Shown here: in pieces, positions 1 through 64,000 of the stretch | Numbering within the stretch: position 1 is the first letter of the stretch | How the letters are laid out: each line of letters begins with the position of its first letter | DNA from: an uncultured Erysipelotrichaceae bacterium | GTDB lineage: Bacteria > Bacillota_I > Bacilli_A > RF39 > UBA660 | Length of the DNA: 64,000 bases | Assembly: GCA_902764545.1 (NCBI GenBank) | Contig: CACWWC010000004.1 | Coordinates: 1,746 to 65,745 of the forward strand | Direction: 5' to 3' | Program-made: the position numbers and the translations under genes | Notes under the pieces: model-generated | The model's input: only the letters and a program-made list of their open reading frames with translations | Database searches by the model: none | Told to the model about the DNA's origin: nothing

Positions 1-163
1 CTTTATTTCTATCAACTTGTTTCATTCCATCTATTGTATTGTGATCAGTAATTGACATTACTGCAATATTATTTTCTATAGCTAAATTAATTAATTCATC
101 TGGAGTTAATTCTCCATCAGAATATGTTGTGTGCATATGCATATCAATAAACTTTTCTGCCAT
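1..163 (-). CDS. PHP-domain phosphoesterase, N-terminal part (gene runs off the window start)
   Basis: Reverse translation from the ATG at 161-163 reads MAEKFIDMHMHTTYSDGELTPDELINLAIENNIAVMSITDHNTIDG. This is the HxH...D metal-binding start typical of PHP domains. It is absent from the ORF track because the window edge truncates it. Confidence 0.6.
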   Translation of the reverse strand, partial: MAEKFIDMHMHTTYSDGELTPDELINLAIENNIAVMSITDHNTIDGMKQVDRNK

Positions 164-950
164 AATTTTTTCTCCTTAATACTAATTCTTTTCCTTCTTC
201 AGCCGTTTGGGTATTTTCAAAAACTTTGACTGCTTCTTCTAAATATCTATCTCTATCTTCTTCTGGCCAAAAATGTGTAAGAATTAACTGTTTTGAATTA
301 GACATTTTAGCTAGTGTTGCGGCATCAAAGGCTGTAAAATGATTCTTATTTGATCCAGATATATCATATTTTCTTAAAAATGATGACTCACATATTAGAA
401 TATCTGAATTGCTACAAAAGTCAATTAGCTTTTTAAAATTAGTTGGTCCAATATCTGATGTGTATACTATTTTTGTATCTTGATTTTTCAATTGTATCAT
501 ATAGGACTCTATGCTATGAGAGGCGTTATCCTCAAATGATATCGTTAAATTATCTATTTGATACTTGACTTTATTATTTATACTTAAATATTCTGAATAT
601 GATTCTTTATTGGATATTATTGTATTTCTAATACCATTAATGTCATTATCTGGTAAATAAATTTTTATTTTATTTTCTAGTGTACCAATATTATGATGAG
701 TCAAAGATGCATATTGAAGTGCACTAATATCACTAATATGATCAAAATGATAATGAGTTAAAAAAATATGTAAATTATTTAAATCATTTGGTATATTTAA
801 TAATCTGGTTGAACCATTTCCACAATCTAATAGCATTTTCTGGTCTTTATATTTAATTAGAAAAGCTGGACAATTTCTATCTCCTTTTGGGTATGGAGAG
901 ATAGTCCCCAAAGGTATAATAACTATATCATTTGCATCCATATTCATCAT
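144..950 (-). CDS. MBL-fold metallo-hydrolase
   Basis: 268 aa with the HxHxDH motif in 'LTHYHFDHISD'. It overlaps both neighbouring genes, which suggests an operon. Confidence 0.75.
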   Translation of the reverse strand: MMNMDANDIVIIPLGTISPYPKGDRNCPAFLIKYKDQKMLLDCGNGSTRLLNIPNDLNNLHIFLTHYHFDHISDISALQYASLTHHNIGTLENKIKIYLPDNDINGIRNTIISNKESYSEYLSINNKVKYQIDNLTISFEDNASHSIESYMIQLKNQDTKIVYTSDIGPTNFKKLIDFCSNSDILICESSFLRKYDISGSNKNHFTAFDAATLAKMSNSKQLILTHFWPEEDRDRYLEEAVKVFENTQTAEEGKELVLRRKNYGRKVY

Positions 951-1437
951 CCTTTCTATATTTTTTTTGAATCATTTTTTCTTTTACATACGGATGTACA
1001 TATTTATCAATTGGTTTATCTAACTCCATTGCAAATCTAACTAGGCTAGATGAAATATACTGGTAATCACCTTCTGCAAATAACCCTACTGTTTTTACTT
1101 CACCGTTTGAAAAGCACCTATTAACTTTTTGCAACCTATCTTCCTCAACATAATCTTTTACATCTCTAATTCCTCTAAGCATTGCTTGACATTTATTTAG
1201 AATAGCCAATTCAAATGCAGTTTTATCTCCAGAAATTACTTTTATTTTATCAGACTTTTCATATATTTTTTCAATTAGCTCTAATCTTTCTTCAAGAGAA
1301 AAGAAACCTTTTCCTTTTTCAGGATTTTGTAGTACTGCGATAACAATTTCATCAAACAAATCAGAAGCTTGCTCAATTACATTCATATGACCTTTTGTAA
1401 TTGGATCAAAACTTCCTGGGAATAATACTCTTGTCAT
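928..1437 (-). CDS. coaD: phosphopantetheine adenylyltransferase
   Basis: N-terminus 'RVLFPGSFDPITKGHMNVIEQA' (the T/HxGH nucleotidyltransferase motif) and 'ISSSLVR' near the C-terminus. Size is 169 aa. Confidence 0.9.
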   Translation of the reverse strand: MTRVLFPGSFDPITKGHMNVIEQASDLFDEIVIAVLQNPEKGKGFFSLEERLELIEKIYEKSDKIKVISGDKTAFELAILNKCQAMLRGIRDVKDYVEEDRLQKVNRCFSNGEVKTVGLFAEGDYQYISSSLVRFAMELDKPIDKYVHPYVKEKMIQKKYRKDDEYGCK

Positions 1438-1991
1438 ATTTTTTTCACCATCCTTTTAATATCTTCATTGTTTATTTCTCTAAGTACATAATCAAATTCA
1501 GCTGGATTTAGATCGATACTTGAGTTATCTCTTAAATCAAATGCCTTTTCTGATATGTTATCTCTTTGCATTGCTCTTTTTTTTCTTATCTCATATGGAA
1601 TATCTAGGAGTATTTTGATATCGCATTGATCAAAATATTTAGTTATTGGAAGCAATAACCAGTCTAGAATAATGACTTTATTTTTATTATTTTCTAAGAA
1701 ACTGTCTATTTCTATTTGCATATGTTTCCAAGTTATTTCATTTAACTTTTCCATCTTGTTTCTTGATGTAAAAACAAGTTCTCCTAACTTTTTTCGATTA
1801 ATGACATTACTTTTTACAATCTCTTCTCCAAATGATTTTTTTAACTCTTCAAATACTTCTTTTTTGGTTAATACTTTGTGCCCAACTTTATCAATATCTA
1901 GATGGACTGACTCTTTTTTTATTATTGTAGATATTTGATTTGCTAAGGTTGTTTTGCCACTACCTGATTTACCACTTATTCCAATAATCAT
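1434..1991 (-). CDS. coaE: dephospho-CoA kinase (probable)
   Basis: P-loop 'GISGKSGSGKTT', then 'DIDKVGHKVL' and 'NRKKLGELVF...LNEITWKHM', laid out like CoaE. It lies adjacent to and overlaps coaD. Start set at the ATG preceded by GGGAGG rather than the track start at 2009. Confidence 0.65.
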   Translation of the reverse strand: MIIGISGKSGSGKTTLANQISTIIKKESVHLDIDKVGHKVLTKKEVFEELKKSFGEEIVKSNVINRKKLGELVFTSRNKMEKLNEITWKHMQIEIDSFLENNKNKVIILDWLLLPITKYFDQCDIKILLDIPYEIRKKRAMQRDNISEKAFDLRDNSSIDLNPAEFDYVLREINNEDIKRMVKKI

Positions 1992-2082
1992 AATTTTTCC
2001 TCCCTTCAATTTGAATTATAATATGTTTCTTGCTATAATAAAAATACATATTTATTATGTTAATTATAACTGGAGGTTATTT

Positions 2083-2979
2083 ATGAATATTGACTTTGAA
2101 TTATATAGAATTTTTTATGTTGTTGCGAATAATGGTAACATTACAAAAGCTAGTAATGAATTGAATATTTCACAACCTGCTATCTCTAAATCAATTAAAA
2201 ATTTAGAGATGCAACTTGGTGGAAAATTATTTATAAGGACTAAATATGGTGTTAATTTAACTGAAGAAGGAAAAGAGTTTTACTCTTATATTAAGCATGC
2301 TATTGAGTATATAGATAATGCTGAAAATAAATTTAGTCAATTAATTAATCTTGAGACAGGCTGTATTAGAATCGGTGTCAGTACAACTTTAACAAAAGAG
2401 TTTTTAATTCCATATTTGGAGGAGTTTCATAAATTATATCCAAAGATAAAAATACAAATTGTTACCAATTATACTGTTGATTTATTTCATAAGTTAAGAA
2501 ATGGTTTGATTGACTTTATTATTCTTAACTTAAGTGGTGAAAGTTATGGAAATGATATTGAAATAACAAAATGTAGAATGGTTCATGATACATTTATAGT
2601 TAATAAGAATTATATTGACTTAGTTGAGGGTGAAATATCTCTAAAAGACCTTAACAATCATCCTTTGATATTACAAACTAAGGGTGCAAATACGAGAACA
2701 TTTTTAGATAATTTTACCAAAAGATTTGATGTTACCTTAAAACCTAGTATAGAACTTGCTAGTTATAATTTAGTTGTTGAATTTACTAAGATTGGCTTTG
2801 GTATTGGATATGCTACCTATGAATATATTCAAGATGATTTAAATAATCATAAATTATATGAATTAAAGATTAAAGAAAAGATACCAGGACGATATATTGG
2901 AATTGCCATTTCAAAAAATCATATTCCTAATTTTAGTACAAAAAAACTAATAGAGATTATAAAAAAAAATCAAACTTAA
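2083..2979 (+). CDS. LysR-family transcriptional regulator
   Basis: wHTH 'LYRIFYVVANNGNITKASNELNISQPAISKSIKNLEMQLGGKLFIRT'. Start set at the ATG at 2083 after GGAGG; the track's N-terminal extension from 1954 is non-coding. Confidence 0.85.
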   Translation: MNIDFELYRIFYVVANNGNITKASNELNISQPAISKSIKNLEMQLGGKLFIRTKYGVNLTEEGKEFYSYIKHAIEYIDNAENKFSQLINLETGCIRIGVSTTLTKEFLIPYLEEFHKLYPKIKIQIVTNYTVDLFHKLRNGLIDFIILNLSGESYGNDIEITKCRMVHDTFIVNKNYIDLVEGEISLKDLNNHPLILQTKGANTRTFLDNFTKRFDVTLKPSIELASYNLVVEFTKIGFGIGYATYEYIQDDLNNHKLYELKIKEKIPGRYIGIAISKNHIPNFSTKKLIEIIKKNQT

Positions 2980-2987
2980 ATGTTTGA

Positions 2988-3671
2988 TTATTTTTTTGTA
3001 TTATTATTTTTATATTCTTGAAAATTACTAATTGCTTTTTCAAATATTAATGCTAGGTGTTCTACTTCTGGATAATCTTTTTCATCTAAGCATGCTAATA
3101 CGAATTTATCTCTAACATTGAATTTTGATATTTTACCATCGTCTGTATATCTTCTATTTAGCTCTGTTGCGAATGTTTTAATATCAAATGGGAATCCATG
3201 TTCTTTTCCATAAAGATATGCAAAGCACAACATTGTCCGTGTGTTTCCATCCCTAAAGGGATGCACTTTCCATAATAAAGCCATTTTTCTAGCAAATAAT
3301 AATGATATTTCTTTTGTGTCCATATTTTGCCAAGCAATACTATTTAGTTCATTTAATTGGTCATGCAAATCTTTACTTATATTTTTATAATCTGTGTACG
3401 GAATAGAATATCTAGGTAGTACTATTTCTTCTTTGACTATTGGTACAGTTCTAAATTCCCCAGCCCAGCTGAAGATGTCTTCAAAAATATGTTTATGGAT
3501 TGCTTTTAACAAATTTTCATCAAAAGAGTTAATATCTATTGAATCAATATTAATTAATTTTACAAATCCTATGTCTGCTTCTATTTGATTTAATTTTTCA
3601 TATGACTTTTCGTTTAATTTGTTAATTAATACTCCGTTTGGATAAATGTATGGGTCTGTCAATTTAATCAA
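2988..3671 (-). CDS. Fic/Fido-domain protein (toxin-like), non-canonical active-site motif
   Basis: The Fic motif 'HPFRDGNTRTML' differs from the canonical HxFx(D/E)GNGRxxR. Its start overlaps the stop of the upstream small ORF by 8 nt. Confidence 0.85.
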   Translation of the reverse strand: MIKLTDPYIYPNGVLINKLNEKSYEKLNQIEADIGFVKLINIDSIDINSFDENLLKAIHKHIFEDIFSWAGEFRTVPIVKEEIVLPRYSIPYTDYKNISKDLHDQLNELNSIAWQNMDTKEISLLFARKMALLWKVHPFRDGNTRTMLCFAYLYGKEHGFPFDIKTFATELNRRYTDDGKISKFNVRDKFVLACLDEKDYPEVEHLALIFEKAISNFQEYKNNNTKK

Positions 3672-3867
3672 CTTCTTTCTTTTTCTTATATAAATTTATA
3701 ACTCTTTTTTGAACTTCATTTAACTCCGTAATACCTTCTATATATTCATTTACTATTTTCATTGTCTCTTCTGAGGGTTCTTTAGCATCGCTTGTTGAAA
3801 TTCCTAGTGCTTTATATACTAATTCTAATCTTTCTTCTTTAGTTGTTTCATCTATTAAGTATTTCAT
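3664..3867 (-). CDS. small VbhA-like Fic antitoxin (putative)
   Basis: 67 aa from the ATG preceded by GGAGG. Contains 'SDAKEP', matching the inhibitory (S/T)xxxE motif but with P in place of G/N, followed by 'EYIEGITELNE'. Translationally coupled to the Fic gene. Confidence 0.5.
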   Translation of the reverse strand: MKYLIDETTKEERLELVYKALGISTSDAKEPSEETMKIVNEYIEGITELNEVQKRVINLYKKKKEVD

Positions 3868-3916
3868 AAATACCTCCATTTTTCTTTATTATAACAAAAA
3901 AAGAGTAATTTGTACT

Positions 3917-4387
3917 CTAATCTTGCCCATATATTTTTTTATATGTTTTATATAAATGTTGTTGCTGTTTTATTTTACTGCGTGCTCTAAGTCTACCTTC
4001 TAGTATTCTTTCAGCATATTCATCATAATCAAATTTTTTCTCATTGATATTATGTTGTACTGGTTTTTGACAAGCAATATTCCATGCATTTATTACTGGA
4101 TTATCTGACCATGTATTTTTTCCGGCAACCTCATATACTCTAATATTAGTTGGTCTTAATGGTTTCCTTTTTAATCTTGCTTTTTCTGCCTCTTGTTTTA
4201 TTTTTATTAAAAACATTTGAAGTGCCCTATTGTTATTTAATCCATTTTCTTCAAGAAAGTGTCCATAAATATCAACTAATTTAAGTAAGTTTTGGTAATT
4301 TTTTAAACTGTTTTTTGAAATCCATCCTGCCGTTTGTTCGAAAAACTTTCTAAGCATTTTCTTTTCTTGTTCTGTTAGTTCTATCAT
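3917..4387 (-). CDS. hypothetical protein
   Basis: 156-aa ORF in the same orientation as its neighbours, with an RBS-like GGGGGAAA upstream. No motif recognised. Confidence 0.5.
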   Translation of the reverse strand: MIELTEQEKKMLRKFFEQTAGWISKNSLKNYQNLLKLVDIYGHFLEENGLNNNRALQMFLIKIKQEAEKARLKRKPLRPTNIRVYEVAGKNTWSDNPVINAWNIACQKPVQHNINEKKFDYDEYAERILEGRLRARSKIKQQQHLYKTYKKIYGQD

Positions 4388-4471
4388 AAATAATTTTCCC
4401 CCTTTTCATGTCCATTTATAAGAACTTTGCATATTATATCATATTTTTCTTAAAATGTAAAATATTTTTAT

Positions 4472-5302
4472 TTACATCATATCTTTAACTCTATAGTATA
4501 GCGCCTTAACTCTTCCAATTTGTTCTATTCTATCAATTATATAATTATCACTTGAGTCTATTAATTCATCTATATATGGAATTAATTTTAATGGATGTGT
4601 TCTATCTTTTAGCATATCTTTGTATGGTTCTAAGTTTTTTATAGTTGTTATATTATTGGCTAGTTTTTGGTAACTTCTTTTAGATACTTTTTGTATTTCT
4701 TTTAAAAATAATAATTGAAAAGTACAAATCATCATCGATATTCTGTCTGTTGATTTGCTTATTTCTATTTTATCTTTTCTGTAGTCAACGATATATCTTT
4801 TAAGAATTAAAGATGTGTATGGCGATGTAATATTATTCACTGCGTATCCATCAAAATCTGAATATTTAATTACTCCTTCTGAATTTATTAAAATATTATC
4901 AAATGTTAAGTCTTGTACAATAATGTTATGATTGTGAATATTTTTTAGTATTTCACTTGCTTTTTTAATTGCTTTAAAAATATCTTCACAACTTACTTTT
5001 TCTGTACATGTAAAATAATCAAGAAGATTAATTGAATTCTCAAACTTCTCCATTGTAAATCCTTTTAATATACCATTTTCTAAAATTATGTCTATTGGAA
5101 ATATAGTACCGTCAATAGTAATGCCCTCTATCTCTCTTATTTTCCTATATAATTTATCTAGCTCTTCTTTATCTATATTTTCAAATATCTTTACACAAAT
5201 ATCTCCAGCATCGTACACTGTACTTCTGGTTCCTTGAATAGGCATCTTTTTGAGTTTTGTTAAGTCTATATCTTTTAACTGTATTCTTTCCACTGTAATC
5301 AC
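4472..5302 (-). CDS. atypical protein-kinase-like protein
   Basis: 'CVKIF' (VAIK-like Lys), 'IIVQDLTFDNILIN' (catalytic-loop-like D..N) and 'YSDFDG' (DFG-like). Confidence 0.55.
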   Translation of the reverse strand: MITVERIQLKDIDLTKLKKMPIQGTRSTVYDAGDICVKIFENIDKEELDKLYRKIREIEGITIDGTIFPIDIILENGILKGFTMEKFENSINLLDYFTCTEKVSCEDIFKAIKKASEILKNIHNHNIIVQDLTFDNILINSEGVIKYSDFDGYAVNNITSPYTSLILKRYIVDYRKDKIEISKSTDRISMMICTFQLLFLKEIQKVSKRSYQKLANNITTIKNLEPYKDMLKDRTHPLKLIPYIDELIDSSDNYIIDRIEQIGRVKALYYRVKDMM

Positions 5303-5347
5303 CCCATTTATTTGAGGGGAGTATTATACCACATTGCCTTTTTTATT

Positions 5348-6148
5348 TCAAACTTTTGAATAGGTTCGTTGATATGATAATTGTGATTCTATTTCACTTA
5401 TTATTCTTTCTTGAATCTGTGATAAGTTTCTATGCTGTCTTAGATAGGCAATAATTATCTTCGTTTCTATTGTATATTTATTCCTAAATTGTTCATCTGA
5501 ATTTTTTAAATCAACAACATTTGATAATCTATCACACAACTTTAATTCTAAAACATCATCAGGCATATCAAGCATTTTTTTACATAAATAATTTGTCTTA
5601 CCAATTTTCTGTTTTTCTTGTGGATCGTTTGTTACACCTGATACAAGATACGCAACATATTCACCAAACTCAATTTTTATGTCTTCTATAGTTGTATCTG
5701 TATCTTCAACTGTATCGTGAAGGAAAGCAGCAGCCAATAATTCATTAAGTCTTGGATTATTTGATAGAAATTTTTCTACATTTTGGGCAACAGACTGTGG
5801 ATGAACAATATATGGATCATTATTTTTTCTTTTTTGATGAGTATGTTTTTTTGACGCATATCTAAATGCTTTTTCAACCTTATCATATGGAGTAAATATA
5901 TTATAAGCTCTTTTTTCTTCTAATTGTGATTCAAGTGGAATATCATAATTATATATTTCTTTTATTTCATAGTTCTCATTTTGAATTATTTTAAATATCA
6001 CATCTTTTATATTTTCTTTTCTTTTTACATAAATACTCTCAAAGATAAATTCATCATTATTAATGATAATAATAAGATGAGATGAGTCATATTTATTCGA
6101 CTTATTAAACATTGATTTTATCATTTCTTTATATTCATTTTTTTTCAT
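5348..6148 (-). CDS. HD-domain protein, RelA/SpoT-type (p)ppGpp-hydrolase-like, with an extra N-terminal domain
   Basis: 'YIVHPQSVAQ' and 'AAFLHDTVEDTDTT' match the SpoT hydrolase HD signature. A roughly 95-aa N-terminal extension has no recognisable function. Confidence 0.65.
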   Translation of the reverse strand: MKKNEYKEMIKSMFNKSNKYDSSHLIIIINNDEFIFESIYVKRKENIKDVIFKIIQNENYEIKEIYNYDIPLESQLEEKRAYNIFTPYDKVEKAFRYASKKHTHQKRKNNDPYIVHPQSVAQNVEKFLSNNPRLNELLAAAFLHDTVEDTDTTIEDIKIEFGEYVAYLVSGVTNDPQEKQKIGKTNYLCKKMLDMPDDVLELKLCDRLSNVVDLKNSDEQFRNKYTIETKIIIAYLRQHRNLSQIQERIISEIESQLSYQRTYSKV

Positions 6149-6255
6149 ATGTTACCTCCATAAATAATATATCCAATCTTTTCTATAACGTAAAATATAT
6201 TTTATGTATGTATGCAATAACTTTTAGTTATGTTATAATTTTAATGGTGAATTAT

Positions 6256-7158
6256 ATGATTGATTTGGAATTATATAAAATATTCTATTACGTTGCATTA
6301 TGTGGAAACATTACTAAAGCAAGTGTAAAGTTAAATATATCCCAGCCTGCCGTTACAAAGCATATAAAAAATTTGGAGAGTTCTTTGGGAGTTATTTTGT
6401 TTGTTCGAACAAGAAAAGGAGTTGTATTAACTCCAATTGGTAAAAAGATTTTTATGAATATCAAGAATTCTTTAGCAATAATTAAAAATGTTGAAGATGA
6501 TGTTATACAATTTAAAAATAATAATTGTGGAACTATTAGAATTGGAGTCAGTACTTCATTAGTAAAATTATATTTAATTGATTTCATAAACGTATTTCAT
6601 AATAAATATCCAAATGTTAGTTTTGATATTTCTACTGATACTACAAAGAAAAACATAGAGGCATTAGAGAACGGATTATTAGATATTGTCATTTCAAAAA
6701 AACCTCATTTATTAGATAAGGATTTGTCATATAAGAAGATATTAGAGTCTTCATATGAATTTGTTGTGAATAAGCAATACTATGATAAGATTACTCAGCC
6801 TATTAAACTTTCTGATATTGTTAAATATCCACTGCTCTTTCAGAAAAAAGATAATAGTACTTATAAAAGCTTAATGAATTTTTTAAGTGATAATAAGCTT
6901 TATACATCCTCAAATATTAATATTGGTAGTTCATCATTACTTTTGGACTTTGTAAAAATTGGATATGGTATAGGGTATACTACTAAATTATATGCTTTTA
7001 AATATTTAGAGGATAAAGAATTATTTGTTGTTAAAACTATTCCAAAAACGCCTAAAGTTGAATTTGGTATTATTACACTCAAAAATAATATAATTACTAA
7101 TATTTGTTTAGAATTTATTAACCTTATTGAGAAAAGTAGTGATATAATAGAAAACTAA
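6256..7158 (+). CDS. LysR-family transcriptional regulator (paralogue of 2083..2979)
   Basis: wHTH 'LYKIFYYVALCGNITKASVKLNISQPAVTKHIKNLESSLG'. It aligns by eye with the other LysR along its whole length (for example 'IRIGVST'). The track's N-terminal extension is rejected. Confidence 0.85.
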   Translation: MIDLELYKIFYYVALCGNITKASVKLNISQPAVTKHIKNLESSLGVILFVRTRKGVVLTPIGKKIFMNIKNSLAIIKNVEDDVIQFKNNNCGTIRIGVSTSLVKLYLIDFINVFHNKYPNVSFDISTDTTKKNIEALENGLLDIVISKKPHLLDKDLSYKKILESSYEFVVNKQYYDKITQPIKLSDIVKYPLLFQKKDNSTYKSLMNFLSDNKLYTSSNINIGSSSLLLDFVKIGYGIGYTTKLYAFKYLEDKELFVVKTIPKTPKVEFGIITLKNNIITNICLEFINLIEKSSDIIEN

Positions 7159-7171
7159 TTGGAGATATGTT

Positions 7172-8116
7172 ATGAAAAAATTTGGTGAAGATAGAGATGT
7201 TTTAATTCAAAAAAATGTCAGATTAATTCAAAGAGGACATTTCTATGATAATCTCGATTGCAAAAATGATAAAGATATAATTGGTATAGATGATGTTGTT
7301 AATTTTTACTATATGGGTTCTAGTGAATTTGAAAACGGTAATCTTTATCGTTCTATCAGAAGAATGACAATAAATAAAGATTTTTATAAGTTATATATTT
7401 TTAATCAATATAAAGACAGTGATGGAAATTCACTAAAAGTTTATGCTCCTTCAGTATTTTTTGATAATATAAAAAAGATAGTTAATAGACTTGCTGTTGA
7501 TGGCAGTGGCTTACAAGAATATTGTACATTATGTAATCATATTGATGGGAATTGTAATCTAGATGATTGCAATGATCAGACGGATTTTTGGTGGGATATT
7601 GAAAATGACTTTTTTATGTTTTTTGAAAATACGGATAAAGTAATGAGTGCCATGGATGCTTTAAGGAAAAGAAATTTTGGATATGAAAATTGTCTTGCTA
7701 AAAGTGCTTTGAGCAGTTTTTATGTGTTGGTTATAAAGCGAAAAAATGATGGTGGACTAGTAAATTTTAATACAGCAATTAAAGATTATTATTTTGATGG
7801 TGAGACTGAAACTCATTTTATAGAATTTTTAGAAAATTCCTCTTTACGGGATATTTTTATGGAGGCTATGGTAATAAGTAAGGTTGATGGTGGCTCTGTA
7901 ATCTTTAATATTAATGGGATACAATATAACATTACGGCTGATGATTTTCTAGATTCAGTAATTTCTGAGAGTGGTGTTAATTTGGATGATAGTTGTATAT
8001 ATTCAGAAAATATTAAGAAATTAATAGATAATTATAATAATCAAACAGAACTACACAATAAGCGCAGAGTGCTTGTTTATATTTTGAATCAAGTAAAAAA
8101 TAAAAAGAAAAGTTAA
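7172..8116 (+). CDS. hypothetical protein
   Basis: 314-aa ORF with GGAG 8 nt upstream, lying directly after the LysR gene. No motif recognised. Confidence 0.55.
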   Translation: MKKFGEDRDVLIQKNVRLIQRGHFYDNLDCKNDKDIIGIDDVVNFYYMGSSEFENGNLYRSIRRMTINKDFYKLYIFNQYKDSDGNSLKVYAPSVFFDNIKKIVNRLAVDGSGLQEYCTLCNHIDGNCNLDDCNDQTDFWWDIENDFFMFFENTDKVMSAMDALRKRNFGYENCLAKSALSSFYVLVIKRKNDGGLVNFNTAIKDYYFDGETETHFIEFLENSSLRDIFMEAMVISKVDGGSVIFNINGIQYNITADDFLDSVISESGVNLDDSCIYSENIKKLIDNYNNQTELHNKRRVLVYILNQVKNKKKS

Positions 8117-8124
8117 TTTTCTTT

Positions 8125-8526
8125 TTATTGTTCTTCATCTTCTTCTTTTAATCCTTCGCGAATTCCTTTAGTTACTTCTTTTGCAATTGTTCCAGCTGAT
8201 TTTGCTGCGGTTGGAGTCATCTTTTCAACACCTTCTTGTGCTAGTGGCATAGTTTGCTGTAATGTGAACGCAAACATTTCTCTTCTAAAGGCAGTTGTAA
8301 ATGTAATCAATGGTATCATTATTCCAAATACAAATGCTCCTGCAAAAGTTAACATACGTTTACTGCTCATTTCAAACCAGTTATCCGCACCCATATCTGG
8401 TACTTTCATCATTACACCAAGGATTATCAAAGCAACTGCAAGAACGAGTGATAGGCAACCGATTACTATTAGTACTGTTTTTACTTTTTTATAACTGTCC
8501 TCATTCATATATTCTTTTTCTTTCAT
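8125..8526 (-). CDS. small membrane protein (2 TM)
   Basis: Two hydrophobic segments ('VLIVIGCLSLVLAVALIILGVMM' and 'AGAFVFGIMIPLITFTTAF') and an acidic C-terminal tail. Confidence 0.55.
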   Translation of the reverse strand: MKEKEYMNEDSYKKVKTVLIVIGCLSLVLAVALIILGVMMKVPDMGADNWFEMSSKRMLTFAGAFVFGIMIPLITFTTAFRREMFAFTLQQTMPLAQEGVEKMTPTAAKSAGTIAKEVTKGIREGLKEEDEEQ

Positions 8527-8614
8527 TAAAACATCTCCTTTATTTTCTTAATAATAACACATAAAATATTTTTTAGTAAATAATTATGTGATTATTCTGC
8601 ACTTTACATGACAA

Positions 8615-9304
8615 CTATATCTTGGTAAGTATTTTTAATATAAATTCTGCTGCTGTTTTTGAGCTTTTTTCTAAAAAGTCCTCATATGTTATCTTATTGT
8701 TTGAATTTTTTCTTGGTGAGTCGGAAATGGATCTAATTACTAAGAAAGGAATATTTGATAGATAACATGTTTGAGCGATTGATGCACCTTCCATTTCTAC
8801 ACATAGCGCATTAAATTTATTATTAATTTTCTTTCCCATTAACTCCTCAGTTACAAATATATCTCCTGATGCTACTGTGCCAATATGTTTTTTAGAGTCG
8901 ATTTCTACTTCTTTTGCAATTCTTAATAAATATTCATCACACTGAATATAATCACCAACTTTTGGGATGAAACCTCTCTCATAATTAAATGGTCTTAAGT
9001 CAAAGTCATGCTGAATCAGCTTATCTGCAATAACTACATCACAGATATCAACGGCTTCACTTACACCGCCGGCAACACCTACATTGAATATACAATCATT
9101 TTTCATATTATCTATTAATATTTGTGTGCACCTTGCCGCATTAACCTTCCCTATTCCAGATTCAACTAATGTAACCTTTTTATTATTGTATTCACATTCA
9201 TAAAATGTTAAATCAAATATTTTGTATTCATTAATTTGATTCATTCTCTTTAGAACTTCTGTTAATTCTTCTTTCATAGCAAAAATTATTCCAATACTAT
9301 CCAT
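8615..9304 (-). CDS. mtnN: 5'-methylthioadenosine/S-adenosylhomocysteine nucleosidase
   Basis: 'IGIIFAMKEE', 'ESGIGKVNAA', 'VEMEGASIAQ' and 'IRSISD' are typical Pfs/MtnN blocks. Start set at the ATG after GAGGTG. Confidence 0.85.
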   Translation of the reverse strand: MDSIGIIFAMKEELTEVLKRMNQINEYKIFDLTFYECEYNNKKVTLVESGIGKVNAARCTQILIDNMKNDCIFNVGVAGGVSEAVDICDVVIADKLIQHDFDLRPFNYERGFIPKVGDYIQCDEYLLRIAKEVEIDSKKHIGTVASGDIFVTEELMGKKINNKFNALCVEMEGASIAQTCYLSNIPFLVIRSISDSPRKNSNNKITYEDFLEKSSKTAAEFILKILTKI

Positions 9305-9309
9305 ACTAA

Positions 9310-9876
9310 TCACCTCAATAAATTATATATTTCATTCCAATCATTTACTCTAACAATATTTTGTTTTTTTAATTCTTCATCTGAAATGATTTTGTTTCTT
9401 CTTTCCGTCATTAATAATTTTAAATCACAATTAACTAAATTTCTAGGATTATCATCAATTCCTATATCAAAATGTATAAGAGTTTTATCATCTATAAATA
9501 TAAAATTATTAGAATTTAAAAATGGAAAGTAATTTTCTAAATATTCATATTTATTTTTCAGATTATTTGCTGCATCAAAAATATCTTCTTTCCATTTATA
9601 TGATGTTACTATAAAAACTTCATATTTTTCATTTAGTCTTTTTAATACTTTTATACAATCATTTAATGGTTCAATAAATGATCCTTCTTCATTTTTATAT
9701 AAATTGTTAAATTTATACTTTTTCTTAAATTCGGTTTCTCTACCTTTAATCAAATCTTGTCTATTAAAGCTTTTTAATTTTGTATAATCTACTTTTTTCA
9801 AAAACTCTTCTAAAAATGTGGGAAATCTATTATTCACTATGGTCTCATCCATATCTACTAAAATTGATTTTTTCAT
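9310..9876 (-). CDS. HAD-superfamily 5'(3')-deoxyribonucleotidase-like hydrolase
   Basis: Motif I 'ILVDMDETIVN' and motif IV 'IDDNPRN'. Size fits an NT5C-like enzyme. Confidence 0.6.
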   Translation of the reverse strand: MKKSILVDMDETIVNNRFPTFLEEFLKKVDYTKLKSFNRQDLIKGRETEFKKKYKFNNLYKNEEGSFIEPLNDCIKVLKRLNEKYEVFIVTSYKWKEDIFDAANNLKNKYEYLENYFPFLNSNNFIFIDDKTLIHFDIGIDDNPRNLVNCDLKLLMTERRNKIISDEELKKQNIVRVNDWNEIYNLLR

Positions 9877-9954
9877 ATAATAAAATACCTTCTTTGTGAA
9901 TATATTATATATAAAATATCTTTATTATACAATATTTGATATAATATTTACGAG

Positions 9955-11409
9955 GTGAAAAAGCGTATGAATATAGTTCACTATGAATCTTATCAAGAAA
10001 AAGATAAAATGTTATTAAAAGTACTGGATGAAAATGGGACAATTACTGATATTGAAGCTACTAAGGCTGAAGTTCATGAAAAACACTTGTGGCATCAGGA
10101 AGTTGCAATATTTATAATAAACAAAGACGGAAAAATCTTACTTCAAAAAAGAAGTGGAAATGTTCATTATAATAAAGGTAAATGGGGAATGATCGCTAAC
10201 CATGTTGGTGTCAATCAAACTTTAGTTGATGCCCTTATACAAAAAGCACATGAAGAAATCGGCTATGATATTGATCCAAATGATATAAGATTTCTTACAA
10301 TGTTAAAAAGAAATGAAGAAAGAGAACAGAGATTTACCTACTTTTATTATATAAAAACAGATATTGATGATAATGAGATTAAATTAAATGATTTTTTAGC
10401 AACTGAAAAAAAATGGTTTGATTTTTATGAACTTCAGGAATTGATGCTTACTGATAGTGATACTGTAGTTTTTAAAAACACTCCTGAATATATTAAAATA
10501 TTTGGTGAACTTTCAAAAATAATTAAAGGTTCTAATACTAATAAAGAATATAGAAAAAAAGAGTTTATTTTACTAAACACTTCTGATGGGTGTTTCTTAC
10601 CCGGTTTAATTCAACGTTGCGAAAAGAAATCTAAATCAATTATTATCTTTATTCATGGAAGTGGAGGAAATTTCTTTAAGTCTAATTATTATGAAGAAAT
10701 GTATGAAGATTTTAATTATTATGGATATGACTTTATGATTTGTAATAACCGGGGTTCTGAACAATTTTTTAGATTACATAGAAATAATGGTGGTATTTCT
10801 GAAACTATTAAAGCTGGTAATATTTATGAAAACTTTGATGAGTCTATATATGATATATCTGCGGCAGTGAATTATGCTAAAGAAGGTGGATATAAAGATA
10901 TTATTTTAATTGGTCAAAGTTTAGGTACTCTAAAAGTTCAATATTATTGTGAACAAATTGGAGATATAAATAAAGTCATACTACTAAGTCCAGTTGATAT
11001 GGTGAGTAGATTTAGATTTAGGGTTAAGGATAAATATAATGAATTGGTGGATATAAGTAAAAAGTTAGTTGAAGAAGGAAGACCTTATGAAATGGTTACC
11101 AATGAATTTTCTGCTATTAAAATCTACTCTACTATGGCTGTTGGAAGCAAGGCTGATTTATTTAAGTTGGAGGAGGATAGAGATATAACTAAACCTCTTA
11201 ATTATAAGGGATATGTCTCTATTATTGCTGGTACTAGTGAACATGTATACAAGGGATGGGATATGAGTTACGTTGAGAAGCGTTTGAGAGATAGGTTCAA
11301 AAATGCTAAAGTACAGTTTTATACTGTTCCTAATTCAACGCATGATTATCATGATCATGAAAAGCAAGTATCTAAATTAATAATTGATAGTATCAAAAAT
11401 ATGAAATAA
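9955..11409 (+). CDS. Nudix hydrolase / alpha-beta hydrolase fusion protein
   Basis: The N-terminal part has a Nudix-like fold ('LLQKRSGNVHYNKGKWGM...HEEIGY'). The C-terminal roughly 280 aa has 'FIHGSGGN' and the nucleophile elbow 'GQSLG'. Confidence 0.65.
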   Translation: MKKRMNIVHYESYQEKDKMLLKVLDENGTITDIEATKAEVHEKHLWHQEVAIFIINKDGKILLQKRSGNVHYNKGKWGMIANHVGVNQTLVDALIQKAHEEIGYDIDPNDIRFLTMLKRNEEREQRFTYFYYIKTDIDDNEIKLNDFLATEKKWFDFYELQELMLTDSDTVVFKNTPEYIKIFGELSKIIKGSNTNKEYRKKEFILLNTSDGCFLPGLIQRCEKKSKSIIIFIHGSGGNFFKSNYYEEMYEDFNYYGYDFMICNNRGSEQFFRLHRNNGGISETIKAGNIYENFDESIYDISAAVNYAKEGGYKDIILIGQSLGTLKVQYYCEQIGDINKVILLSPVDMVSRFRFRVKDKYNELVDISKKLVEEGRPYEMVTNEFSAIKIYSTMAVGSKADLFKLEEDRDITKPLNYKGYVSIIAGTSEHVYKGWDMSYVEKRLRDRFKNAKVQFYTVPNSTHDYHDHEKQVSKLIIDSIKNMK

Positions 11410-11421
11410 GGAGATGTATAT

Positions 11422-12558
11422 ATGAAAGACATTTATTTAGATAATAACGCTACTACTATGTGTGATGTTGATGTCTTAAATGAAATGTTACCATATTTGA
11501 ATGATTATTATGGTAATCCTAGTAGTATTTATTCATTTGGAAAAGAAGTTAAAGAGAAGATTAATAAAGCTAGAGAAAGTTTGGCTAATTTAATAAATGC
11601 AGACAATTCTGAAATAGTATTTACAAGTTGTGCAAGTGAAGCTAATGTAACTGCAATTATGAGTGCTATTCGTAATAATCCTGAAAAAAAACATATTATT
11701 ACAACCAGTGTTGAACATACATCAATTATGGAAACCATGAAATATTTGGAAAAAAGTGGATATAGTATTACATATTTATCTGTTGATTTAATGGGCAGAA
11801 TCAATTTAGAAGAATTAGAAAAATCTATAAAAGATGATACTTGCTTAATTAGCATTATGATGGCAAACAATGAAATTGGTAATATTTATCCTATTAAAGA
11901 AATTAGTGAGATTGCAAAGAAACATAATATCTTATTTCACTGTGATGCAGTGCAAGCAGTTGGAAAAATAAAAATTGATGTTAAAGATTTGGGAGTTGAT
12001 ACCTTATCTATTTCTGGTCATAAGATCTATGCTCCTAAGGGAATTGGACTATTATATGTAAAGAAAGGTACTCCTTATACTCCCCTTATATTTGGGCATC
12101 AAGAGAGAAATATGCGAGGTGGAACCGAGAATGTAGCTTATATAGTTGGTTTTGGTAAGGCTGCTCAATTAATAATAGATGATGATTATAATGAAGTACA
12201 AAGATTACAAGAATTAAGAAATTATATGGAATCTAGTATAAAAAGTAATATAGAAGATGTATTTATTTATGGTGATTTAAATAACAGAACTCCTAATACA
12301 TCGAGTATTGCGTTTAAAGGTGTTAAATCTGATGAATTACTACTTATGTTAGAGTCGTTTAATATATATGTATCAACTGGGTCTGCATGCAATTCAGTTC
12401 TTGCGGAACCATCTCATGTCTTAACAGCCTGTAATGCAGATTTAGATAATTTTAGCCCTATAAGAATAAGTCTTGGGAAGTATAATACAAAAGAAGAAGT
12501 TGATTTGTTTATAAAAAAATTAATTAATATAGTTAATATGTTTAGAAAAAGAGGTTAA
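11422..12558 (+). CDS. cysteine desulfurase, NifS/IscS family (class V aminotransferase)
   Basis: 'IYLDNNATT', the PLP lysine in 'SISGHKIYAPKGIGLLY', and the active-site loop 'STGSACNS'. Confidence 0.85.
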   Translation: MKDIYLDNNATTMCDVDVLNEMLPYLNDYYGNPSSIYSFGKEVKEKINKARESLANLINADNSEIVFTSCASEANVTAIMSAIRNNPEKKHIITTSVEHTSIMETMKYLEKSGYSITYLSVDLMGRINLEELEKSIKDDTCLISIMMANNEIGNIYPIKEISEIAKKHNILFHCDAVQAVGKIKIDVKDLGVDTLSISGHKIYAPKGIGLLYVKKGTPYTPLIFGHQERNMRGGTENVAYIVGFGKAAQLIIDDDYNEVQRLQELRNYMESSIKSNIEDVFIYGDLNNRTPNTSSIAFKGVKSDELLLMLESFNIYVSTGSACNSVLAEPSHVLTACNADLDNFSPIRISLGKYNTKEEVDLFIKKLINIVNMFRKRG

Positions 12559-12561
12559 ATA

Positions 12562-13260
12562 ATGTCAAAAGAAGAAGAAAAAAAATTGTTAGAGCTGTTT
12601 AATCCCAAAAATAAAAAAATACTAGATGTTGGTTGTGGAGATGGAAGATATGCTACACTATTTGCTCAGTTATGCCAAGAATATGTTGGTATTGATATTT
12701 CTTCAGATCTTATCAAACGTAATTTATGGAATAATAAATATCAAAACGTTTCTTTTTATGAAGCAAATATTGTTTCCTATAAACCATCTATGAAGTTTGA
12801 TATCATTATTTTATCTTTATCATTTCATGAAATTGATATAAAAGAACAAGGTTTAGCACTTATGAATATGTTAAATTTATTAAATGATGATGGAAAAATC
12901 ATTATATTAGATCCTTCATTGTCGACTGACTCCTTCCAGGCATTATGGAATATTGCATATGAAAATTTTAAATATTTTAATCATGATTATATCGTACAAC
13001 ATACTCATGATGTTATTACTAAGGCTTGTGATGATAATCTTTGTAGAATTGTTTGTAAAGACAAATTAGATATACCATTTTATTTTTCAAAATTAAAAGA
13101 TGTATGCGATATGATTGCAGAAGATGATGATTTTAGTTTAATAAACTGGAGTGAGAAAGATAAAGAAATATTAAGTCGTCTTCTAAAAGACTTTATAAAA
13201 AAGGAGAATGACATTACCCTATTTGATAAGCTTGATATAACAGTTTTAGAAAAGAGGTAA
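12562..13260 (+). CDS. class I SAM-dependent methyltransferase
   Basis: Motif I 'ILDVGCGDGRY' followed by 'DIIILSLSFHE'. Confidence 0.75.
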   Translation: MSKEEEKKLLELFNPKNKKILDVGCGDGRYATLFAQLCQEYVGIDISSDLIKRNLWNNKYQNVSFYEANIVSYKPSMKFDIIILSLSFHEIDIKEQGLALMNMLNLLNDDGKIIILDPSLSTDSFQALWNIAYENFKYFNHDYIVQHTHDVITKACDDNLCRIVCKDKLDIPFYFSKLKDVCDMIAEDDDFSLINWSEKDKEILSRLLKDFIKKENDITLFDKLDITVLEKR

Positions 13261-13268
13261 GATTTAGT

Positions 13269-14204
13269 ATGGAGAGTAAGAAAAAAATAATCTTTTATAT
13301 TGATTGGACGGATTGCCTTGCCCACCTTACTGGAGATAATGCTTATGCAGAAGGTGATACAGACGAAGATAAAAGAAATTATACTAGGAGGCAAGTTAAT
13401 CATTTTTTTAAAGCATTAAAGAATTTACAAAATTATTATGATGTTGATATTCATTGTATTACTGGTGGAACAAGAGAGTATCTAAATGGAGATGGCCATG
13501 GTTGGATAAGTCTTATTCACGAACTATTTGAATCAGCTGGATGTTCTGATGTGTTTAAATCTGTTGTTACAGAATATGGAGGTGACATGCTGATTGGTAA
13601 AAATTGTGATTTCTTAGAGTGTGACCTTGAAGATGCAAAGGCTTTTTGTACAAATAAAATGTTGGATGATATTAGAAAAACATTGCCTGATGAAATTGTA
13701 GATAAGGTTGAATTATCTTTATGCAAATATTATGCAAACGTACGCTTTGAGAAAGAAGATATGACTGAGGAGGAGTTTAATTATTACTATTCTTTGATAA
13801 AATCGTTTAAGAATAGTGATGCTTATTCAATTTATCCTTACTATTGTCCAGGATATGGAGTTGAGATGGATATATTGCCAAATGGATTTGATAAAACACG
13901 AGCTGTTTCTAGTATTAACTCTGTTTTTTATGATGCATCTTCTAGAGAAGATATTGCCTTATCAGTTTTTAATGGTGATTTTTCACAGATTGATTTAAGA
14001 ATGGTTGATGAATCTTTATCAGATAATGTTTTATTTGTTGGTTCTGAAGATGCTGATATAAAACCATACGTTCAGGACAGTGAATTATCATATAGAACTG
14101 TTGGACATAAAATTGAGGCTATTAGTATGGCTATGGAAGAAATTGCAGCAAAAGGTATGGATTTATCTTCTTATAATAAGGGAGGTTATCGTTATGCAAA
14201 ATAA
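13269..14204 (+). CDS. hypothetical protein, weakly HAD-IIB-like
   Basis: 'IIFYIDWTDCL', 'CITGGT' and 'FNGDFSQIDLRM' resemble HAD motifs I, II and IV, but motif I lacks the second Asp. Confidence 0.4.
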   Translation: MESKKKIIFYIDWTDCLAHLTGDNAYAEGDTDEDKRNYTRRQVNHFFKALKNLQNYYDVDIHCITGGTREYLNGDGHGWISLIHELFESAGCSDVFKSVVTEYGGDMLIGKNCDFLECDLEDAKAFCTNKMLDDIRKTLPDEIVDKVELSLCKYYANVRFEKEDMTEEEFNYYYSLIKSFKNSDAYSIYPYYCPGYGVEMDILPNGFDKTRAVSSINSVFYDASSREDIALSVFNGDFSQIDLRMVDESLSDNVLFVGSEDADIKPYVQDSELSYRTVGHKIEAISMAMEEIAAKGMDLSSYNKGGYRYAK

Positions 14205-14589
14205 ACATGTAATTATATTTAAAAATATAACAGATGGTTTTATGAATTTAGAATATATTAATTATTTAGCTGAGCTATTTTCAAAAGAGCCTTCTTTAAA
14301 AAATAAAATTACATTTATTTTAGACAATAATCTTTCTTTGGAAAGTAATCAAGCATTGATGCAAATGTATAACCAATTAATTGGATTTGATATTTTTGAA
14401 GCAGCGTATTCTAATGGAAAGTTGCTGGAATACAAAGAATTAAATCAGTTACAACTTAGAAGAGAGGTTAAGGCAATTTCACTTGATTTAAGTGACTATT
14501 TAGATAGCAAATATAGTAATTTTAAAAAATATTTTATAGAGAATAGCATTTATGAAAATGTTTTGAGTATTATTAAAGGAGTTTTGTAA
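14194..14589 (+). CDS. hypothetical protein
   Basis: Start moved to the ATG at 14194, 5 nt after GGAGG; it overlaps the upstream stop. 131 aa, no motif recognised. Confidence 0.5.
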   Translation: MQNKHVIIFKNITDGFMNLEYINYLAELFSKEPSLKNKITFILDNNLSLESNQALMQMYNQLIGFDIFEAAYSNGKLLEYKELNQLQLRREVKAISLDLSDYLDSKYSNFKKYFIENSIYENVLSIIKGVL

Positions 14590-14590
14590 G

Positions 14591-15193
14591 ATGGCTGTAT
14601 TAATTAATTTTAAAATTTGTGATAACGCAAAGGAATGTGGTGGCATTGACGTCTGTCCAACTGGTGCATTATCATGGAATGATGTAGATAGTAAAATTGA
14701 AATTGATAATGATAAGTGTATATCTTGTGGTGCATGTGAAGCAGAATGCCCAATTGGTGCAATAATGGTTGCTCATAGTGATGAAGAATATGAAAAATAT
14801 AAAAGTGAAATTGATGAAGATCCGAGAACTACGAAAGATTTATTTGTAGATAGATATGGTGCTGTAGCTATATCAGATTTTTTTCAGATATCTGTTAATG
14901 AAATTAAAGAAAAAGTTAAAAATAATGGAATTACTTTAATAGAAGTTTATAATCCAGAGTATGCAGAATGTTTACTCAAGTCTATTCCAATTAAAGAAAT
15001 AACTAAAAACTTTCCTAAAGATACTCTTTACTATAAAACTGAAAGTAAAGATGTTATTAAAGAATATGGAATTACAGAGTTGCCTTCACTATTAGTTTTT
15101 AAAAATGGTAATCTACTTGGAAAAATTGATGGTTATTATAATACTGATAATAAAGATGATGTAATATCAAAATTAAATGAAATAATAAAATAA
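14591..15193 (+). CDS. 4Fe-4S ferredoxin domain fused to a thioredoxin-fold domain
   Basis: 'CGGIDVCPTGA' and 'CISCGACEAECPIGA' are Fe-S cluster motifs. The C-terminal 'LPSLLVFKNGNLLGKIDGY' looks thioredoxin-like, but no CxxC is present. Confidence 0.65.
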   Translation: MAVLINFKICDNAKECGGIDVCPTGALSWNDVDSKIEIDNDKCISCGACEAECPIGAIMVAHSDEEYEKYKSEIDEDPRTTKDLFVDRYGAVAISDFFQISVNEIKEKVKNNGITLIEVYNPEYAECLLKSIPIKEITKNFPKDTLYYKTESKDVIKEYGITELPSLLVFKNGNLLGKIDGYYNTDNKDDVISKLNEIIK

Positions 15194-15196
15194 AAA

Positions 15197-15224
15197 AAGA
15201 AATATTTTGGATATTTCTTTTTTT
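15197..15224. terminator. bidirectional rho-independent terminator
   Basis: Hairpin aagaaatat/atatttctt with loop tttgg, flanked by an A-run and a T-run. It sits between convergent genes. Confidence 0.7.
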
Positions 15225-16569
15225 AGTTACTGAAAAAGCCCTCCCACGGATCTTTTCTTTTTAATCTTTTTAATGCTATTTCAATGGTTATTTCATCTGG
15301 TTTTATTTTGTCTAATTCACTCCATTTAATTGGCATAGAAATTGATGCATTTTCTCTTGCCCGTAGGGAGTATGGTGCAATACTTGTTGCTGTCTTTTTA
15401 TTTCTGAAATAGTCTATAAAGATTTTTTCTTTTCTATTTTCTAATCTCATATTAGTTGTATATTTTTCAGGATAGATTTCTTCTAATAATTTAGATATAT
15501 CTTCTGCAATACTTCCAAATTTTTTCCATGTTAACTTTTCTTTCATTGGTACTACTATATGATATCCCTTTCCTCCACTTGTTTTTAAATATGACTTTAA
15601 TTCTAATTTATCTAAAATTTTTTTTAAATCTTTTACTCCTTGTCTTACTCTATCAAGTGATAAACCTTCATGTGGATCTAGGTCAAACACCATGACATTT
15701 GGATGAAGTTTATCATTTATTGTCGCCCCTCCTACATGAAACTCAATACTGTTCATTTGAACTTCACTTAAAAGCCCTTTTTTATCCTCAATATAATAAT
15801 AATCTTCATTTTTTATTTTTGAAAGATTTGAATTATCTTGAAAATGTTTTTTAAAGAAAGTTTCTTTATCTACTCCTTCTGGGCTTCTTACCGTACTTAA
15901 TATTCTATTCCTTATATATGGTAACATTTTTTGAGATACTTTTTCATAATAGTTTATAACATCTTTTTTTGTAATTTTTTTCACTTTATATAATATTTTG
16001 TCAGGATGAGTTATTTTTACTTTTTCATCTTTTCCTTCTATTTCTTCCATAGTTTTATTAGTTTTTACACTGATATTTACATCATTTATATCCTCATATA
16101 CTCTTACATTATCTCTTTCTTTAATCAGTAACCAATTATCATCTTTCATATTAACTAGTGTCCAGTCTCCTTTTAATTTTGTTCCTTGAAGAGTAAATTT
16201 TAAATATCCTTTTTTATATGTATCTTTAAATTTTTCTATTTCTTTGTAAGTACCTCTATCCCATAGCATAACTACTCCTCCACCATATTCACCTTTTGGA
16301 ATTATTCCCTCAAAGTTTCCATATGATAAAGGGTGGTTTTCTACATGAACAGCAAGACGCTTATCGCTTGGATTATACGATGGTCCTTTAGGAACTGCCC
16401 AACTTAGTAAAAGACCGGAATACTCTAGACGAAAGTCATAATGATCTTTTTTTGCCATATGGTGCTGAACTACGAATCTTAGTTTTTTGCTTCTTTCTTT
16501 TTTGCCAATTGGCTCTTTAGTCTTTTTAAAATTTCTTTTCTCATTATATTTTTTTAAATTTTCTTTCAT
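15223..16569 (-). CDS. ligD: LigD 3'-phosphoesterase + polymerase/primase domains (NHEJ)
   Basis: The N-terminal 'RFVVQHHMAKKDHYDFRLE' is the LigD PE signature. The C-terminal roughly 260 aa is arranged like LigD-Pol. Last gene of the ku-lig operon. Confidence 0.8.
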   Translation of the reverse strand: MKENLKKYNEKRNFKKTKEPIGKKERSKKLRFVVQHHMAKKDHYDFRLEYSGLLLSWAVPKGPSYNPSDKRLAVHVENHPLSYGNFEGIIPKGEYGGGVVMLWDRGTYKEIEKFKDTYKKGYLKFTLQGTKLKGDWTLVNMKDDNWLLIKERDNVRVYEDINDVNISVKTNKTMEEIEGKDEKVKITHPDKILYKVKKITKKDVINYYEKVSQKMLPYIRNRILSTVRSPEGVDKETFFKKHFQDNSNLSKIKNEDYYYIEDKKGLLSEVQMNSIEFHVGGATINDKLHPNVMVFDLDPHEGLSLDRVRQGVKDLKKILDKLELKSYLKTSGGKGYHIVVPMKEKLTWKKFGSIAEDISKLLEEIYPEKYTTNMRLENRKEKIFIDYFRNKKTATSIAPYSLRARENASISMPIKWSELDKIKPDEITIEIALKRLKRKDPWEGFFSN

Positions 16570-16573
16570 ATTT

Positions 16574-17455
16574 CTACCCTCTTTTTATAATTGGATGCCT
16601 AATGTGATTATTTTTAGTTCTTTCTAAATATGATACTTCTACTTCTATAATTGGCTCAATAAAAATTATATTGTTTTCATTGTAATTTATAAATGGGGAT
16701 GTTTTTATGTTTTTACTCTTTAACACTTTTTCATGAAAACTATTTGGTAGTGTAGCCTTTCCTACAAAATATAGCTTATTGTCTTTTTTTTCACCTAATA
16801 AAACAGATAGGTAATTTTTTTTCTTTTGCTCAAATCCTCCTATTACAAATTTTTTATTTTTAATATTTTTAATTTTAATCCAATCATTACTTCTTTTATT
16901 GATTTGATATATACTGTCTAGTCTTTTTGCAACTATTCCCTCAAGGTTTAATTTTTTGATTTCTTGAAAAAGTTCTATACCTTTATACAAATAGCTTTTA
17001 CTTTTTAGTAGGTATTCATTTTCTTTTAATTGATTAAGATATTTTTTTCTTTCTTGTAGAGTAAGAGCTGTTAAATCTTTTGATGCATATAAAACATCAA
17101 ATACTACAAATATTGCTGGAGATGTTTTGGAATAATAATCAATTCTCTTTTTGTCCTTAAGATGAATTCTTTCTTGTATTTTTTCAAAAGAAGGTTTATT
17201 GTTGTGTATCAAAATTATTTCTCCATCAAGAATCATGTTTTTATTTATATTTTCTTTTATTTTTTTTAGTTCTGGAAACAGGTGATTAATAATATTATGA
17301 TTTCTGCTTCTTATTTCAAAAGTATTTTTTCCAACAAATATTAATGCTCTTATTCCATCAAATTTTAATTCAAATAAATATTCATTTGAATTAAATGGTT
17401 TGTCTACTTCTGTAAGTAACATGGGAGTTATATCTCTATTGGTCCAAAGAGTCAT
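16574..17455 (-). CDS. ATP-dependent DNA ligase (LigD ligase domain)
   Basis: Adenylation motif I 'ELKFDGIRAL', 'LDGEII' and 'EGIVAKR'. Overlaps the ku stop. Confidence 0.85.
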   Translation of the reverse strand: MTLWTNRDITPMLLTEVDKPFNSNEYLFELKFDGIRALIFVGKNTFEIRSRNHNIINHLFPELKKIKENINKNMILDGEIILIHNNKPSFEKIQERIHLKDKKRIDYYSKTSPAIFVVFDVLYASKDLTALTLQERKKYLNQLKENEYLLKSKSYLYKGIELFQEIKKLNLEGIVAKRLDSIYQINKRSNDWIKIKNIKNKKFVIGGFEQKKKNYLSVLLGEKKDNKLYFVGKATLPNSFHEKVLKSKNIKTSPFINYNENNIIFIEPIIEVEVSYLERTKNNHIRHPIIKRG

Positions 17456-18195
17456 TTTTTCAAGCTCTTTTCTAAGGCTTCCATTAAGTCACCAATCTGT
17501 TTTTTATTTGTTTTCTTTTTTCCTTTTAATTCTTTTCCATTCAATTTGTCATCTATGGCCTTTCTAATGTTATCCTGATATTCATCTTTATATTTTGATG
17601 GTTCAAATTTTGCTTTCATGCTTTCAATCAGTTTTATTGCCATATCCAATTCTTTATCCATTTTTTCTTCTTTCAATGTTGTTTCCGGAATATTAATTTC
17701 TTCGTTAAAATACAGTGTTGTCATAATAATTCCTGATTCTGTCAATCTTAAAATACAATAATAAAATTTAGAGCTTAGTACGCACTTTGCAAGCGCAACC
17801 ATTTTAGTTTTTTTTAAAGCTTCATAAAATAATGTGTATGCTTTAGACTTTTTTTCTGTATTTAAAAAATAACTTTTTTCAAAATAAACTGGTGGAATTT
17901 CGTCCATTTTAATAAATGATATGACATTAATTTCATGTTCATTTTCTGGTTTTAGCTCCTCTAGTTCTTCTTTTTGAAATACCACATAGTTATCTTTTTC
18001 ATATTGATATCCTTTAATAATATCTGTTTCTTTTACTTCTTTCTTACAATGTGGGCAGTATTTTATATATTTAATTCTATTTTTACATTTTTTATGAAGC
18101 TGATTAAATGATGTATCATTATCTTTTATGATTGGATTCATTAAAATTGGAATATTTACTAGCCCAAAGGAAATGCTACTATGAATATTTGCCAT
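17452..18195 (-). CDS. ku: Ku DNA end-binding protein
   Basis: 'ISFGLVNIPI' at the N-terminus, 'IIKGYQYEKDNYV', and a basic C-terminal tail. Confidence 0.85.
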   Translation of the reverse strand: MANIHSSISFGLVNIPILMNPIIKDNDTSFNQLHKKCKNRIKYIKYCPHCKKEVKETDIIKGYQYEKDNYVVFQKEELEELKPENEHEINVISFIKMDEIPPVYFEKSYFLNTEKKSKAYTLFYEALKKTKMVALAKCVLSSKFYYCILRLTESGIIMTTLYFNEEINIPETTLKEEKMDKELDMAIKLIESMKAKFEPSKYKDEYQDNIRKAIDDKLNGKELKGKKKTNKKQIGDLMEALEKSLKK

Positions 18196-18433
18196 TTATA
18201 TCACCATTTTTAGTATGTGCAAATTTATTTAAAATATTTAATTTATAAAAAACTTTCGCCTCTCTAAATTTAAAATAAATCAATTTACTCGATTTACCTA
18301 CTGGCAAAAAATTATTGTAGCTTCATTCTGTAGTTTTAGCTGCAAGATTTTTTCTCTTTTTAGTTTATCATATATCTATGTTATAATATTTTATATAGGT
18401 AATTATGCAAAATTATGAGGGAGAGAAAATTCT

Positions 18434-18904
18434 GTGGCAGAAAAGTTGAAAGATAAGTATGTTTTTTTTGATGTTGATGGAACACTTGCGGAATATAGAT
18501 TTAGAGATAAAATATATGAAGGAGGGACACCAGAATTAGGATGCGTTACTTTACATGATGTTTTATTTACTGATATATTTTTAAATTCTAGGCCACTTAA
18601 AACTATGCAAAGATTAGTTTCACAATTAGATGAGGATAAGATTTTTATTTTAGGTACAGTAATATCGAATACTGAAGTTGAGCAAAAATATATTTGGTTA
18701 GAAACACATTTTCCACAATTTAAAAAAGAAAATATTATACTGATTAGTTCAACAATGATGAAGCCAGAAGTAATGATTGAATACTCTAAACATTTTAATT
18801 GGAATTTAGATGAGATAGCTTTTATAGATGATCGACTTGATGTATTAAGAAAAGCTGAAGAATTAGGGATAAAATCATATCATCCAAGTTCATTCATAGA
18901 ATAA
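18434..18904 (+). CDS. HAD-superfamily hydrolase
   Basis: Motif I 'VFFDVDGTLAE' and motif IV 'FIDDRLD'. GTG start after GGGAGAG. Confidence 0.6.
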   Translation: MAEKLKDKYVFFDVDGTLAEYRFRDKIYEGGTPELGCVTLHDVLFTDIFLNSRPLKTMQRLVSQLDEDKIFILGTVISNTEVEQKYIWLETHFPQFKKENIILISSTMMKPEVMIEYSKHFNWNLDEIAFIDDRLDVLRKAEELGIKSYHPSSFIE

Positions 18905-18937
18905 AAAAATCCATTTTAAATAATGGATTTTTCTTTT
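18904..18937. terminator. bidirectional rho-independent terminator
   Basis: Hairpin aatccatt/aatggatt flanked by A- and T-runs, between convergent genes. Confidence 0.7.
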
Positions 18938-18963
18938 ATATTTATTTGATATAATTGTCTTAT

Positions 18964-19758
18964 TTATTTTACTTTTCTTCTCTTTATCTGTTCATTTATA
19001 TAATTCATTGCACATACTCTGATATCTTCCATTTTTTTGAATGTGTCAGCTCTTTTATATTTAAATCTATCAATTAAAATATTAATATAGTCTTTTTCTT
19101 TAATATATTCTAGGCCACTTGAATAATTAAAATCAAAAATATAAGCTATATAATATATCCAATAATCTACGGCATTTACCCTATCCGCTTTTTTTATTAC
19201 TTTATGATTCATAAAATCTAGATATATCTTATCTGATACCTGTGAATTTTCAATATCACTATCGCTAATCCCAACCATTGTGTTTAAATTGCCTTCTGAC
19301 TTAACCCTAAAGTTATCAGTTTTATCAGCATCTCTTATTAGTTTACAATGTAGTTCTTCGAGCTCATTTAAAGATGAAGTGTCCAAAATATACTTATTGT
19401 GGTTAAGAATTGCCTTTCTTATTATTTCGTCATATTTATCAGATTTAATGAACTCTCTTATCAAATTATCATCAAATAACATTTTAACGCCTAAGGCTGC
19501 ATGATTTACTTTTTTTGTAGCTTCTAGAAGGTTGTTAACGCCTAATTTAGTTTGTGCAAATCTTCCTATGTCATGTAATAAAGCAATTACCATACTAAGT
19601 TCTTTATCTTCATCACTTAGAGATAAGTCTTCTGAAATATATTCAGCCATTTTTACTACATTATATGTATGTTTAAGTTTTCTTTTAACTATATCATTTT
19701 CAAGATCATAATTTTCATTAATATAATTATTGAACCTTATTTTTGCATATTCAAACAT
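18964..19758 (-). CDS. HD-domain phosphohydrolase
   Basis: 'HTYNVV' and 'ALLHDIGRF' form the H...HD signature. Confidence 0.65.
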   Translation of the reverse strand: MFEYAKIRFNNYINENYDLENDIVKRKLKHTYNVVKMAEYISEDLSLSDEDKELSMVIALLHDIGRFAQTKLGVNNLLEATKKVNHAALGVKMLFDDNLIREFIKSDKYDEIIRKAILNHNKYILDTSSLNELEELHCKLIRDADKTDNFRVKSEGNLNTMVGISDSDIENSQVSDKIYLDFMNHKVIKKADRVNAVDYWIYYIAYIFDFNYSSGLEYIKEKDYINILIDRFKYKRADTFKKMEDIRVCAMNYINEQIKRRKVK

Positions 19759-19791
19759 ATTAAATCTACCTCTATATTGTTATTATACAAT

Positions 19792-20688
19792 TTAGAATGT
19801 ACTTTGTCTATTATCATTTGTTTTTAGTAAAACATATTTACCATCTTGTTTTTCTTCTTTATAAAAAGTTGATATCCCATAAGATTTTTCCTCATATATG
19901 ATATGCGGATTACTAACTCCTCCTTCAATGCGAATACGAATATATTGCTTTTCCATATGATTCATTATTCTGTCATCTAAATATTTATATAGCTGTGCTC
20001 TTTCAAATATGCCATCTACATTTCCTATATTGATATAGTTTTCTTTAATAAGATTTATTTTTCTTTCTTTTAAGTCCTCCCTATGATTTCTAGGTAATCC
20101 AAAAAACTCATTTGCATTATTTCTGTGAACTAATCTATTATGTAGGTCTTCAAAATATTCATCTAAGTATTCAATTTCTAATGTATCATCTAATTCATCT
20201 AAATATTCTTTTGGAAGTTTAGTTAGGTTAGGATACTGACTATTAATAGTCTTATATTTAGGAGTGATTCCGAAAAAGAATGGTTTTAATCCATATTGAT
20301 TTGAGAATAAATCACTTAATGGATCTAAGTAATAAAAACCAATATCTCCTTCAACAACAATTGCGAATAATGGAATTTTAGCACTATTTGCAATGACTTT
20401 TTTTGCATTAATGCCAAAGTCGTTAAATATCTTTACATAGAAATCTGCCAAGGTAGAACATACTATATTTGGAAATCTATTTACAAATCCTTGTTTGTAT
20501 TGTTTTAGTTTTTCTTCTTCTGAGGCTAAAAAATATAACAAGTCTCTTTGAAAATTTGGTGCTAGTTTTATGTAAAGGTATCTTATAATTAAATCCTTTG
20601 TCCAGTTTGATTTTACTTTATTTATTGTTTCTAACATTTTGTTATTCAAGTAATTATCCCCCTTATTAATCTTCATTATATTTTCCAT
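19792..20688 (-). CDS. hypothetical protein
   Basis: 298-aa ORF that overlaps the upstream aminopeptidase gene by 13 nt, suggesting co-transcription. No confident motif. Confidence 0.5.
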   Translation of the reverse strand: MENIMKINKGDNYLNNKMLETINKVKSNWTKDLIIRYLYIKLAPNFQRDLLYFLASEEEKLKQYKQGFVNRFPNIVCSTLADFYVKIFNDFGINAKKVIANSAKIPLFAIVVEGDIGFYYLDPLSDLFSNQYGLKPFFFGITPKYKTINSQYPNLTKLPKEYLDELDDTLEIEYLDEYFEDLHNRLVHRNNANEFFGLPRNHREDLKERKINLIKENYINIGNVDGIFERAQLYKYLDDRIMNHMEKQYIRIRIEGGVSNPHIIYEEKSYGISTFYKEEKQDGKYVLLKTNDNRQSTF

Positions 20689-21875
20689 CTACCATTTTCT
20701 AATAATAATTTTTTTCCAGAATTACTAGTTTCTGCTTCTACAGTTACACTATCGTCTCCAAAAACTAAATCTTGGTGATGTGAAGAATTATAAAAACCAT
20801 AATCCATTTTCTTGCCTTCATTTAATATTGATTCAGGTAAATCTATACACTTATCTATTGAATTTCCTAAGGCTAAGTGGCAGCCTGAATTTTCATCCAA
20901 TAATAATGAATTTAATGGTCTATTAAGTTTAGCAATAGGTGTTTTTTTTGAAACTAATGCGATTTCTCCAATTCTTGTTAAATGATTATTTTCATTCATT
21001 ACGGTTTGGTTCCACTTTTCATTATCTGATTCTGCCGATACACACTTTCCTTTTTCAAATTTCAAGTTCGCGTAATTTATTTTTTTACCATCAAGGTGGC
21101 TTGGTTTTATTACAGATACCTTTCCTTCGGCAGTATTACAATCTGGTGATGTATAGATCTCATATGATGGAAAATTGTAGAAATATTCACACTCATTTAA
21201 TGTGGTTGGTTCAGATAGCCAAATTGATTTATCTGATAAGCCTATACTTAAATCTGTTCCTGATTGAGTATAAAAATGCAGGTTTTTTATAGCTAGTTCA
21301 TTCATTTTTCTCCTTATTTCTTTGTGATGTTTGATTATATCTAATAGCTCACTTCTATCTGGAATAGTTTGATTTATAAGCAGCCATAATTTATCTAAAT
21401 CGTCTTCACTTCCTAAAAGAGATTTTGCCCAGTGTTCATCTGGCCATGTAAAAAGTGTTACACATTTTTCATTGAAAGTGCTCCAAAACTCTTTATTAGT
21501 TTGATAATCTTCATGATCATAAATACCATATAGTTTTTTGTAATTATCAATTATGTTCCTATAAGATGAACTATAATCATCATCTATTGCGTAAAGAATC
21601 TTTGTTCTGTGAGGATCTTTTAATTTTGGTAAGTGTTGAACATATTGTTTTATTTCTTCTTCTTTTGGATTGCTTTTTAAAAATTTATATAATTTTATCC
21701 TATCTTGATCTAAAAATATTAACTGATTTATCCCATATTTGTCTTTTACTTCTAAGACTGCTTTTTTTAGTTCATCAATATTCATCATAGATGTTACAAC
21801 TAGACTATCTCCATTTTGAATATTACATCCAAATTCTAAGACTTTATTAATATATTCTTCTATTATTTTTTTCAT
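20676..21875 (-). CDS. aminopeptidase, M29 (AmpS/PepS) family (probable)
   Basis: N-terminus 'YINKVLEFGCNIQNGDSLVV', 'IGEIALV' and 'GCHLALGN' resemble conserved M29 blocks. Size is 399 aa. Confidence 0.6.
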   Translation of the reverse strand: MKKIIEEYINKVLEFGCNIQNGDSLVVTSMMNIDELKKAVLEVKDKYGINQLIFLDQDRIKLYKFLKSNPKEEEIKQYVQHLPKLKDPHRTKILYAIDDDYSSSYRNIIDNYKKLYGIYDHEDYQTNKEFWSTFNEKCVTLFTWPDEHWAKSLLGSEDDLDKLWLLINQTIPDRSELLDIIKHHKEIRRKMNELAIKNLHFYTQSGTDLSIGLSDKSIWLSEPTTLNECEYFYNFPSYEIYTSPDCNTAEGKVSVIKPSHLDGKKINYANLKFEKGKCVSAESDNEKWNQTVMNENNHLTRIGEIALVSKKTPIAKLNRPLNSLLLDENSGCHLALGNSIDKCIDLPESILNEGKKMDYGFYNSSHHQDLVFGDDSVTVEAETSNSGKKLLLENGRWKI

Positions 21876-21968
21876 TGTATCATCTGCTTTCAGTCACTTA
21901 TTCTATCATATAATGGATTATTTTCAAAATATTTTTATATATGTTACAATTAATATGGAGGTTATAAT

Positions 21969-22736
21969 ATGAATTATGATGAAAAAGTTAATGATTATGA
22001 TAGGTTTGCAGAAAAAAGGCACTATAATGTTACTAATGGGTTAATGAAATCATTACGGTTTGTGGAAAAACCAATGATGTTAAAAATGATGCCAAATATT
22101 GAAGGAAAAAGAGTATTATTACTTGGATGTGGTACAGCAGAAGAAAGTGAATTATTAAAGAAGTTTAATCCAAAATCAATAACGGGAATTGATCTTTCAG
22201 AAAAATCAATTGAAGTTGCGAAAAAGGCATATCCAGATTTAGATTTTTATGTTGGAGATATGCATGAGCTACCTTTTGATAACAATTCATTTGATTTTGT
22301 TTATAGCAGTTTAGTTATTAATTATGCGAAAGATAAAGAGGTCGTTTTTAAAGAGATTAGAAGAGTATTAGATGATGATGGAGAGTTTTTATTTTCTGCT
22401 TGTCATCCTATGAGGTTTGCAACTCAAAATTGTGAAGTAGATGGCAAAAGATTTCATGTAATTGGTTTTGAAGCTGGAAGTGATGGTAAAGTTGTTCTTG
22501 GTAATTATATGTCACACTCTAAACAAATCAATTATTTTAAAGATAATCAAGTATTAGAGGAATATATCGCTCCTCCATCCTATTTTTTTCAAAGTTTAAT
22601 ACACACAGATTTTCTGGTTGAAAACTTTAATGAATCTCAATGTATTCAAGAGTGTAAGGATGTAGATTTGGAGTATTATACAAGATTTCATGAAATACCA
22701 CAATTTATGGCCTTTCTTGCAAAAAAAAATAGGTAA
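21969..22736 (+). CDS. class I SAM-dependent methyltransferase
   Basis: Motif I 'VLLLGCGTAEE', 'FDFVYSSLVINY' and 'VLDDDGEFLFS'. Confidence 0.75.
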   Translation: MNYDEKVNDYDRFAEKRHYNVTNGLMKSLRFVEKPMMLKMMPNIEGKRVLLLGCGTAEESELLKKFNPKSITGIDLSEKSIEVAKKAYPDLDFYVGDMHELPFDNNSFDFVYSSLVINYAKDKEVVFKEIRRVLDDDGEFLFSACHPMRFATQNCEVDGKRFHVIGFEAGSDGKVVLGNYMSHSKQINYFKDNQVLEEYIAPPSYFFQSLIHTDFLVENFNESQCIQECKDVDLEYYTRFHEIPQFMAFLAKKNR

Positions 22737-22738
22737 TC

Positions 22739-23413
22739 CTATTTTTTCTTTTTTAAAGGCTTAATATCATCAACATCTGATGCCATTGAGTTATATTCAT
22801 CGATTAATATTTGAAAACATTCAGTTTTATTATTTGTTACTAAATCAAATATGTCCTTTGGATTCATGTCTATTAAAACCCTTGTATCTATAATGTCGCT
22901 TTCTTCTTTTAATTTTGCATCTCTTATTTCCAACTTTTCTTTATATGTTTTTAAATCATTTAGAAAAGTTCTTACAAAGTTATTTTCATAACATAAAAAG
23001 TAGGCATTAATCATATTTAAATCATCTATAGTAATTTGTTCTTCTGTTTTAGAGAGCATTTTTATTGATTCATGTGATTTCTCATCAGTGTAAATATCTC
23101 CTATTTCATAATTAATTATTAATTCATGGTTCTTCTTCCAAATTCTTAAATTATGAGTATCAGTATCCATTATTGCATCAAATGCAATCACTGATTTTGT
23201 TTGTTCATTATTTAAGAAATCCATATCATCATAATGCATTTCTATTGGCATATAATAATATAGTTCATCGTCTATTCTTTCAATAAATACTCCATAATAT
23301 TTTGCAGAAAAATTGTTCTTTTCATAATTATTTATTCCATAAACATAATTATTATCTTTTTTAAACCAGTATTTATCTTCCTTATTTTCATTTGTACTAT
23401 ATTCTCCTGGCAA
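22739..23413 (-). CDS. hypothetical protein; probably the C-terminal part of a frameshifted larger gene
   Basis: The track start is a TTG. The same frame stays open for 70 further codons upstream (to 23626) with no ATG, GTG or TTG. Confidence 0.4.
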   Translation of the reverse strand: MPGEYSTNENKEDKYWFKKDNNYVYGINNYEKNNFSAKYYGVFIERIDDELYYYMPIEMHYDDMDFLNNEQTKSVIAFDAIMDTDTHNLRIWKKNHELIINYEIGDIYTDEKSHESIKMLSKTEEQITIDDLNMINAYFLCYENNFVRTFLNDLKTYKEKLEIRDAKLKEESDIIDTRVLIDMNPKDIFDLVTNNKTECFQILIDEYNSMASDVDDIKPLKKKK

Positions 23414-23576
23414 TACAACATTGGTTTTATGGTCAAATGTTGTTTCTTCTTGTCTTTTATTTTTGATACTACTTGATGTTCTATATAACAGTGGTTGTTC
23501 TGTATATTCCTCATAACTAATTACTTTTATAAATGATAGATTTAATCTTTTATTACTAGTGTGATTATAATTCTCA

Positions 23577-23921
23577 TCAGGATATTCGAAATCTATATTT
23601 ATAATTTGACAGGAAGCTTGGAAATACTAATCTTTTTCTTATTAAATTATTGTTTTTTCTTGAATATAAATCTTTTTCCTCGTTTCCACAATTATCTGAT
23701 TTTTTGACATTTATAAATTCAAAATCGTTTCTTGTTTCTTCTAATAATTCTGCATAATTAGAAATATAGCTTTCATATGTTGTTTGATCATTATGATTTC
23801 TAACTTGAACGTATAAATAGTCTGGTTGTTCATCAAGAATTATTACTTCACAATACTTTATTTCTTCTTCTGGAATTATAATTTTAAAGGATTTTAAAAG
23901 CTCTTTTATTTCTCCTTCCAT
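23577..23921 (-). CDS. hypothetical protein; probably the N-terminal part of the same disrupted gene
   Basis: 114-aa ORF with no SD before its ATG. A perfect AGGAGG-ATG lies at 23981-23994 in another frame, separated from it by an A8 run. Confidence 0.4.
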   Translation of the reverse strand: MEGEIKELLKSFKIIIPEEEIKYCEVIILDEQPDYLYVQVRNHNDQTTYESYISNYAELLEETRNDFEFINVKKSDNCGNEEKDLYSRKNNNLIRKRLVFPSFLSNYKYRFRIS

Positions 23922-24036
23922 TTTTTTTGTTTCAAATCTTTATATTTATTTATTTGTTCTTTCAACCTATTAATATCTTTCATACTACCTCCTGATAGGT
24001 AAAATTATACTATTTAGGTTAAAATGAGGCAATATA

Positions 24037-24351
24037 TTATTTATAAATAACATTATCTATTACTATCACTGCTGCCAAAAGTCCCATTTTTGCATGAGTA
24101 ATTATTTCTACTTTTTGATTATTTTCATCAACAACTATATCTTGTATTACGTCTTTTTCAATACAATTAAATAAAACCTTATGTTTGCCCGGATTAATAA
24201 AGCATTCTATGGATTTACCATTTTTTAAATCCCCAATTTTATTATTGTCAATAAAAACTGATATTGGAATTGCAAAACCCATTATTTTCTTTGTTCTAAA
24301 TATTGTTAGTGGAATATTTTTTATATTATGAATATTATTTTCATTACCCAT
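24037..24351 (-). CDS. hypothetical protein
   Basis: 104-aa ORF with GAGGTG upstream. No motif recognised. Confidence 0.45.
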   Translation of the reverse strand: MGNENNIHNIKNIPLTIFRTKKIMGFAIPISVFIDNNKIGDLKNGKSIECFINPGKHKVLFNCIEKDVIQDIVVDENNQKVEIITHAKMGLLAAVIVIDNVIYK

Positions 24352-24470
24352 TTTTTCACCTCTACATTAATAATTCTATCATATTTTTTTAATACACTAT
24401 TTTTAATCTTTTATTTTTGTGCTAATTATTTTTTTGTTGTATAATATTTATTAGTTATAAGAGGTGTTTT

Positions 24471-25460
24471 ATGAGCAAAGTATTAATATTTAGTCATGAA
24501 AGTGATATTGATGGACTTGGTTGTGTCGTTTTAGGAAAACTAGCCTTCTCAAATATTGATTTTAAACTTGTTTCAAATATTGAAGAGCTTGAATTATTAT
24601 TTAGAGATTATATTAAATCTGGTAAGCTTAATAACTATGAGAAAATATTTGTAACTGATTTAGCTTTATATGATCCATCATTAACTATGGTTGAAGAAAC
24701 TGAGTTAAAAGATAAAGTTCTTATTTTTGATCATCATAAAAGAGCAATAGAAGATGGAATGAATAGATATAATTTTACTACAATTATTGAGGAAGACGAT
24801 AATGGTAAGAGATGTGGATGTGACTTATTTTATGAATATTTAAGACAAAATAATCTTATTTCACCTACAACAGCAATCAGTGAATTTGTTGAATTAACTA
24901 GGCTTGAGGATACATGGGAGTGGAAAAAGAATAGTCAAGATGGAGAAAGAGCCCATGATTTAGCAATTCTTTTTAATGCTATTGGAATAGATGAATATTT
25001 GGGACAAATGACATTAAATCTAGTAAATAATAGCGAATCTTTTTCATTAAACAATAATCAAAGTAAAATTGTTCAAAGTAAAAAAGATGAATATAATAAA
25101 TTGTTATGTGATTTACTTAAAAATGCAGAATATTTTTTTGATGAAAATGGATATAAATATGGGATTGTTTTTGCAGATTACGAATATAGAAATGAATTAG
25201 CAGAATATATAAGAAACAACAATAATCCTGATTCAATTAAATATTTTATAGTGGTTGCGATGAATAAAGGAGAGTTTGGACAAAAGTCTTATAGATCAAT
25301 TGATGAGACTTTTGATGTTAATGAAGTTGCGATGAATCATGGAGGTGGTGGTCATCCTGCTGCTGCATCAGTTAGTATTACACAAGAACAAAAAGAAAAA
25401 TCACTTACTTTAACCAAAAGGAATAGTTTAAAGTTCCTAGCGGAAAGTAATTATTCATAA
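24471..25460 (+). CDS. DHH/DHHA1-family phosphoesterase (NrnA-like)
   Basis: 'HESDIDGLGC', 'VTDL', 'FDHHK' and 'GGGHPAAAS' are the canonical DHH and DHHA1 motifs. Confidence 0.8.
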   Translation: MSKVLIFSHESDIDGLGCVVLGKLAFSNIDFKLVSNIEELELLFRDYIKSGKLNNYEKIFVTDLALYDPSLTMVEETELKDKVLIFDHHKRAIEDGMNRYNFTTIIEEDDNGKRCGCDLFYEYLRQNNLISPTTAISEFVELTRLEDTWEWKKNSQDGERAHDLAILFNAIGIDEYLGQMTLNLVNNSESFSLNNNQSKIVQSKKDEYNKLLCDLLKNAEYFFDENGYKYGIVFADYEYRNELAEYIRNNNNPDSIKYFIVVAMNKGEFGQKSYRSIDETFDVNEVAMNHGGGGHPAAASVSITQEQKEKSLTLTKRNSLKFLAESNYS

Positions 25461-25461
25461 T

Positions 25462-25492
25462 AAAATGTCATGATTATGACATTTTATTTTTT
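25462..25492. terminator. bidirectional rho-independent terminator
   Basis: Hairpin aaaatgtcat/atgacatttt with loop gatt, followed by a T-run. Confidence 0.7.
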
Positions 25493-26056
25493 TACTAAGA
25501 TTTTTCTTATTTTGCTTACTATTTTTCCATAATTTTGATCATCACTTAATTCATCTATATCTATCCACTTATAATTTTCTAATTCTATCTTATCTATATT
25601 AATTTCAGTAATATTGTCTACTGTGAATAAATATCGAAAGTCAAAATGATGATGCTGTGGTAAATTTAATCGCTGATTTACTTCTATCAAATGTGTATCT
25701 ATATCAAATGGTACTAATTCATTTTCCGATATTTTTAAATACTCCATGTCTTTTAACCCTGTTTCCTCTGCAATTTCTCTTTTTGCTGCAAATAGTAGGT
25801 TAAAGTCATCAGTATTAATATGACCTCCCGGATATAAATACATTTCTAAGTCTTTATGATATAGTACTAAGAATTTCTTTTCTTTTTTAGCATATATAAA
25901 TCCACCTGAAACAATATGTCCATCAAAATTATTCCAGTCTATTATCTTGTTATCATCATATGTATTTAAAAAATTAATTAATAATTTTAGTCTTTCTTTT
26001 TCTTCGGGATAAAAATTTAAGTAATCATTTACAATACTAATTATTATTTCTTTCAT
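25484..26056 (-). CDS. Nudix hydrolase
   Basis: Nudix box 'GGHINTDDFNLLFAAKREIAEETGL'. Confidence 0.8.
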   Translation of the reverse strand: MKEIIISIVNDYLNFYPEEKERLKLLINFLNTYDDNKIIDWNNFDGHIVSGGFIYAKKEKKFLVLYHKDLEMYLYPGGHINTDDFNLLFAAKREIAEETGLKDMEYLKISENELVPFDIDTHLIEVNQRLNLPQHHHFDFRYLFTVDNITEINIDKIELENYKWIDIDELSDDQNYGKIVSKIRKILVKK

Positions 26057-26373
26057 AAAATCACCTGTGTATTTATTATATACTTATCAATTTAATTATT
26101 CAATTCTATTCTCTAATGTTTTAGGGCGATGGACTTCCAATGAATAAATTTTGATTTTCTTGAAAATATAGTAGACATATTATTCCTGCGATTAGAAAAC
26201 AACTGCCTAAAATTTTTATTTTGTATATACTTTTTTTATCTTCTGATATATTTTTATAAGCATTAATATAGCCAAATGAATTTATCTTGCTTTTTTTCTA
26301 AAAAAAAAGATAACTAATTAAGTGTAGTTTAACAGTCATCTTATTTAATCTAAAAATTTATAAGTTAAATATA

Positions 26374-27057
26374 TTATTTAGCCCTAGATTGTGGGATTTT
26401 CTTAACAACAATATCATTATATCTATTAAGGAAATCATCTCTTTGTTGTTGATAAAAATTAATCCAGGCTAAAAATGTTTCAGGTCTTGTATTTTCTTTA
26501 CTTAATAATAGAAATGAATTATAATCTGGTAAATCTTCAACAAAGATATCATCATTAAAAAATGGAATCATGTAATGAGATAGTAAATTTTCATGGATTA
26601 TATTTTCAGAGATTGCTCCTGTACTTAAAAACATTACTGTTCTTTTAATTTTTTCAGCATTTCTATTGCATAATTCATATAGATTACTAAACTCCTCACC
26701 TACGATACCTTTTTCATAGCATGTTTTCCAAAACAAAGAGTTTGTTTCATCAATTACTCTAACAATGTCTTCTTCCCACCATGCAGTTTCCTTGTTAGAA
26801 TAGTAATATTTATACTCTATATTAGGTTTACTAATATTAATCATTATATCGTCATAGGCATTTTTGGCCGTTGCGCTTCCATTAACTATTTTTTCATACA
26901 TTGTATTAACTTTTAGTGTTGGATCATCTTTTTTGATAATTAATGGAGTCATCTTTTTCATTAACGCATCATATTCTGCATTAATTTCTTGGCAAATCTC
27001 ATTTCTTTTTCTTTGTTCATCCTCATCTTGTACTAAATCTGGATGGTACAATTTCAT
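26374..27057 (-). CDS. J-domain (DnaJ-like) protein with an N-terminus interrupted by an in-frame TAA
   Basis: 'KLYHPD' at the track start. The upstream in-frame codons read MNK-TAA-FKNKDFSNIRKEYVRL, which is J-domain helix II. Confidence 0.6.
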   Translation of the reverse strand: MKLYHPDLVQDEDEQRKRNEICQEINAEYDALMKKMTPLIIKKDDPTLKVNTMYEKIVNGSATAKNAYDDIMINISKPNIEYKYYYSNKETAWWEEDIVRVIDETNSLFWKTCYEKGIVGEEFSNLYELCNRNAEKIKRTVMFLSTGAISENIIHENLLSHYMIPFFNDDIFVEDLPDYNSFLLLSKENTRPETFLAWINFYQQQRDDFLNRYNDIVVKKIPQSRAK

Positions 27058-27201
27058 TAATCTAACATATTCTTTTCTAATGTTCGAAAAATCTTTATTT
27101 TTAAATTATTTATTCATAATTCTCCTTTTAATGGTTTACTCTTTTTTTATAAAAATATTTTATCATACTTTAATAAAAGTATACAAATAATCTTTAATTT
27201 A

Positions 27202-27900
27202 CTACGAATTTAATATCCATTCTATAATTAACTTTTTTATTTCATAGTATTCATCACTATCAAATTGCATATTTGCAATGCAGAACTTTTTTGAAGCTAT
27301 ATGAGAACAAAACATACACTCATATAAATCATAACAGTCCTGAATAAATAAAGAATTAATTATTTTATTGGAGCAAATTACATTATAACTATTACTACAT
27401 TCTTTTGAATCGTCACATCTTATGCAAAAATTACATGTTCCTGATCTTTGTGATGCAAGCAAAAACTCACTATTACCACAAGAATCACAATAAACCATAT
27501 TTTTAGAGTCACTGCAACTGGTGCTTCTGTATATATTTTCACACCTGTAAATTGTGTCACTTTTTGCTACATTAATAGAGTCATACACTCTTTCTGTGGT
27601 TGTTAAGTTAATTGTGTTCCATATTTCAATTAGTTCTTGTAGACTACTTATTTCTTTTTTTGGGAGCATCCAACCTATTTGTTTATCTCTTTTTTCCATA
27701 TTTTTATTTGTTATAAATTTTCCACTGTTGATAGAGTCTGCCCAGGTAATTTCATTTGTTGTTGAATCATTAACTTGTTTAGGGATTTTAACATCAAACG
27801 CAAATTTTTCTAATAATTCATTTAGTGAATAATTATTTTTTTTATCAAATACACTTTTAAATATTTTATTAACAGTTTCTATTGCTTTTGTATCATTCAT
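27202..27900 (-). CDS. cysteine-repeat protein of unknown function
   Basis: 232 aa. The C-terminal roughly 100 aa carries 14 Cys in a quasi-periodic C/S pattern ('CENIYRSTSCSDSKNMVYCDSCGNSEF...CNFCIRCDDSKECSNSYNVICSNK...CYDLYECMFCSHIASKKFC'). The start overlaps the ATPase stop (ATGA). Confidence 0.6.
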   Translation of the reverse strand: MNDTKAIETVNKIFKSVFDKKNNYSLNELLEKFAFDVKIPKQVNDSTTNEITWADSINSGKFITNKNMEKRDKQIGWMLPKKEISSLQELIEIWNTINLTTTERVYDSINVAKSDTIYRCENIYRSTSCSDSKNMVYCDSCGNSEFLLASQRSGTCNFCIRCDDSKECSNSYNVICSNKIINSLFIQDCYDLYECMFCSHIASKKFCIANMQFDSDEYYEIKKLIIEWILNS

Positions 27901-29750
27901 TCTTTCACGACCTTTCTACTTGATGAATTAGATATTAAAATACTTTTTAAACTTATATTATTTATATGAAAGTTGGTTTTATTATTTAATACTTTTTGTT
28001 CTTTAATAACGTTTTGAGCTTTTGCTTCTTCTTTAATTCTAGGGATACTTTTATAATCTAATATAACACCTTTAAATGCAGGTAATAAAATACCATTTCT
28101 ATCTATTCTAACAATACATTCTCGTGTTTGTAATTCAGTTAATAATTTAATCTTTTGTTCTTTAGAATTATCTAGAGGAATTTTCATATTAAAGTTATCA
28201 ACTAACAAATTTGCATCTAATTTTGATACTCTAAATATATAGTAGTTTATGGTATTAGCAAAGATAGAATTTTTTAATTCATCTGATATTTGATTAAAAT
28301 ATTGTCCAGCTAAAACTAAAGATAAATTATACTTTCTTGCTTCTGATAAATATCTTGCTAAAATAGGATTTTCAACAACTGGAACTTCATCAATAATAAA
28401 AATAATATGTTTATCAATCTCTTTTGATTGAATTATTGTTAGTAGTTGTTGCATTATCAGTCCCGAGATAGTTTTGGTTACTTTATTACCTAGTTTTGTT
28501 CTATCAAGTGAGAAAAGAGTTAAAAAGTTATCATTAATGGTTTTTTTTAGGTTATCATTTATTTTTTCTGAGCTAAATACAGGTAACATTTCCATTTCAT
28601 CAATAAAACCTATAATTGGTGATATTGCATCATTATAAGATTTGGTCTTTAAATCGTTAAAGTCCGATGAAAAAAAATCTATTACACTAAATGGTAATTT
28701 AGATTTTAATCTTTTGATTATTTCATTCCTATATTCCAAATCTAAAATAAGTTTTCTTAAATTTCTAAAATTAAATCCCTCATCTGTTAGCAATAAATGA
28801 ATAGAATGTCTTAAAACTCTCTCTAGTTTTGAATTATATTGATCAGCAATTAAAGATTTTAATAAATCAAGAAGCAGTTCTGTAGAGGCAACTTTGTCAC
28901 TGTTATTATTGATAAATAAATCAATACTATCTAGATTACATTTAAAGTCAATTACACGTCCTATGCCTCCTATATCATTTTCAAGATTAGCATGTGGATC
29001 AATTATTATAACTTTATATTTTTGTCTGAGAGATTTATTTTTGTAAATGTTATTTACTAATAGACTAATAAATTTTGATTTACCACAACCAGAAGATCCT
29101 ATCACAATAGAATGCTTATCAAAACTGAAATTATTTTGATTTAGATAAAATTTTCCTTGTAAATATGGGAAGGTATCAACTGATAATAGCGCATTATTTG
29201 AATCTGTATTTAATAGATGAAGTATCTTACTTATCTCAAGATATTTTGGTGATTTTTTATAAAAATATCTTTTATTACTCTCAAAATCTACTGATAAAAT
29301 AGTTGATGGTATGCCAAATAAAATTACATATTTTTTTATTAGATTATTTTTCTTTATGTAAACACTTATTTTTGATATAATCTTATTTTCATATAGTTTA
29401 AAAAAATCAATCTTCAAATATTTTAGACAACCTTTATTTCTAATCTCAGTATAATTGATTAAATCTATAACATTACTATCAATTTTAGGTAGTAATGGTA
29501 AAGTATAGTTGACTTTAGGTATCTTTATTCCTTTTATAGGTTTTAATATATAAGAGTTTAAATTATTTATAGTAGCAGGCAAACTACATTTAGTTTTAAT
29601 AAAATATCTTATTTGATTTTTTTCATTAATTATTATTATTTTCCATTTTCTTAATAAGCCATTATAATTTGATATTATATTTACTAAATCATGCCATTCT
29701 TCTTTAGATATATTTTTTTTAGTTAAGTATACTTCTGAATTATGCCACAT
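27897..29750 (-). CDS. HerA/FtsK/TraD-like P-loop ATPase with an unknown N-terminal domain
   Basis: Walker A 'VIGSSGCGKSKF', 'VIIIDPHANL', Walker B 'IIFIIDEVP' and 'ARKYNLSLVLAGQYFNQI'. Start set at the ATG after GAGGTG. Confidence 0.7.
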   Translation of the reverse strand: MWHNSEVYLTKKNISKEEWHDLVNIISNYNGLLRKWKIIIINEKNQIRYFIKTKCSLPATINNLNSYILKPIKGIKIPKVNYTLPLLPKIDSNVIDLINYTEIRNKGCLKYLKIDFFKLYENKIISKISVYIKKNNLIKKYVILFGIPSTILSVDFESNKRYFYKKSPKYLEISKILHLLNTDSNNALLSVDTFPYLQGKFYLNQNNFSFDKHSIVIGSSGCGKSKFISLLVNNIYKNKSLRQKYKVIIIDPHANLENDIGGIGRVIDFKCNLDSIDLFINNNSDKVASTELLLDLLKSLIADQYNSKLERVLRHSIHLLLTDEGFNFRNLRKLILDLEYRNEIIKRLKSKLPFSVIDFFSSDFNDLKTKSYNDAISPIIGFIDEMEMLPVFSSEKINDNLKKTINDNFLTLFSLDRTKLGNKVTKTISGLIMQQLLTIIQSKEIDKHIIFIIDEVPVVENPILARYLSEARKYNLSLVLAGQYFNQISDELKNSIFANTINYYIFRVSKLDANLLVDNFNMKIPLDNSKEQKIKLLTELQTRECIVRIDRNGILLPAFKGVILDYKSIPRIKEEAKAQNVIKEQKVLNNKTNFHINNISLKSILISNSSSRKVVKE

Positions 29751-29825
29751 AGTAATACACCTCACGATAAATTATATAAAAAAATGGAAATAAAAAACTG
29801 ACTTTTTTGCAATCACTTTTGTCAG

Positions 29826-30620
29826 TTAGTATATTGCAACTAGAAAGTCAGTTACGTTATCATGGTAGTATTCTAATTCAGGTAATTCTTTTAAATTATA
29901 ATTAATTGATGGAAGAAATTCATTATAAAATTTATGAGATAATTCTTGAATTTCTTTTGCATCTTGTGAATTAATTCTAAATTTAAGCCATTTGCTTTTT
30001 GGTATTATTATATGTTCAAATTTTTCTATCTTTTTATCAAATAAACAATAATATTTTTTGCTATTTTCTCGTTCTATATCATAGGTAATCATTCCATATT
30101 TTATCTCACCATATTTATTTGAATATTTATCTATTATATTTCTAAAGAATAATGGAGCGTCTATTCCAATTTTACTATTGTTAGTTGCTATACTAACTCC
30201 ATATAAATCCATTTTATCTAAAGTAATTATTTCATAATCTAATTCAGTTGTCATTTTAATATTTTCATTGAAAAATATTTTGGGAAAATTTTTCAGTTTA
30301 GTATGCTTATTTACTAAACTTGGTTTAATACCATGAAATCTTTCAAATGCTCTTGAAAAGGATGTTGCATTATCATATTTGTATTTAACCGCAACATCTA
30401 TTACTTTTAAGTTTCCTTTATATAAATCGTATCCGGCGTTAGATAATCGTCTTTTTCTAATGTATTCTGCTAGAGAAATATCTGTAATCATACTAAATAA
30501 TCTTTGCATTGTGTAAACATTAACACCTAATATTTTAGATAGTTTTTCATAACTAATTTCTTCTTCTAAATTGTCATCTATATATTTAGTTATCTCATTT
30601 AAATTTTTATAGATATTCAA
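29826..30620 (-). CDS. AraC-family regulator with a GyrI-like effector domain
   Basis: N-terminal HTH ('ISYEKLSKILGVNVYTMQRLFS' and 'NATSFSRAFERFHGIKPS'). The C-terminal roughly 150 aa is arranged like a GyrI/SbmC domain. Confidence 0.75.
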   Translation of the reverse strand: MNIYKNLNEITKYIDDNLEEEISYEKLSKILGVNVYTMQRLFSMITDISLAEYIRKRRLSNAGYDLYKGNLKVIDVAVKYKYDNATSFSRAFERFHGIKPSLVNKHTKLKNFPKIFFNENIKMTTELDYEIITLDKMDLYGVSIATNNSKIGIDAPLFFRNIIDKYSNKYGEIKYGMITYDIERENSKKYYCLFDKKIEKFEHIIIPKSKWLKFRINSQDAKEIQELSHKFYNEFLPSINYNLKELPELEYYHDNVTDFLVAIY

Positions 30621-30769
30621 ACTTCATCACCTATATAGTTATTATAGCATAGTTTTTCTTTTCAATATAAATATATATACCTATTTTTAAAAGATTTAAT
30701 TTTTAAGAAAATCTATTAAGATGAGTAATATTTTGATATAATATGTTGAAACGGAGATGATTTTATAAT

Positions 30770-31573
30770 ATGAATGGTTTAGTTATTAAAACTCATGATG
30801 ATTCTATACAGACATATGAGCAAGCTTGGATTGAGTTTGTTAAAAAAAATAAAGGCAGTTTATATAGAAATCCTTCTGCTTCTTTATATACATCAATGGT
30901 TTATGGTTTTGCAAATCATCTACCCTATTCAATGGATATTGAACAACCAGAATATGTCCCTTCTGACTTTTTAAACATGACTCCACTCGATGTTGATGAT
31001 AATAATTGGTTTAAATGGGAAGATAGGAGGACTTTTTTTAATTCACTAGTTAGATGGGGAGATACATTTAAAACTGGCATGTTGCTGCAAATGTGTAATG
31101 TCTTTCAGAAAATGATATTAGGCCAATTTCCGAGAGAGTTTGAATTAACTGAAGAATATTATACTGAATGGGGAATTAGTACGATGACTGGAGATAAAGA
31201 ATACAATAGATGTTTTTTTGAAACGTTAAAATTATTACCCACTTATTATAAAAAAATAGTTAGTACACTTAATAATGATGAGAGAAGAAGAATGTTGGAT
31301 GAAATGTATAATGATATAATGAATAAAATTGCTGCGCGGTTTGGTGGATTCAAAGAAACAGATGCTTGTGGAAATATCATTAGGGAACAAAAAGGGAGTG
31401 TACCTATCAGGCCAGGTAGTGATGTTCAAATGATTGTATATTGGGACAATATTACGTTTCATGATGGGATACCATCTATCATTCAAAGAATTAAAGATGA
31501 ACAACTTAAAACATATCATTCTCAAAAAGAGCAGCACCTGTCAGGAGAATGCCCTTCTTATTTAAACCAATAA
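30770..31573 (+). CDS. hypothetical protein
   Basis: 267-aa ORF divergent from the AraC gene, with GGAG upstream. No motif recognised. Confidence 0.5.
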   Translation: MNGLVIKTHDDSIQTYEQAWIEFVKKNKGSLYRNPSASLYTSMVYGFANHLPYSMDIEQPEYVPSDFLNMTPLDVDDNNWFKWEDRRTFFNSLVRWGDTFKTGMLLQMCNVFQKMILGQFPREFELTEEYYTEWGISTMTGDKEYNRCFFETLKLLPTYYKKIVSTLNNDERRRMLDEMYNDIMNKIAARFGGFKETDACGNIIREQKGSVPIRPGSDVQMIVYWDNITFHDGIPSIIQRIKDEQLKTYHSQKEQHLSGECPSYLNQ

Positions 31574-31638
31574 AATCGATTAAAGTTCAAAGACAGTAAT
31601 AACTTCTCACGGGAGGAATATCATTGGAAAAAGAATAA

Positions 31639-32337
31639 TTGTTAAAGCAAATTTATACAAATCTTGGTGTTGTAGATTGTTATATAAAAGATGGTGGATT
31701 AGGGTTTAATTTAGTGAATAAGAGTATGGACTTCAATGTTGTTATTCCAGAGCATATTTATAAAACACTTCTGGAAATAAGAGGTAAAACAGATGAAACA
31801 GGAGTTGAGTATCCCTTTGCAATGGTAGGTAATTTAGGGGATATTAATGGGGAAATTTATTTTTGTGTTTCTCTAGTAAAGACTTGCTATGATGGAAATG
31901 TTAATAATGGGCACGTTAAAACTTCTGATGATTTTAATAAGTGGTTATCAGAAAGAATAAATGATTATTCTTTTTGTATTTTATGTCATACACATCCTAA
32001 ATATGAAAAGACTACTTTTGATAAGTCTATTTTTGATACAGTCAAAAAAAATAACGGAAGCAAACTCTGTTTGCGTAATATTGGAATGAACATTAGTAAC
32101 AGTGACATTTTACAGCTTATTGGTCTTAAATTGGAACAAAGGAATATTAACAATAATATTTATTTTCTTCAAGGGATATCTTTACCAAATGGTGAATTTA
32201 ATATTTTGGATATTGAATTTGATGATAATAATCCTACCCTATGTTCAGTTCATAATGTTTATAGAATTTATGAAGATAAACTTATTCCTGTAAATAACAT
32301 TTGGAATAGCAAAGGTAAGAAAAAAGTCATTAATTAG
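31639..32337 (+). CDS. hypothetical protein with a possible JAB/MPN-like metal site
   Basis: 'GVEYPFAMVGN' and 'ILCHTHPKYEKTTFDKSIFD' give E...HxH...SxxD with non-canonical spacing. The TTG start is uncertain. Confidence 0.35.
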   Translation: MLKQIYTNLGVVDCYIKDGGLGFNLVNKSMDFNVVIPEHIYKTLLEIRGKTDETGVEYPFAMVGNLGDINGEIYFCVSLVKTCYDGNVNNGHVKTSDDFNKWLSERINDYSFCILCHTHPKYEKTTFDKSIFDTVKKNNGSKLCLRNIGMNISNSDILQLIGLKLEQRNINNNIYFLQGISLPNGEFNILDIEFDDNNPTLCSVHNVYRIYEDKLIPVNNIWNSKGKKKVIN

Positions 32338-32383
32338 TTCTATACCATTGAGTTTTTTACTTGTTTAAAGATGAATAATAAAA

Positions 32384-32407
32384 AAGAAAAGCATAATTTT
32401 CTTTTTT
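32384..32407. terminator. bidirectional rho-independent terminator
   Basis: Hairpin aagaaaa/ttttctt with loop gcataa, flanked by A- and T-runs. Confidence 0.6.
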
Positions 32408-32428
32408 ATTTTTATTAGTATTACGTTT

Positions 32429-33011
32429 CTAATTAATATAGTATTCCATTCCAAGCATATTTCTATGAGGTTCATTTGGCCTAAATTTATTGATGAAAAT
32501 ATAGTGTCCTGGTGCAGTTTTAAAACCAACTTTTTTGGATAAAGATATAGCTGCAACATTTTTGTCATAAACTATTAGCTTTAAAGAGTCATAACCATCT
32601 TGTCTCAATAATTCAATTAAATCTTCTATTATTCTTTGGGCGTACGTAATCGACATTTACTGCAAACATCTCTAAAAACTTAGATTTAGTATATTTTCAT
32701 TTGAAACTTGAACTTGAAACTTCATCATCAAATAAAGCAAAAAAACTTACAATATTATTATCCTCTTCACAAACATACAGTTTTTCTTGTTCTATAAGCC
32801 CTTTTAATTCTTCTGCTGGATAATATTCATTCCATAATTGTAACCCATTAGCGTTCATGTTTTTAACTATTTTTAAAGCAATGGTTTTAAGAGATTTTAA
32901 CTCTTCTTGTTTTGCCTTGCGAATTCTTAACTGAGGAATATCTTCTATATTAATTTTAATATTTAAATATTCTTTTTGTATCAAACTGAGTATTAGAACT
33001 TCAAATATCAC
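32429..33011 (-). pseudogene. disrupted GNAT acetyltransferase
   Basis: Two ORF fragments: an N-terminal 104 aa ending '...IVSFFALFDDE' and a C-terminal 75 aa ('AQRIIEDL...NVAAISLSKKVGF'). They are separated by 40 nt containing stops. The acetyl-CoA Q/RxxGxG/A loop is missing. Confidence 0.6.
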
Positions 33012-33057
33012 TTTAAGAAATCAAGTTTTTGAGATAATAAAGAAGAAATTAGATGAT

Positions 33058-33270
33058 TTATCTGAAAAATATGGAATAAATAGTAAAGCTTTTCCTGTTT
33101 ATCTTTTGAATCTTATCAATATCTATATTATTATTTTGAACTATTTTTAGAAAATAAATGTCATCTTTGTCTTTGACTTTTCTTAATATAGCACCAGGGT
33201 TACTATCACTAATTGTTTCAAATGTGGCTTTATCACTAAAAAATTTGATATTAAAAATTAAATTATCCAT
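33058..33270 (-). pseudogene. N-terminal remnant of an aminoglycoside-phosphotransferase/kinase-like gene
   Basis: 70-aa ORF with 'ISDSNPGAILRKVKDKDDIYFLKIV', which resembles the glycine-loop and Lys region of APH-type kinases. It stops abruptly and no kinase core follows. Confidence 0.4.
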
Positions 33271-34111
33271 TTTTCATTACCACTAAGGTTTTTTCCTTTC
33301 CATATTTTTTATAATCATTGCTACCCATTTTTTCTAAATAATTTTCAAAAGATAAATTATCTCCATTAATCAAACTAATTAAATTATTATAAAAATCCTT
33401 ATCAAATAAATAATTTGAAAATCCATCACTATAAACTATAACTATGTCACCATCATTTAATATCAATGAGCCTTCTTTTAAAAAATACTCAAATTCCGAT
33501 TCACCAGTTATTGCTCCATATGAATATTCATTATCTGGTTTATTACGATAGTTCTTTCTAACAATAACTCTAGCTTCTGGTTCATTCCAATTAAATGAAC
33601 CTGTATCAAAGTGCTTATTAACTCTTTCCATATCATCATCAGTTTTAAATATTAAATTTCCGTTCTTATCAAAAACAGCAACTCCACAATCACAAATATA
33701 ACTATAATATAAGTTATTATCTTCAATATATGCAGATGCACCAACCGCTCCGTAATAATCATTCTCCAAATAATCACATGTCTTAATGTGTATATCATTT
33801 AATTTTCTTACTTCCTTATTAGCTTTAATAAAAACATCTCTTAATGATATTTTTTTATTAATAATATTATTATAATTTGCTTCAAATATTTTACATATTA
33901 AGGTTGCTGCCAGACTGGAACCGCTTGGATTGGGATATTTAGCTATTCTTTCTTCAAAAGAAATAGAATTAAAGTTTTTTATCCCATTTGGATCTCTTGT
34001 TATACCATCAGCAACAACTGCAAAATTATTTTGACAATAGTAGCTATCTTCAATTGGAAAATTATATCCAATAGTTTTAATATTATCAAAAGTATTTTTA
34101 TACAATATCAT
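33263..34111 (-). CDS. PP2C-family Ser/Thr phosphatase
   Basis: 'AVVADGITRDP', 'GAVGASAY' and 'IVIVYSDGFSNYL' are the metal-binding Asp blocks of PP2C/SpoIIE-type phosphatases. Confidence 0.65.
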   Translation of the reverse strand: MILYKNTFDNIKTIGYNFPIEDSYYCQNNFAVVADGITRDPNGIKNFNSISFEERIAKYPNPSGSSLAATLICKIFEANYNNIINKKISLRDVFIKANKEVRKLNDIHIKTCDYLENDYYGAVGASAYIEDNNLYYSYICDCGVAVFDKNGNLIFKTDDDMERVNKHFDTGSFNWNEPEARVIVRKNYRNKPDNEYSYGAITGESEFEYFLKEGSLILNDGDIVIVYSDGFSNYLFDKDFYNNLISLINGDNLSFENYLEKMGSNDYKKYGKEKTLVVMKNG

Positions 34112-34414
34112 AGTATCACTACTTTCTATTTTGATATTTCTTTGTTGACTGTATTATATCATAATATTTAAAATTTTATAGAAACGTATAATAAATTTGT
34201 AATAAAAAGAAGTAGAAATCAGTCTCATTCATTCTGTTATATAATAAAAAAATCAGTCATTTTTCAGACTGAAGTTTATATTAAGTTCGAAAAGGTCGAA
34301 CAGATTCGTCACTGGAGCGATAACTTTACTTATATTCGAAAAAATATACTCCCAAAGTTGTTTGATTAAATCAACTAAATAAATTATAGCAGATATAGAA
34401 AATATTACAATAGA

Positions 34415-34438
34415 ATTCACCAAAAAATTCACCAAAAA
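34415..34438. repeat. perfect tandem 12-mer (attcaccaaaaa x2)
   Basis: Read directly from the sequence. It lies in a relatively G+C-enriched non-coding patch about 75 nt upstream of the 34513 gene. Confidence 0.9.
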
Positions 34439-34512
34439 ATCGGAGAAATTTCGTCACATGAATTGTGAAATATAATGATTTGGTGTACAATTTAATTGAT
34501 AATAAATGAGAG

Positions 34513-36015
34513 GTGTTAAATGTGAAAGTTTATGTAAAAAAAGAAGATAAAAATACTATGATTCCTAGAATTATTGTAACTATTGTATTTTTATCAGTTT
34601 CAGTTGGAATATTTATAGCTTTCTTTAAAAGTGGAAAATCTTTTATTGATGCATTAGCTTCGTTTGGAATTACATTATTATTTGCTATTATATTTCTTGG
34701 GTTTAGTATGTATTTTATTTATGCATTAATTAAACGTCCTAAAGGTTATAAAGCCAAACTTGTTAATAAAAAGGTTGAAACATATAACGGTAAGCAAATA
34801 ACATATATGGAGTTTAAGACAGAAAAAGAAAGAGAACAAGAAGAAGATTTTATTCCTGCTGATTATAAATGCTATACAATTGGAGAAAATAATTTAATTG
34901 TAGGAAATAACTATTCATTAAGAATTAAAGAATTTAATTGGGAGCCTAAATATGTTGAAGAAATTAATAATTCTTATGAAAATGGAATAAATAAAGTTTC
35001 AAGTAAAGTTCCTAATATGACTATGTCTCCAGTATTTTTTTCAGTAGGGTTAATTTTTGGCGGATTATTATTTCTTTGTATTTTAGGAATAATAATGTAT
35101 CCACAATATACTTCTACATATATAATGTTTGGTATTTTATGTGGTGTAGCATTATTTATGACATTTAAAGCAAGTAAAACATGGAAAGTTGATAATAATA
35201 TTGAACAAAATGAACAAAATATAAATATAGAATTAGAAAAAATAAAACCAATAAGCAATTATCAAGAAAAAGTTGGAAATATAGTAATTAAACATTTACT
35301 TATTCTTTTAGTAATATTTCCTATAGTATGGTCTATGATATTGTTACAAATGAATATACCAAAAGAATCATTTATAATTGCATTGTCAATGATTTTTTTT
35401 GTTGAATTACCAATAATTGTAATGATTTTATATAATATAGGCTATGATGATAGATTAATTAAAAAACATAAAGTTAACATTACAGAAAATATTAATATTG
35501 CTGATATAAAATATTTTAATATATTCAGACCTACAAAAAATACTACATTTCCTCAATATTTTATAGTTGATCAGAATAAAAATTTAATATTTAAGATTAA
35601 AAAGAGTAATTTTATCGGAAACAAATTTGTTATATGTAATCATCATAATATAAAAATTGGAGAAATAAAATCCAAAATATTTAGTTTAACTAATGAATTT
35701 GTTATAAATATAATAAATGAAAAACCATTCATTATTCGTTCCAAGATGCAATTACATTCAAATTATCAAGTTATAGGTCGTGATTATTATGTTAAAGGTG
35801 ATACACATTTAGTCAGAAACATTATTTATGATAACAAAGAAAACGATATTGCATATATATCTGCTATTTCAAAACATGATAACAATTGGTATGAATTAGG
35901 TAATATGGAAATTTCCTTAAATGAAAATGTAAATAATAGTGTTGATATTATGATAATGGCTTTATGCATTACAATGGGAAATTTTCAAACATTTGATAGA
36001 CGTATAGATAGATAA
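34513..36015 (+). CDS. multi-pass membrane protein with a C-terminal LURP-one/tubby-like (DUF567-like) domain
   Basis: At least 6 hydrophobic segments. The C-terminal roughly 160 aa ('FIVDQNKNLIFKIKK...FVICNHHNIKIGEIKSK...YQVIGRDYYVKGD') resembles scramblase/LOR-family repeats. Confidence 0.45.
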   Translation: MLNVKVYVKKEDKNTMIPRIIVTIVFLSVSVGIFIAFFKSGKSFIDALASFGITLLFAIIFLGFSMYFIYALIKRPKGYKAKLVNKKVETYNGKQITYMEFKTEKEREQEEDFIPADYKCYTIGENNLIVGNNYSLRIKEFNWEPKYVEEINNSYENGINKVSSKVPNMTMSPVFFSVGLIFGGLLFLCILGIIMYPQYTSTYIMFGILCGVALFMTFKASKTWKVDNNIEQNEQNINIELEKIKPISNYQEKVGNIVIKHLLILLVIFPIVWSMILLQMNIPKESFIIALSMIFFVELPIIVMILYNIGYDDRLIKKHKVNITENINIADIKYFNIFRPTKNTTFPQYFIVDQNKNLIFKIKKSNFIGNKFVICNHHNIKIGEIKSKIFSLTNEFVINIINEKPFIIRSKMQLHSNYQVIGRDYYVKGDTHLVRNIIYDNKENDIAYISAISKHDNNWYELGNMEISLNENVNNSVDIMIMALCITMGNFQTFDRRIDR

Positions 36016-36041
36016 TAAAAAAAAGACAAACTGAGTCATAT

Positions 36042-37337
36042 TTACCTAGAATTGTCTTTTTCTTTTTGGATATCTTTATCAAAATTATTAAGATCATGTT
36101 GTATGCCTTCGGCTCTTTTAGTTATTTCTTTACAATACTTATTATACTTATAAAATTCTTTAATTTTAGGTTGTATAGCATTTATTTCAGTAAGTATTTC
36201 ATTTTTCTTTTCATCAGTTTTTGCTCTATGGTATCTTTTCCATAGATTTTCTCTTTTACCTTTTAATTCACTTAATTCATTAGAGTTATTTTTAGCGAAG
36301 TTATCTAAATCTTCTTTAGTTACAATATTATTCTCATGCATAAATCTAACTTGCTGTGAAGTTTGCTCTAACTTGTAAACTTCATTTCTAATAGAGTAAG
36401 GAAGATATTGTTTTGGGTATTTCTTTGGAAATACTCCTAGCAGATAACAATAGTATAAGTATAATCCGTAGATACCTTTATGTGATTTATTAGTTTTACA
36501 GTATTCTTCAAAGATAGATTTTTGTGACATTGGTTTAAATACTATTTGTCTTGAAGAATATAATCTTTCACTTAACCTGTCTTTTGAATATTCTTCACCA
36601 AAAACATTTTCTATTCTAACTTTATCTTCACCATCTCTGTAAATAATTATAATACCATTACGAGAATATACTTTATAACCTAATGATCTCATTCTTTCAA
36701 ATAATTGTTTTAAGGTAACTGAATAACTTATAGAACTATCCAAATCTTCTTTTAGTGTTCTGTAATAATCATTATTTATAACTTTATAATTGTAGGTACT
36801 TTTATAACCAATATCTTCATCTAAAACAGATAGACCATATTCAGCACATAGTGAATCAGAAATATGTCTTAACTTTGCTAGATTAGTTCTATTGTTATTA
36901 TATTTCTTACCATCTTTATATGAAACAGAGTTGATTATGAAATGATTGTGTATGTGATTAGTATTTTGATGTGTAGCAACAACCACTTCATAATCTTTAA
37001 ACATTTCACTAACAAATTTAACTCCTATTTCGTGAGCAATATCTGGAGTAACTTCTCCTTCTTTAAATGATTGGTAACCATGATAAGCAAGAACACCATC
37101 TTTCTTATTATAATAATCTTTTGTATCAATCATGTCATCATAGGGATAATCTTCATTACAGTTTAAACAACTTATATAACAAACCTTTTCTTTTTTTAAA
37201 TTGTAATCTTGTTTACCTTCTAAATAATCATAATCATCTTTACCATAATCTTCATTAAAAGTTTTCTCGGGATTGATAATATAATTTATGGACTGGTTTA
37301 AATTATTCTTAATACTCCAAATTGATGTTGTCACCAT
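36042..37337 (-). CDS. MobA/VirD2-family relaxase (mobilisation nuclease)
   Basis: Histidine triad 'VATHQNTNHIHNHFIINSVSY', preceded by 'AYHGYQSF'. The C-terminus is predicted to be coiled-coil. Confidence 0.8.
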   Translation of the reverse strand: MVTTSIWSIKNNLNQSINYIINPEKTFNEDYGKDDYDYLEGKQDYNLKKEKVCYISCLNCNEDYPYDDMIDTKDYYNKKDGVLAYHGYQSFKEGEVTPDIAHEIGVKFVSEMFKDYEVVVATHQNTNHIHNHFIINSVSYKDGKKYNNNRTNLAKLRHISDSLCAEYGLSVLDEDIGYKSTYNYKVINNDYYRTLKEDLDSSISYSVTLKQLFERMRSLGYKVYSRNGIIIIYRDGEDKVRIENVFGEEYSKDRLSERLYSSRQIVFKPMSQKSIFEEYCKTNKSHKGIYGLYLYYCYLLGVFPKKYPKQYLPYSIRNEVYKLEQTSQQVRFMHENNIVTKEDLDNFAKNNSNELSELKGKRENLWKRYHRAKTDEKKNEILTEINAIQPKIKEFYKYNKYCKEITKRAEGIQHDLNNFDKDIQKEKDNSR

Positions 37338-37475
37338 TTGTATGGTTTAGCCTTTCTTTTGGGGTGGTGGGAGTACCAGCCCGTTGCTTGCTTATGACAA
37401 CATTAGACATAAATTAACTCCTTTAGAATAATTTCTTCAGCAGTATTCTTATAATTATTCATCAATTTTACCCAT

Positions 37476-38609
<1,134 letters not shown>

Positions 38610-38671
38610 TTAGTTATTTATACGACAAAAACAACCAATATTGTGGGAGAGTATATAAACTCACCAATTCA

Positions 38672-38944
38672 TTAATGCCTTGCTATGTACTCTGATAACT
38701 CAGACAATGGGATTTTCTTCTTTAAATTCCCTATGTAAAAATGTTTCTGTTCATTGAAGGATAGGTATAACTTATCTCCAATAATTACTTTATGTGGCTC
38801 TACATACGCTAAATTGGTATGTTCCACAATTCTTAAGTAGCCCTCAATTATTTGATAGGACTTCTTATTAAATTTGCAAGACCAATTAATTTTGGCTTTG
38901 AGTTCATCACTCATATTGATTTTCTTTTTTACGATATTAATCAT
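38672..38944 (-). CDS. hypothetical small protein next to the recombinase
   Basis: 90-aa ORF upstream of and co-oriented with the recombinase gene. No motif recognised. Confidence 0.45.
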   Translation of the reverse strand: MINIVKKKINMSDELKAKINWSCKFNKKSYQIIEGYLRIVEHTNLAYVEPHKVIIGDKLYLSFNEQKHFYIGNLKKKIPLSELSEYIARH

Positions 38945-39037
38945 ACCACATCACACCCTTTCTTTGTAATAGCAACAAAAAAATCAACTTGCGTTGATTT
39001 AATCATTAACATCGCTTGGTGCGACGATTTTATCTTT

Positions 39038-39112
39038 TGGAGCGAATGAGGGGAATTGAACCCCCATCACAGCCTTGGCAAGGCCGTATTCTAACCATTG
39101 AACCACATTCGC
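39038..39112 (-). tRNA. tRNA-Gly (anticodon GCC)
   Basis: The reverse complement gcgaatgtggttcaatggttagaatacggccttGCCaaggctgtgatgggggttcaattcccctcattcgctcca folds as a cloverleaf with an encoded CCA. Confidence 0.9.
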
Positions 39113-39117
39113 ATACA

Positions 39118-39191
39118 TGGAGGGGCCTACCGGATTTGAACCGGTGATCAGGGTGTTGCAGACCCACGCCTTACCACTTGGCTAAAGCCCC
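39118..39191 (-). tRNA. tRNA-Cys (anticodon GCA)
   Basis: The reverse complement ggggctttagccaagtggtaaggcgtgggtctGCAacaccctgatcaccggttcaaatccggtaggcccctcca has a 7-bp acceptor stem, a T-loop ggttcaaatcc and an encoded CCA. Confidence 0.9.
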
Positions 39192-39203
39192 ATTGCATTT
39201 AAT

Positions 39204-39232
39204 ATTATATCAGACAAGAATTTAAAATTCAA
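39204..39232 (-). promoter_or_regulatory. sigma-A type promoter for the tRNA-Cys/tRNA-Gly pair
   Basis: The minus strand reads TTGAAT, a 17-nt spacer, then TATAAT, ending 12 nt upstream of tRNA-Cys. Confidence 0.6.
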
Positions 39233-39242
39233 CATAATTAAT

Positions 39243-39269
39243 AAAAAAAGAAGTATTTTTTAATACTTC
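39243..39269 (-). terminator. rho-independent terminator of the 39260..40468 gene
   Basis: Hairpin gaagtatt/aatacttc with loop tttt, followed by a U7 run on the minus strand. It overlaps the stop codon. Confidence 0.7.
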
Positions 39270-40468
39270 CATAATTCTATTATATTATTATAATTGTATT
39301 TCAATTCATTATATTCTAATATTTTTTTTAGTCCATCATTTTCACTATAATGGTACAATATATCATCTTTAATTAACACAATATCATTTTCATATATATA
39401 CCATGTTGATACATTGTTTAATGTAAATAATAAAACCTTATTGTAATTATTCTTTTTATAATAGAATTCATTATTATCTTTTATATATCTATAATCTTTA
39501 TTGATAATCTGCTCAGTATTATTTAATTCTTTTCTTTCAATAAATAATTGTTTATTCATGAAATAATCACTTTTATTTAATACTTTCCTTTTACCTTTGT
39601 TATAGTATATATATCCGCCTTCCTCATTTCCAATTTCTTTAAGTTCTTGTTTACTTACATTCAGTGTATACTCCTTTTTACTTTTGTTATCAGTTAAATA
39701 TATTAAATCATTTTCTACTCCATTTATATATGTATCTTTTGATAATTTCTCTTTTAATTTAAAGTTTTTTAGTTTTTCTTTTTTTAAGTCATAATAATAA
39801 ACTTTCTCTATATTTAATACACTTGAATTATCAAATAGAACAAAATATTTTGAAGTTACTGTTTTCATGACATTGTCGTATATGTCATAATCTAATATTT
39901 TAATATAGTTATTTTCTCTATTATCAAAAGTATATATTCCTTTATAATCCCATACGATGTATTTATAATTATTTAAAATATTATTTTTGTATTTTTGTAT
40001 TTTCTTATAGCTTTCGGTATTTGATTTTTCTATTGGTATGTTAATGTTTATATGTTCCTTTTTTAATTTATTTAAAATATTTTTATAAGATTTATTATTT
40101 TTTAGATAGTAGTTTGATACTTGTTGATTATTCATTTGACAGTAAATATTTTTTTGAAGATTTGTTTTATACTTTGGTAGTATACATGTTACATTACCAT
40201 CTTTATATAATTTAATGCCGCTTAATATCTTCTTTTGTTTGTGAAGATTTTTTTGTATTGTATATGTTATTTCAATTTTTTTATTCTTAATGTTAATATC
40301 ATAATAATGTTTTTTGTTATCAATATAAAATGTTTCTTTAATTTTGTAGTTGTCTTTCGTATATGTTATTTTATGTTCTTTAGTAAATATTTTTACTATT
40401 ACTGGAATAATCATTATTATTGTAATTATTATTAGATAATATTTATACCTCTTCAATTTTACCACCAT
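39260..40468 (-). CDS. membrane-anchored K/N/Y-rich hypothetical protein
   Basis: 402 aa with an N-terminal TM segment 'YYLIIITIIMIIPVIVKIF'. The rest is low-complexity and beta-rich in character. Confidence 0.5.
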   Translation of the reverse strand: MVVKLKRYKYYLIIITIIMIIPVIVKIFTKEHKITYTKDNYKIKETFYIDNKKHYYDINIKNKKIEITYTIQKNLHKQKKILSGIKLYKDGNVTCILPKYKTNLQKNIYCQMNNQQVSNYYLKNNKSYKNILNKLKKEHININIPIEKSNTESYKKIQKYKNNILNNYKYIVWDYKGIYTFDNRENNYIKILDYDIYDNVMKTVTSKYFVLFDNSSVLNIEKVYYYDLKKEKLKNFKLKEKLSKDTYINGVENDLIYLTDNKSKKEYTLNVSKQELKEIGNEEGGYIYYNKGKRKVLNKSDYFMNKQLFIERKELNNTEQIINKDYRYIKDNNEFYYKKNNYNKVLLFTLNNVSTWYIYENDIVLIKDDILYHYSENDGLKKILEYNELKYNYNNIIELWKY

Positions 40469-40510
40469 CTAAATTATAGCAAAATAAAAGACTAGTATCT
40501 AGCCTATTTA

Positions 40511-40960
40511 TTAAAAATTAGTCTCTTCTCGTGGTGGGTATTTTTTCTTTTCTTCCATCATATAACTTGATATTTCTGTTTCAATTTCTCTCAATGCTTC
40601 TTTACTTATATTTGATAATGTAACAAATTCCTTTATTGTATCTATGTATACTTTTCCCCAGAAAATACCACTTGATATTTTTAAATCATTGTACATATCT
40701 GGAGTAATAGAATTTAAGAAATATCCAATTAATACTCTTTTTCTTCCAATTAGAATTCTCTTATTTGTCAGAGCGATAACAGCACTTCCAAATATATTAA
40801 ATGGATTATCATTCTTTTGTGCAATAAAAGCATATTCCACTATTTCATCTGGATTCAGATGCATTTCTACAACTGATGAGTTTTGTTTAAGGCGCCAACC
40901 TATTGTCCATGGATGTCTTTCTTTAAACTCTAATACCTTTTTGTATACTGAATTTTCCAT
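40511..40960 (-). CDS. bacterial PH-domain-like protein (putative)
   Basis: 'DEIVEYAFIAQKN...SAVIALTNKRILIG...' resembles YokE/bPH-type domains. Confidence 0.4.
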   Translation of the reverse strand: MENSVYKKVLEFKERHPWTIGWRLKQNSSVVEMHLNPDEIVEYAFIAQKNDNPFNIFGSAVIALTNKRILIGRKRVLIGYFLNSITPDMYNDLKISSGIFWGKVYIDTIKEFVTLSNISKEALREIETEISSYMMEEKKKYPPREETNF

Positions 40961-40968
40961 ATTATCAC

Positions 40969-41490
40969 CTAACCTATAAATCCGTTATTTTTAATAAAAT
41001 CTATATAGTGTTCTCTGTCTGTTAGACCATCAACTTTATCATTTATTTGATTATTGCTTACTACAAGTAATAATGGCGTTCCAAATCCTTCTTCAAAGAA
41101 TTCATCAGAATGAATAAAATTATTTTGATCATCTTCAGAAAATTCATCTGTATTTAAATAGTTAATATCTATATTATATTCATAGGCAATACTTTGAATA
41201 ATTGGTTCTGCTATTTGGCAATATGAACAAGTTGGTCTAGCAACTAATACTAACTGTTTTTCACTTCCACTATAAAATTCCAAATATTTTGTAACATCTA
41301 TGGATAAAAATGATTTTTTTTCTGACTCTTTTACATTATTACTTTCTTTTTGAGCATTTTCAATAATTGTATCTACATCATTTGATAGTTTTGTGTCTTT
41401 GTCATTATCTTTTATATTAAATGAAATTATAAGTAATATTACTATTAATACGACGGTTCCTATTACTATTAGTTTTTTCTTATTTTCCAT
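40969..41490 (-). CDS. membrane-anchored thioredoxin-family protein
   Basis: N-terminal TM segment and the CxxC active site in 'ARPTCSYCQIAEP'. Confidence 0.7.
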   Translation of the reverse strand: MENKKKLIVIGTVVLIVILLIISFNIKDNDKDTKLSNDVDTIIENAQKESNNVKESEKKSFLSIDVTKYLEFYSGSEKQLVLVARPTCSYCQIAEPIIQSIAYEYNIDINYLNTDEFSEDDQNNFIHSDEFFEEGFGTPLLLVVSNNQINDKVDGLTDREHYIDFIKNNGFIG

Positions 41491-41538
41491 ATGTTTTCTC
41501 CTATCTAAATCATATATAATAATTTGTTATAAGTCAAA

Positions 41539-43128
41539 TTATTTTTCAACTCTATCAATATACTCTTCATATGGAATTTGTCTATCAACTATTTTTCCAT
41601 TATCTAATATTTCAATTACCCTATTACTTACTGTTGAATTTAATTCATAATCACGTGATGTAAACAATAATTCTCCTTTAAAATTACATAATCCTTTATT
41701 TAATGAGGTTATACTTTCAAGATCTAAATGGTTTGTTGGCTCATCCAATATTAGAAAATTTGGTTCTTCTAACATTATTTTAGAAAGCATGCATCTTGCT
41801 TTTTCTCCTCCTGATAGTACTTTTACTTTTTTGAATACATCTTCACCGGAAAATAACATCCTTCCTAAAAATCCTCTAAGTATAGTTTCATCCTTGATGT
41901 CATAAAAAGTGCCAATCCACTCCATAATATTTTTTTCTGTGTCAAAATATTCATTATTATCTTGTGGAAGATAGCCAGGATTTATGGTCTTACCCCACTC
42001 AATACTTCCTTTATCATATTTTTCTTTTCCTATTAAAATATTAAATAATGTTGTTTTTACCATATCGTCCTTGGCTAAAATACATATTTTGTCTCCCTTT
42101 AAGACGGTAAATGATATTTTATCTAAAATCTTTTTTCCATCAACAATTTTTGTAAGATTTTCTACTTTCAAAATTTCTTTTCCTGCTGGTTTTTCTATTT
42201 TGAAATCAACATATGGATATTTTCTACTACTTGGTACTATTTCGTCTAATTGTATTTTCTCCAACATTTTTTTACGGGATGTTGCTTGTTTTGATTTTGA
42301 TGCATTTGCGGAAAACCTGGCAATAAATGATTGAAGTTCTTTAATTTTTTCTTCTTTTTTCTTATTTGATTCTCTCATTTGTCTTTGTAGTAGTTCACTA
42401 GATTCATACCAGAAGTCATAATTTCCAATATATAATTTAATTTTTGAATAGTCTATATCTGCAATATGAGTACATACTTTATTTAGAAAATGTCTATCAT
42501 GCGAAACTATTATTACTGTATTATTAAAGTTTATTAAAAATTCCTCAAGCCACCTAATTGCTTCAATATCAAGTGAGTTTGTAGGCTCATCTAACAGTAA
42601 TATATCTGGGTTCCCAAATAATGCCTGTGCTAGTAATATTTTTACACGTAGTTTAACAGGTAATTCGGACATTGTCATATAGTGATATTCCTCACTTACT
42701 CCTAAGTTATTTAACAATTGTGCCGCATCTGGTTCTGCATTCCAGCCATCTAAATCCATAAACTCTGCTTCCAAATTTGCAAGTTTCATTCCATCTTCGT
42801 CTGTAAATTCTGTTTGTTGGTACATTTTATCTTTTTCTTCCATTATTTCATATAATTTTGTATTTCCCATAATTACAACATCAATTACTCTTTTATCATC
42901 ATATTGATAGTGATCTTGTTTTAAAATTGATATTCTTTCACCTTTTGAAACTGTTATTTCTCCTGTAGTTGTATCTAATTCGCCGCTCAACAGTTTTAAA
43001 AAAGTAGATTTTCCACTTCCGTTTGCCCCTATCAATCCATAACAATTTCCATTAGTAAATTTTATATTTACATCTTCAAATAGAACTCTTTTTCCAAATT
43101 TTAAACTAACATTATTTACTTGTATCAT
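41539..43128 (-). CDS. ABC-F family ATPase (two ABC cassettes, no TM domain)
   Basis: Walker A 'GANGSGKST', a second 'LSGGEKAR' signature with 'LILDEPTNHLD', and an inter-domain linker 'RQMRESNKKKEEKIKELQSFIARF'. Confidence 0.85.
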   Translation of the reverse strand: MIQVNNVSLKFGKRVLFEDVNIKFTNGNCYGLIGANGSGKSTFLKLLSGELDTTTGEITVSKGERISILKQDHYQYDDKRVIDVVIMGNTKLYEIMEEKDKMYQQTEFTDEDGMKLANLEAEFMDLDGWNAEPDAAQLLNNLGVSEEYHYMTMSELPVKLRVKILLAQALFGNPDILLLDEPTNSLDIEAIRWLEEFLINFNNTVIIVSHDRHFLNKVCTHIADIDYSKIKLYIGNYDFWYESSELLQRQMRESNKKKEEKIKELQSFIARFSANASKSKQATSRKKMLEKIQLDEIVPSSRKYPYVDFKIEKPAGKEILKVENLTKIVDGKKILDKISFTVLKGDKICILAKDDMVKTTLFNILIGKEKYDKGSIEWGKTINPGYLPQDNNEYFDTEKNIMEWIGTFYDIKDETILRGFLGRMLFSGEDVFKKVKVLSGGEKARCMLSKIMLEEPNFLILDEPTNHLDLESITSLNKGLCNFKGELLFTSRDYELNSTVSNRVIEILDNGKIVDRQIPYEEYIDRVEK

Positions 43129-43165
43129 AAAATCACCTCAAAACTTACTTTATTTTACAATAAAT

Positions 43166-43194
43166 AATAAGAAAAGACAAGCAATGCTTGTCTT
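43166..43194 (-). terminator. rho-independent terminator
   Basis: Hairpin aagacaagc/gcttgtctt with loop aat, followed by a U-rich tract on the minus strand. Confidence 0.65.
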
Positions 43195-43864
43195 ATAAAG
43201 CTTTAATCATTTCTTTAATATTTGATTTATCATCTATTATATAATCTAAGTATTCACTTGGTTTTTGTTCATTATCTTTTAAAGATAATAATTCTCTAAA
43301 TTGAGAAATATTTGATTTTGAAAAATTCATGGTTCTCAATTCTTTAGCAAATAATTCTGATAATAAAAGATAAATTTGATATTGATTAACTCTATTTAAA
43401 TCTTCTGTTGGTGCTAAAGATAATTTAGTATATTTACTAGGATCTGATAGATATAGTTTGCCATTAAATATTGTATTTTCTGGAGATACATCACTTAGTA
43501 AAATATTGTTTGCACTGATTTCTTCAACGTCTTCTTCTAGTTCTCGTATTGAACAAACAAGTTCATCTTTAGGCGTTGTGACCATTTTCTTTTTTGTGCC
43601 TTTTTTTGGTATTCTATTTAATGTATAACCTGAAAATGTATTACCACACATTAATAATCTTTTTGGCAATAGTATTCTTTTTGTATGAATTTTTGTCATT
43701 GTTTTAGCAGTGTCATGATCTATTTGAGGTTTTATTTCACCATCAAATACTTTTAATACTTCACTTCCATATCTGTATATATTCCCTGTTTTTCCTTTAG
43801 CAATTAATGGTATTTCTTTTCTAGAAGCTAAGTTAATCGCTTTATTATCTATTCTAAACTCCAT
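43193..43864 (-). CDS. atypical kinase-like protein
   Basis: 'GKTGNIYRYGSEVLKVF', 'NILLSDVSPENTIF' and 'LYLSDPS' give a G-loop/Lys, catalytic-loop-like and DFG-like arrangement. Confidence 0.4.
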   Translation of the reverse strand: MEFRIDNKAINLASRKEIPLIAKGKTGNIYRYGSEVLKVFDGEIKPQIDHDTAKTMTKIHTKRILLPKRLLMCGNTFSGYTLNRIPKKGTKKKMVTTPKDELVCSIRELEEDVEEISANNILLSDVSPENTIFNGKLYLSDPSKYTKLSLAPTEDLNRVNQYQIYLLLSELFAKELRTMNFSKSNISQFRELLSLKDNEQKPSEYLDYIIDDKSNIKEMIKAL

Positions 43865-43905
43865 AAAGACCGTCCTTTTTTCAAAATATTATAACACTTA
43901 TAATT

Positions 43906-44499
43906 TTATTTTCTATAAAAACTTGATATAAACTTGGCAAATTCATATAGAATAATATTGCTTTTATTTATTGCGAAACTTTTTCCTATGGCTTTCCCGC
44001 CTATTGTCAATGAGGCAATTACCGCAGCAATCATCAGTCCTGTAAAAAGAAGATTATAGTTAAACTTTTCTACCAATATTGCAGTTATAGTTGTTCCTGC
44101 TGCACCCGAGACTATTCCACATATATCTCCAATTACGTCACAGCAAAAACTTGATACTTTTTCAGCATTTTTTTTAAATTTTACCGCTACGGATGCGCCT
44201 TTTACTTTTCTCGAATTCATTGAGTGAAAAACTGCTTCGTCTGCTGTTGTAACCGATACACCTATTATATCAAATAATATTCCTAAAAAAATAAATAATA
44301 AAGTTATAATCACACCTAACCATAAAGACAAATTAGGTATCGTCATTTGGGAGACAAATGATAATGTAAATGATATCACAAAAGATAGAGCTACTATTGT
44401 AATAATCCATTTAATATCTACAGTCTCTTTTTTTATTTTTTCTTTCTTTTTTGTTACTTCAATTAAATTTTTTAATTCACTATTTTTCTTTGTTTGCAT
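43906..44499 (-). CDS. four-TM membrane protein, OapA-like by size, topology and position
   Basis: 197 aa with four hydrophobic segments and an internal repeat-like pair, 'FDIIGVSV' and 'CDVIGDICGIV'. It lies directly downstream of the large non-coding unit. Confidence 0.5.
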   Translation of the reverse strand: MQTKKNSELKNLIEVTKKKEKIKKETVDIKWIITIVALSFVISFTLSFVSQMTIPNLSLWLGVIITLLFIFLGILFDIIGVSVTTADEAVFHSMNSRKVKGASVAVKFKKNAEKVSSFCCDVIGDICGIVSGAAGTTITAILVEKFNYNLLFTGLMIAAVIASLTIGGKAIGKSFAINKSNIILYEFAKFISSFYRK

Positions 44500-44524
44500 A
44501 TTTAACTCCTATGTCTATTATATC

Positions 44525-44549
44525 AAAAAAAAAGTAGATATACTACTTT
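44525..44549 (-). terminator. rho-independent terminator ending the non-coding unit
   Basis: The minus strand reads aaagtag-tatat-ctacttt followed by U9. Confidence 0.65.
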
Positions 44550-45156
44550 ATTAACCTTCATAATTGTTTGGCGATCAATATAGTAAACTTTGAGCCTTAG
44601 GTCAAGTAGGATTTCCCTAATTCTTACATGTTCGTTACCAAACATGCGGTTCCCCTTTAAAAGAATTAATATGCCGTCACCGAACTATACGACTTGATTA
44701 CCACTTAGTGCCCACTGCAATCCTATAATGAAGTACACCCTAGGAGATTTCCTCTCCAATCCTTTATTATTAATCCTTTTTTGCAAAAATAATTTCAAAA
44801 TGCAATATTTAATTTGAGTGGCCGCTCAAAAAAAATAAGATCACTTATCCCAATATTTTCACTCAAGACAGGCTACACTGCACATAGCTTTCGCCACAAT
44901 ACAGGTTTTATATCCTATTTCGTAACAAATCATCAGTAGTTATTAGTTGATTTGCCACAAGAATAGGTCTCCACGAATTGTGGGTCGATATCTCGTATGC
45001 CGTTACGAGTTGCCCAGAATTCTCATCTCCAGCATCCACCCCAAACTGGGCGTAAGAAGCAGACACCAAAGGTTTCACAGATATGCCCTTTAACGAATTT
45101 TTAAGCTCGTCTTCCTAATAAAGTAATTGACTAGAATAATGTGCCATCAATTACTT
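44525..45156 (-). ncRNA. large structured non-coding RNA candidate (about 630 nt; OLE-like by length and synteny)
   Basis: No ORF of 60 aa or more on either strand. G+C is visibly higher than the flanks (for example 25/60 in 44941-45000). It has its own consensus promoter and terminator and many local hairpins. Confidence 0.55.
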
Positions 45157-45160
45157 GTTA

Positions 45161-45189
45161 ATTATATCACTTTTTTTCATATTTGTCAA
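45161..45189 (-). promoter_or_regulatory. consensus extended -10 sigma-A promoter of the ncRNA
   Basis: The minus strand reads TTGACA, a 17-nt spacer, then TATAAT, with the spacer ending in TGa to give TGaTATAAT. Confidence 0.75.
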
Positions 45190-45247
45190 TTTTATTCTTG
45201 TTGTATCCACTAGTTTAATATATGCATTCCATTTTCCATTATGCATA

Positions 45248-46336
45248 TTATTTATATAATTTTTTGTTATCTATATATACATTGTTTGAGTTCTGATATT
45301 TTTCTTTTAAAATATTAGAAAAATAAGCATATGGAATAACTCCGTTTTCATTTAGATATTTTTCATATTCTTTATATGGTTCTTCATCATAAATTAAATT
45401 TAGTATTCCTTTATTGTATTCATATCTTTTAAGAAGATCATTATTTTCGCTAAACTTTGTATAAAAATATAAATCCATGGTTGTAACTACATTATTGTAT
45501 GCTTTTACAGATATTATTTCTTTTGTTTCGAATTCATTAAAAATCAGTTCTAGGTTGTCCATAAATTCATCTACTTGACTCTTATCTAATACTGTTCGCA
45601 AACTATCTTTTATAGATTCCATATCACCTGTTGTGTAGGAATATAATACATTATCTGGCCCTACCATATCACATAAAATTTTGATTATGCTTATTTCGAT
45701 TGGATATGTATTTTTTTCAATAAATGGATTTGTAGATACATATTCGTTTGTAAGCAACTCTGTCATTCCTTCTAATATATATTTAGGTAAATTAACTGTG
45801 TTAGGATTTGTAAATAATACATGTATTAGTTCATGCAATAATATTTCTTTATTTGCTTTATCTTTACTTTGAAAAACACTTATTTTATGATCTTTTTCTG
45901 AGTAAATTGCAAGAGTAGATTCATCATAGTTACTTGGTCTTTGAACATATTCAATTCTTAATTTTTTAAATTCATCATAAACAATTTTACCATTTATATA
46001 GGGGTTTTCTGATATGATGGGTTCTAGTGAATAAATTAATTCTTTTGTTTCATCATCTAGATTCTCATTATGTATTACTGCATGAAAAACTTTATAATTT
46101 TCGTTTCTGACTTTTATGCCAAGATGTGATTCAACTTCTTTTAACATATCTCCATCTGATATATCATTAGATGATTGATAAAGTTTTTGGGTATTTTCTT
46201 TGTAGTTATCTCCCTGCATTGTAGCGCCTATAAATATGCTTGTTGAAAGAACTACTCCACTCATTATATAGCTTAAGATGTTGTTTTTATTGAATCGTAT
46301 TTTATATGATTTTAGTTTTTCTTTAACACTAGACAT
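45248..46336 (-). CDS. membrane-anchored putative zinc metalloprotease
   Basis: N-terminal TM segment and an HExxH motif in 'LLHELIHVLF'. Confidence 0.5.
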   Translation of the reverse strand: MSSVKEKLKSYKIRFNKNNILSYIMSGVVLSTSIFIGATMQGDNYKENTQKLYQSSNDISDGDMLKEVESHLGIKVRNENYKVFHAVIHNENLDDETKELIYSLEPIISENPYINGKIVYDEFKKLRIEYVQRPSNYDESTLAIYSEKDHKISVFQSKDKANKEILLHELIHVLFTNPNTVNLPKYILEGMTELLTNEYVSTNPFIEKNTYPIEISIIKILCDMVGPDNVLYSYTTGDMESIKDSLRTVLDKSQVDEFMDNLELIFNEFETKEIISVKAYNNVVTTMDLYFYTKFSENNDLLKRYEYNKGILNLIYDEEPYKEYEKYLNENGVIPYAYFSNILKEKYQNSNNVYIDNKKLYK

Positions 46337-46406
46337 TTGAACCCCTCCAAATGTTTCTAATTATACCACAAATTATAAAAAAAAGCAAAAAAAATAAGAA
46401 GATAAT

Positions 46407-47090
46407 TTAATTATTTCTTATTTTTTCAATATACCAATTAATTTTACTTACCCAAGTTCCCGATTCTGCATATCTAGGTCCGATTGTTTCTGGTGTTGTT
46501 AGGCCTTTGGAAAAATAATTATTATATAAATTATCAATAAGTCCTACTAGGCCTTCATCTATAGATGAAAACTGCTTATAAGCTCCTCCATTGCATCCAG
46601 GAGCCCCTTTTTGTCCTCCGAAATTATAACAAGTTCTAGATAAGTTTGAACAACTTGAACCACATCCTGTTTCATGGAGAAGGATAGCTGTTGCTATATA
46701 GGGATCGACGCCTTTATTAATACATTCAGAGGCAATAATCCCTCCTTTTCCCGCAACAATATCACTTCCTAAACTTCTATTTAGTTTGTCAGATAATTCT
46801 TCAAGAGTCATACTTTCGTATACTTCTACTCTAGGAGGGACAATGACTGATGCAGGTGCTGTTTCCATTTCAACCTCTTGAAATACCATTTGTGTTGGTG
46901 ATTCTTTTTTTTCAGTATTGTTTCTCACTATCATGTTTGCACTTGCTGACATGTTTTGTATTTTAAAGTTATATATATTAGCACTTTGTTTTTCATTTAC
47001 TTTGTCACTATTTTGTATTACTAAACCGATTGAAATCATCATAACTGCAACAAAGATTGTTAGTGTGCATATTATATTTTTATTTTTCAA
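46407..47090 (-). CDS. glucosaminidase-domain peptidoglycan hydrolase (probable)
   Basis: N-terminal anchor, then 'ATAILLHETGCGSS...YNFGGQKG...YKQFSSIDEGLVGLIDNLYNNY', which resembles the mannosyl-glycoprotein endo-beta-N-acetylglucosaminidase domain. Confidence 0.55.
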   Translation of the reverse strand: MKNKNIICTLTIFVAVMMISIGLVIQNSDKVNEKQSANIYNFKIQNMSASANMIVRNNTEKKESPTQMVFQEVEMETAPASVIVPPRVEVYESMTLEELSDKLNRSLGSDIVAGKGGIIASECINKGVDPYIATAILLHETGCGSSCSNLSRTCYNFGGQKGAPGCNGGAYKQFSSIDEGLVGLIDNLYNNYFSKGLTTPETIGPRYAESGTWVSKINWYIEKIRNN

Positions 47091-47179
47091 TTTAATTCAC
47101 CTCAAATAATCTTTATTTGATAAAGTTATTCTAATATAAAAAGGGCATGTTGTCAAATTATGTTATAATTTGATTGGTG

Positions 47180-47914
47180 ATGTATATGGAGGCAAAGATT
47201 AAAAGACTAATCAAGTTTATAAAAGAAAGTAACAAAATAGTATTTTTTGGTGGTGCTGGAGTTTCTACAGAATCTGGATTAAAGGATTTTAGAAGTAAGG
47301 ATGGATTATATTATGAGAAATATGATTTTCCACCTGAGGAAGTATTATCACGTCATTTTTTTTATAATAATACTTCTGAGTTTTATAGATTTTATAAAGA
47401 TAAATTGGATGTTGGTAATTTAGAACCTAATATAACCCATATAGTTTTAGTTAAACTTGAAAAAATTGGAAAACTTTCTTCTATAATTACACAAAATATT
47501 GATGGATTTCATCAGAAGGCTGGTTCTAAAAATGTATTAGAATTGCATGGTTCAATATTTAGAAATCATTGTGTTAAATGCAATAAAGAATATAGTAAAG
47601 AATATGTTTTTAACTCTTTAGATATTCCTTTATGCAGTTGTGGAGAAATTATAAAGCCTGATGTAATATTATATGAGGAAGGTCTTGATTCTGACATAGT
47701 AAGGTGCGCTATTGATGAAATTAGTAAATGTGATTTATTGATAATTGGAGGTACTAGCTTAAGTGTATATCCTGCGGCTTCTTTTATTAGATATTTTAGG
47801 GGAAAACATATGGTGCTTATCAATAGAGATTCTACGGACTATGATAATTATTGTGATTTAATAATTAATAAAAATATTGGAGATGTTTTTAAGGAAATAG
47901 AAAAAGAGATTTAG
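47180..47914 (+). CDS. cobB: NAD-dependent protein deacylase, Sir2 family
   Basis: 'FFGGAGVSTESGLKDFRS', 'TQNIDGFH', the zinc ribbon 'CVKC...CSCG', and 'GTSLSVYPA'. The start is ambiguous (47174, 47180 or 47186). Confidence 0.85.
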   Translation: MYMEAKIKRLIKFIKESNKIVFFGGAGVSTESGLKDFRSKDGLYYEKYDFPPEEVLSRHFFYNNTSEFYRFYKDKLDVGNLEPNITHIVLVKLEKIGKLSSIITQNIDGFHQKAGSKNVLELHGSIFRNHCVKCNKEYSKEYVFNSLDIPLCSCGEIIKPDVILYEEGLDSDIVRCAIDEISKCDLLIIGGTSLSVYPAASFIRYFRGKHMVLINRDSTDYDNYCDLIINKNIGDVFKEIEKEI

Positions 47915-47922
47915 AGTCTCTT

Positions 47923-49509
47923 TTAATTTAATTTAAAAGTCCTTGGTGATACTTTGTAGACTATTCTTAGTGATATCACTATATATAGTAATACAAATAC
48001 TATTCCTAAAATTGATAGTATCTCTGAAGTTAGTACTAATTTTGTCAGCATATATGTAATAATATATGTTATTAATGTAACAAATGAATAGCTTGCTTTT
48101 TTTACTTGCATATCTTTATCAAATGGTTGTAATAAATAATATATGACTAAGTAATGTACAGAGAAAAAGATGCTTAAGCATATGATAAACAAAAATGTTG
48201 TTATGTATGTTAATAATGAATAGTTATTTGTTGAAATATTTAATAAAATGATATTTCCTATTCCTATTATTATTGCCGGAATTAGATTAACTTTTACTAC
48301 TGTTGTTAATCTTTTTTTAAAAAGTTCTAATATAACTTGTGGCTCTCTATAAAAATTAAATCGTAGCATGGCATGATCACAGTTAAAGAACATTGCTTGT
48401 GTAATTATTGCTCCCCTATTTATAAAGAACATTATCATAATAAAAATTGATAGTTTTATATGTAATAATTCTGCAATACTTTTGTTATAATTTGAATAGT
48501 TAATCATTAAATATCCGAGTATACAATATACAATTAATGCAATTATTGCATACTTTTTTGCACTTCTTAAGAGTATTTCTTTATGTCTTTCAAAAAAGAT
48601 TGTATTAAATAAATCGTAACCTGACTTTTTTTCTAAGATTGATGTATCAATCTTTTTATCTTTTTCTTTTACCTCTACCATTGCTTGTTTAAGATAATCT
48701 TTTTCATTTTTTTCATTCATTACATCTGTCATTTCGACCAATCGTTTATACATTTGTCTATAGTTCTTAATATTTAATAAATATATGATGGATGCGGCTG
48801 CTAACGGAATGGTAATTAATGTAGTTAATTCAATTATTTTAATTGGAACAAATATATTTATGTATGGCAAAAAGCATAATCCTAAAAGAACTATTAATAT
48901 TGGAAAATATAGTGAAGAATTTGTATACCAAATATATTTATATTTTTTAAAGTATAAAATATTGAGTGTTTCACCAATTAGTCTGACATTTAATGATAGT
49001 ATTATAAATATTATAGTATAAAATATCGTAGGTGAAATTAGTAGTTTATCTACAAAGATATATATAATTATTGAATTTAAAATTGTACTTGTTAGTAAGT
49101 TCCAAAATATATTCATTCTAAAAAATTCGTTGGCATTCATATTAAATAATACTATAGAAAAATATTTCTTTTTACTCGTATTTAATAATTTATTATTTAT
49201 AAACATTCCTAATATTGTAAGTATGAAATATATATGAAAAAAGGCTTTCACCATGTCATTTGGAAATAGTTTATATGTTATAAAGTATATTACAAAAAAA
49301 TATATAAATTTCAAAAAGATAGCTCGTGATATTGAAATTATTATTCCAAAAAAACCTACTATTTTTTTTATTATCTTACTATTATATACATCATCAGTGA
49401 ATAAATCCTTAAATATTGGCATCTTTCTTAATATATATATAAAAGAATTAACTGCGTAAGCAATATCTATTTCTAGTGATTTTATCAATATATTAATCAT
49501 TTGATTCAT
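47923..49509 (-). CDS. large polytopic membrane protein, putative ABC exporter permease
   Basis: 528 aa with more than 10 hydrophobic segments. Its start overlaps the stop of the ABC ATPase gene. Confidence 0.55.
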   Translation of the reverse strand: MNQMINILIKSLEIDIAYAVNSFIYILRKMPIFKDLFTDDVYNSKIIKKIVGFFGIIISISRAIFLKFIYFFVIYFITYKLFPNDMVKAFFHIYFILTILGMFINNKLLNTSKKKYFSIVLFNMNANEFFRMNIFWNLLTSTILNSIIIYIFVDKLLISPTIFYTIIFIILSLNVRLIGETLNILYFKKYKYIWYTNSSLYFPILIVLLGLCFLPYINIFVPIKIIELTTLITIPLAAASIIYLLNIKNYRQMYKRLVEMTDVMNEKNEKDYLKQAMVEVKEKDKKIDTSILEKKSGYDLFNTIFFERHKEILLRSAKKYAIIALIVYCILGYLMINYSNYNKSIAELLHIKLSIFIMIMFFINRGAIITQAMFFNCDHAMLRFNFYREPQVILELFKKRLTTVVKVNLIPAIIIGIGNIILLNISTNNYSLLTYITTFLFIICLSIFFSVHYLVIYYLLQPFDKDMQVKKASYSFVTLITYIITYMLTKLVLTSEILSILGIVFVLLYIVISLRIVYKVSPRTFKLN

Positions 49510-50200
49510 CCTTTAATGTTTTTATTATTTTATCTTTATATTTTTTTGTATTTAAATTATTCTTTTCTATTAATTCTAACTTTTTATTATTAAGTACTAC
49601 AATTTCGTCACATAAATCTGTTGCTAGTTCTAAAATATGAGTAGATATAATTATTATGTGGTTTTCTTTGATTTTTCTTAAAAGATTTTTCATTTCTTCT
49701 TGAACCACAATATCTAGTGATGTTAAAGGTTCATCAAGTAGGATTACTTTTGGATTTGCAATTATATTTACAAGAATTTGAATTTTATTCTTCATACCAT
49801 GTGAATATTCTTTTAGTAAAATATTTTGATCATTTTTATTCAATTTAACTAAATCAAAGTAGTAATCTATGTCTTTTAAATCATTAATCTTTTGTTTATT
49901 TATATCAAGATAGAATTGCAAAAACTCTCTACCTGTTAAAAATTCTGGAACTATTGGTGTTGATACCACATAACCTATATCCTGGGTATTAAGTCTATTT
50001 CTTCCATACTCATTTTCCAAATAGAACTTTCCCTCATTAATTGTAATATCCCCATTTAATGAATTAAAAAATGTAGTTTTACCTACTCCGTTTCTTCCTA
50101 ATAATCCATATATTTTTCCTTCTTCAAAAGTAAAATTAATATTTTTAAGTACTTCTTTTTCTCCATATGTTTTACATAAATTGATTATTTCAAGTTTCAT
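49493..50200 (-). CDS. ABC transporter ATP-binding protein
   Basis: Walker A 'GRNGVGKTT', signature-like 'YSHGMKNK' and Walker B 'ILLDEP'. Confidence 0.8.
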   Translation of the reverse strand: MKLEIINLCKTYGEKEVLKNINFTFEEGKIYGLLGRNGVGKTTFFNSLNGDITINEGKFYLENEYGRNRLNTQDIGYVVSTPIVPEFLTGREFLQFYLDINKQKINDLKDIDYYFDLVKLNKNDQNILLKEYSHGMKNKIQILVNIIANPKVILLDEPLTSLDIVVQEEMKNLLRKIKENHIIIISTHILELATDLCDEIVVLNNKKLELIEKNNLNTKKYKDKIIKTLKDESND

Positions 50201-50212
50201 TTAATCACTCCA

Positions 50213-51199
50213 TTATATTAGATATTGACTAATTTCTGATTTTTTATTTTTATATTTTATTTTGGCAATTGCTCCATTAATTATTGTCATCTTGGGTGGT
50301 ACGTGACCTATATCTGCATTAAATACTAAGGGAATTTCTCCGAATACTTTTAAAAGTGCTTGTTGATAAGTCATTTCCGTATAATTATTTGGAAATTTTA
50401 CTCTTCCTACTATAACACCTTTTATGTATTTAAACCAGCCACTTTCTTTTAGATGCAATAATGTTAAGTAAAAATCTTCTGATGTAGTATTAAATACATC
50501 AAAATACCAGATTATTCCATCATTCTTATATTTTTCTATAAATTTATTTGTTTTATCATATTTGGTTCCTGGAAGTAACTTTAAACATTCAATACAACCA
50601 CCTATTATTCGTCCTGTTATTTCAAAATCACCATTTATTGACTCCCAAAGAGAGTCTGTATCTAAATTATAGTTATTATTTATTCTACCCCTTTTATTTG
50701 ATTCATATTTTTTATAACTTGATTGCGTTACAATATTACCTTTAATAAAGTCTAGACATATTTTTTGCGACTCATGTAAATCTTTGGCATCAAAACTTGC
50801 TGCATTGAAAGCATATATAGTGGCGATATCAAGGTTTGTTGTGACTGTATATAATAGATATGTTGGATCACTTGCTCCCATAATCCATTTTGGATTTTTA
50901 TTAATAATGTCATAATTTATATATGGCATGATTTCATAGAGAAAGTCACCTCCAGATGCACATATTACCATGGAAATGTCATCATTTGTTAATAACTCAT
51001 TAAATTCTATAATTCTTTGTTCTGGGGATGAAGATGGATTAAAACTGCTTAGAACATTTGTAGTTTCTAAAACTCTAAAACCATTCTTCTTTATATTTTC
51101 TATTGATTTATAATAATCTTCTTTATGTTTTCCAAGACCTGCAGATAGTGCAGTTATGCCTATTGTATCATTTTTACTAAGAAACTTTGGATATCTCAT
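50213..51199 (-). CDS. S66-family LD-carboxypeptidase (LdcA/MccF-like)
   Basis: 'IGITALSAG', the nucleophile region 'MGASDPTYL', and the His in 'ADIGHVPP'. Confidence 0.7.
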   Translation of the reverse strand: MRYPKFLSKNDTIGITALSAGLGKHKEDYYKSIENIKKNGFRVLETTNVLSSFNPSSSPEQRIIEFNELLTNDDISMVICASGGDFLYEIMPYINYDIINKNPKWIMGASDPTYLLYTVTTNLDIATIYAFNAASFDAKDLHESQKICLDFIKGNIVTQSSYKKYESNKRGRINNNYNLDTDSLWESINGDFEITGRIIGGCIECLKLLPGTKYDKTNKFIEKYKNDGIIWYFDVFNTTSEDFYLTLLHLKESGWFKYIKGVIVGRVKFPNNYTEMTYQQALLKVFGEIPLVFNADIGHVPPKMTIINGAIAKIKYKNKKSEISQYLI

Positions 51200-52010
51200 T
51201 TGTTTTCTCCTTGTTTACATTATTTATAATAAAGTATATTATAAAAAGTAATATTCCGATTACGAGCGTTGTTAAACCGGCTATTTGAAGTGTACTTACC
51301 TTGATTGATACTGTTGTAAAATGACCGATAACTAATTTTATTAACAGAGAAGACATCAAAGCTACTAATCCTGATGAAATAATAGCAATAGATGTACTTT
51401 TTAGCCATTTGTAATATGAATGTTTAAGTAATATTATAAGAATAATATCTATTATCATGGAAACTATTAGTATGATTCTTAGTTTTTCTGATACAACAAA
51501 TTTATATACTTTTAATAGTTTTTTCCCTTCTTTTGGCATATTATTTTTTGCATTACTTATTTGTTGTTCTAGTGACTTTTTTGTATCTATATCATTCATT
51601 TGTTTTTCTGCTTGATCGATCATTTCATCTGTAATATTTATACCAACTTTTTTACTTAGCTCTTCTTTATTATTTTTTAAATACTCTATAACTTCTTTTT
51701 GGATATCTTGAGTATCAAGTTCTATATCTTCCTCAGTTGATAATATATCAATAATTTCTTCTAGATATTCATTTGCTATATCTTGAACTTTTTTATCTTG
51801 TAATATCTCATATAATATTTCATTATTTGATTTAACTAGCTCTTCATTTTGAATATTGGATGTAATATTTTCATTATTTGATTTAAGACTTTCAATAAGA
51901 ATATCTTTTACAATAATATCTTTAAATGTACAATTTATCATTAATGCTAGTGACAAATCAAGTAAAATTAAAGTTAAAACAAACAGTATTATTTTTTTTA
52001 TTATTTTCAT
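51177..52010 (-). CDS. membrane protein with a coiled-coil ectodomain
   Basis: N-terminal TM segment, an acidic helical middle region and 3 C-terminal TM segments. Confidence 0.5.
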   Translation of the reverse strand: MKIIKKIILFVLTLILLDLSLALMINCTFKDIIVKDILIESLKSNNENITSNIQNEELVKSNNEILYEILQDKKVQDIANEYLEEIIDILSTEEDIELDTQDIQKEVIEYLKNNKEELSKKVGINITDEMIDQAEKQMNDIDTKKSLEQQISNAKNNMPKEGKKLLKVYKFVVSEKLRIILIVSMIIDIILIILLKHSYYKWLKSTSIAIISSGLVALMSSLLIKLVIGHFTTVSIKVSTLQIAGLTTLVIGILLFIIYFIINNVNKEKTNEISKVS

Positions 52011-52057
52011 AAAATCACCTGTATTTAATTATATCATAATCTATTAAAATAAACTTG

Positions 52058-52084
52058 AAAAGTAGACAGTTCTTGTCTACTTTT
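52058..52084. terminator. bidirectional rho-independent terminator after clpB
   Basis: 11-bp hairpin aaaagtagaca/tgtctactttt with a 5-nt loop. Confidence 0.75.
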
Positions 52085-52098
52085 CTTTATTACTTTAT

Positions 52099-54207
52099 TT
52101 AGAATTTCTTTTTAATAATGAATTTGTCGTTAACATAGTTTACTATTACTATATCATGTTCGTGAATTGATCCTTCTATTAGAAGTTTTGATAAGTCAAC
52201 TTCTATGGTTCTACCAACTAGTCTTTTTAACGGTCTTGCTCCAAAATTTATGTCATATCCTTCATCAATAAATTTGTCTCTTGCTGCATCAGTTAACTCA
52301 ATATGAACATCAATATCTTTTAAACGATATTCTATTTCTTTAATTATTTTATCAAGTATCTTATCGATTGCATCTTTAGATAACGTATTAAATACAACTA
52401 CCTCATCTATTCTGTTGACAAATTCAGGTCTGAATGTTCTTTTTACTTCATTTATTACCTGTTCTTTATTATCTTCTAGAACATATTCACTTCCTAAATT
52501 CGATGTCATAATAATAATTGTATTCTTGAAATCTACTGTACGTCCATTTGAATCTGTTACACGTCCATCATCAAGTATTTGTAGTAATAAGTTTAATACT
52601 TCTGGATGAGCTTTTTCAATTTCATCAAATAATACAATACTGTATGGATTTCTTCTAACTGCTTCTGTTAATTGTCCACCTTCTTCATATCCTACATATC
52701 CTGGAGGAGAACCAATTAGTCTTGATACACTGAATTTTTCCATATATTCAGACATATCAATTCTTACCATATGATGTTCATCATCAAATAATTCATAGGC
52801 AAGTGTTCTAGCAACTTCAGTCTTACCTACACCAGTTGGTCCTAAAAACATAAAACTTGCTATCGGTTTGTTAGGATCTTTAATTCCACTACGTGACTTT
52901 ATTATAGCATCAGAAACAATTTTTAATACTTCGTCTTGTCCCATTACACGTTTTTTCATTTCTTCTTCAAGATGAAGTAATTTTTCCTTTTCTGATTCTA
53001 TCAATTTTGTAACTGGAATATTTGTCCATTTTGCTATTATTTTGCAAATGTCATTTTCTGTTACTTCATCACTTAGTAGCTTATTTTTTTCCACTTTGTT
53101 TAGCTCTTCAATTTCTTTTTCTACTCTTGGTATTTCTCCATGTCTAAGAATAGCTGCTCGCTCAAGATCATATTTATTTTCTGCTTGTTCAAGTTCAAAT
53201 TTTTTCTCTTCTAATTCCTTTTTCTTTTTGCTTATTTCGGTATTAAGATTTTTTTCTTTATTCCAAGCTTCTGTTAGTTCTCTTTCCTTTTCTTTCATCG
53301 TCTCAAGCTCGCGATCTATGTCATGCATTCTCTTTTTTGATAGCTCGTCTTTTTCTTTTTTTATTGCTTGACGCTCTATTTCTAAACGCATTATTCGATG
53401 AGTTAAGCTATCTAATTCAAATGGAACTGAGTCCATTTGAACACGAATTGTTGCGCAAGCTTCGTCAATTAAATCAATAGCTTTGTCTGGAAGATATCTA
53501 TCAGTAATATATCTATTTGATAAAGTGGCAGCTGAAATAATAGCTTTGTCTTGGATTGTCACACCATGATGAATTTCAAAGCGCTCTTTTAATCCTCTAA
53601 GGATAGTTATTGTATCTTCAACATTTGGTTCAGATACTTTAATTTTTTGAAAACGTCTTTCTAGTGCTCCATCTTTTTCAATATATTTACGATATTCATT
53701 TAATGTGGTTGCTCCTATTACATGTATTTCACCACGTGCTAACATAGGTTTTAAAATATTAGAAGTGTCCATCGCTCCTTCAGAGTTACCTGTTCCAACA
53801 ATAGTGTGAATTTCATCTATAAACATTATGATTTCCCCGTCACTTTTTTTCACTTCGTTAAGAACATTTTTAAGTCTTTCTTCAAATTCTCCTCTATATT
53901 TTGCACCTGCAACTAATGCTGCCATATCTAATTCCCAGATTTTTTTATTCTTTAATGAGCTTGGAACATCACCTTTTAATATTCTAAGTGCTAAACCCTC
54001 AACAATGGCTGTTTTTCCAACTCCGGGTTCTCCAATTAAAACTGGATTATTTTTTGTTTTTCTTGATAAAACTCTTGTAATACTACGTATCTCATCATCT
54101 CTTCCAATTACTGGATCAATTTTTCCTTTTTTTGCATCCTCTACTATGTCCCGACCATATTTTTCTAATACATTTTCATTATTTTCTTCTTGTGGATAAC
54201 CATACAT
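52099..54207 (-). CDS. clpB: ClpB-type AAA+ disaggregase lacking the N-terminal domain
   Basis: '[29 protein letters not shown]', '[17 protein letters not shown]', a long coiled-coil middle domain, and a second AAA module with 'GPTGVGKTE'. Only about 15 aa precede the linker. Start set at the ATG after GAGGGG. Confidence 0.85.
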
Positions 54208-54227
54208 ATTATCACCCCTCAATAATA

Positions 54228-54255
54228 ATTATACTCATTAATTAGCACTTGTCAA
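54228..54255 (-). promoter_or_regulatory. clpB promoter
   Basis: The minus strand reads TTGACA, a 16-nt spacer, then TATAAT. The -35 hexamer lies inside the CIRCE spacer. Confidence 0.65.
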
Positions 54256-54268
54256 GCAAGAGTGCTAA
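54242..54268. promoter_or_regulatory. CIRCE operator (HrcA binding site)
   Basis: TTAGCACTT-N9-GAGTGCTAA compared with the consensus TTAGCACTC-N9-GAGTGCTAA: one mismatch. Confidence 0.85.
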
Positions 54269-54276
54269 TTTTCTTT

Positions 54277-54308
54277 TAAAAAAAGATATGTGCTTAGCCC
54301 ACATATCT
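54277..54308 (-). terminator. rho-independent terminator of the upstream operon
   Basis: Hairpin agatatgtg/cacatatct with loop cttagcc, followed by U7 on the minus strand. It overlaps the last codons of 54294..55247. Confidence 0.7.
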
Positions 54309-55247
54309 TAAATGAATAATTGAACCATCTCCTATTTCATTATCTTCGAAAGATGTTAACTTTTCTACATATGATCCATACCTCACTTCTATTCCTTGAT
54401 GCATATCAACTGATCCACCATCTTGAGAAAAGTTATATGTTCCTATAGTCCATGTACAATTATCTTTGTCTATTGTACAAGTTCTATCTTCATTTATTAT
54501 CAATTTTTCATGTATTATAGCATTATTATCTATATATGTTCCATAATTAAGTGTATGCCCATTTAATATTAACTTTTTACTGTCTATTACATTTTCATTT
54601 TCTTCTATTTCTATATTTTCATTATTTTCTTCTATATTATCTGTATTTTCTTTTTCACTATCTTTTTTTAAACGATTACTTATATTATTTTTGATATCAT
54701 TTGTGATTATCTTATTTTTTGGTATGTAATTGTCTTTTGCCTTTTTAGTAAGTTTTTTTATATCTTTTTCTTTCATATTTAGATTAAATTCATAAAAGTT
54801 TATTTTTTTATCAACAATTATAAATTTATCTTCATCTTTTTCTTCTCTTATCTCTTTTCCTTGGTATTCACTACCTTCATTTGCCTCTTTAATTCTTTCA
54901 CTTATCTTTTTATATGTTTTGCTTTCACCTAAATTTGCTTGTATATAATAATCATATGCTTCTTCATCTATGTTATATGCAAGTTTTATTTCTACTGGCA
55001 TTCCACAATGTACATTTTCAACTGTTCCATTCTTAATATAATAAGCCATATAACTTTCATCATCATCCTCTGGATGTGAAATCATTATAGGATTGTTGTT
55101 TTCTTCAATATTTATAAAGCCAATCTCCACGTTTTTATTTGAATCATTTAGCTGTATCTTACTAATATCTTTCTCTTTAGCTATATTATTTAAATATTCA
55201 TAATATATCTTTTCCCAAGATGGATTTTTATTCTCACTCTTTTTCAA
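54294..55247 (-). CDS. hypothetical (probably exported) protein
   Basis: 317 aa. The track start is a TTG. An in-frame hydrophobic stretch with no start codon lies immediately upstream. Confidence 0.5.
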   Translation of the reverse strand: MKKSENKNPSWEKIYYEYLNNIAKEKDISKIQLNDSNKNVEIGFINIEENNNPIMISHPEDDDESYMAYYIKNGTVENVHCGMPVEIKLAYNIDEEAYDYYIQANLGESKTYKKISERIKEANEGSEYQGKEIREEKDEDKFIIVDKKINFYEFNLNMKEKDIKKLTKKAKDNYIPKNKIITNDIKNNISNRLKKDSEKENTDNIEENNENIEIEENENVIDSKKLILNGHTLNYGTYIDNNAIIHEKLIINEDRTCTIDKDNCTWTIGTYNFSQDGGSVDMHQGIEVRYGSYVEKLTSFEDNEIGDGSIIHLRYVG

Positions 55248-55337
55248 TGCTCCTAAAATTATAAAAACTAATATTGATATTATAAATAATATTGCTATTA
55301 TTATAATTATTATTTTGGCATTTTATTTTTATCTTTA

Positions 55338-55919
55338 TTATTCATTTATATTTTCACTCCTATTATCAGTATATTCATAATATATTTTTTTTAAATACTT
55401 TCTTTTTAAAACTGGTTTTAATCCCTTGATACTTACATCTTTATATAGTCTATCAAATAAATTCATCATTGCTGGATGAAGCTGAGCTTTTTCTCGAGCT
55501 CGCTTCCAAAAAATTAGCTGTGTTTCTTTTGTCCAATCTTTTCCTGCGTATGTAATACCCGCGGCAAAAGAATCACAAGCCATTTCTAAAAAATATTTAA
55601 ATGGTATAATAGGTGCTTTTGTCGGTGCGGCATAGTCATACCAATATTCATAATGATGTTTATTATGATTTTTATGATGTATCCAAGCAATACTATATCC
55701 CTTATCCTTTTTACAATTAGATATAGGACTGTATTTCCCGTCAGTATAGTATTTGGCACTTTCTATGAACTCGGTTGGTGAATACTTTGATAAGTCATGT
55801 ACTAATCCTTGAAAGGGAATACCTACTTTGCAGCAAAAACAAAAAACCTTAAATCTATGTTTATTTACAACATTCAAGTGTTTTAACATTTTTCTTAGTG
55901 TCAGTTTATACTCAGGCAT
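55338..55919 (-). CDS. hypothetical His/Tyr/Trp-rich protein
   Basis: 193 aa with 'LVHDLSKY' and 'WIHHKNHNKHHYEYWYDY'. Possibly metal-binding; no confident family. Confidence 0.5.
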   Translation of the reverse strand: MPEYKLTLRKMLKHLNVVNKHRFKVFCFCCKVGIPFQGLVHDLSKYSPTEFIESAKYYTDGKYSPISNCKKDKGYSIAWIHHKNHNKHHYEYWYDYAAPTKAPIIPFKYFLEMACDSFAAGITYAGKDWTKETQLIFWKRAREKAQLHPAMMNLFDRLYKDVSIKGLKPVLKRKYLKKIYYEYTDNRSENINE

Positions 55920-55929
55920 TTTATCCTCC

Positions 55930-56586
55930 TTATTTTTTTTTATATTTTTTGGGTTTTTCTTCTATTATCATTTCTTTTGAATCATCTACAATTGTATCAA
56001 TATCAAGTGATAGTAATATTCTTAATGCTTTTTTCTTGTATACATTATAGGGTTGTTTATGATTAATTAGAAACAATATTTTATGTTCAAATTCTATAAC
56101 TCCTTTAATGTAATATTCATCAAGCTCTAAATTTTCTATATTATTAATGTAATATCTTAAATCAAAATGACCGGTTAAATATGGGTAAAATCTGCATGAT
56201 GTTTCTCCACTATTTTTGCTTTCGATTAGTGTTTTTTCTAATCCTCTACTATCAGTTATAAATTCCAATCTTTTTCCTGTTCTTTTTTTAAAATGTTCAT
56301 AGTCATCAAATTTAATTTCATCACATAAAATGTTTTTCTTTTTTAGCATTTGCTCTAGTATTTCTAGATCGATATCACAGTCTCTTAAAATTAAAATTAG
56401 TTGTTTGGTTGACTCATTATATATTGCCTTATCAAATACAGTATGAAATTTACTACCTCCTATTTTTAATTTTGTTATAAGATTATTCACTAAAATATTG
56501 TCTTTAGTATTCTTTATTGTATCTAGTACTGTATTCAGCCTATCTTCTTTATTATATATTGTGTGTATTTGCAAGTGTTTTTCCAA
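55930..56586 (-). CDS. hypothetical protein
   Basis: 218-aa ORF in the exporter operon. No motif recognised. Confidence 0.5.
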   Translation of the reverse strand: MEKHLQIHTIYNKEDRLNTVLDTIKNTKDNILVNNLITKLKIGGSKFHTVFDKAIYNESTKQLILILRDCDIDLEILEQMLKKKNILCDEIKFDDYEHFKKRTGKRLEFITDSRGLEKTLIESKNSGETSCRFYPYLTGHFDLRYYINNIENLELDEYYIKGVIEFEHKILFLINHKQPYNVYKKKALRILLSLDIDTIVDDSKEMIIEEKPKKYKKK

Positions 56587-56679
56587 TTTGCTTCACCCTC
56601 TTGTATTTATTTTACCACATAAGAAAAAGTAAATCTATTTTTGATTTACCTTTATTTTATGTTTTTATATTTCATTTTT

Positions 56680-57474
56680 TTATATTCTTGCATTCATCAA
56701 ATTTGTACTACTATATCTTTTCAATCCAAAATAGAATATTATAAAAGCTAAGCTTGTAAATATAAAAGTGCCAAATATTATAAATATTAAATCTGGGAGT
56801 GAAAAATTACTAATCAGTTTTACTGGTATATATGTAGTTATCCCAAGTGGTAAACATGTATAAAACATAATTTTTATTATCCCTTTAAAAATACCCTCTG
56901 GATATGTAGCAAAATTTGTCATTAAACTATCTACGGTATTAGCAACCATTTCTGTTCTTCCAAACCAAAAAGATAGTGATGAAAAAATGATAGATATACT
57001 TGTTAATACTATGGAACCTAATATTCCACATGTTAAAAATAAAATAACATTTTTTACACTTAAACCATACAATATTAACATGATAAGTCCATATAATATA
57101 TCACCTAGTGCTGATATTTCTACACTGCTCGTTATACATGATATTAATACATTTTTTGGCTGAATTAGATAGTTATCCAGTTTTCCACTATTAATTATAT
57201 CAGATAAATTAAATGCTTCCTTAAAAAAGAATCTTGATATACCATATGTCATGGCTGCAAGTCCCCATAAAAGAAGTATCTGTCTAAATGAATACCCTCC
57301 TATATTTTGTTTTAAAGAGTATAAAACAATCCATTGTACTATAAAACAACCATTATTAATTATCATAAATAATATGTTAGATATAAATGTAAATTTATTT
57401 AGTAGTTCTCTTTGTAGTGCATATTTTATTGACAAATGAGTTGCTTTAATTTGGCTTTTAACCTCCATTAACAT
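56680..57474 (-). CDS. ABC-2 type exporter permease
   Basis: 264 aa with about 6 TM segments. Overlaps the upstream permease gene. Confidence 0.65.
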   Translation of the reverse strand: MLMEVKSQIKATHLSIKYALQRELLNKFTFISNILFMIINNGCFIVQWIVLYSLKQNIGGYSFRQILLLWGLAAMTYGISRFFFKEAFNLSDIINSGKLDNYLIQPKNVLISCITSSVEISALGDILYGLIMLILYGLSVKNVILFLTCGILGSIVLTSISIIFSSLSFWFGRTEMVANTVDSLMTNFATYPEGIFKGIIKIMFYTCLPLGITTYIPVKLISNFSLPDLIFIIFGTFIFTSLAFIIFYFGLKRYSSTNLMNARI

Positions 57475-58249
57475 TTAGTTTTTTCACCCCTTTCTTATAA
57501 ATAAAATGTGTTATTCCTAGACAAGCTAAGAAATAGACTATTTGAATGATTATTGTTTCTATAAAAGTAATTAAGCTAAAATCCACAAATAACTTTGCAG
57601 GAGCAGAACTTACTGCATATATTGGACTATATTTTATTATAGGCTGAATAATTTTTGGAAAATATTCAATAGGAAATATGGTTCCTAAAACTAAAATTAA
57701 TTTTGAATATACCCAATAAATTGGGGATGTATCCTCAATATAGAATGATATTAATCCTAAAGAGGTTATAATCAATGTATTAATTATAGTTGCTAAAACA
57801 CATGAGATTAAAACACCTATTATACTTAATACTGTTAATTCAGGAAAGCTACCTAAAAAGATAAACCCTAGAACTATTCCTAGAATTGTTACCAAAATAA
57901 ACCTTAATGTTGTTATTCCAAGATGAGAAAACAATGAGTATTCTACATAGTTATATGGTTTTATAATATTATAGGCGATGTTACCTGTTTTTACGTCGTT
58001 ACATATTTTTCTATTATATTTTCTTCCTGAAAGACTCATCCATAGAATCTCAGTTATAATAACATACCAAATCATTTGCTTCATTGTATAACCATTAATT
58101 ATTTCTGATGGATCACTATATACATATTGCCATAAATTTAAAAATATATATATCAGAATGCAGTAACTTATGAATCCTATTGATATATCAAATATATATT
58201 GAAGATTTGACATTAACTCTGATTTAAAGATGTATAAATATTTTTTCAT
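57458..58249 (-). CDS. ABC-2 type exporter permease
   Basis: 263 aa with about 6 TM segments. Its ATG overlaps the ATPase stop (ATGA). Confidence 0.65.
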   Translation of the reverse strand: MKKYLYIFKSELMSNLQYIFDISIGFISYCILIYIFLNLWQYVYSDPSEIINGYTMKQMIWYVIITEILWMSLSGRKYNRKICNDVKTGNIAYNIIKPYNYVEYSLFSHLGITTLRFILVTILGIVLGFIFLGSFPELTVLSIIGVLISCVLATIINTLIITSLGLISFYIEDTSPIYWVYSKLILVLGTIFPIEYFPKIIQPIIKYSPIYAVSSAPAKLFVDFSLITFIETIIIQIVYFLACLGITHFIYKKGVKKLNVNGG

Positions 58250-59247
58250 TATTTATCACCATCTTTATATATTTGACTTATGATTTCTTCTAGAGGAATA
58301 TTTGATATATTAATATCAATAATGTTGTCTATGTTAAGTAGATTTATAGCATCAGATATAGTTTTCTTTTTTAAATCAACTTCTAATTTTAAATTATAAT
58401 CTTTATCCTTTAAAATATTAATTCCTTCTACATCGTCAAGGTTAACTTTTTCTTTCATTTTAACATCGATTATTTTTTTATTAAGATAATGATATTTCAA
58501 ATTATCCATAGTATCATCTAATACAATTTGTCCCTTATTAACAATTATTACTCTTTTGCATAATTTTTCAATATCTGATATATCATGAGATGTTAAAACT
58601 ACTGTTGTCTTGTACTCTTTATTCATTCTCTTTATTAAAGTTCTAATTTTTTCCTTAACAACAGGATCTAGTCCAATGGTTGGTTCATCTAGAAATAATA
58701 TTTTAGGTTCATGTATCAGTGATGCAACTATTTCACAACGGATTCTTTGACCTAAGCTTAAGTTTCTAACTGGTGTATTTATAAATTCTTCTAATTCAAA
58801 TAATTCTCTTAGTTCTTCTATTTTCTTTTCTACTATAGATTCTGGAATATCATATATTGCTCCAAAAAACTTAAAATTGTCATATGGAGTTAAATGTGTC
58901 CACAATTGTTCTTTCTGACCAAAGACACATCCAATTGAATAAGCAAGACGTTTTCTATCTTTACTTGGGTCAAGTCCCAATATATCAATTGTTCCATTAT
59001 CTGGAAATAATATCCCTGTCATCATCTTTATTGAGGTTGACTTTCCTGCTCCATTTGGTCCAATAAATGCAATTATTTCTCCTTTATCTACTGAAAAAGA
59101 AATATTTTTTACAGCTTTGATGATATTATATTTTGGCTTTATAATGGACTTTAGGCTTCCTTTTAATCCTTTTTCTTTTACTTTAACTTTAAATACTTTT
59201 GATAACTTTTTTACTGTTATTACTGCCATACTTCCAACTCCCTTCAT
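58249..59247 (-). CDS. ABC transporter ATP-binding protein (DrrA-like, with a C-terminal extension)
   Basis: Walker A 'GPNGAGKST', signature 'LSLGQRIR' and Walker B 'LFLDEPT'. Confidence 0.85.
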   Translation of the reverse strand: MKGVGSMAVITVKKLSKVFKVKVKEKGLKGSLKSIIKPKYNIIKAVKNISFSVDKGEIIAFIGPNGAGKSTSIKMMTGILFPDNGTIDILGLDPSKDRKRLAYSIGCVFGQKEQLWTHLTPYDNFKFFGAIYDIPESIVEKKIEELRELFELEEFINTPVRNLSLGQRIRCEIVASLIHEPKILFLDEPTIGLDPVVKEKIRTLIKRMNKEYKTTVVLTSHDISDIEKLCKRVIIVNKGQIVLDDTMDNLKYHYLNKKIIDVKMKEKVNLDDVEGINILKDKDYNLKLEVDLKKKTISDAINLLNIDNIIDINISNIPLEEIISQIYKDGDK

Positions 59248-59300
59248 TTATTATCTCCATAGATTTTATCATCAAAACCATTATAATATAAAAACAAATA

Positions 59301-59394
59301 AAAAACACGATGTGACTATTAAAAAATAGTGACTCCGTGTTATACGTGTAGGATTATTTCCCTATGTAGCTCGTTTCCTTATACATACTCACTT
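59301..59394 (-). promoter_or_regulatory. riboswitch-like leader element, copy B (three-stem element plus terminator)
   Basis: The roughly 68-nt element at 59327-59394 is nearly identical to copy A. Its 3' arm can instead pair into a terminator (59301-59340) followed by U6. Confidence 0.55.
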
Positions 59395-59418
59395 AAATCT
59401 ATGAAGATTTTGGTCGAG

Positions 59419-59520
59419 AAAAAAATACGGAATACACTACTAATATGATTAGTAGTGACTCCGTATTACGTGTAGAATTATAAATTCCTATGCAGCTCGT
59501 TTCCTTATGCATACTCACTC
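59419..59520 (-). promoter_or_regulatory. riboswitch-like leader element, copy A (three-stem element plus terminator)
   Basis: The element at 59452-59520 is followed by a 10+6-bp terminator hairpin (59426-59466) and U7 (59419-59425). Confidence 0.55.
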
Positions 59521-59532
59521 GACTTGTTTTAG

Positions 59533-59561
59533 ATAATAACATATTATTTTGTTATTGTCAA
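59533..59561 (-). promoter_or_regulatory. extended -10 promoter of the leader/exporter operon
   Basis: The minus strand reads TTGACA, a 17-nt spacer, then TATTAT, with TGt immediately before the -10 hexamer. Confidence 0.7.
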
Positions 59562-59572
59562 CTATTTTTTGT

Positions 59573-60232
59573 TTACATATAATATTGATTATTATTCATT
59601 TTTAGTTGTTGTATCAAGTATTCATCATTTTTATAATACATTTGTTCTTTTGTATTTGGTATATCATTTACACCTTTTTTGAACATTTTTTCATAATAAT
59701 CAAATAATTCTTTAAATCTAGCGTAGTGAATTATTTCTCTTTGTCTTAGCCATATTAAAGGCCCTATTACATCTGGATCATCTGTTAAGTCTATTAAATT
59801 TTCATAAACTGCTCGTGCTTTTTGCTCTGCAGCCATATCTTCTGAGATATCAGCTAGTGGATCTCCTGTTGTTGCGAAATAAGCAGTTGTAAATGGTACT
59901 CCATTGGCATCTGTTGGAAACAGACCTTTCGCATGTTCTGCATAGTGTGTATCTAACCCAGCTTCTTTGATTTCTTCTAATGTTGCATCTTTCATTAGTT
60001 GGTGAATCATTGTTTCTAACATTTCAACGTGTCCTAATTCTTCTGTTCCAATGTCATTAAGAAGCGCCCTTCCCTTATCATCTGGCATTGACATCCTTTG
60101 ATTTAAATATCTTAGCGCAGCACCTAATTCTCCATTGGCACCACCATATTGTGTTACTAGATATTTTGCCATACGTAAGTCTTTCTTTTTAATATTTACA
60201 GGATACTGTAACCTTTTGTGATAACTAAACAT
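59573..60232 (-). CDS. cotJC: manganese catalase-family spore coat protein CotJC
   Basis: 'YPVNIKKKDLRMAKYLVTQYGGANGELGAALRYLNQR' and 'EELGHVEM' are the ferritin-like di-metal motifs typical of CotJC. Confidence 0.85.
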   Translation of the reverse strand: MFSYHKRLQYPVNIKKKDLRMAKYLVTQYGGANGELGAALRYLNQRMSMPDDKGRALLNDIGTEELGHVEMLETMIHQLMKDATLEEIKEAGLDTHYAEHAKGLFPTDANGVPFTTAYFATTGDPLADISEDMAAEQKARAVYENLIDLTDDPDVIGPLIWLRQREIIHYARFKELFDYYEKMFKKGVNDIPNTKEQMYYKNDEYLIQQLKMNNNQYYM

Positions 60233-60653
60233 TTCTATCCTCCCATGGCCATTTATCTGATTCCCAGGTAAATGATTTATTCATTTCTTCACTATTTATG
60301 TTTAATGGTCCATAGTTTCGCTCATATTCCTCTATCAATCTATTAGCTTGTTTTTGGTAATCCATAAATAACATAAACATACTTCTATCCTCTGGGTGCA
60401 TATCAAGATATAAATTTAAATCATGTGCTGCAAAACAAATTGCTGATAGCTCATATAATTTTCTTTCTTGAGCATTTTTAGGTTTTAATTTTTCTGGTGA
60501 ATAATCCTTATATTGACTATATAGATTTTTAAACATATTTCCTTTTTCAAATCCTTCTTGCGGATTAAACAAGTCATTCTCATATGGATTATTAGTATAA
60601 TTATTCATATAAGCATTATTTCTAAACCAGTCATAATTTATATAGTTATTCAT
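60225..60653 (-). CDS. cotJB: spore coat protein CotJB
   Basis: 'LYELSAICFAAHDLNLYLDMHPED' and 'YERNYGPL'. It overlaps cotJC. Start set at the ATG after AGGGAG. Confidence 0.75.
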   Translation of the reverse strand: MNNYINYDWFRNNAYMNNYTNNPYENDLFNPQEGFEKGNMFKNLYSQYKDYSPEKLKPKNAQERKLYELSAICFAAHDLNLYLDMHPEDRSMFMLFMDYQKQANRLIEEYERNYGPLNINSEEMNKSFTWESDKWPWEDRNV

Positions 60654-60788
60654 AATATCTCCCTTCAAATTAATGTATTCTGGTCATTTATAACTAATAA
60701 GGACATGCGCCCATTTTTTTATAAAAAAATAAAATAATACTTGTCAAATGTATCTTTTGTTGATAAAATAATCTTGTGTTTTTGAAAT

Positions 60789-60865
60789 GGCGCCGTTGGT
60801 GAAGTGGTTAACACGCTAGTTTGTGGCACTAGTATGCATGAGTTCGATTCTCATACGACGCCCCA
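60789..60865 (+). tRNA. tRNA-His (anticodon GTG)
   Basis: Extra 5' G(-1) opposite C73, anticodon loop ttGTGgc, T-arm atgagttcgattctcat, encoded CCA. There is one C-A mismatch in the acceptor stem. Confidence 0.85.
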
Positions 60866-60876
60866 TTTGGAATATA

Positions 60877-60901
60877 AAAGGACTTGTAAGAAGTCCTTTT
60901 T
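60877..60901 (+). terminator. rho-independent terminator after tRNA-His
   Basis: Hairpin aaaggactt/aagtccttt with loop gtaag; its T-rich 3' arm runs into ttta. Confidence 0.7.
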
Positions 60902-61295
60902 ATGTTATTACTTGCATATAATAAAAATTATTCAAGGAATATAATTATATATATGATATACCGCGTCATTTAAACATACCTAGTTTTGGAATATTATCCA
61001 ACAATTTTATAATAAGAGAAGTTAATGTAGAATGCTTGTGGAGTTTTTTCCTAAAAAATTTTTTAACTGAATTAAGCTTATATTTATTAAGGTAGATAGT
61101 CCATATCTATCTTTTTTAATTATATATATATTTCTTGTCTAGGACTTATTAATTCTTTTGATTTGTTATTAAACTAGTAGTTTAAGTTTATTATCTAATA
61201 CTTGTTCCGAAAAGTCATAAAGTTGACTTTATTTGTTTTTGTGCTTATAATACACTTCAATATATTATAAATATTACAAGAAAAGAGGGAAAAAT

Positions 61296-62513
61296 ATGTC
61301 AAGGAATGCTTTTTTTACAATTAATAACCAAAAAGAACTAAGTATAAAGGGCTTTTGCCAAGATAATTATTGTGATACTTCAGATGGTTTTTTTAATTCT
61401 TTGTTTGCCGGCAATTCCCAAGGATTTATCACTAGATTTTTATTTAAAAAGTACGGCTATACTTTCAATATTCTTGACCCTGATATTGAAAAAAAAGAAC
61501 AAATGGTTAAACAGCAGATATTTCGTTCTTCTAATTTTTCTGATAAAATCATTTATTCATTAATTAATAATTGTGCTTTTAAAAAGCAAGATTTGCCAAG
61601 AGTTTTGAATAGTATAAACAAAATGATTTTTGAATTGAATACCTTTTATAATTCTAATCAAGATGAGGTTGCTCATATAAATAACATCCTAAATCAATTA
61701 GCGGCTGGTATTACTGCTTTCCAAGAAGAAGGCAAAAAAGATGAATTGTTTATTTTTCAGCCCGCTACATGGGGTGGAGTTATTATCCCATATATATTTG
61801 CTTATAATAACATGGATGACTTTAGTAAAAAAATTAAGTTGTTATTTCCTGATAAAGATATGAAAGAATGTAAGCAAATTATCATAGAATCTCGGGGAAA
61901 AATTGATAACAACTATGATGATATAGATGTAGTCAACATTGATGATGATAGTGTTAGTTTTACTTCATTAACAACTTATTTTGGGAAAGAACCTAAGTAT
62001 TATAACTGGGAAAATAATATATTTCTACTAAAACACATATTAAATGAAATATATTTTGTACCAAAACAATCTATTACTACAAAAAAGGCAAGAATGCGTA
62101 TGGCTTTAGATGTTTTAAGAGTTCCAAATGCTGAAAATTTTTTATCTAGTTATAATTTTAATGTTTCTGAAGAAGAATTATCTCTTATATCTCAAAAATA
62201 TCAGACAGCTAAAAAAATAACAGCCGAAACTATTCATAGAACTTATAGTAAAGGTGAAGAAGTAATGAAAGAGAGTATTATTCAAGATTTAGAAAAACTT
62301 GGGATTACTTCAACTAATAAATTTATTACTCCCGAAAAATTTATAGAGGCAACATATTCTGGATACTTTCATGAATATATTAATCCATTAGTGGAAAATT
62401 ATAAAGAAGCGGGAGATATATTCGATGAAGAAAGCCACGTAAGGCCAGTATCCTTTACAATGGGGAGAAAAGAGTTAAAAAAAGCCCTAATTAAAGGTAT
62501 GTCTGATAATTAA
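61296..62513 (+). CDS. hypothetical protein
   Basis: 405-aa ORF with AGAGGGA upstream. No motif recognised. Confidence 0.5.
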   Translation: MSRNAFFTINNQKELSIKGFCQDNYCDTSDGFFNSLFAGNSQGFITRFLFKKYGYTFNILDPDIEKKEQMVKQQIFRSSNFSDKIIYSLINNCAFKKQDLPRVLNSINKMIFELNTFYNSNQDEVAHINNILNQLAAGITAFQEEGKKDELFIFQPATWGGVIIPYIFAYNNMDDFSKKIKLLFPDKDMKECKQIIIESRGKIDNNYDDIDVVNIDDDSVSFTSLTTYFGKEPKYYNWENNIFLLKHILNEIYFVPKQSITTKKARMRMALDVLRVPNAENFLSSYNFNVSEEELSLISQKYQTAKKITAETIHRTYSKGEEVMKESIIQDLEKLGITSTNKFITPEKFIEATYSGYFHEYINPLVENYKEAGDIFDEESHVRPVSFTMGRKELKKALIKGMSDN

Positions 62514-62718
62514 GTCAAAACAAAACATAAACTATAATAATATCTCTCATTTTCTCACTCCATTTTTATTGTATCAAAAAAGTAGACATTCTTTTTTATC
62601 GTGTCTACTTTTATTATATCAGTTTAGAAAATAGTTTTTTCCTTTATTGTATTTTTTATTTAGTAATTTACAAAGTATTGTTTTTAGTGTAAAATATACA
62701 CGAATTACGAGGGATAAT

Positions 62719-63414
62719 ATGAATATACGAGAAGAGCAATGGAAGTTACATAATATAAAAGAAAGAAAATTATTAATTAATGGATTGAAAACAGGTAAAA
62801 TAACTCCATATGATGATGAGTTAATAGAAAAATTAAGAACAATCTATTATGGAGGAATGCCAGCATCTATTATATTATTATCAGATGGTTTATCTAATGG
62901 TCATTGTTATGATAGAGCACTACTTATGTCTAGAGCATTCTTAGACACAGATGATGATGTTAAATTAGTATATGCAACAATAGACAGTATTAGATTAAAT
63001 CCACAATATCAAAATAGAGATGATCCTATGTTTGCAGATCATTGTTTCGTAGAAAGAACTACATCTAATGGTAAGAAATTGATATATGATACATCTGCTG
63101 GATTAATCTACGACAAAAAATTATATTGGATGATGGAACATCCTAAAGTAAGAAAAGAAAATAGTAAAGAAGCAATAATGGAGTTTATTAAGTTAGATGA
63201 AGAGTATTATCCAGAGAATATAGAAATAGATAAATATGCTTCACCACTAATATTACCTTTTATTGAAATGTCTTATGGTAGACCAAACGAAATGTATTCA
63301 ATGTTAGGAATAGAATTACTGCAAAGAGAGATAGAACATTTTAAAAATGTAATAAACTATGATCAAGTCTGTAAAGAGATGGATGAAGATATGAAAAAAT
63401 ATGGATTTAAATAA
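62719..63414 (+). CDS. hypothetical protein with a possible papain/transglutaminase-like Cys-His-Asp arrangement
   Basis: Start moved to the ATG at 62719 after GAGGGA. The order 'NGHCYDRA', 'ADHCFVE' and 'IYDTS' is reminiscent of a Cys-His-Asp triad. Confidence 0.4.
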   Translation: MNIREEQWKLHNIKERKLLINGLKTGKITPYDDELIEKLRTIYYGGMPASIILLSDGLSNGHCYDRALLMSRAFLDTDDDVKLVYATIDSIRLNPQYQNRDDPMFADHCFVERTTSNGKKLIYDTSAGLIYDKKLYWMMEHPKVRKENSKEAIMEFIKLDEEYYPENIEIDKYASPLILPFIEMSYGRPNEMYSMLGIELLQREIEHFKNVINYDQVCKEMDEDMKKYGFK

Positions 63415-63527
63415 AAAAGAATAGTAAAAACAATTACTATTTTTTTTTATTATATTAATTATTAAACCAGAAAGTTGACATTATTATAAAAACCTTTATA
63501 ATAATTATCAACTTCAGGGAGGTTATT

Positions 63528-63767
63528 ATGGATAAAGATTATGTAGAGATATATTCAAAATTATTATTGAATAGAATTAAAGGTATTGTAAAATCACGTT
63601 TGGTAGAAAAAGATGAATCAAGAGAAAAAGCAACTGACGAGAAAATGCTTAAAGTAATTGAAAGTCTTATAGTAGAAATAAATGGTAAAAGAAAAGATGA
63701 TTTAAATATTAGTTTTTTTGTAAATGAAATGAATGATGGTCGTTTCTTGGATGCATTGTGTATGTAG
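63528..63767 (+). CDS. hypothetical protein; the frame continues past an in-frame TAG to the window end
   Basis: 79-aa ORF after GGGAGG. After the TAG at 63765-63767 the same frame has no stop for 77 more codons. Confidence 0.45.
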   Translation: MDKDYVEIYSKLLLNRIKGIVKSRLVEKDESREKATDEKMLKVIESLIVEINGKRKDDLNISFFVNEMNDGRFLDALCM

Positions 63768-64000
63768 TATGTTGCCATATATAATGATAATGTTGAATTA
63801 TTAAATGATATTTTAGATAATAATATTCATCTAAATGTATCTGATCTTGTTCTTTTATACAAAAAACTTACAGATAAAATTGATAGAAAAACATACTTGT
63901 ATTTACTAAAAAATGAAAAAGTTGCTGTTGAAAATTTTATATATTCAATTAAACTAGACAGTGATAATATTAACGGAAATGAAATTGCTATATCTAGATT

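Follow-up and report, generated by a model that had tools for sequence, protein, structure and literature searches.

A conserved gene cassette was found on the reverse strand of the 64-kb stretch of DNA analyzed here (the window), and comparison with related loci showed that it consists of an AraC/GyrI-like regulator, a control element, an ATPase of the HerA/FtsK superfamily, and a Cys/Ser hexapeptide-repeat protein. Carriers include gut Bacilli with small genomes, other bacteria, and tiny archaea. The ATPase and the repeat protein form a conserved pair for which we could not find a published description. The gene-level part of this reading is firm, whereas the cellular role is a guess. The first-pass annotation had delimited a three-gene unit comprising the ATPase, the Cys-repeat protein, and a downstream J-domain gene; the sequence features it described are real, but its boundaries were wrong, as the J-domain gene lies outside the unit and the AraC gene within it.

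The ATPase gene (27897..29750) and the Cys-repeat gene (27202..27900) were neighbors on the same strand in each of the 68 related genome loci, confirming a genuine pair, and an ATPase gene preceded the Cys gene in every one of the 56 metagenome loci whose upstream sequence was long enough. A strict adjacency test was passed by 50 of these 56; in the other six, the best ATPase match ended 100 to 850 bp before the Cys gene. The pair was found again in four distant bacterial lineages (L078, L079, L081, and L082), at 24 to 37% identity. As the flanks vary almost throughout, with 415 neighbor genes falling into 316 clusters, the linkage is not residual synteny. In the window, the ATPase stop overlaps the start of the 232-aa Cys-repeat ORF by 4 bp (ATGA, 27897-27900), as had been observed previously, which implies translational coupling of the two genes. 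An orthologous ATPase adjoins nine tandem double-length Cys-protein paralogs in the Micrarchaeia contig L069, one of four archaeal loci examined, and repeat-family genes without a neighboring ATPase were identified in L071, L073, L074/L075 (Ca. Dojkabacteria), and L076.

The ATPase ORF extends from an ATG at 29750 to a stop at 27897 on the reverse strand and encodes 617 aa. An N-terminal domain of ~205 aa precedes Walker A (GSSGCGKS), a helical insert, Walker B (IIDEV), and an RKYN...GQY..Q block, and the motifs listed in the first-pass annotation (VIGSSGCGKSKF, VIIIDPHANL, IIFIIDEVP, and ARKYNLSLVLAGQYFNQI) are all present. Nothing had been recognized in the N-terminal region, and searches of Pfam, NCBIfam, and PADLOC likewise gave no match to residues 1 to ~205. 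The earlier placement of the protein in the HerA/FtsK/TraD superfamily agrees with the results from Pfam (DUF87, 2.4e-7; TrwB_AAD_bind, 2.9e-6; TraG-D_C below threshold), PADLOC, PDB profile comparisons, and Foldseek, the last of which ranked SIR2-HerA and DUF4297-HerA first and also matched TrwB when queried with a poor model. The best-scoring named profile for the core is PADLOC mad8 (1.5e-14, residues 208 to 509), a 314-position core-only model from the MADS defense system, no other gene of which is linked to the cassette; the PADLOC HerA models matched solely at Walker A. When the family profile was compared with the PDB, matches were obtained to the defense-type HerA entries 8xau (2.5e-8) and 8wiv (3.1e-8), an FtsK/SpoIIIE-family chain (4nh0, 2e-7), TrwB (5.5e-4), and archaeal HerA (4d2i, 5.6e-3). 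NCBIfam returned 12 bits for TraD (cutoff, 366), 16 bits for HerA_antiphage (cutoff, 800), and a weak match to EccCb (2.8e-5). As maximum 19-residue hydropathy is 1.25, the protein has no membrane segment. On these sequence comparisons it is classed as a soluble HerA/FtsK-superfamily member that is neither a coupling protein nor a known defense HerA. Orthologs in L078, L079, L081, L082, and L069 could be aligned end to end, and the archaeal ATPase of L069 matched the family profile at 2e-42 and mad8 at 1.2e-12. HerA-NurA, which functions in DNA end resection in archaea and some bacteria, is also an operon pair of a HerA-type ring ATPase and one partner, occurs in both domains, and is often found amid housekeeping genes; however, the cassette partner has neither nuclease motifs nor a family match, and the ATPase is only distantly similar to 4d2i, as the value above indicates.

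The repeat protein (232 aa, reverse strand) contains 13 Cys residues, the majority of which are conserved across 70 orthologs, bearing out its description as a Cys-repeat protein, and is mildly acidic (pI 5.3 to 6.8 for the repeat partner). Between an N-terminal alpha/beta region (residues 1 to ~105) and a C-terminal helix, residues 108 to 203 form ~16 hexads of the type [S/C]-x-x-hydrophobic-hydrophobic-x, with a 3-residue register shift near residue 156, and a C195-x2-C198-x-H200-x6-C207-I-A-N210 motif is present. In the broad family, near-invariant positions are limited to S114, C198, C207, I208, N210, and Y218, and thus there is no conserved catalytic set. Judged by its sequence, which gave no match in Pfam (including the Hexapep and Pentapeptide models), NCBIfam, PADLOC, or the PDB, the protein founds a new family, with 544 representatives at an E value of ≤1e-3 in a 50%-clustered library; a weak match was obtained to PHROG 15341, of unknown function (1.6e-4). 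The short, regular repeats with stacked small or hydrophobic positions resemble those of hexapeptide left-handed beta-helices and of the pentapeptide-repeat DNA mimics (Qnr/MfpA/AlbG). However, their spacing (S/C at i, hydrophobic at i+3/i+4) follows neither [LIV]-[GAED]-x2-[STAV]-x nor the pentapeptide pattern. The protein is predicted to be a beta-solenoid lacking conserved catalytic residues; as both AlphaFold models were poor (pLDDT of 43 and 49), the solenoid fold and a complex with the ATPase are predictions only.

The gene upstream of the ATPase (29826..30620, reverse strand) encodes a 264-aa regulator of the AraC family whose C-terminal domain is of the effector-binding GyrI-like/Cass2 type (Pfam HTH_18, 1.1e-15; Cass2, 1.4e-9; GyrI-like, 4.5e-8). 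This is the architecture of Rob and STM3175 (YgiV), which share the AraC DNA-binding and GyrI-like ligand-binding domains (PMC9178005; PMC10414762), although identity to the cassette regulator is low. Rob-type regulators govern stress and drug resistance genes (PMC9178005), and STM3175/YgiV binds the gyrase poison albicidin (PMC10414762). The first-pass annotation had excluded the AraC gene from the unit on account of a hairpin at 29796-29827. The gene nevertheless belongs to the cassette as its usual first gene and commonest third member: it precedes the ATPase gene in the same orientation in 54 of 68 genome loci and 42 of 52 metagenome loci (a nearby AraC gene is absent from about a fifth of loci), and a regulator of the same architecture is located directly 5' of the pair in the distant locus L082.

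The hairpin itself lies in the promoter region of the ATPase gene, within a conserved control region (29751..29826, reverse strand) defined by alignment of ~77 distinct loci. An inverted pair, ACTGAC (29826-29821) and GTCAGT (29802-29797), encloses an 18-nt loop and is followed by a T-run (29796-29791), with a degenerate second repeat, AGTGAT (consensus ACTGAT), at 29817-29812; a -10-like TATAAT (29776-29771) and a ribosome-binding site, GAGGTG (29763-29758), come next. Mean pairwise identity was 71% across this region, compared with 40% in the 75 nt that follow the Cys gene. A single match to ACTGAY-N14-22-GTCAGTTTT exists in the 64-kb window (0 expected), and the looser ACTGAY-N14-22-RTCAGTTT was found at one site per locus in 85 loci, always just 5' of the ATPase gene. 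The ACTGAY element is kept even at loci with a displaced or missing AraC gene (L038, L039, L059, and L065). The distant locus L082 has a differing intergenic sequence. The hairpin noted in the first-pass annotation is present, but its predicted RNA fold in the window is weak (-7.3 kcal/mol; z = -1.2; 26 of 200 shuffles as stable) and it does not set the AraC gene apart from the unit. The fold is strong in distant loci; a terminator scan of the window did not call the hairpin, and the locus alignment revealed no stem covariation. The hairpin is notable for its sequence conservation rather than its stability. We read the region as a putative operator/promoter of the ATPase operon, with the ACTGA repeats as a candidate binding site for the regulator; it may also be a weak terminator of the regulator gene.

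Downstream of the cassette, the J-like-domain gene (26374..27116, reverse strand) retains the HPD motif noted previously, and J-like helix II/III can be discerned, but the gene is broken. An ATG preceded by a ribosome-binding site at 27116 is followed by an in-frame TAA at codon 4 (MNK*FKNKDFSNIRKEYVRLMKLYHPD), the open frame begins at 27057, just 4 residues ahead of HPD, and the Pfam DnaJ match is below the cutoff (26.3 versus 27.8 bits) and covers profile positions 11 to 55 only. As strain L080 (99.4% nucleotide identity) carries the identical TAA as well as an internal deletion of ~460 bp, both strains of the species carry only a pseudogene here, an unrelated, decaying neighbor of the cassette. 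No homolog was identified in 148 other genome and metagenome loci, and the proposed trio is syntenic in no other genome. A three-gene operon, with the J-domain protein bringing Hsp70/DnaK to the ATPase/Cys-protein machine, is therefore already refuted for this J gene and scarcely credible overall. Unrelated J-domain genes do occur beside the cassette in L037 (585 aa immediately downstream and 163 aa upstream) and in L106/L107/L109 (all one species); however, they differ in architecture, position, and strand and represent 5 of 869 flanking ORFs (~0.5%), which may be chance. It is just as improbable that the ATPase serves an integrative mobilizable element as an orphan type IV coupling protein (TraD/TrwB/VirD4-like), working with a relaxase encoded ~6 kb away and assisted by the Cys protein. 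Upstream of the cassette, the window does contain genes for a MobA/VirD2 relaxase (36042..37337) and a serine recombinase (37476..38585), as do L002, L004, and L047; the ATPase shares motif order, the insert between Walker A and B, and the TrwB_AAD_bind match with TrwB/TraD/VirD4, and its archaeal ortholog is named [quoted passage not shown] by NCBI. Against this, the ATPase lacks an N-terminal membrane anchor, its TraD and TraG scores are under threshold, T4SS genes are absent, and a relaxase is nearby in 4 of ~160 loci fetched and in none of the distant loci. Moreover, thioredoxin-like and bPH genes abut AraC in L030, and the window has ~10 kb inserted at that point; thus, the recombinase/relaxase element adjoins the cassette rather than enclosing it as the island context had implied. 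Synteny has therefore largely refuted the coupling-protein explanation.

The cassette could instead be a new HerA-type anti-phage or anti-plasmid system, in which the ATPase ring detects foreign DNA or is loaded onto it and the repeat protein acts as a nonenzymatic effector or sensor, though we consider this rather unlikely. The mad8 and defense HerA profiles, the status of defense HerAs as the closest solved sequences, and the Foldseek ranking (poor model) are in its favor, together with the variable surroundings (serine recombinases near 11 of 148 related loci), a few neighbors matching restriction enzyme, DrmC, AriA, and PD-Lambda-2 models, the cross-domain distribution, and the nine-gene array of L069. 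Known HerA-effector systems (SIR2-HerA/Nezha and DUF4297-HerA) also comprise two genes, one for a soluble HerA-type ATPase of ~600 aa that is extended by an additional N-terminal domain and one for its dedicated partner. However, similarity to their ATPases does not reach beyond the Walker A and RKY..Q blocks, the cassette partner has no SIR2, nuclease, or enzymatic signature and no PADLOC match, and the cassette differs in its ATPase-first gene order, clade-wide conservation, and AraC/GyrI regulator. Small-molecule-sensing regulators of this kind are unusual for defense systems. In contrast to the usual turnover of defense genes, at least 68 species-level genomes have kept the cassette, whose promoter region is nearly invariant. 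Its neighbors are mostly housekeeping or metabolic genes. An IMG/VR scan with the Cys profile found no relative, and INPHARED and PLSDB yielded only generic ATPase-core matches. Less probable again is a protein-handling machine resembling EssC/EccC (type VII secretion), whose ATPase would recognize, unfold, or export the repeat proteins. The EccCb and 4nh0 matches and the conserved C-terminal helix with its nearly invariant Tyr would fit, and cargo status could explain large Micrarchaeia arrays such as the nine paralogs beside one ATPase in L069. However, the linked genes include no membrane or channel component, both proteins lack membrane segments, the EssC similarity is restricted to the Walker A region, and the 1:1 translational coupling seen in bacteria is more in keeping with a stoichiometric partner than with cargo.

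Tentatively, we favor a DNA-directed motor, induced by a ligand and paired with a solenoid protein, over a mobile anti-phage set or a conjugative coupling protein. The Rob/YgiV-type regulator would bind a small molecule via its GyrI-like domain and act on the invariant ACTGA repeats, at the position expected for a -35 box, to switch on the two-gene operon. The ATPase would form a ring motor like its solved relatives, and superfamily membership points to DNA as its probable substrate. The repeat protein would be produced in matched amounts and would be the ring's fixed partner, whether an adaptor or specificity subunit or a plug or mimic; the complex would act on DNA in an inducible stress or xenobiotic response. 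Several observations count against this stress-motor reading: the best named profile matches (mad8 and defense HerA) are defense associated, the patchy cross-domain distribution and the Micrarchaeia partner expansion are patterns typical of conflict systems, and there are ATPase-less repeat genes, AraC-less loci, and the different L082 intergenic sequence. Against a mobile or defense origin stand the IMG/VR, INPHARED, and PLSDB results, the metabolic and housekeeping neighbors, and the L081 cassette, which adjoins rpoBC-S12-S7.

Four genes follow one another on the minus strand in the window, whose G+C content is ~26%: an AraC-family gene (29826..30620), a 617-aa ATPase open reading frame (ORF) running from an ATG at 29750 to 27897, a 232-aa ORF encoding a Cys-repeat protein (27202..27900) and an ORF with an HPD motif (26374..27057; the J gene). 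The four motifs quoted for the ATPase in the first-pass annotation were all found within the 617-aa ORF, and the start codon of the Cys-repeat gene overlaps the ATPase stop codon in an ATGA sequence, as had been reported. Close relatives of these genes are present in gut metagenome-assembled genomes labeled uncultured Bacilli, Tenericutes or Mollicutes, "Candidatus Coprovivens," and Firmicutes bacterium CAG:582, which we take to belong to GTDB order RF39. Members of RF39 read UGA as a stop codon (PMC8629427).

The ATPase and Cys-repeat genes were adjacent and on the same strand in all 68 species-level genome loci. A metagenome scan, yielding mostly close relatives, provided a set of 80 loci, 56 with enough upstream DNA for the ATPase to be judged; it lies upstream of the Cys-repeat gene in every one of these, with 50 meeting strict adjacency and the best ATPase match ending 100 to 850 bp before the Cys-repeat gene in the remaining six. 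The proposed pairing of the two genes was therefore borne out across genomes. The AraC gene was found upstream of the ATPase in 54 of 68 genome loci and 42 of 52 metagenome loci. Nothing else is conserved: when the 415 flanking genes were grouped, they gave 316 clusters, of which the biggest has five members. These genes are chiefly metabolic or housekeeping, with only scattered matches to defense models. The cassette consists of the regulator, a control element, the ATPase, and the repeat protein.

The gene for the J-domain protein, named as the third member of the operon in the first-pass annotation, is not intact. The J gene has a good ribosome binding site and an ATG at 27116, but its fourth codon is TAA (MNK*FKNKDFSNIRKEYVRLMKLYHPD), and the product scored 26.3 bits against Pfam DnaJ, under the cutoff of 27.8, with HPD present and only profile positions 11 to 55 matched, without helix I. 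The same TAA at codon 4 occurs in the locus of a second strain of the species (L080; 99.4% identical to the window), where ~460 bp is also missing from the middle of the gene, indicating that the J gene is decaying in the source species. No homologue of the window's J protein was identified in the 68 genome loci or the 80 metagenome loci. The J gene is a bystander, absent elsewhere, and the reading of the cassette as a J-protein system is largely refuted. Unrelated J-domain genes account for 5 of 869 flanking ORFs of the cassette, a frequency indistinguishable from chance. J-domain genes of other architecture were seen in locus L037 (1678..2169, 163 aa; 8664..10421, 585 aa) and in three loci of one species (L106/L107, 2433..2957; L109, 2472..2969; 165 to 174 aa), one directly downstream of the Cys-repeat gene and one divergent from AraC; the J domain is all that they and the pseudogene of the window have in common.

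Judged by its domains, the gene upstream of the ATPase is a Rob/YgiV-type regulator, with an N-terminal double helix-turn-helix and, at the C terminus, a GyrI-like/Cass2 region; HTH_18 (58.1 bits), Cass2 (38.8 bits), and GyrI-like (33.9 bits) each exceeded their Pfam cutoffs. The spacer of ~76 bp between this gene and the ATPase has a mean identity of 71% across 76 distinct loci, compared with only 40% for the 75 nt 3' of the Cys-repeat gene. Its consensus is TAA-ACTGAC-AAA-ACTGAT-N9-GTCAGT-T run-N-TGnTATACT-N-GAGGTGA-ATG, and the conserved element coincides with the ATPase promoter's -35 position, a hint that a ligand-bound regulator may activate this promoter. The window's hairpin has ACTGAC (29826-29821) as one arm and GTCAGT (29802-29797) as the other, and a T-run comes next. 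The pattern has a single copy in the 64-kb window, where none is expected, and one site per locus in 85 loci, always immediately upstream of the ATPase; its position is unchanged where AraC is missing or split from the ATPase by other genes. This overturns the earlier view of the hairpin as a boundary placing AraC outside the unit, and we conclude that the element is part of the ATPase operon's promoter/operator; it may also terminate the regulator gene. As RNA, the window hairpin is weak (-7.3 kcal/mol; z = -1.2), no covariation was detected in its stem, and an Rfam scan of 26000-30900 returned no match; some distant loci carry a strong 11- to 13-bp hairpin (z = -4.5). In locus L082, a distant bacterial contig, the spacer before the ATPase has a different palindrome at 7240..7273 (TTGCAAAG-N8-CTTTGCAA) with no ACTGA repeats, which may serve the regulator of that lineage as its operator.

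Membership of the ATPase in the HerA/FtsK superfamily was confirmed, as Pfam DUF87 (helicase HerA central domain) matched at 31.5 bits (cutoff, 23.2) and none of the P-loop core motifs (Walker A, Walker B, and the RK..G/N...Q block) varies among 14 diverse orthologues. Using a profile of these orthologues against PDB, defense-type HerA proteins (8xau, 2.5e-8; 8wiv, 3.1e-8), an FtsK/SpoIIIE-family chain (4nh0, 2e-7), and TrwB (5.5e-4) were matched, all over the Walker A and RKY..Q blocks only. The top named profile was PADLOC mad8 (1.5e-14), and NCBIfam EccCb scored far under its curated cutoff. AlphaFold models of the Cys-repeat protein and the ATPase were both poor (pLDDT 43 and 49, respectively), the input alignments being shallow (77 to 89% identity). 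In a check for a HAS barrel, a beta-rich N terminus of the ATPase was predicted with pLDDT mostly below 50, and Foldseek alignments, taken at superfamily level only, had TM scores below 0.31. The ATPase tail (residues ~590-617; about 27897..27980) comprises F594 and then SLKDILISNSxSRK, a motif conserved in the close clade, with F594, L601, K602, I604, L605, S609, and K613 invariant across 32 sequences; it is missing in two distant bacterial loci (L078 and L079), and the archaeal protein has a long Lys-rich tail instead. This conserved tail may be a partner-binding peptide.

Neither the single sequence of the Cys-repeat protein nor profiles of its family matched anything in Pfam, NCBIfam, PADLOC, or PDB, the Pfam hexapeptide and pentapeptide repeat models included, and a PHROGs search gave one weak match, to a PHROG without assigned function. 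A diverse alignment reveals ~16 hexads that follow [S/C]-x-x-hydrophobic-hydrophobic-x, and their register shifts by 3 residues around residue 156. Only 2 of 5,000 shuffles equaled the hydrophobic period-6 signal, the hexad register is clear, and the two repeat halves are only weakly alike (hhalign P about 1e-3). Such a pattern suggests a beta-solenoid with a Ser/Cys ladder; the predicted model has a pLDDT of 25 to 31 across the repeats. Only six positions are nearly invariant in the family, with no recognizable catalytic set among them. A zinc site at C195/C198/H200/C207 was rejected; these residues are invariant in the close clade, yet H200 is lost in the wider family and in archaeal proteins the last two residues are replaced by N and A. 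On the same grounds we rejected a Cys-His-Asn catalytic triad, and a RiPP precursor, which the Ser/Cys-rich half might have suggested, was ruled out because the C-terminal helix is conserved and no modifying enzymes are linked.

A profile search of a library clustered at 50% identified 544 relatives of the Cys-repeat family, many of them 520 to 540 aa long and containing the whole domain twice. The double-length proteins are from "Candidatus Micrarchaeota"/Micrarchaeia, Parvarchaeota, and Ainarchaeum. On a 629-kb Micrarchaeia contig (L069), nine tandem double-length genes adjoin a 723-aa ATPase that matches the profile of the Bacilli ATPases at 2e-42 over the same positions. This array (1..14555) comprises at least nine genes of ~530 aa separated by gaps of a few bases and followed by the convergent ATPase gene; it reaches the end of the locus and may be longer. 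No ATPase was found within the 6 to 10 kb read on each side in three other archaeal loci. In four unrelated bacterial contigs, a single-domain relative lies directly 3' of an orthologous ATPase with 24 to 37% identity to that of the window: L078 (G+C, 49%), L079 (G+C, 58%), L081 (a 1.2-Mb contig, with the pair beside rpoBC-S12-S7), and L082 (with an AraC/GyrI-like regulator upstream). The ATPase and repeat-protein genes are coupled and coinherited across very distant lineages. Cys-family genes without an adjacent ATPase were identified in "Candidatus Dojkabacteria" (CPR) and in L076, where the lone gene is located between two large serine recombinase genes (195..1829 and 9134..10879), near an MmeI-type restriction-modification gene, and may be on a mobile element in that genome.

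The known partners of HerA/FtsK-type motors are a nuclease, SIR2, or a relaxase. A role as a canonical type IV secretion coupling protein might be suggested by the MobA/VirD2 relaxase gene (36042..37337) upstream of the cassette and by segment 418-490 of the ATPase, which alone passes the Pfam TrwB_AAD_bind cutoff (26.9 versus 20.5). This reading is largely refuted: the ATPase has no membrane anchor (maximum Kyte-Doolittle 19-residue mean, 1.25), coupling-protein models fall under their cutoffs (TIGR03743 TraD, 12 bits versus 366; Pfam TraG-D_C, 16.4 versus 22), and a relaxase is nearby in only 4 of the ~160 loci fetched. In locus L030, thioredoxin-like and bPH-domain genes abut AraC; in the window their homologues are ~10 kb away, with a serine recombinase (37476..38585; near tRNA-Cys and tRNA-Gly) and the relaxase between, implying that an element was inserted beside the cassette. 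The ~10-kb segment looks like an integrative mobilizable element.

A defense system is a serious rival. The defense-type HerA structures are the best PDB matches, and the comparison with PADLOC-DB 2.0 suggested in the first-pass annotation found no complete system: the ATPase core alone matched (mad8, HerA), and there was no match for the Cys-repeat protein, its archaeal/CPR relatives, or the regulator. The anti-phage HerA equivalog NF042943 (NCBIfam) scored 16.1 bits against a cutoff of 800, over residues 210-242 only; no SIR2 or DUF4297/nuclease effector domain was found in the Cys-repeat protein, nor does such a gene recur in the flanks. No relatives were found in IMG/VR with the Cys-family profile, and tblastn of both proteins against INPHARED phages and PLSDB plasmids returned none beyond generic DUF87 cores, the best plasmid match having an uninformative context. 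Because the cassette is retained clade-wide, sits among housekeeping genes, and has a regulator of this type, an inducible stress or xenobiotic response is more probable than mobile immunity. Rob-type regulators have stress and drug-resistance genes under their control (PMC9178005), and YgiV binds a gyrase poison (PMC10414762). In such a response, a ligand-responsive regulator would induce a ring ATPase together with its solenoid-like partner, and, judging from the rest of the superfamily, the target would probably be DNA.

Literature searches returned no description of the ATPase/repeat-protein pair or of the repeat family, nothing describing DUF87 with AraC/GyrI, and nothing on this pair among DPANN/CPR HerA partners; the repeat protein is a novel partner of a motor whose kind is known. 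We suggest tentatively, and regard as less likely than not, that the two proteins form the core of an unrecognized two-component machine, with a partner of new fold or family and a role outside HerA-NurA repair, HerA-effector immunity, and conjugative coupling, and that this machine is common to gut Bacilli with small genomes, other bacteria, at least one lineage of the CPR (with the repeat protein alone), and DPANN archaea, whose repeat protein is of double length and multicopy. If so, drug- or toxin-induced protection or clearing of DNA would be an example of its role. Here a HerA/FtsK-type motor is locked to a repeat family that is described in no database, has hundreds of members, and occurs in two domains of life, in very small genomes that keep few dispensable genes. 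The ligand-sensing regulator and almost invariant operator-like element make the cassette unusually easy to test; knowing its role would give an annotation to two paired genes that many gut metagenomes, human and animal, contain and could reveal a new use of a ring ATPase.

The remaining genes between AraC and the bPH-domain gene at 40511..40960 (30621..40510) include a 500-aa uncharacterized ORF, a PP2C-like gene, tRNA-Gly/tRNA-Cys genes (39038..39191), and several short ORFs. Two short ORFs adjacent on the minus strand at 32429..33011 (75 and 104 aa) resemble, in their translations, the halves of a GNAT acetyltransferase and are probably a split pseudogene. Recombinase-relaxase pairs of a similar kind were seen upstream in L002, L004, and L047. 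Downstream of the window's cassette, the second gene (24471..25460) is of the DHH/DHHA1 type; a relative of its product with 61% identity is encoded directly upstream of AraC in L044 (4062..5045), and in "Candidatus Dojkabacteria" (L074/L075) the lone Cys-family gene has a DHH-family phosphoesterase gene (6936..7979) 21 bp upstream of it. As this neighborhood is rare in the other loci, it is probably a coincidence.

Follow-up and report, generated by a model that had tools for sequence, protein, structure and literature searches.

At the locus described here, two genes lie in tandem on the minus strand of the window, that is, of the whole 64,000-nt stretch of DNA that was analysed (Table 1). 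The first is a non-coding transcription unit that starts after a sigma-70-type promoter and ends in a terminator-like hairpin followed by a run of U. The second is an ORF of 197 aa with four hydrophobic segments, which begins 25 nt past the U-run, as a first-pass annotation made from the sequence alone had stated. The pair is almost certainly ole, encoding an OLE (ornate, large, extremophilic) RNA of the full-length type, followed by oapA, encoding its obligatory membrane-protein partner, in the genome of an uncultured low-G+C member of the gut Bacilli that is allied to RF39.

Two further properties of the region had been pointed out in the first-pass annotation. The first was that 44525..45156 contains no ORF of at least 60 aa, and the longest ORFs there are indeed 56, 48, 41, and 40 aa when both strands are considered. 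The second was a G+C content clearly above that of the flanks. The contrast holds, with 0.36-0.37 over 44600..45199 against 0.21-0.28 in the flanks; the figure of about 40% given for the region itself was slightly too high. The value reported by Infernal for the OLE match is 0.37.

Which class of RNA is encoded here? The whole window was scanned against all 4227 Rfam families. OLE (RF01071, gathering score 50 bits) matches at full length and without truncation, over model positions 1-616 of 616, with a score of 400.9 bits and an E-value of 2.7e-114; an E-value of this size rules out chance. It is the single non-tRNA Rfam match in the window. Membership of the class is marked by a large set of near-invariant nucleotides that makes up ~25% of positions. 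At the highly conserved positions, which are in upper case in the OLE consensus, the window RNA is identical in 218/249 cases (87.6%). The earlier suggestion of an OLE-class RNA is thus borne out by the full-length match. That suggestion had left room for another large RNA, and a search with the OLE, ROOL, GOLLD, and raiA models had been proposed as a check. Size and ornate structure are common to these classes, so that ROOL, GOLLD, raiA, or an undescribed class might merely resemble OLE. This is vanishingly improbable for the present RNA: among the 4227 families, ROOL, GOLLD, and raiA included, OLE alone matches the site, the match has the length and the identity at conserved positions given above, and synteny with oapA is specific to OLE (PMC11332333).

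Table 1. Features of the ole-oapA locus. Positions are those of the window; model positions are those of Rfam RF01071.
Feature	Position	Strand	Model positions	Basis or remark
ole promoter, sigma-70 type	45161..45189	-		12/12 consensus
-35 box TTGACA	45189..45184	-		part of ole promoter
TG extension in 17-nt spacer	45169..45168	-		part of ole promoter
-10 box TATAAT	45166..45161	-		part of ole promoter
OLE RNA per RF01071	44552..45163	-	1-616	Rfam match
Predicted primary transcript, ~630 nt	44525..45154	-		starts ~7 nt past the -10 box, runs through the last U of the U-run
5' hairpin GUAAUUGA / UCAAUUAC	45123..45154	-		sequence reading
P3, 5' strand	45116..45122	-		pairs with 44763..44769; closes domain 1
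P4 hairpin, A-rich loop CUUAAAAAUU	45092..45111	-	54-73	Rfam alignment, covariation helix 5
P4a-equivalent segment CAUAUCUGUG	45076..45085	-	82-89	consensus palindrome CAUCGAUG degenerate
P5 long hairpin, invariant GCCCA loop	45026..45072	-	93-139	Rfam alignment, covariation helix 6
P6 three-part hairpin, tip CUCGUA/UACGAG	44975..45022	-	144-191	Rfam alignment
J6/7 GUGGAGA	44968..44974	-		clade-invariant sequence
P7 hairpin, 18 pairs, 19-nt loop	44914..44967	-	199-250	Rfam alignment
P8 hairpin, GAAA tetraloop	44878..44904	-	259-289	Rfam alignment
P9 arm (P9 to P9.3)	44774..44869	-	289-384	Rfam alignment, covariation helices 11-13
Self-complementary GGCC in P9.3 apical loop	44823..44820	-		sequence
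P3, 3' strand	44763..44769	-		covariation helix 4
P10 hairpin GAG-GAAAU-CUC, then conserved CUAG	44744..44754	-	404-414	Rfam alignment
P11			424-435	missing in window
3' multi-helix domain, P12 to P14	44573..44733	-	436-595	Rfam alignment, covariation helices 15-20
P13	44690..44669	-		inside 3' domain
GGUGAC loop of P13	44681..44676	-		inside 3' domain
Terminator-like hairpin (7 bp, 5-nt loop) + U9	44525..44549	-		sequence, folding, relatives
Hairpin AAAGUAG-UAUAU-CUACUUU	44549..44531	-		part of terminator
Nine U	44533..44525	-		part of terminator
Candidate extended -10 box of oapA, TGATATAAT	44517..44525	-		read from sequence
oapA ribosome-binding site AGGAG	44510..44506	-		sequence
oapA, 197 aa, 21.6 kDa	43906..44499	-		ORF, mass, motif; ATG at 44499

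OapA homologues number in the thousands, and the few named ones, which come from MAGs of Bacilli or Mollicutes, are entered as 'hypothetical protein'. A set of related loci was obtained by scanning an alignment of 12 OapA homologues against one genome per GTDB species. This yielded 80 loci, all of them (80/80) in gut or rumen MAGs, and their lineage labels are mostly Bacilli, Firmicutes/Bacillota, Tenericutes, Mollicutes, or Erysipelotrichaceae, with a few that give another lineage or none. OLE hosts are in general Bacillota, typically anaerobic or extremophilic, and the related loci agree with this. One relative, Mycoplasma sp. CAG:877 (L058), is assigned to the GTDB genus CAG-877 in the order RF39, and it is from this genus, and from it only, that the window lineage is taken to be allied to RF39.

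In 78/80 loci, nhmmer searches with the window RNA found an OLE homologue of ~570-630 nt upstream of oapA and on the same strand; ten relatives that were checked against Rfam scored 336-406 bits. The gap between ole and oapA amounts to hundreds of bases in several relatives, reaching at most 2.4 kb, and in L053 an ORF of 787 aa intervenes. The two remaining loci, L016 and L064, have OapA and gave no OLE match with nhmmer. In both of them an extra ORF and then the contig end lie upstream of oapA, so they provide no evidence for OapA without OLE. As in L053, where an ORF separates the two genes, ole probably lies farther upstream in these two loci, beyond the contig end.

Is the predicted structure maintained in these relatives? 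An alignment of homologous loci, which had been proposed in the first-pass annotation as a way to look for covariation, was built from 74 complete copies and the window RNA (75 sequences). The structure projected on the alignment was that of Rfam, to which the 5' hairpin, P1, and P3 had been added as candidate helices. For this structure, which was itself derived from the alignment of the model to the window sequence, standard pairs fill 89.4% of cells, compared with 38-44% when partners are slid by 1-3 columns; double changes are seen in 110/174 pairs (46-59 with slid partners), and the covariation score is 0.304 (0.06-0.08 with slid partners). None of 500 shuffles attained any of the observed covariation measures. 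Covariation in the OLE helices of the window RNA and its relatives is therefore strong.

These data also bear on whether the region could be a decayed protein gene, or chance non-coding DNA with fortuitous stems. Nothing but the missing annotation in the window speaks for such an origin, and its probability is negligible in the light of the covariance-model E-value, the 110 pairs with double compensatory changes, and a longest ORF of just 56 aa. Moreover, ole is better conserved than the protein genes on either side of it: identity across the same loci is only 25-46% for the neighbouring ORFs, and long invariant blocks run through the OLE alignment of the clade. A decayed protein gene, and the lack of any significant covariance-model match combined with the lack of a stable transcript, had been named in the first-pass annotation as grounds for abandoning its reading; the region gives no indication of the former, and the significance of the match to RF01071 disposes of the latter.

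The stems that had been picked out at the outset are all genuine OLE helices. Thus, aagtaattga/tcaattactt is the 5' hairpin, ctcgta/tacgag is the tip of P6, tttgag/ctcaaa is P9.3, ggaga..tctcc is P10, and acatgtt/aacatgt is the tip of P14. The P numbers used here were deduced from published text and not from figures; we infer their mapping onto the Rfam model, which is internally consistent. Support from the 75 sequences extends to individual helices. In the 5' hairpin (covariation helices 1-2), 88-93% of cells are paired and 4 pairs are double-changed. Double changes are found in 10/14 pairs of P6 (covariation helices 7-8) and in 15/17 pairs of P7 (covariation helix 9), while P8 (covariation helix 10) is paired in 99.8% of cells and P10 (covariation helix 14) in 100%. 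The long-range helix P3 joins RNA positions 42-48 with 395-401. It is outside the Rfam structure and was proposed from the sequence and from the literature (J3/4, J9/3); it shows 93% pairing, with 7/9 pairs double-changed. The loop of the 5' hairpin holds the conserved UAUUCUAG, which is the CUAG palindrome region near P2.

Several of the conserved elements correspond to contacts that are known from other OLE RNAs. In the cryo-EM structure, the L4 loop forms dimer bridge B1, an A-A bridge, J6/7 is the G-A-rich strand of a kink turn, and the GGCC of L9.3 is the kissing-loop dimer bridge B3 (PMC12286853). The hairpin with the loop CUUAAAAAUU in the window RNA is presumably the published P4/L4. 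The L9.3 GGCC is kept in 72/75 sequences. L032 and L037 have CGCG in its place, which is likewise self-complementary, and L042 has lost the tetranucleotide. In Halalkalibacterium halodurans, P12.2/P13 with its GGUGAC loop is the OapB site and the P4a palindrome CAUCGAUG is a mapped contact of OapA (PMC12265935). The P4a equivalent of the window RNA has mismatches at model positions 82, 86, and 87, and the canonical P4a sequence AUCGAUG is kept in only 7/75 members of the clade. The sole element of the model that is missing altogether from the window RNA is P11, a small hairpin, and it is missing clade-wide too.

How is the RNA made? The first-pass annotation had described a perfect promoter, TTGACA and TATAAT with a 17-nt spacer and a TG extension, and all 12 of the 12 consensus positions are present. 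A promoter scan found it to be the sole perfect match within 43000..46500, and 70/75 sequences have a -35/-10 pair whose spacing to the first conserved nucleotides of OLE is constant. The hairpin and U9 at the other end, also described at that stage, are present as well. Taken alone, the hairpin is weak (-5.4 kcal/mol, z = -0.93) and has only two G-C pairs; a terminator scan missed it because the scan requires three G-C pairs, and this hairpin is A/U-rich. Nevertheless, 64/73 relatives keep a hairpin (5 bp or more) that directly adjoins a U-run (6 U or more). This hairpin follows the 3' strand of P1 after 28-42 nt, or after 75 nt in a single locus, and its stems differ between relatives in a compensating manner, as in AAAGUAG/CUACUUU, AUAGUAU/AUACUAU, GACAAAG/CUUUGUC, and AGCAAAA/UUUUGCU. 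Given a promoter of its own and a conserved hairpin with U-run, ole most likely gives rise to a separate RNA of ~630 nt running from 45154 to 44525, both ends being placed by these sequence signals.

The expression of oapA may follow more than one route. A TGnTAnAAT box is found past the terminator, in the spacer between ole and oapA, in 35/75 sequences. In the window, the candidate box TGATATAAT overlaps the final U of the terminator, and as a promoter it would leave oapA with a leader of merely ~11 nt. Read-through from ole is also possible, because the terminator hairpin is weak by itself. It would seem, therefore, that oapA is expressed by read-through, from a putative promoter of its own, or by both.

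These features raise the question of whether the region acts only in cis, as a riboswitch or attenuator in the leader of the oapA mRNA that works via the hairpin and U-run, with no free-standing RNA at all. The layout of the window would suit a leader, with the RNA just ahead of oapA and in the same orientation, a terminator-like end separated from the start codon by 25 nt, and a terminator weak enough to make read-through plausible. However, the OLE class has been shown experimentally to be a stable RNP partner of OapA (PMC12265935), and 600 nt of conserved structure far exceeds the needs of known leaders. The gap of up to 2.4 kb in relatives, the large ORF that separates the two genes in L053, and the extended -10 boxes past the terminator also argue against a leader, which makes it a very improbable account of the locus. 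A free-standing OLE RNA encoded next to the gene of its partner is the reading followed below.

The first-pass annotation had likened the gene downstream of the RNA to oapA, and its product does bear the published hallmarks of OapA. The hydrophobic segments span residues ~31-53, 58-82, 117-143, and 148-168, and helices of an AF2 model fall at the same places. The DxxxD motif, which separates OapA from CNNM domains (PMC11332333), is present as D121-V-I-G-D125, and both aspartates are invariant in the 12 homologues. The Pfam CNNM (DUF21) family matches with an E-value of 0.0055 and 16.8 bits, under the cut-off of 28.4; a weak CNNM match has been described for OapA (PMC11332333). In its mass of about 21 kDa, four helices, DxxxD motif, and CNNM affinity, the protein thus resembles OapA, a likeness that is drawn from these published hallmarks.

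Structural comparison points in the same direction. The AF2 model was computed from a shallow alignment of 12 sequences and has low confidence (mean pLDDT 62), and it was used for a fold search only. With this model, ranks 1-6 of the Foldseek search of the PDB are all CNNM/CorB/CorC membrane domains, namely MtCorB (7M1T and 7M1U) and CorC (7CFG and 7CFF), with probabilities of 0.97-1.00, TM scores of ~0.45-0.50, and a modest E-value of 3e-3 at best; what counts here is that these six belong to one family. From rank 7 on, the matches are unrelated and of low probability. The published best match of H. halodurans OapA is 7M1U (PMC11332333). The predicted fold of the window protein therefore resembles the CNNM domain of the MpfA/CorB/CorC Mg2+ transporters, with MtCorB (7M1T, 7M1U) and CorC (7CFG) as the closest structures. 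MpfA also has CBS and CorC/HlyC domains; the window protein is devoid of them, as expected for OapA. The CNNM structures are out of reach by OapA sequence alone when a profile is compared with PDB sequences. An enoyl-CoA hydratase that came up in that OapA-profile search, with an E-value of 0.78, was rejected as spurious.

In the clade, a glucosaminidase-like gene and a variable ORF precede ole, and oapA is followed by a kinase-like ORF and then an ABC-F ATPase. This set is specific to the clade; the classic neighbours of ole, which are isoprenoid, DNA-repair, and translation genes, are missing here. Neither OapC (L7Ae family) nor MpfA (CNNM-CBS-CorC) was found with Pfam among 67 ORFs of the 64-kb window. 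OapA and the proteins encoded next to it gave no match in NCBIfam, and a 223-aa ORF downstream of oapA had no match among PDB sequences.

How does the window RNA compare with the OLE types already described? It resembles the full-length OLE RNAs of H. halodurans and Clostridium acetobutylicum (PMC11332333) in its length of ~610 nt, in its place immediately before oapA and in the same orientation, and in its presumed host among the anaerobic Bacillota. It has every major Rfam helix except P11, including P7 and P8, and it keeps the A-rich L4, the GCCCA of L5, the GUGGAGA of J6/7, the GGCC of L9.3, and the GGUGAC of P13. It differs from them at P4a, where CAUAUCUGUG stands in place of the palindrome CAUCGAUG, and its helices are very A/U-rich. 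In contrast to ole of H. halodurans, which is inside a long polycistronic operon (PMC12265935), ole in the window has its own promoter and terminator.

Two reduced variants of OLE have been reported. Variant 1, which is common in TANB77, has a short P7-P9 region and often no OapB site at P13, and variant 2, which is common in RF39, has neither P7 nor P8 (PMC11332333). Their hosts are likewise uncultured gut bacteria known from MAGs alone. Unlike both variants, the window RNA retains the whole set: P7 with 18 pairs, P8 capped by a GAAA loop, the P9 arm in full, and GGUGAC in the P13 loop. Covariation is seen in covariation helices 9-13 and 18 of this set. Assignment to variant 2 was rejected, since P7 and P8 are present and covary. 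Judged by these sequence features, the window RNA is of full-length architecture, even though the RF39 order is represented among its relatives. A cut-off of at least 390 bits has been used for full-length OLE (PMC11332333), and it belongs to a different model than the one that gives 400.9 bits here (RF01071). Reductions do occur inside the clade: ~10 loci have a truncated P7, and 8 have lost the P13 loop.

The likely mode of action can be carried over from what is published on H. halodurans and C. acetobutylicum (PMC12265935, PMC12286853). By analogy, the folded RNA would have two domains, one 5'-central (P3-P9) and one made up of P1, P2, and P10-P14. Two RNAs would dimerise through the A-rich L4 and the kissing loop formed by the GGCC of P9.3, elements that are recognised here by their conserved sequences. 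OapA, as a four-helix relative of the membrane domain of CNNM/CorB Mg2+ transporters, would anchor the RNA at the membrane, and OapA dimers would hold it there, perhaps in a position spanning the membrane. The particle would help the cell to withstand stresses such as excess Mg2+, cold, short-chain alcohols, and poor carbon sources, and it may modulate the transport of divalent cations.

The copy in the window is a standard member of a described class, and finding it is routine annotation rather than a discovery. The OLE class, its partnership with OapA, and its occurrence in gut lineages of the RF39 type are already published, and little that is new can be learned from this copy. Every well-delimited copy of OLE does, however, provide more comparative data, and the additions made here are modest. 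They comprise an aligned clade of 75 sequences whose promoters and terminators mark clear boundaries, covariation backing for P3, and CGCG as one more palindromic variant of the L9.3 kissing loop. To these may be added the apparent dispensability of the P4a palindrome and of P11 in this lineage.

Could the OLE particle of the RF39-allied gut clade be a pared-down, differently wired version of the one known from other bacteria? The autonomous ole, the frequent -10 box of oapA, the lost P11, the degenerate P4a, and the conserved kinase-like and ABC-F neighbours have led to this proposal, which is tentative and rather unlikely. OapB and OapC are reported to be missing from RF39; the GGUGAC loop of P13 is retained in the window RNA although this is so. 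If the proposal is true, the degenerate P4a would mean that OapA docks differently on the RNA, and the fast-evolving kinase-like protein and the ABC-F ATPase may be clade-specific partners of the particle.

Which parts of the OLE RNA vary within the clade? In the alignment of the window RNA with 74 complete copies (alignment A2), the apical loop of P9.3, L9.3, which bridges the dimer as a kissing loop in the cryo-EM structure (PMC12286853), carries the tetranucleotide CGCG in two related loci (L032:5337-5949 and L037:4562-5175; columns about 387-392) and GGCC in nearly all remaining clade members. CGCG is self-complementary like GGCC and adds a further palindromic variant of L9.3, consistent with the intermolecular kissing loop of the cryo-EM structure. 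At the tip of P7, most clade members conserve the motif CCUAUACG ... CUGAUGG (columns about 225-275; window 44914..44967), which is missing from the Rfam consensus; the window RNA retains only one side of this motif, as CUGAUGA. P7 is truncated in about 10 loci and has insertions of 15-25 nt in a few. In P13, the window RNA retains the GGUGAC loop, which is the OapB site in H. halodurans (PMC12265935); eight relatives (L036, L050, L052, L055, L059, L070, L071, and L073; columns about 537-550) have lost this loop but otherwise retain the 3' domain.

The gene neighbourhood of ole is clade-specific. Downstream of oapA, about 60 of the 80 related loci conserve an ABC-F-type ATPase (68-93% identity), and 64 of the 80 keep a glucosaminidase-like protein upstream of ole, whereas a different neighbourhood has been described for Bacillus and Clostridium. 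The ole and oapA genes are set apart by extra DNA in several relatives (L053, L011, L020, L024, L037, L057, and L070); the largest gap, 2.4 kb in L053 (L053:3629-5992), contains a 787-aa ORF. No OLE was seen in L016 and L064; upstream of oapA, these two loci have an ORF before the contig ends.

The ORF directly downstream of oapA has no match in Pfam, NCBIfam, or PDB sequences. It contains kinase-like motifs (GKTGNIY..VLKVF and SDVSPEN) and is weakly similar (BLASTP, E 3e-5) to another ORF of the window that itself has a weak Pfam Pkinase match. Homologues with 25-46% identity are found downstream of oapA in 50 of the 80 loci, mostly immediately adjacent to it.

Features of the window
Feature	Position	Strand	Remarks
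223-aa ORF	43193..43864	-	begins 41 nt past oapA
ORF similar to the 223-aa ORF	4472..5302	-	
ABC-F-type ATPase	41539..43128	-	two ABC domains and ABC_tran_Xtn
Glucosaminidase-like protein	46407..47090	-	upstream of ole
tRNA gene pair	39041..39112 and 39121..39191	-	borders putative mobilisable element
Serine recombinase	37476..38585		within putative element
MobA/VirD2-type relaxase	36042..37337		within putative element
HerA/TrwB-like ATPase	27897..29765		within putative element
Ku, ATP-dependent ligase, LigD polymerase/phosphoesterase	15223..18195	-	
cotJB beside manganese-catalase/cotJC-type gene	59573..60668	-	spore-coat genes

The region at about 27900..39200 is probably an integrated mobilisable element adjoining the tRNA gene pair; this pair shows synteny with relatives L002, L030, and L061. 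Elsewhere in the window, the bacterial non-homologous end-joining set (Ku, the ATP-dependent ligase, and the LigD polymerase/phosphoesterase) is complete.

Spore-coat genes (cotJB and a cotJC-type gene) are also found here, in a lineage whose relatives carry Mollicutes or Tenericutes labels. Their presence in the window agrees with published work in which OLE correlates with sporulation genes.

Follow-up and report, generated by a model that had tools for sequence, protein, structure and literature searches.

The leader of an ABC-2 exporter operon on the minus strand of the window, the whole stretch of 64,000 nucleotides analysed here, is likely to carry two complete serial copies of a conserved RNA sensor with the behaviour of an orphan riboswitch. 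The class is probably undescribed, and its action would depend on the binding of a ligand. The promoter and the two aptamers are arranged as follows, in the order of transcription.

59533 to 59561, minus strand: sigma-70-type promoter, with TTGACA at 59561-59556, a 17-nt spacer and an extended -10 box, TGtTATTAT, at 59541-59533.
59454 to 59519, minus strand: aptamer A, a four-helix junction (covariance-model match 65.3 bits), made up of P1 (59519-59515/59458-59454), J1/2 (G59514), P2a (59513-59508/59494-59489), an internal loop (UAA 59507-59505 opposite GAGC 59498-59495), P2b (G59504-C59499, with a GAAA loop), P3 (59488-59483/59479-59474), J3/4 (ACA 59473-59471), P4 (59470-59468/59464-59462) and J4/1 (GAG 59461-59459).
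59328 to 59393, minus strand: aptamer B, with the same fold as A (covariance-model match 72.1 bits), made up of P1 (59393-59389/59332-59328), J1/2 (G59388), P2a (59387-59382/59368-59363), the internal loop (UAA 59381-59379 opposite GAGC 59372-59369), P2b (G59378-C59373), P3 (59362-59359/59353-59350), ACA (59349-59347), P4 (59346-59344/59338-59336) and GAG (59335-59333).

The promoter was located where the original prediction, made from the DNA letters, had placed it, as TTGACA-17-TGtTATTAT on the minus strand (59561-59533). It is near-consensus, with 11 of 12 hexamer matches plus the TG extension, and the TTGACA and extended -10 boxes are equivalently placed in three relatives (L001, L004 and L007). 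Transcription probably starts about 7-10 nt past the promoter, ahead of the 5' strand of an outer helix, P0, that is described below, and unit A begins 12-14 nt downstream of the promoter. The two elements that had been proposed were also recovered, at 59519-59454 (A) and 59393-59328 (B), 66 nt each, the earlier coordinates being off by 1-2 nt. They are about 85% identical over the aptamer parts, and a scan of the 64 kb of the window with the family covariance model returned exactly two sites, scoring 65 and 72 bits.

Across the family, the fold spans about 66 nt and consists of four helices, P1 to P4, connected by junction strands (G, ACA and GAG) that are invariant. P1 has the form (A)GUGA/UCAC(U), P2 is a 6-bp stem that leads through an internal loop, UA(A)/(G)AGC, to a variable cap, P3 starts with a G-U pair, and P4 is short, length-variable and dispensable, being absent altogether in some copies. 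Both copies in the window have the AGUGA/UCACU P1 and the 6-bp P2 that had been described for them. The P3 hairpin differs in sequence between A and B and keeps its pairing, and the compensatory change reported for P2 is present, C59509-G59493 in A against U59383-A59367 in B. Two parts of the earlier fold required revision. The 13-nt P2 loop UAAGGAAACGAGC, regarded as invariant, is identical in A and B but varies across the family, and it corresponds to an internal loop (5' UA(A) / 3' (G)AGC) plus a variable mini-hairpin, here G-GAAA-C. The conserved joining strand ACACGUA..CGGAG does exist, but it contains a fourth helix, P4 (CGU/ACG), so that the core is a four-way junction with ACA as J3/4 and GAG as J4/1. 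With regard to the internal loop, 61 of the 102 sequences, including A and B, have UAA/GAG(C), while the others have UAU/UAG or UA/AAG; its only near-invariant positions are U and A on the 5' side and A, G and C on the 3' side. A possible counterpart of this loop is the UAA/GAN internal-loop tertiary motif, reportedly defined by Lee, Gutell & Russell in 2006 as 5'-UAA-3' opposite 5'-GAN-3' with flanking Watson-Crick pairs.

The evidence for the aptamers is comparative rather than thermodynamic, since in isolation they fold no better than shuffled controls do (z = -0.8 and -0.6). In an alignment of 102 unique sequences, 94% of the cells are paired, double changes occur at 15 pairs and covariation scores 0.348, while shuffles reach 0.129 and slid controls 0.04-0.09. 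An alignment of 48 sequences, which takes in copies not chosen by the search pattern, gave a score of 0.497 vs 0.171; here pairing in P2 reaches 100%, and exchanges, U-A/G-C and G-C/A-U among them, occur at 6 of 7 pairs. The helices of aptamer A are backed by covariation in both alignments and by RNAalifold, which independently predicts P1, P2a, P2b, P3 and P4. Covariation across homologues, which the original prediction had proposed as a check, is therefore strong for P2, P3 and P4 and lies above the shuffled and slid controls. P1 rests on complementarity and rare double changes, not on real covariation, because about 105 of the 110 sequences sampled without a P1 constraint show the same inner 4 bp (GUGA/UCAC); the double changes number one or two (AACGA/UCGUU in L042), and the outer pair varies between A-U, U-A and C-G. 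A set of 'Type 2' copies, with GG as J1/2, C before P3 and A-U in P4, was considered as an altered-specificity variant and rejected as such: they belong to the same class, since their differences are compensatory pair changes (U-A to G-C at the sixth P2 pair, G-C to A-U in P4).

Each aptamer is followed by its own terminator.

59419 to 59467, minus strand: intrinsic terminator A, with a stem at about 59467-59424 and a U7 run at 59425-59419.
59300 to 59341, minus strand: intrinsic terminator B, with a stem at 59341-59304 and a U6 run at 59305-59300.

The two terminators thus end in the U7 and U6 runs that had been attributed to them. The 5' arm of terminator A includes the 3' strand of P4, J4/1 and the 3' strand of P1, and the 5' arm of terminator B likewise takes in these three elements. 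Both full leaders fold far below their shuffled controls. Leader A has a minimum free energy (MFE) of -32.2 kcal/mol (z = -4.5), with the terminator hairpin formed and P1/P4 open, and enforcing P1 in this unit costs about 18 kcal/mol; leader B folds at -20.7 kcal/mol (z = -2.3), and P1 is not kept. The same arrangement is found across the family, where, among the matches listed, a hairpin and U-run follow 156 of 164 copies (median -18 kcal/mol), an obvious terminator not being found at a few copies (L051, L056, L120 and L126). Of the 156 terminator-bearing copies, 137 have a terminator that incorporates 4 or all 5 nt of the P1 3' strand; P1 is kept in no MFE fold of the 156 full leaders, and forcing it costs a median of 11.5 kcal/mol. 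The RNA therefore has an expression platform that is mutually exclusive with the aptamer, in the form of P1 versus terminator. As thermodynamics favours the terminator fold, the RNA is OFF by default, and both the dominance of the terminator and its sharing of the P1 3' strand agree with the ON-switch logic proposed earlier.

In the window, the two units are additionally enclosed by clamp helices.

59518 to 59523, minus strand: P0 5' strand, GUCGAG, which pairs with CUCGAC at 59418-59413 and overlaps the first 2 nt of P1.
59413 to 59418, minus strand: P0 3' strand, CUCGAC, immediately 3' of the U-run of terminator A.
59395 to 59404, minus strand: P0' 5' strand, UCAUAGAUUU, just 5' of aptamer B, pairing with 59266-59257.
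59267 to 59285, minus strand: conserved box, TATAATGGTTTTGATGATA, between terminator B and the P0' 3' strand.
59257 to 59266, minus strand: P0' 3' strand, AAAUCUAUGG, about 13 nt 5' of the ribosome-binding site.

P0 encloses aptamer A together with terminator A and is partly present in the MFE fold, its 3' strand existing only in read-through transcripts. It recurs in the leaders of ABC operons with G-C to A-U and G-U variants (AGUCAAG/UUUGACU, AGUCGAG/CUCGGCU). P0' covaries among relatives, as CAUAAACUA/UAGUUUAUG in L001, UAUAGAUU/AAUCUAUA in L066 and L040, and CAUAAGUUU/AAACUUAUG in L072. A role of P0 as a family-wide outer helix is not supported, as its mean helix length equals that of the shuffled control, and P0 and P0' are lineage-specific features of ABC-operon leaders. 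The box, in the form TATAAT(A/G)GTTTTGATGAT, is retained alongside the P0' helix in at least 13 species-level relatives, and could be either an element of the leader that is transcribed or an internal box resembling a -10.

Downstream of the leader lie the genes of the exporter operon.

58249 to 59244, minus strand: ABC ATPase gene with its ribosome-binding site, AAGGGAG, at 59244-59238.
56680 to 58249, minus strand: two ABC-2 permease genes (PF06182), at 58249-57458 and 57474-56680.
54283 to 56586, minus strand: three further genes, encoding proteins of 218 aa (no family), 193 aa (DUF5662) and 317 aa (no family).

The ATPase is likely to start at ATG 59229 (MAVITV..., 326 aa, like its homologues), while the mechanical open reading frame starts at 59247. 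The three further genes end at a terminator at 54309-54283. The switch had been proposed to control an efflux pump and three downstream genes; the leader does precede the exporter operon, but some of the three genes may escape this control, their co-transcription being uncertain because a weak AU-rich hairpin and U-run follow the second permease gene at about 56650-56615. At the corresponding gene positions, relatives have GNAT acetyltransferases and DUF5662 proteins. The possibility that the 218-aa protein is a diverged copy of the positional GNAT was rejected on comparison, and for DUF5662 no solved relative was found.

The family occurs in at least 118 genome stretches, all from species representatives, and on at least 120 contigs of metagenomes; both collections were scanned with fixed sequence patterns, so that the sampled diversity is biased. 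The genomes belong to Clostridium spp., to many Bacilli of the gut and to Bacillota MAGs, and the family covers Clostridia and several lineages of Bacilli, with very different neighbouring genes. No copies were found in the viral and plasmid collections scanned. Among the matches listed, 160 of 164 copies have a same-strand open reading frame within 500 nt, to which they lie in sense orientation. Sorted into broad classes, the first genes at the genome loci, again among the matches listed, encode 46 ABC-2 ATPases, about 35 GNATs (in at least 5 clusters), 7 MFS transporters and a few each of PNP_UDP_1, methyltransferase, S51 and S66 proteins; the matches listed from the metagenome sample include 69 ABC-2 ATPases and about 26 GNATs. 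The S66 protein resembles MccF/MccC and not LdcA, and among solved structures the regulated GNATs come closest to polyamine or aminoglycoside acetyltransferases, though at only 1e-8 to 1e-17. Genes for uncharacterised proteins lie downstream of some variant copies, and an RNA-polymerase alpha-CTD-like domain is present in two of these proteins; a description of the proteins as Spo0A_C-like is unsupported by Pfam.

The tandem layout, with two complete units and their own terminators, had been proposed for the window and is conserved in many species before the same exporter operon. The matches listed include 30 tandem pairs, and in 27 cases the gene that follows encodes an ABC-2 ATPase. The tandem is retained in orthologues from 93% to 78% ATPase identity, and the link between motif and operon persists down to 45%. 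Mixed tandems of two sequence variants also occur. Seven distant orthologous ABC operons (from Pseudoclostridium, Methylomusa, Metabacillus, Paenibacillus, Sporomusa and Halanaerobiales) have neither ykkC nor the motif upstream.

The RNA does not correspond to a described family. A search with the 4227 models of Rfam 15 gave nothing at the gathering score in the window and no family at E ≤ 10 on the leader, the permissive matches there being chance miRNA/sRNA only (E = 3.7-9.9), and the motif in eight GC-richer representatives matched no family at E ≤ 5. The original prediction had recognised no known riboswitch class in the elements and had suggested such a cmsearch against all Rfam models, with which its view is in keeping. 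No description was found in the literature by gene association, by method or by literal motif strings such as CGGAGUCAC, and the 50-genome and 26-genome GC-IGR surveys contained no matching motif.

To our knowledge, the only validated riboswitch that controls a transporter family of the PF06182 type is the ppGpp riboswitch, whose permeases, COG3694 and COG4587, presumably represent the type seen in the window operon. This riboswitch (ykkC subtype 2a; Sherlock et al. 2018, PMC6003355) is of the ON type via an intrinsic terminator, and 12 of its 105 sorted representatives precede a natA-like ABC ATPase with permeases COG3694 and COG4587. The motif resembles it as a predicted ON switch acting through an intrinsic terminator, and the window operon has a three-gene layout of this kind with PF06182 permeases. 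However, the two are unrelated in sequence and structure, with no match to ykkC (RF00442) even at E ≤ 10 and a ykkC fold of about 100 nt vs a four-helix junction of about 66 nt, and the ppGpp class is mainly associated with branched-chain amino-acid and glutamate synthase genes, whereas the motif is mainly found with GNATs and exporters. An apparent tandem of the motif with a T-box before leuA, as known for ppGpp riboswitches, was discarded, as the T-boxes belong to an upstream NUDIX-metG unit. The T-box model (RF00230) gave no match on the leader, and the same scans found true T-boxes elsewhere in related loci.

Guanidine-IV (mepA) riboswitches and their orphan variant Gd4v, which is enriched in gut metagenomes, are ON switches in which the sensor includes the terminator (Lenkeit et al. 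2022, PMC9788692). They share these features with the motif, as well as the control of efflux pumps and GNAT N-acetyltransferases. Nonetheless, identity with Gd4v was rejected, since guanidine-IV and Gd4v RNAs consist of two hairpins, the second of them the terminator, linked by a conserved loop-loop pseudoknot, and the motif of a four-way junction with P1-terminator competition; Gd4v is mainly found with transaminase and MATE pumps, not ABC-2 exporters, and the mepA family had no Rfam match to the motif. SAM-I riboswitches, of which the spermidine riboswitch is a variant, and NiCo riboswitches also have four helices arising from a conserved junction and a P1 coupled to the terminator. They differ from the motif in sequence, helix lengths and conserved positions, the motif being much smaller and able to lack P4, and neither model matched it at any scanned site. 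A bona fide NiCo riboswitch was detected elsewhere in one of the related loci (L041) in the same scan.

As for the tandem, two complete TPP riboswitches are said to precede Bacillus anthracis tenA (Welz and Breaker, 2007). In both systems one leader holds two full units of aptamer and terminator of the same class, for which independent decisions and a more switch-like response are expected. Unlike the TPP pair, the motif belongs to a different aptamer class, encloses each unit in a clamp helix, has a tandem that is conserved across many species of one operon family and includes the mixed pairs noted above. As the motif units would be ON switches, their series would act like an AND requirement.

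During transcription, an effector would bind the junction and hold P1/P4 closed until RNA polymerase clears the U-run, thereby switching the gene ON. Expression of the exporter operon would need two successive binding events, because both units must be read through, and the serial arrangement should lower the basal level and steepen the response. The effector would most likely be a small molecule. The signal may be a toxic compound, amine-bearing or nucleotide-like, that the cell acetylates or cleaves and pumps out, because the controlled genes encode exporters, GNATs, MccF-like/S51 peptidases and nucleoside- or nucleotide-acting enzymes. This gene set suggests a harmful compound of that kind met in the gut as a candidate ligand. 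Immunity to microcin C classically involves three functions, namely an efflux pump, a RimL/MccE-like acetyltransferase and an MccF peptidase. All three occur in the regulon and hence suggest aminoacyl-nucleotide antibiotics of the microcin C type as one candidate group; polyamines or diamines and a nucleotide alarmone are suggested as further groups. The set is functionally loose, with generic GNATs and exporters, and therefore indicates no single ligand. That this undescribed class senses a ligand that no known riboswitch senses is accordingly a tentative proposal, quite possible but short of probable.

The effector could instead be a macromolecule. The fold and the P1-terminator competition would then be the same, with a protein or other macromolecule binding the junction and blocking termination, in a system resembling the LicT/SacY RAT sites, ANTAR, HutP or PyrR. 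An inner P1 and junction that stay invariant while the other helices covary are what read-out by a protein would give, a multimer could bind two serial copies, and the alpha-CTD-like domain in two of the proteins downstream of variant copies fits this idea too. We nevertheless consider it unlikely, as no recurrent candidate gene for an RNA-binding regulator was found within 3.5 kb of the motif in 117 loci, the family extends over Clostridia and several lineages of Bacilli with very different neighbours, and metabolite aptamers typically have a multi-helix junction of this kind, in which single-stranded joiners are conserved. The targets of protein-dependent antitermination that we know of are simple hairpins or repeats. 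Still less probable is that nothing is sensed at the junction, the units being constitutive attenuators or stability elements, or their terminated transcripts of about 100 nt serving as small RNAs. The strong, thermodynamically dominant terminators would suit such a role, and the clamps P0 and P0' could stabilise the 5' end of the read-through mRNA; yet a simple attenuator has no need for a conserved four-helix junction with invariant joiners, the overlap of P1 and terminator is kept in 137 of 156 copies, and the recurrence in distant taxa of a coherent group of genes for export and modification favours regulated read-through.

Attenuation by the ribosome, in which stalling on a leader peptide chooses between terminator and antiterminator, as it does in leaders inducible by antibiotics, is a common form of control for exporter and resistance-type genes, and a 47-codon open reading frame (59542-59399) overlaps unit A. 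This frame, however, starts within the -10 region, upstream of the likely transcript start, lacks a ribosome-binding site and has no conserved counterpart in relatives that retain the RNA structure of the leader, and the covariation preserves base pairs, not codons, all of which makes this explanation very improbable. Finally, the original prediction itself had named a dispersed repeat as one finding that would overturn it. A mobile element of the MITE/REP kind that happens to fold would account for the abundance of copies across many genomes, with two or three on some contigs, but is effectively refuted: the 64 kb contain only two copies, both in one leader, the orientation is always sense to the downstream gene, nearly every copy has its own terminator, compensatory changes are present, the viral and plasmid collections lack the element, and no inverted or direct repeats flank it besides the functional helices. 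What was found is a cis-located, sense-oriented, covarying RNA, and the original interpretation was borne out in all the parts open to a check.

It has become rare to find a new riboswitch class that has hundreds of representatives, and work on orphan classes has time and again uncovered biology that had been overlooked, as for guanidine, fluoride, ppGpp, PRPP, Li+ and Na+. The class described here is abundant among Firmicutes of the human and animal gut, and its cultured carriers include Clostridium tagluense A121 (L024, L037), C. bowmanii DSM 14206 (L044), C. senegalense JC122 (L053) and C. rhizosphaerae (L051). The identity of its ligand would show what is carried by a very common ABC-2 exporter family (COG4586-type ATPase, PF06182 permeases), would assign a function to many 'GNAT family' genes and might reveal an RNA that senses a natural toxin or antibiotic. 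Furthermore, the homotypic and mixed tandems with clamp helices offer a natural system for studying the dose-response of serial riboswitches. If the tentative proposal of a ligand new to riboswitches, in the form of such a harmful compound, is correct, many gut Firmicutes would have in this RNA the master switch of a regulon for detoxification, and the window would show its most elaborate form, with two switches in series.

Unit A and unit B, each an element of 66 nt followed by its own terminator, lie in the leader of the ABC-2 exporter operon.

Features of the exporter operon and its surroundings
59573-60668, minus strand: spore-coat genes cotJB-cotJC, directly upstream of the leader and ending at 59573
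59561-59556 and 59541-59533, minus strand: promoter TTGACA-17-TGtTATTAT, with 11 of 12 hexamer matches and a TG extension
59519-59454, minus strand: element of unit A, then a long hairpin ending in U7 (59425-59419)
59393-59328, minus strand: element of unit B, then a hairpin ending in U6 (59305-59300)
59244-59238, minus strand: RBS AAGGGAG, preceded by about 70 nt of leader after unit B
59229, minus strand: probable start ATG of the exporter ATPase gene, giving the 326-aa MAVITV... form found in homologues
downstream of the ATPase gene, minus strand: two PF06182 permease genes, then three genes (218 aa, DUF5662, 317 aa)
54309-54283, minus strand: terminator closing the six-gene unit, just ahead of the clpB promoter
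54255-54228, minus strand: clpB promoter, a perfect TTGACA-16-TATAAT; clpB itself at 54222-52099

The two tandem, near-identical elements with a promoter and separate terminators that were originally predicted are thus present, as are both U-runs, and pairwise alignment puts the identity of the two aptamers at about 85%. After the second permease gene comes a hairpin that is weak, AU-rich and followed by a U-run (about 56650-56615), so the last three genes may not all be co-transcribed. The order cotJB-cotJC-leader also occurs in locus L007 (L-numbers denote related loci) and in several other relatives. Elsewhere, the window carries three tRNA genes (listed spans 39041-39191, minus, and 60790-60862, plus) and an RNA of the known OLE (ornate large extremophilic) family, present in full length (44552-45163, minus; 400.9 bits against RF01071), which places the organism among the anaerobic Firmicutes.

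The structure of the motif was derived from two alignments, A2 (MAFFT, 102 unique copies) and A3 (48 sequences, including every copy that had not been selected by pattern), which both support a four-helix junction. P1, (A)GUGA/UCAC(U), is followed by a single joining G and by P2a, of 6 bp. The P2 internal loop has a near-invariant U-A on its 5' side and A-G-C on its 3' side (UAA/GAGC in 61 of the 102 copies) and is closed by P2b, a cap that differs among copies in both length and sequence. P3 comes directly after P2, always opens with a G-U pair and leads through the joiner ACA into P4, which opens with a C-G pair, spans 2 to about 8 bp and is joined to the P1 3' strand by GAG. P4 is dispensable, as four copies from metagenomes do without it (ACACG-GAGUCAC). 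Each aptamer alone folds as originally drawn, but is no more stable than shuffled sequence (z = -0.8 for A and -0.6 for B), and the drawing required two corrections. The supposedly invariant 13-nt loop of P2 is an internal loop plus a mini-hairpin, identical in the window copies and variable in the family, and the "joining strand", whose ACA and GAG are indeed conserved, contains helix P4.

The check for covariation among homologues favours this structure. In A2, 94.3% of cells are paired, 15 pairs show double changes and the covariation score is 0.348, a value reached in none of 500 shuffles, against 0.129 after shuffling and 0.04-0.09 in slid controls; the corresponding values for A3 are 95.7%, 15 pairs, 0.497, 0.171 and 0.04-0.14. 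P2 is 100% paired in A3, six of its seven pairs occur in two to five types, and its sixth pair changes from U-A to G-C in 15 sequences. RNAalifold returned the same helices without an input structure. One group of copies was considered as a separate subtype and retained in the class, as it differs only by compensatory pair changes. Unlike P2-P4, P1 has no covariation support in the metagenome sample (L128-L247), where it was left unconstrained: about 105 of 110 unique copies share GUGA/UCAC as the inner four pairs, variation is confined to the outer pair (A-U, G-U or U-A), and the GAG joiner is likewise invariant. One genome copy has AACGA/UCGUU. Since the other helices covary freely in the same sequences, the inner P1 bases are constrained in sequence; they may be recognised directly, or be held constant because they must pair alternately with the terminator.

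A hairpin with a U-run (median -18 kcal/mol) follows 156 of 164 copies within about 60 nt. In 137 of these the terminator 5' arm takes up at least four of the five nucleotides at the 3' side of P1, and as a rule GAG and the 3' side of P4 as well. When aptamer and terminator are folded together, P1 is never kept in the lowest-energy structure of any of the 156 leaders, and its 3' strand is in the terminator in 135. In the window, P1 opens and the terminator forms in both units (A, -32.2 kcal/mol, z = -4.5; B, -20.7 kcal/mol, z = -2.3). Forcing P1 costs a median of 11.5 kcal/mol over the 156 leaders, and about 18 and 11 kcal/mol in the window copies. There is no separate antiterminator, and P1/P4 compete with the terminator directly. 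Because the terminator folds win this competition, the leader is OFF by default, and whatever keeps P1/P4 closed during transcription gives read-through, as expected from the ON switch first proposed. Judging from this anatomy, an effector would act by holding P1/P4 closed as the RNA is transcribed.

The tandem arrangement recurs in 30 pairs among the matches listed for the collected loci, with gaps of 40-170 nt, and 27 of these pairs precede an ABC-2 ATPase gene. Two standard copies make up 22 pairs, while in eight a GG/C variant comes first. This variant has GG after P1, an AGAUA/UAUCU P2 and an A-U-rich P4, and usually begins 6-8 nt after a TATAAT box; mixed tandems, with the standard copy 40-170 nt further on, are seen in L025, L038, L039, L042, L054, L059 and L097. 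Single variant copies precede uncharacterised proteins of 130-270 aa. Orthologous ATPases with the motif are 93% to 45% identical to the window protein, and those between 93% and about 78% retain the tandem. In relatives, units A and B keep their own flanks while the P2 caps diverge independently, so the duplication is old and has been maintained. Every unit has its own terminator, and the pair thus amounts to two complete switches in series, unlike the cooperative double aptamer of the glycine type. Full-length mRNA would need both read-through events, and basal expression would be expected to fall and the response to steepen, by analogy with tandem TPP riboswitches, reportedly analysed by Welz and Breaker in 2007.

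Two further helices enclose the units on the minus strand. P0, formed by GUCGAG (59523-59518) and CUCGAC (59418-59413) around unit A, is found again in other ABC-operon leaders, where its pairs show compensatory and wobble changes, and is not supported as a family-wide helix across motif copies. P0', around unit B, pairs UCAUAGAUUU (59404-59395) with AAAUCUAUGG (59266-59257) and covaries among relatives (CAUAAACUA/UAGUUUAUG, UAUAGAUU/AAUCUAUA, CAUAAGUUU/AAACUUAUG). Both can form only in read-through RNA, and could insulate the two units, protect the mRNA 5' end or act as a third control element. Inside P0', after terminator B and ahead of the P0' 3' strand, lies a box TATAATGGTTTTGATGATA (59285-59267, minus) that at least 13 related species share. 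It may act as an element of the transcribed leader, or as an internal -10-like box that carries an operator.

With regard to distribution, all close homologues of the ATPase ("MAG: Bacilli bacterium", 88-93% identity) have the same two-unit leader; the gene upstream of it varies among their contigs, and GNAT acetyltransferases, with or without DUF5662, follow the permeases. A scan of one genome per species, with P1 and the junction strands set in the search pattern, found at least 118 stretches with the motif. Carriers among the matches listed include Clostridium tagluense, C. bowmanii, C. senegalense, C. rhizosphaerae and many gut MAGs labelled Bacilli, Erysipelotrichaceae, "Mycoplasma"/Tenericutes, Bacillota or Clostridia. 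A metagenome scan that left P1 and the 3' half unconstrained found at least 120 contigs, from sources including human gut, bioreactor and activated sludge; the diversity sampled by both scans is biased by their patterns. A viral and a plasmid collection gave no matches. The covariance model built from the 102 unique copies detects about 165 copies in the collected genome loci (matches listed) and exactly two in the 64-kb window.

The original prediction could not assign the loop and junction sequences to a riboswitch class, and Rfam 15 gave no match to the motif at gathering score (window), at E<=10 (leader) or at E<=5 (eight GC-richer representatives); the scans did detect OLE, tRNA, T-box, NiCo, c-di-GMP-I and cobalamin elements elsewhere. 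Among related loci, a NiCo riboswitch lies in L041 (952-1045, plus), a cobalamin riboswitch in L253 (715-896, minus) and a c-di-GMP-I riboswitch in L051 (4091-4174, plus), just after a motif-controlled MFS gene. A full-text search of main texts in non-subscription journals, literal sequence strings included, found no published description. The two nearest functional analogues have folds unrelated to the motif. The ppGpp riboswitch ykkC-2a lies upstream of operons of natA, COG3694 and COG4587 (PMC6003355), apparently the same transporter family as the window exporter, which offers a further lead to the ligand; seven distant orthologous ABC operons have neither ykkC-2a nor the motif upstream. 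Guanidine-IV/Gd4v comprises ON switches for pumps and GNATs, Gd4v being a gut-enriched orphan (PMC9788692). On these grounds, the motif is a transcriptional ON riboswitch candidate of an apparently undescribed class, which in the window takes the form of a conserved tandem.

For each copy, the nearest downstream ORF on the same strand was taken for clustering and annotation.

First genes after the motif in genome loci, among the matches listed
ABC-2 ATPase of the window type: 46 loci
GNAT acetyltransferases, at least five sequence clusters (Acetyltransf_3, Acetyltransf_1, FR47, HD-GNAT fusion, others): about 35
MFS pumps, weakly TetA(P)-like: 7
PNP_UDP_1 nucleoside phosphorylase-like: 3
methyltransferases: 3
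Peptidase S51: 3
Peptidase S66: 2
single cases: NUDIX, nitroreductase, MBL, aminotransferase, GlnRS/GluRS

The metagenome sample agrees, with 69 ABC-2 ATPases and about 26 GNATs among the matches listed. In L071 (1132-4898), as in L064, L111 and L121, a NUDIX and MetRS unit under T-box control lies on one side of the motif; on the other, a short hydrophobic ORF, of about 29 codons when counted from its internal ATG, precedes a truncated LeuA-like (HMGL) gene. This unusual context may be a small biosynthetic cluster.

As to the effector, the motif is probably a cis-acting antitermination (ON) sensor stabilised by a small-molecule ligand, whose binding we infer. The main rival, a macromolecular effector that would hold the same helices closed, seems unlikely. 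The families that recur within 3.5 kb of the motif are transporter genes, GNATs, S51, methyltransferase and MFS, with no recurrent candidate RNA-binding regulator, and no conserved leader ORF was found, the sole 47-codon ORF starting inside the -10 box. Proteins with an RNA-polymerase alpha-CTD-like helix-hairpin-helix domain (PF03118, E ~1e-7) are encoded downstream of the motif in L043 (6906-7718, minus) and L059 (5909-6709, plus), and may be regulators inside the same regulon.

The controlled genes offer a pointer to the small-molecule ligand. Classical immunity to microcin C-type aminoacyl-nucleotide antibiotics consists of an efflux pump, a MccE/RimL-type GNAT and a MccF peptidase. The motif-controlled S66 peptidase of L025 (4131-5201, plus) matches B. 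anthracis "MccC family protein Ba3275" at 1e-105 and MccF microcin C immunity proteins at 1e-39; its best "MccC family"/MccF matches span 1e-105 to 1e-36, and LdcA (muramoyl-tetrapeptide carboxypeptidase) reaches only 3e-14. The commonest GNATs are closest to SpeG/diamine acetyltransferases and AAC(6'), at only 1e-8 to 1e-17. All three immunity types appear among the controlled genes, a lead to the ligand rather than a result. The genes under the motif share the theme of modifying and exporting a compound, most simply an amine-bearing one.
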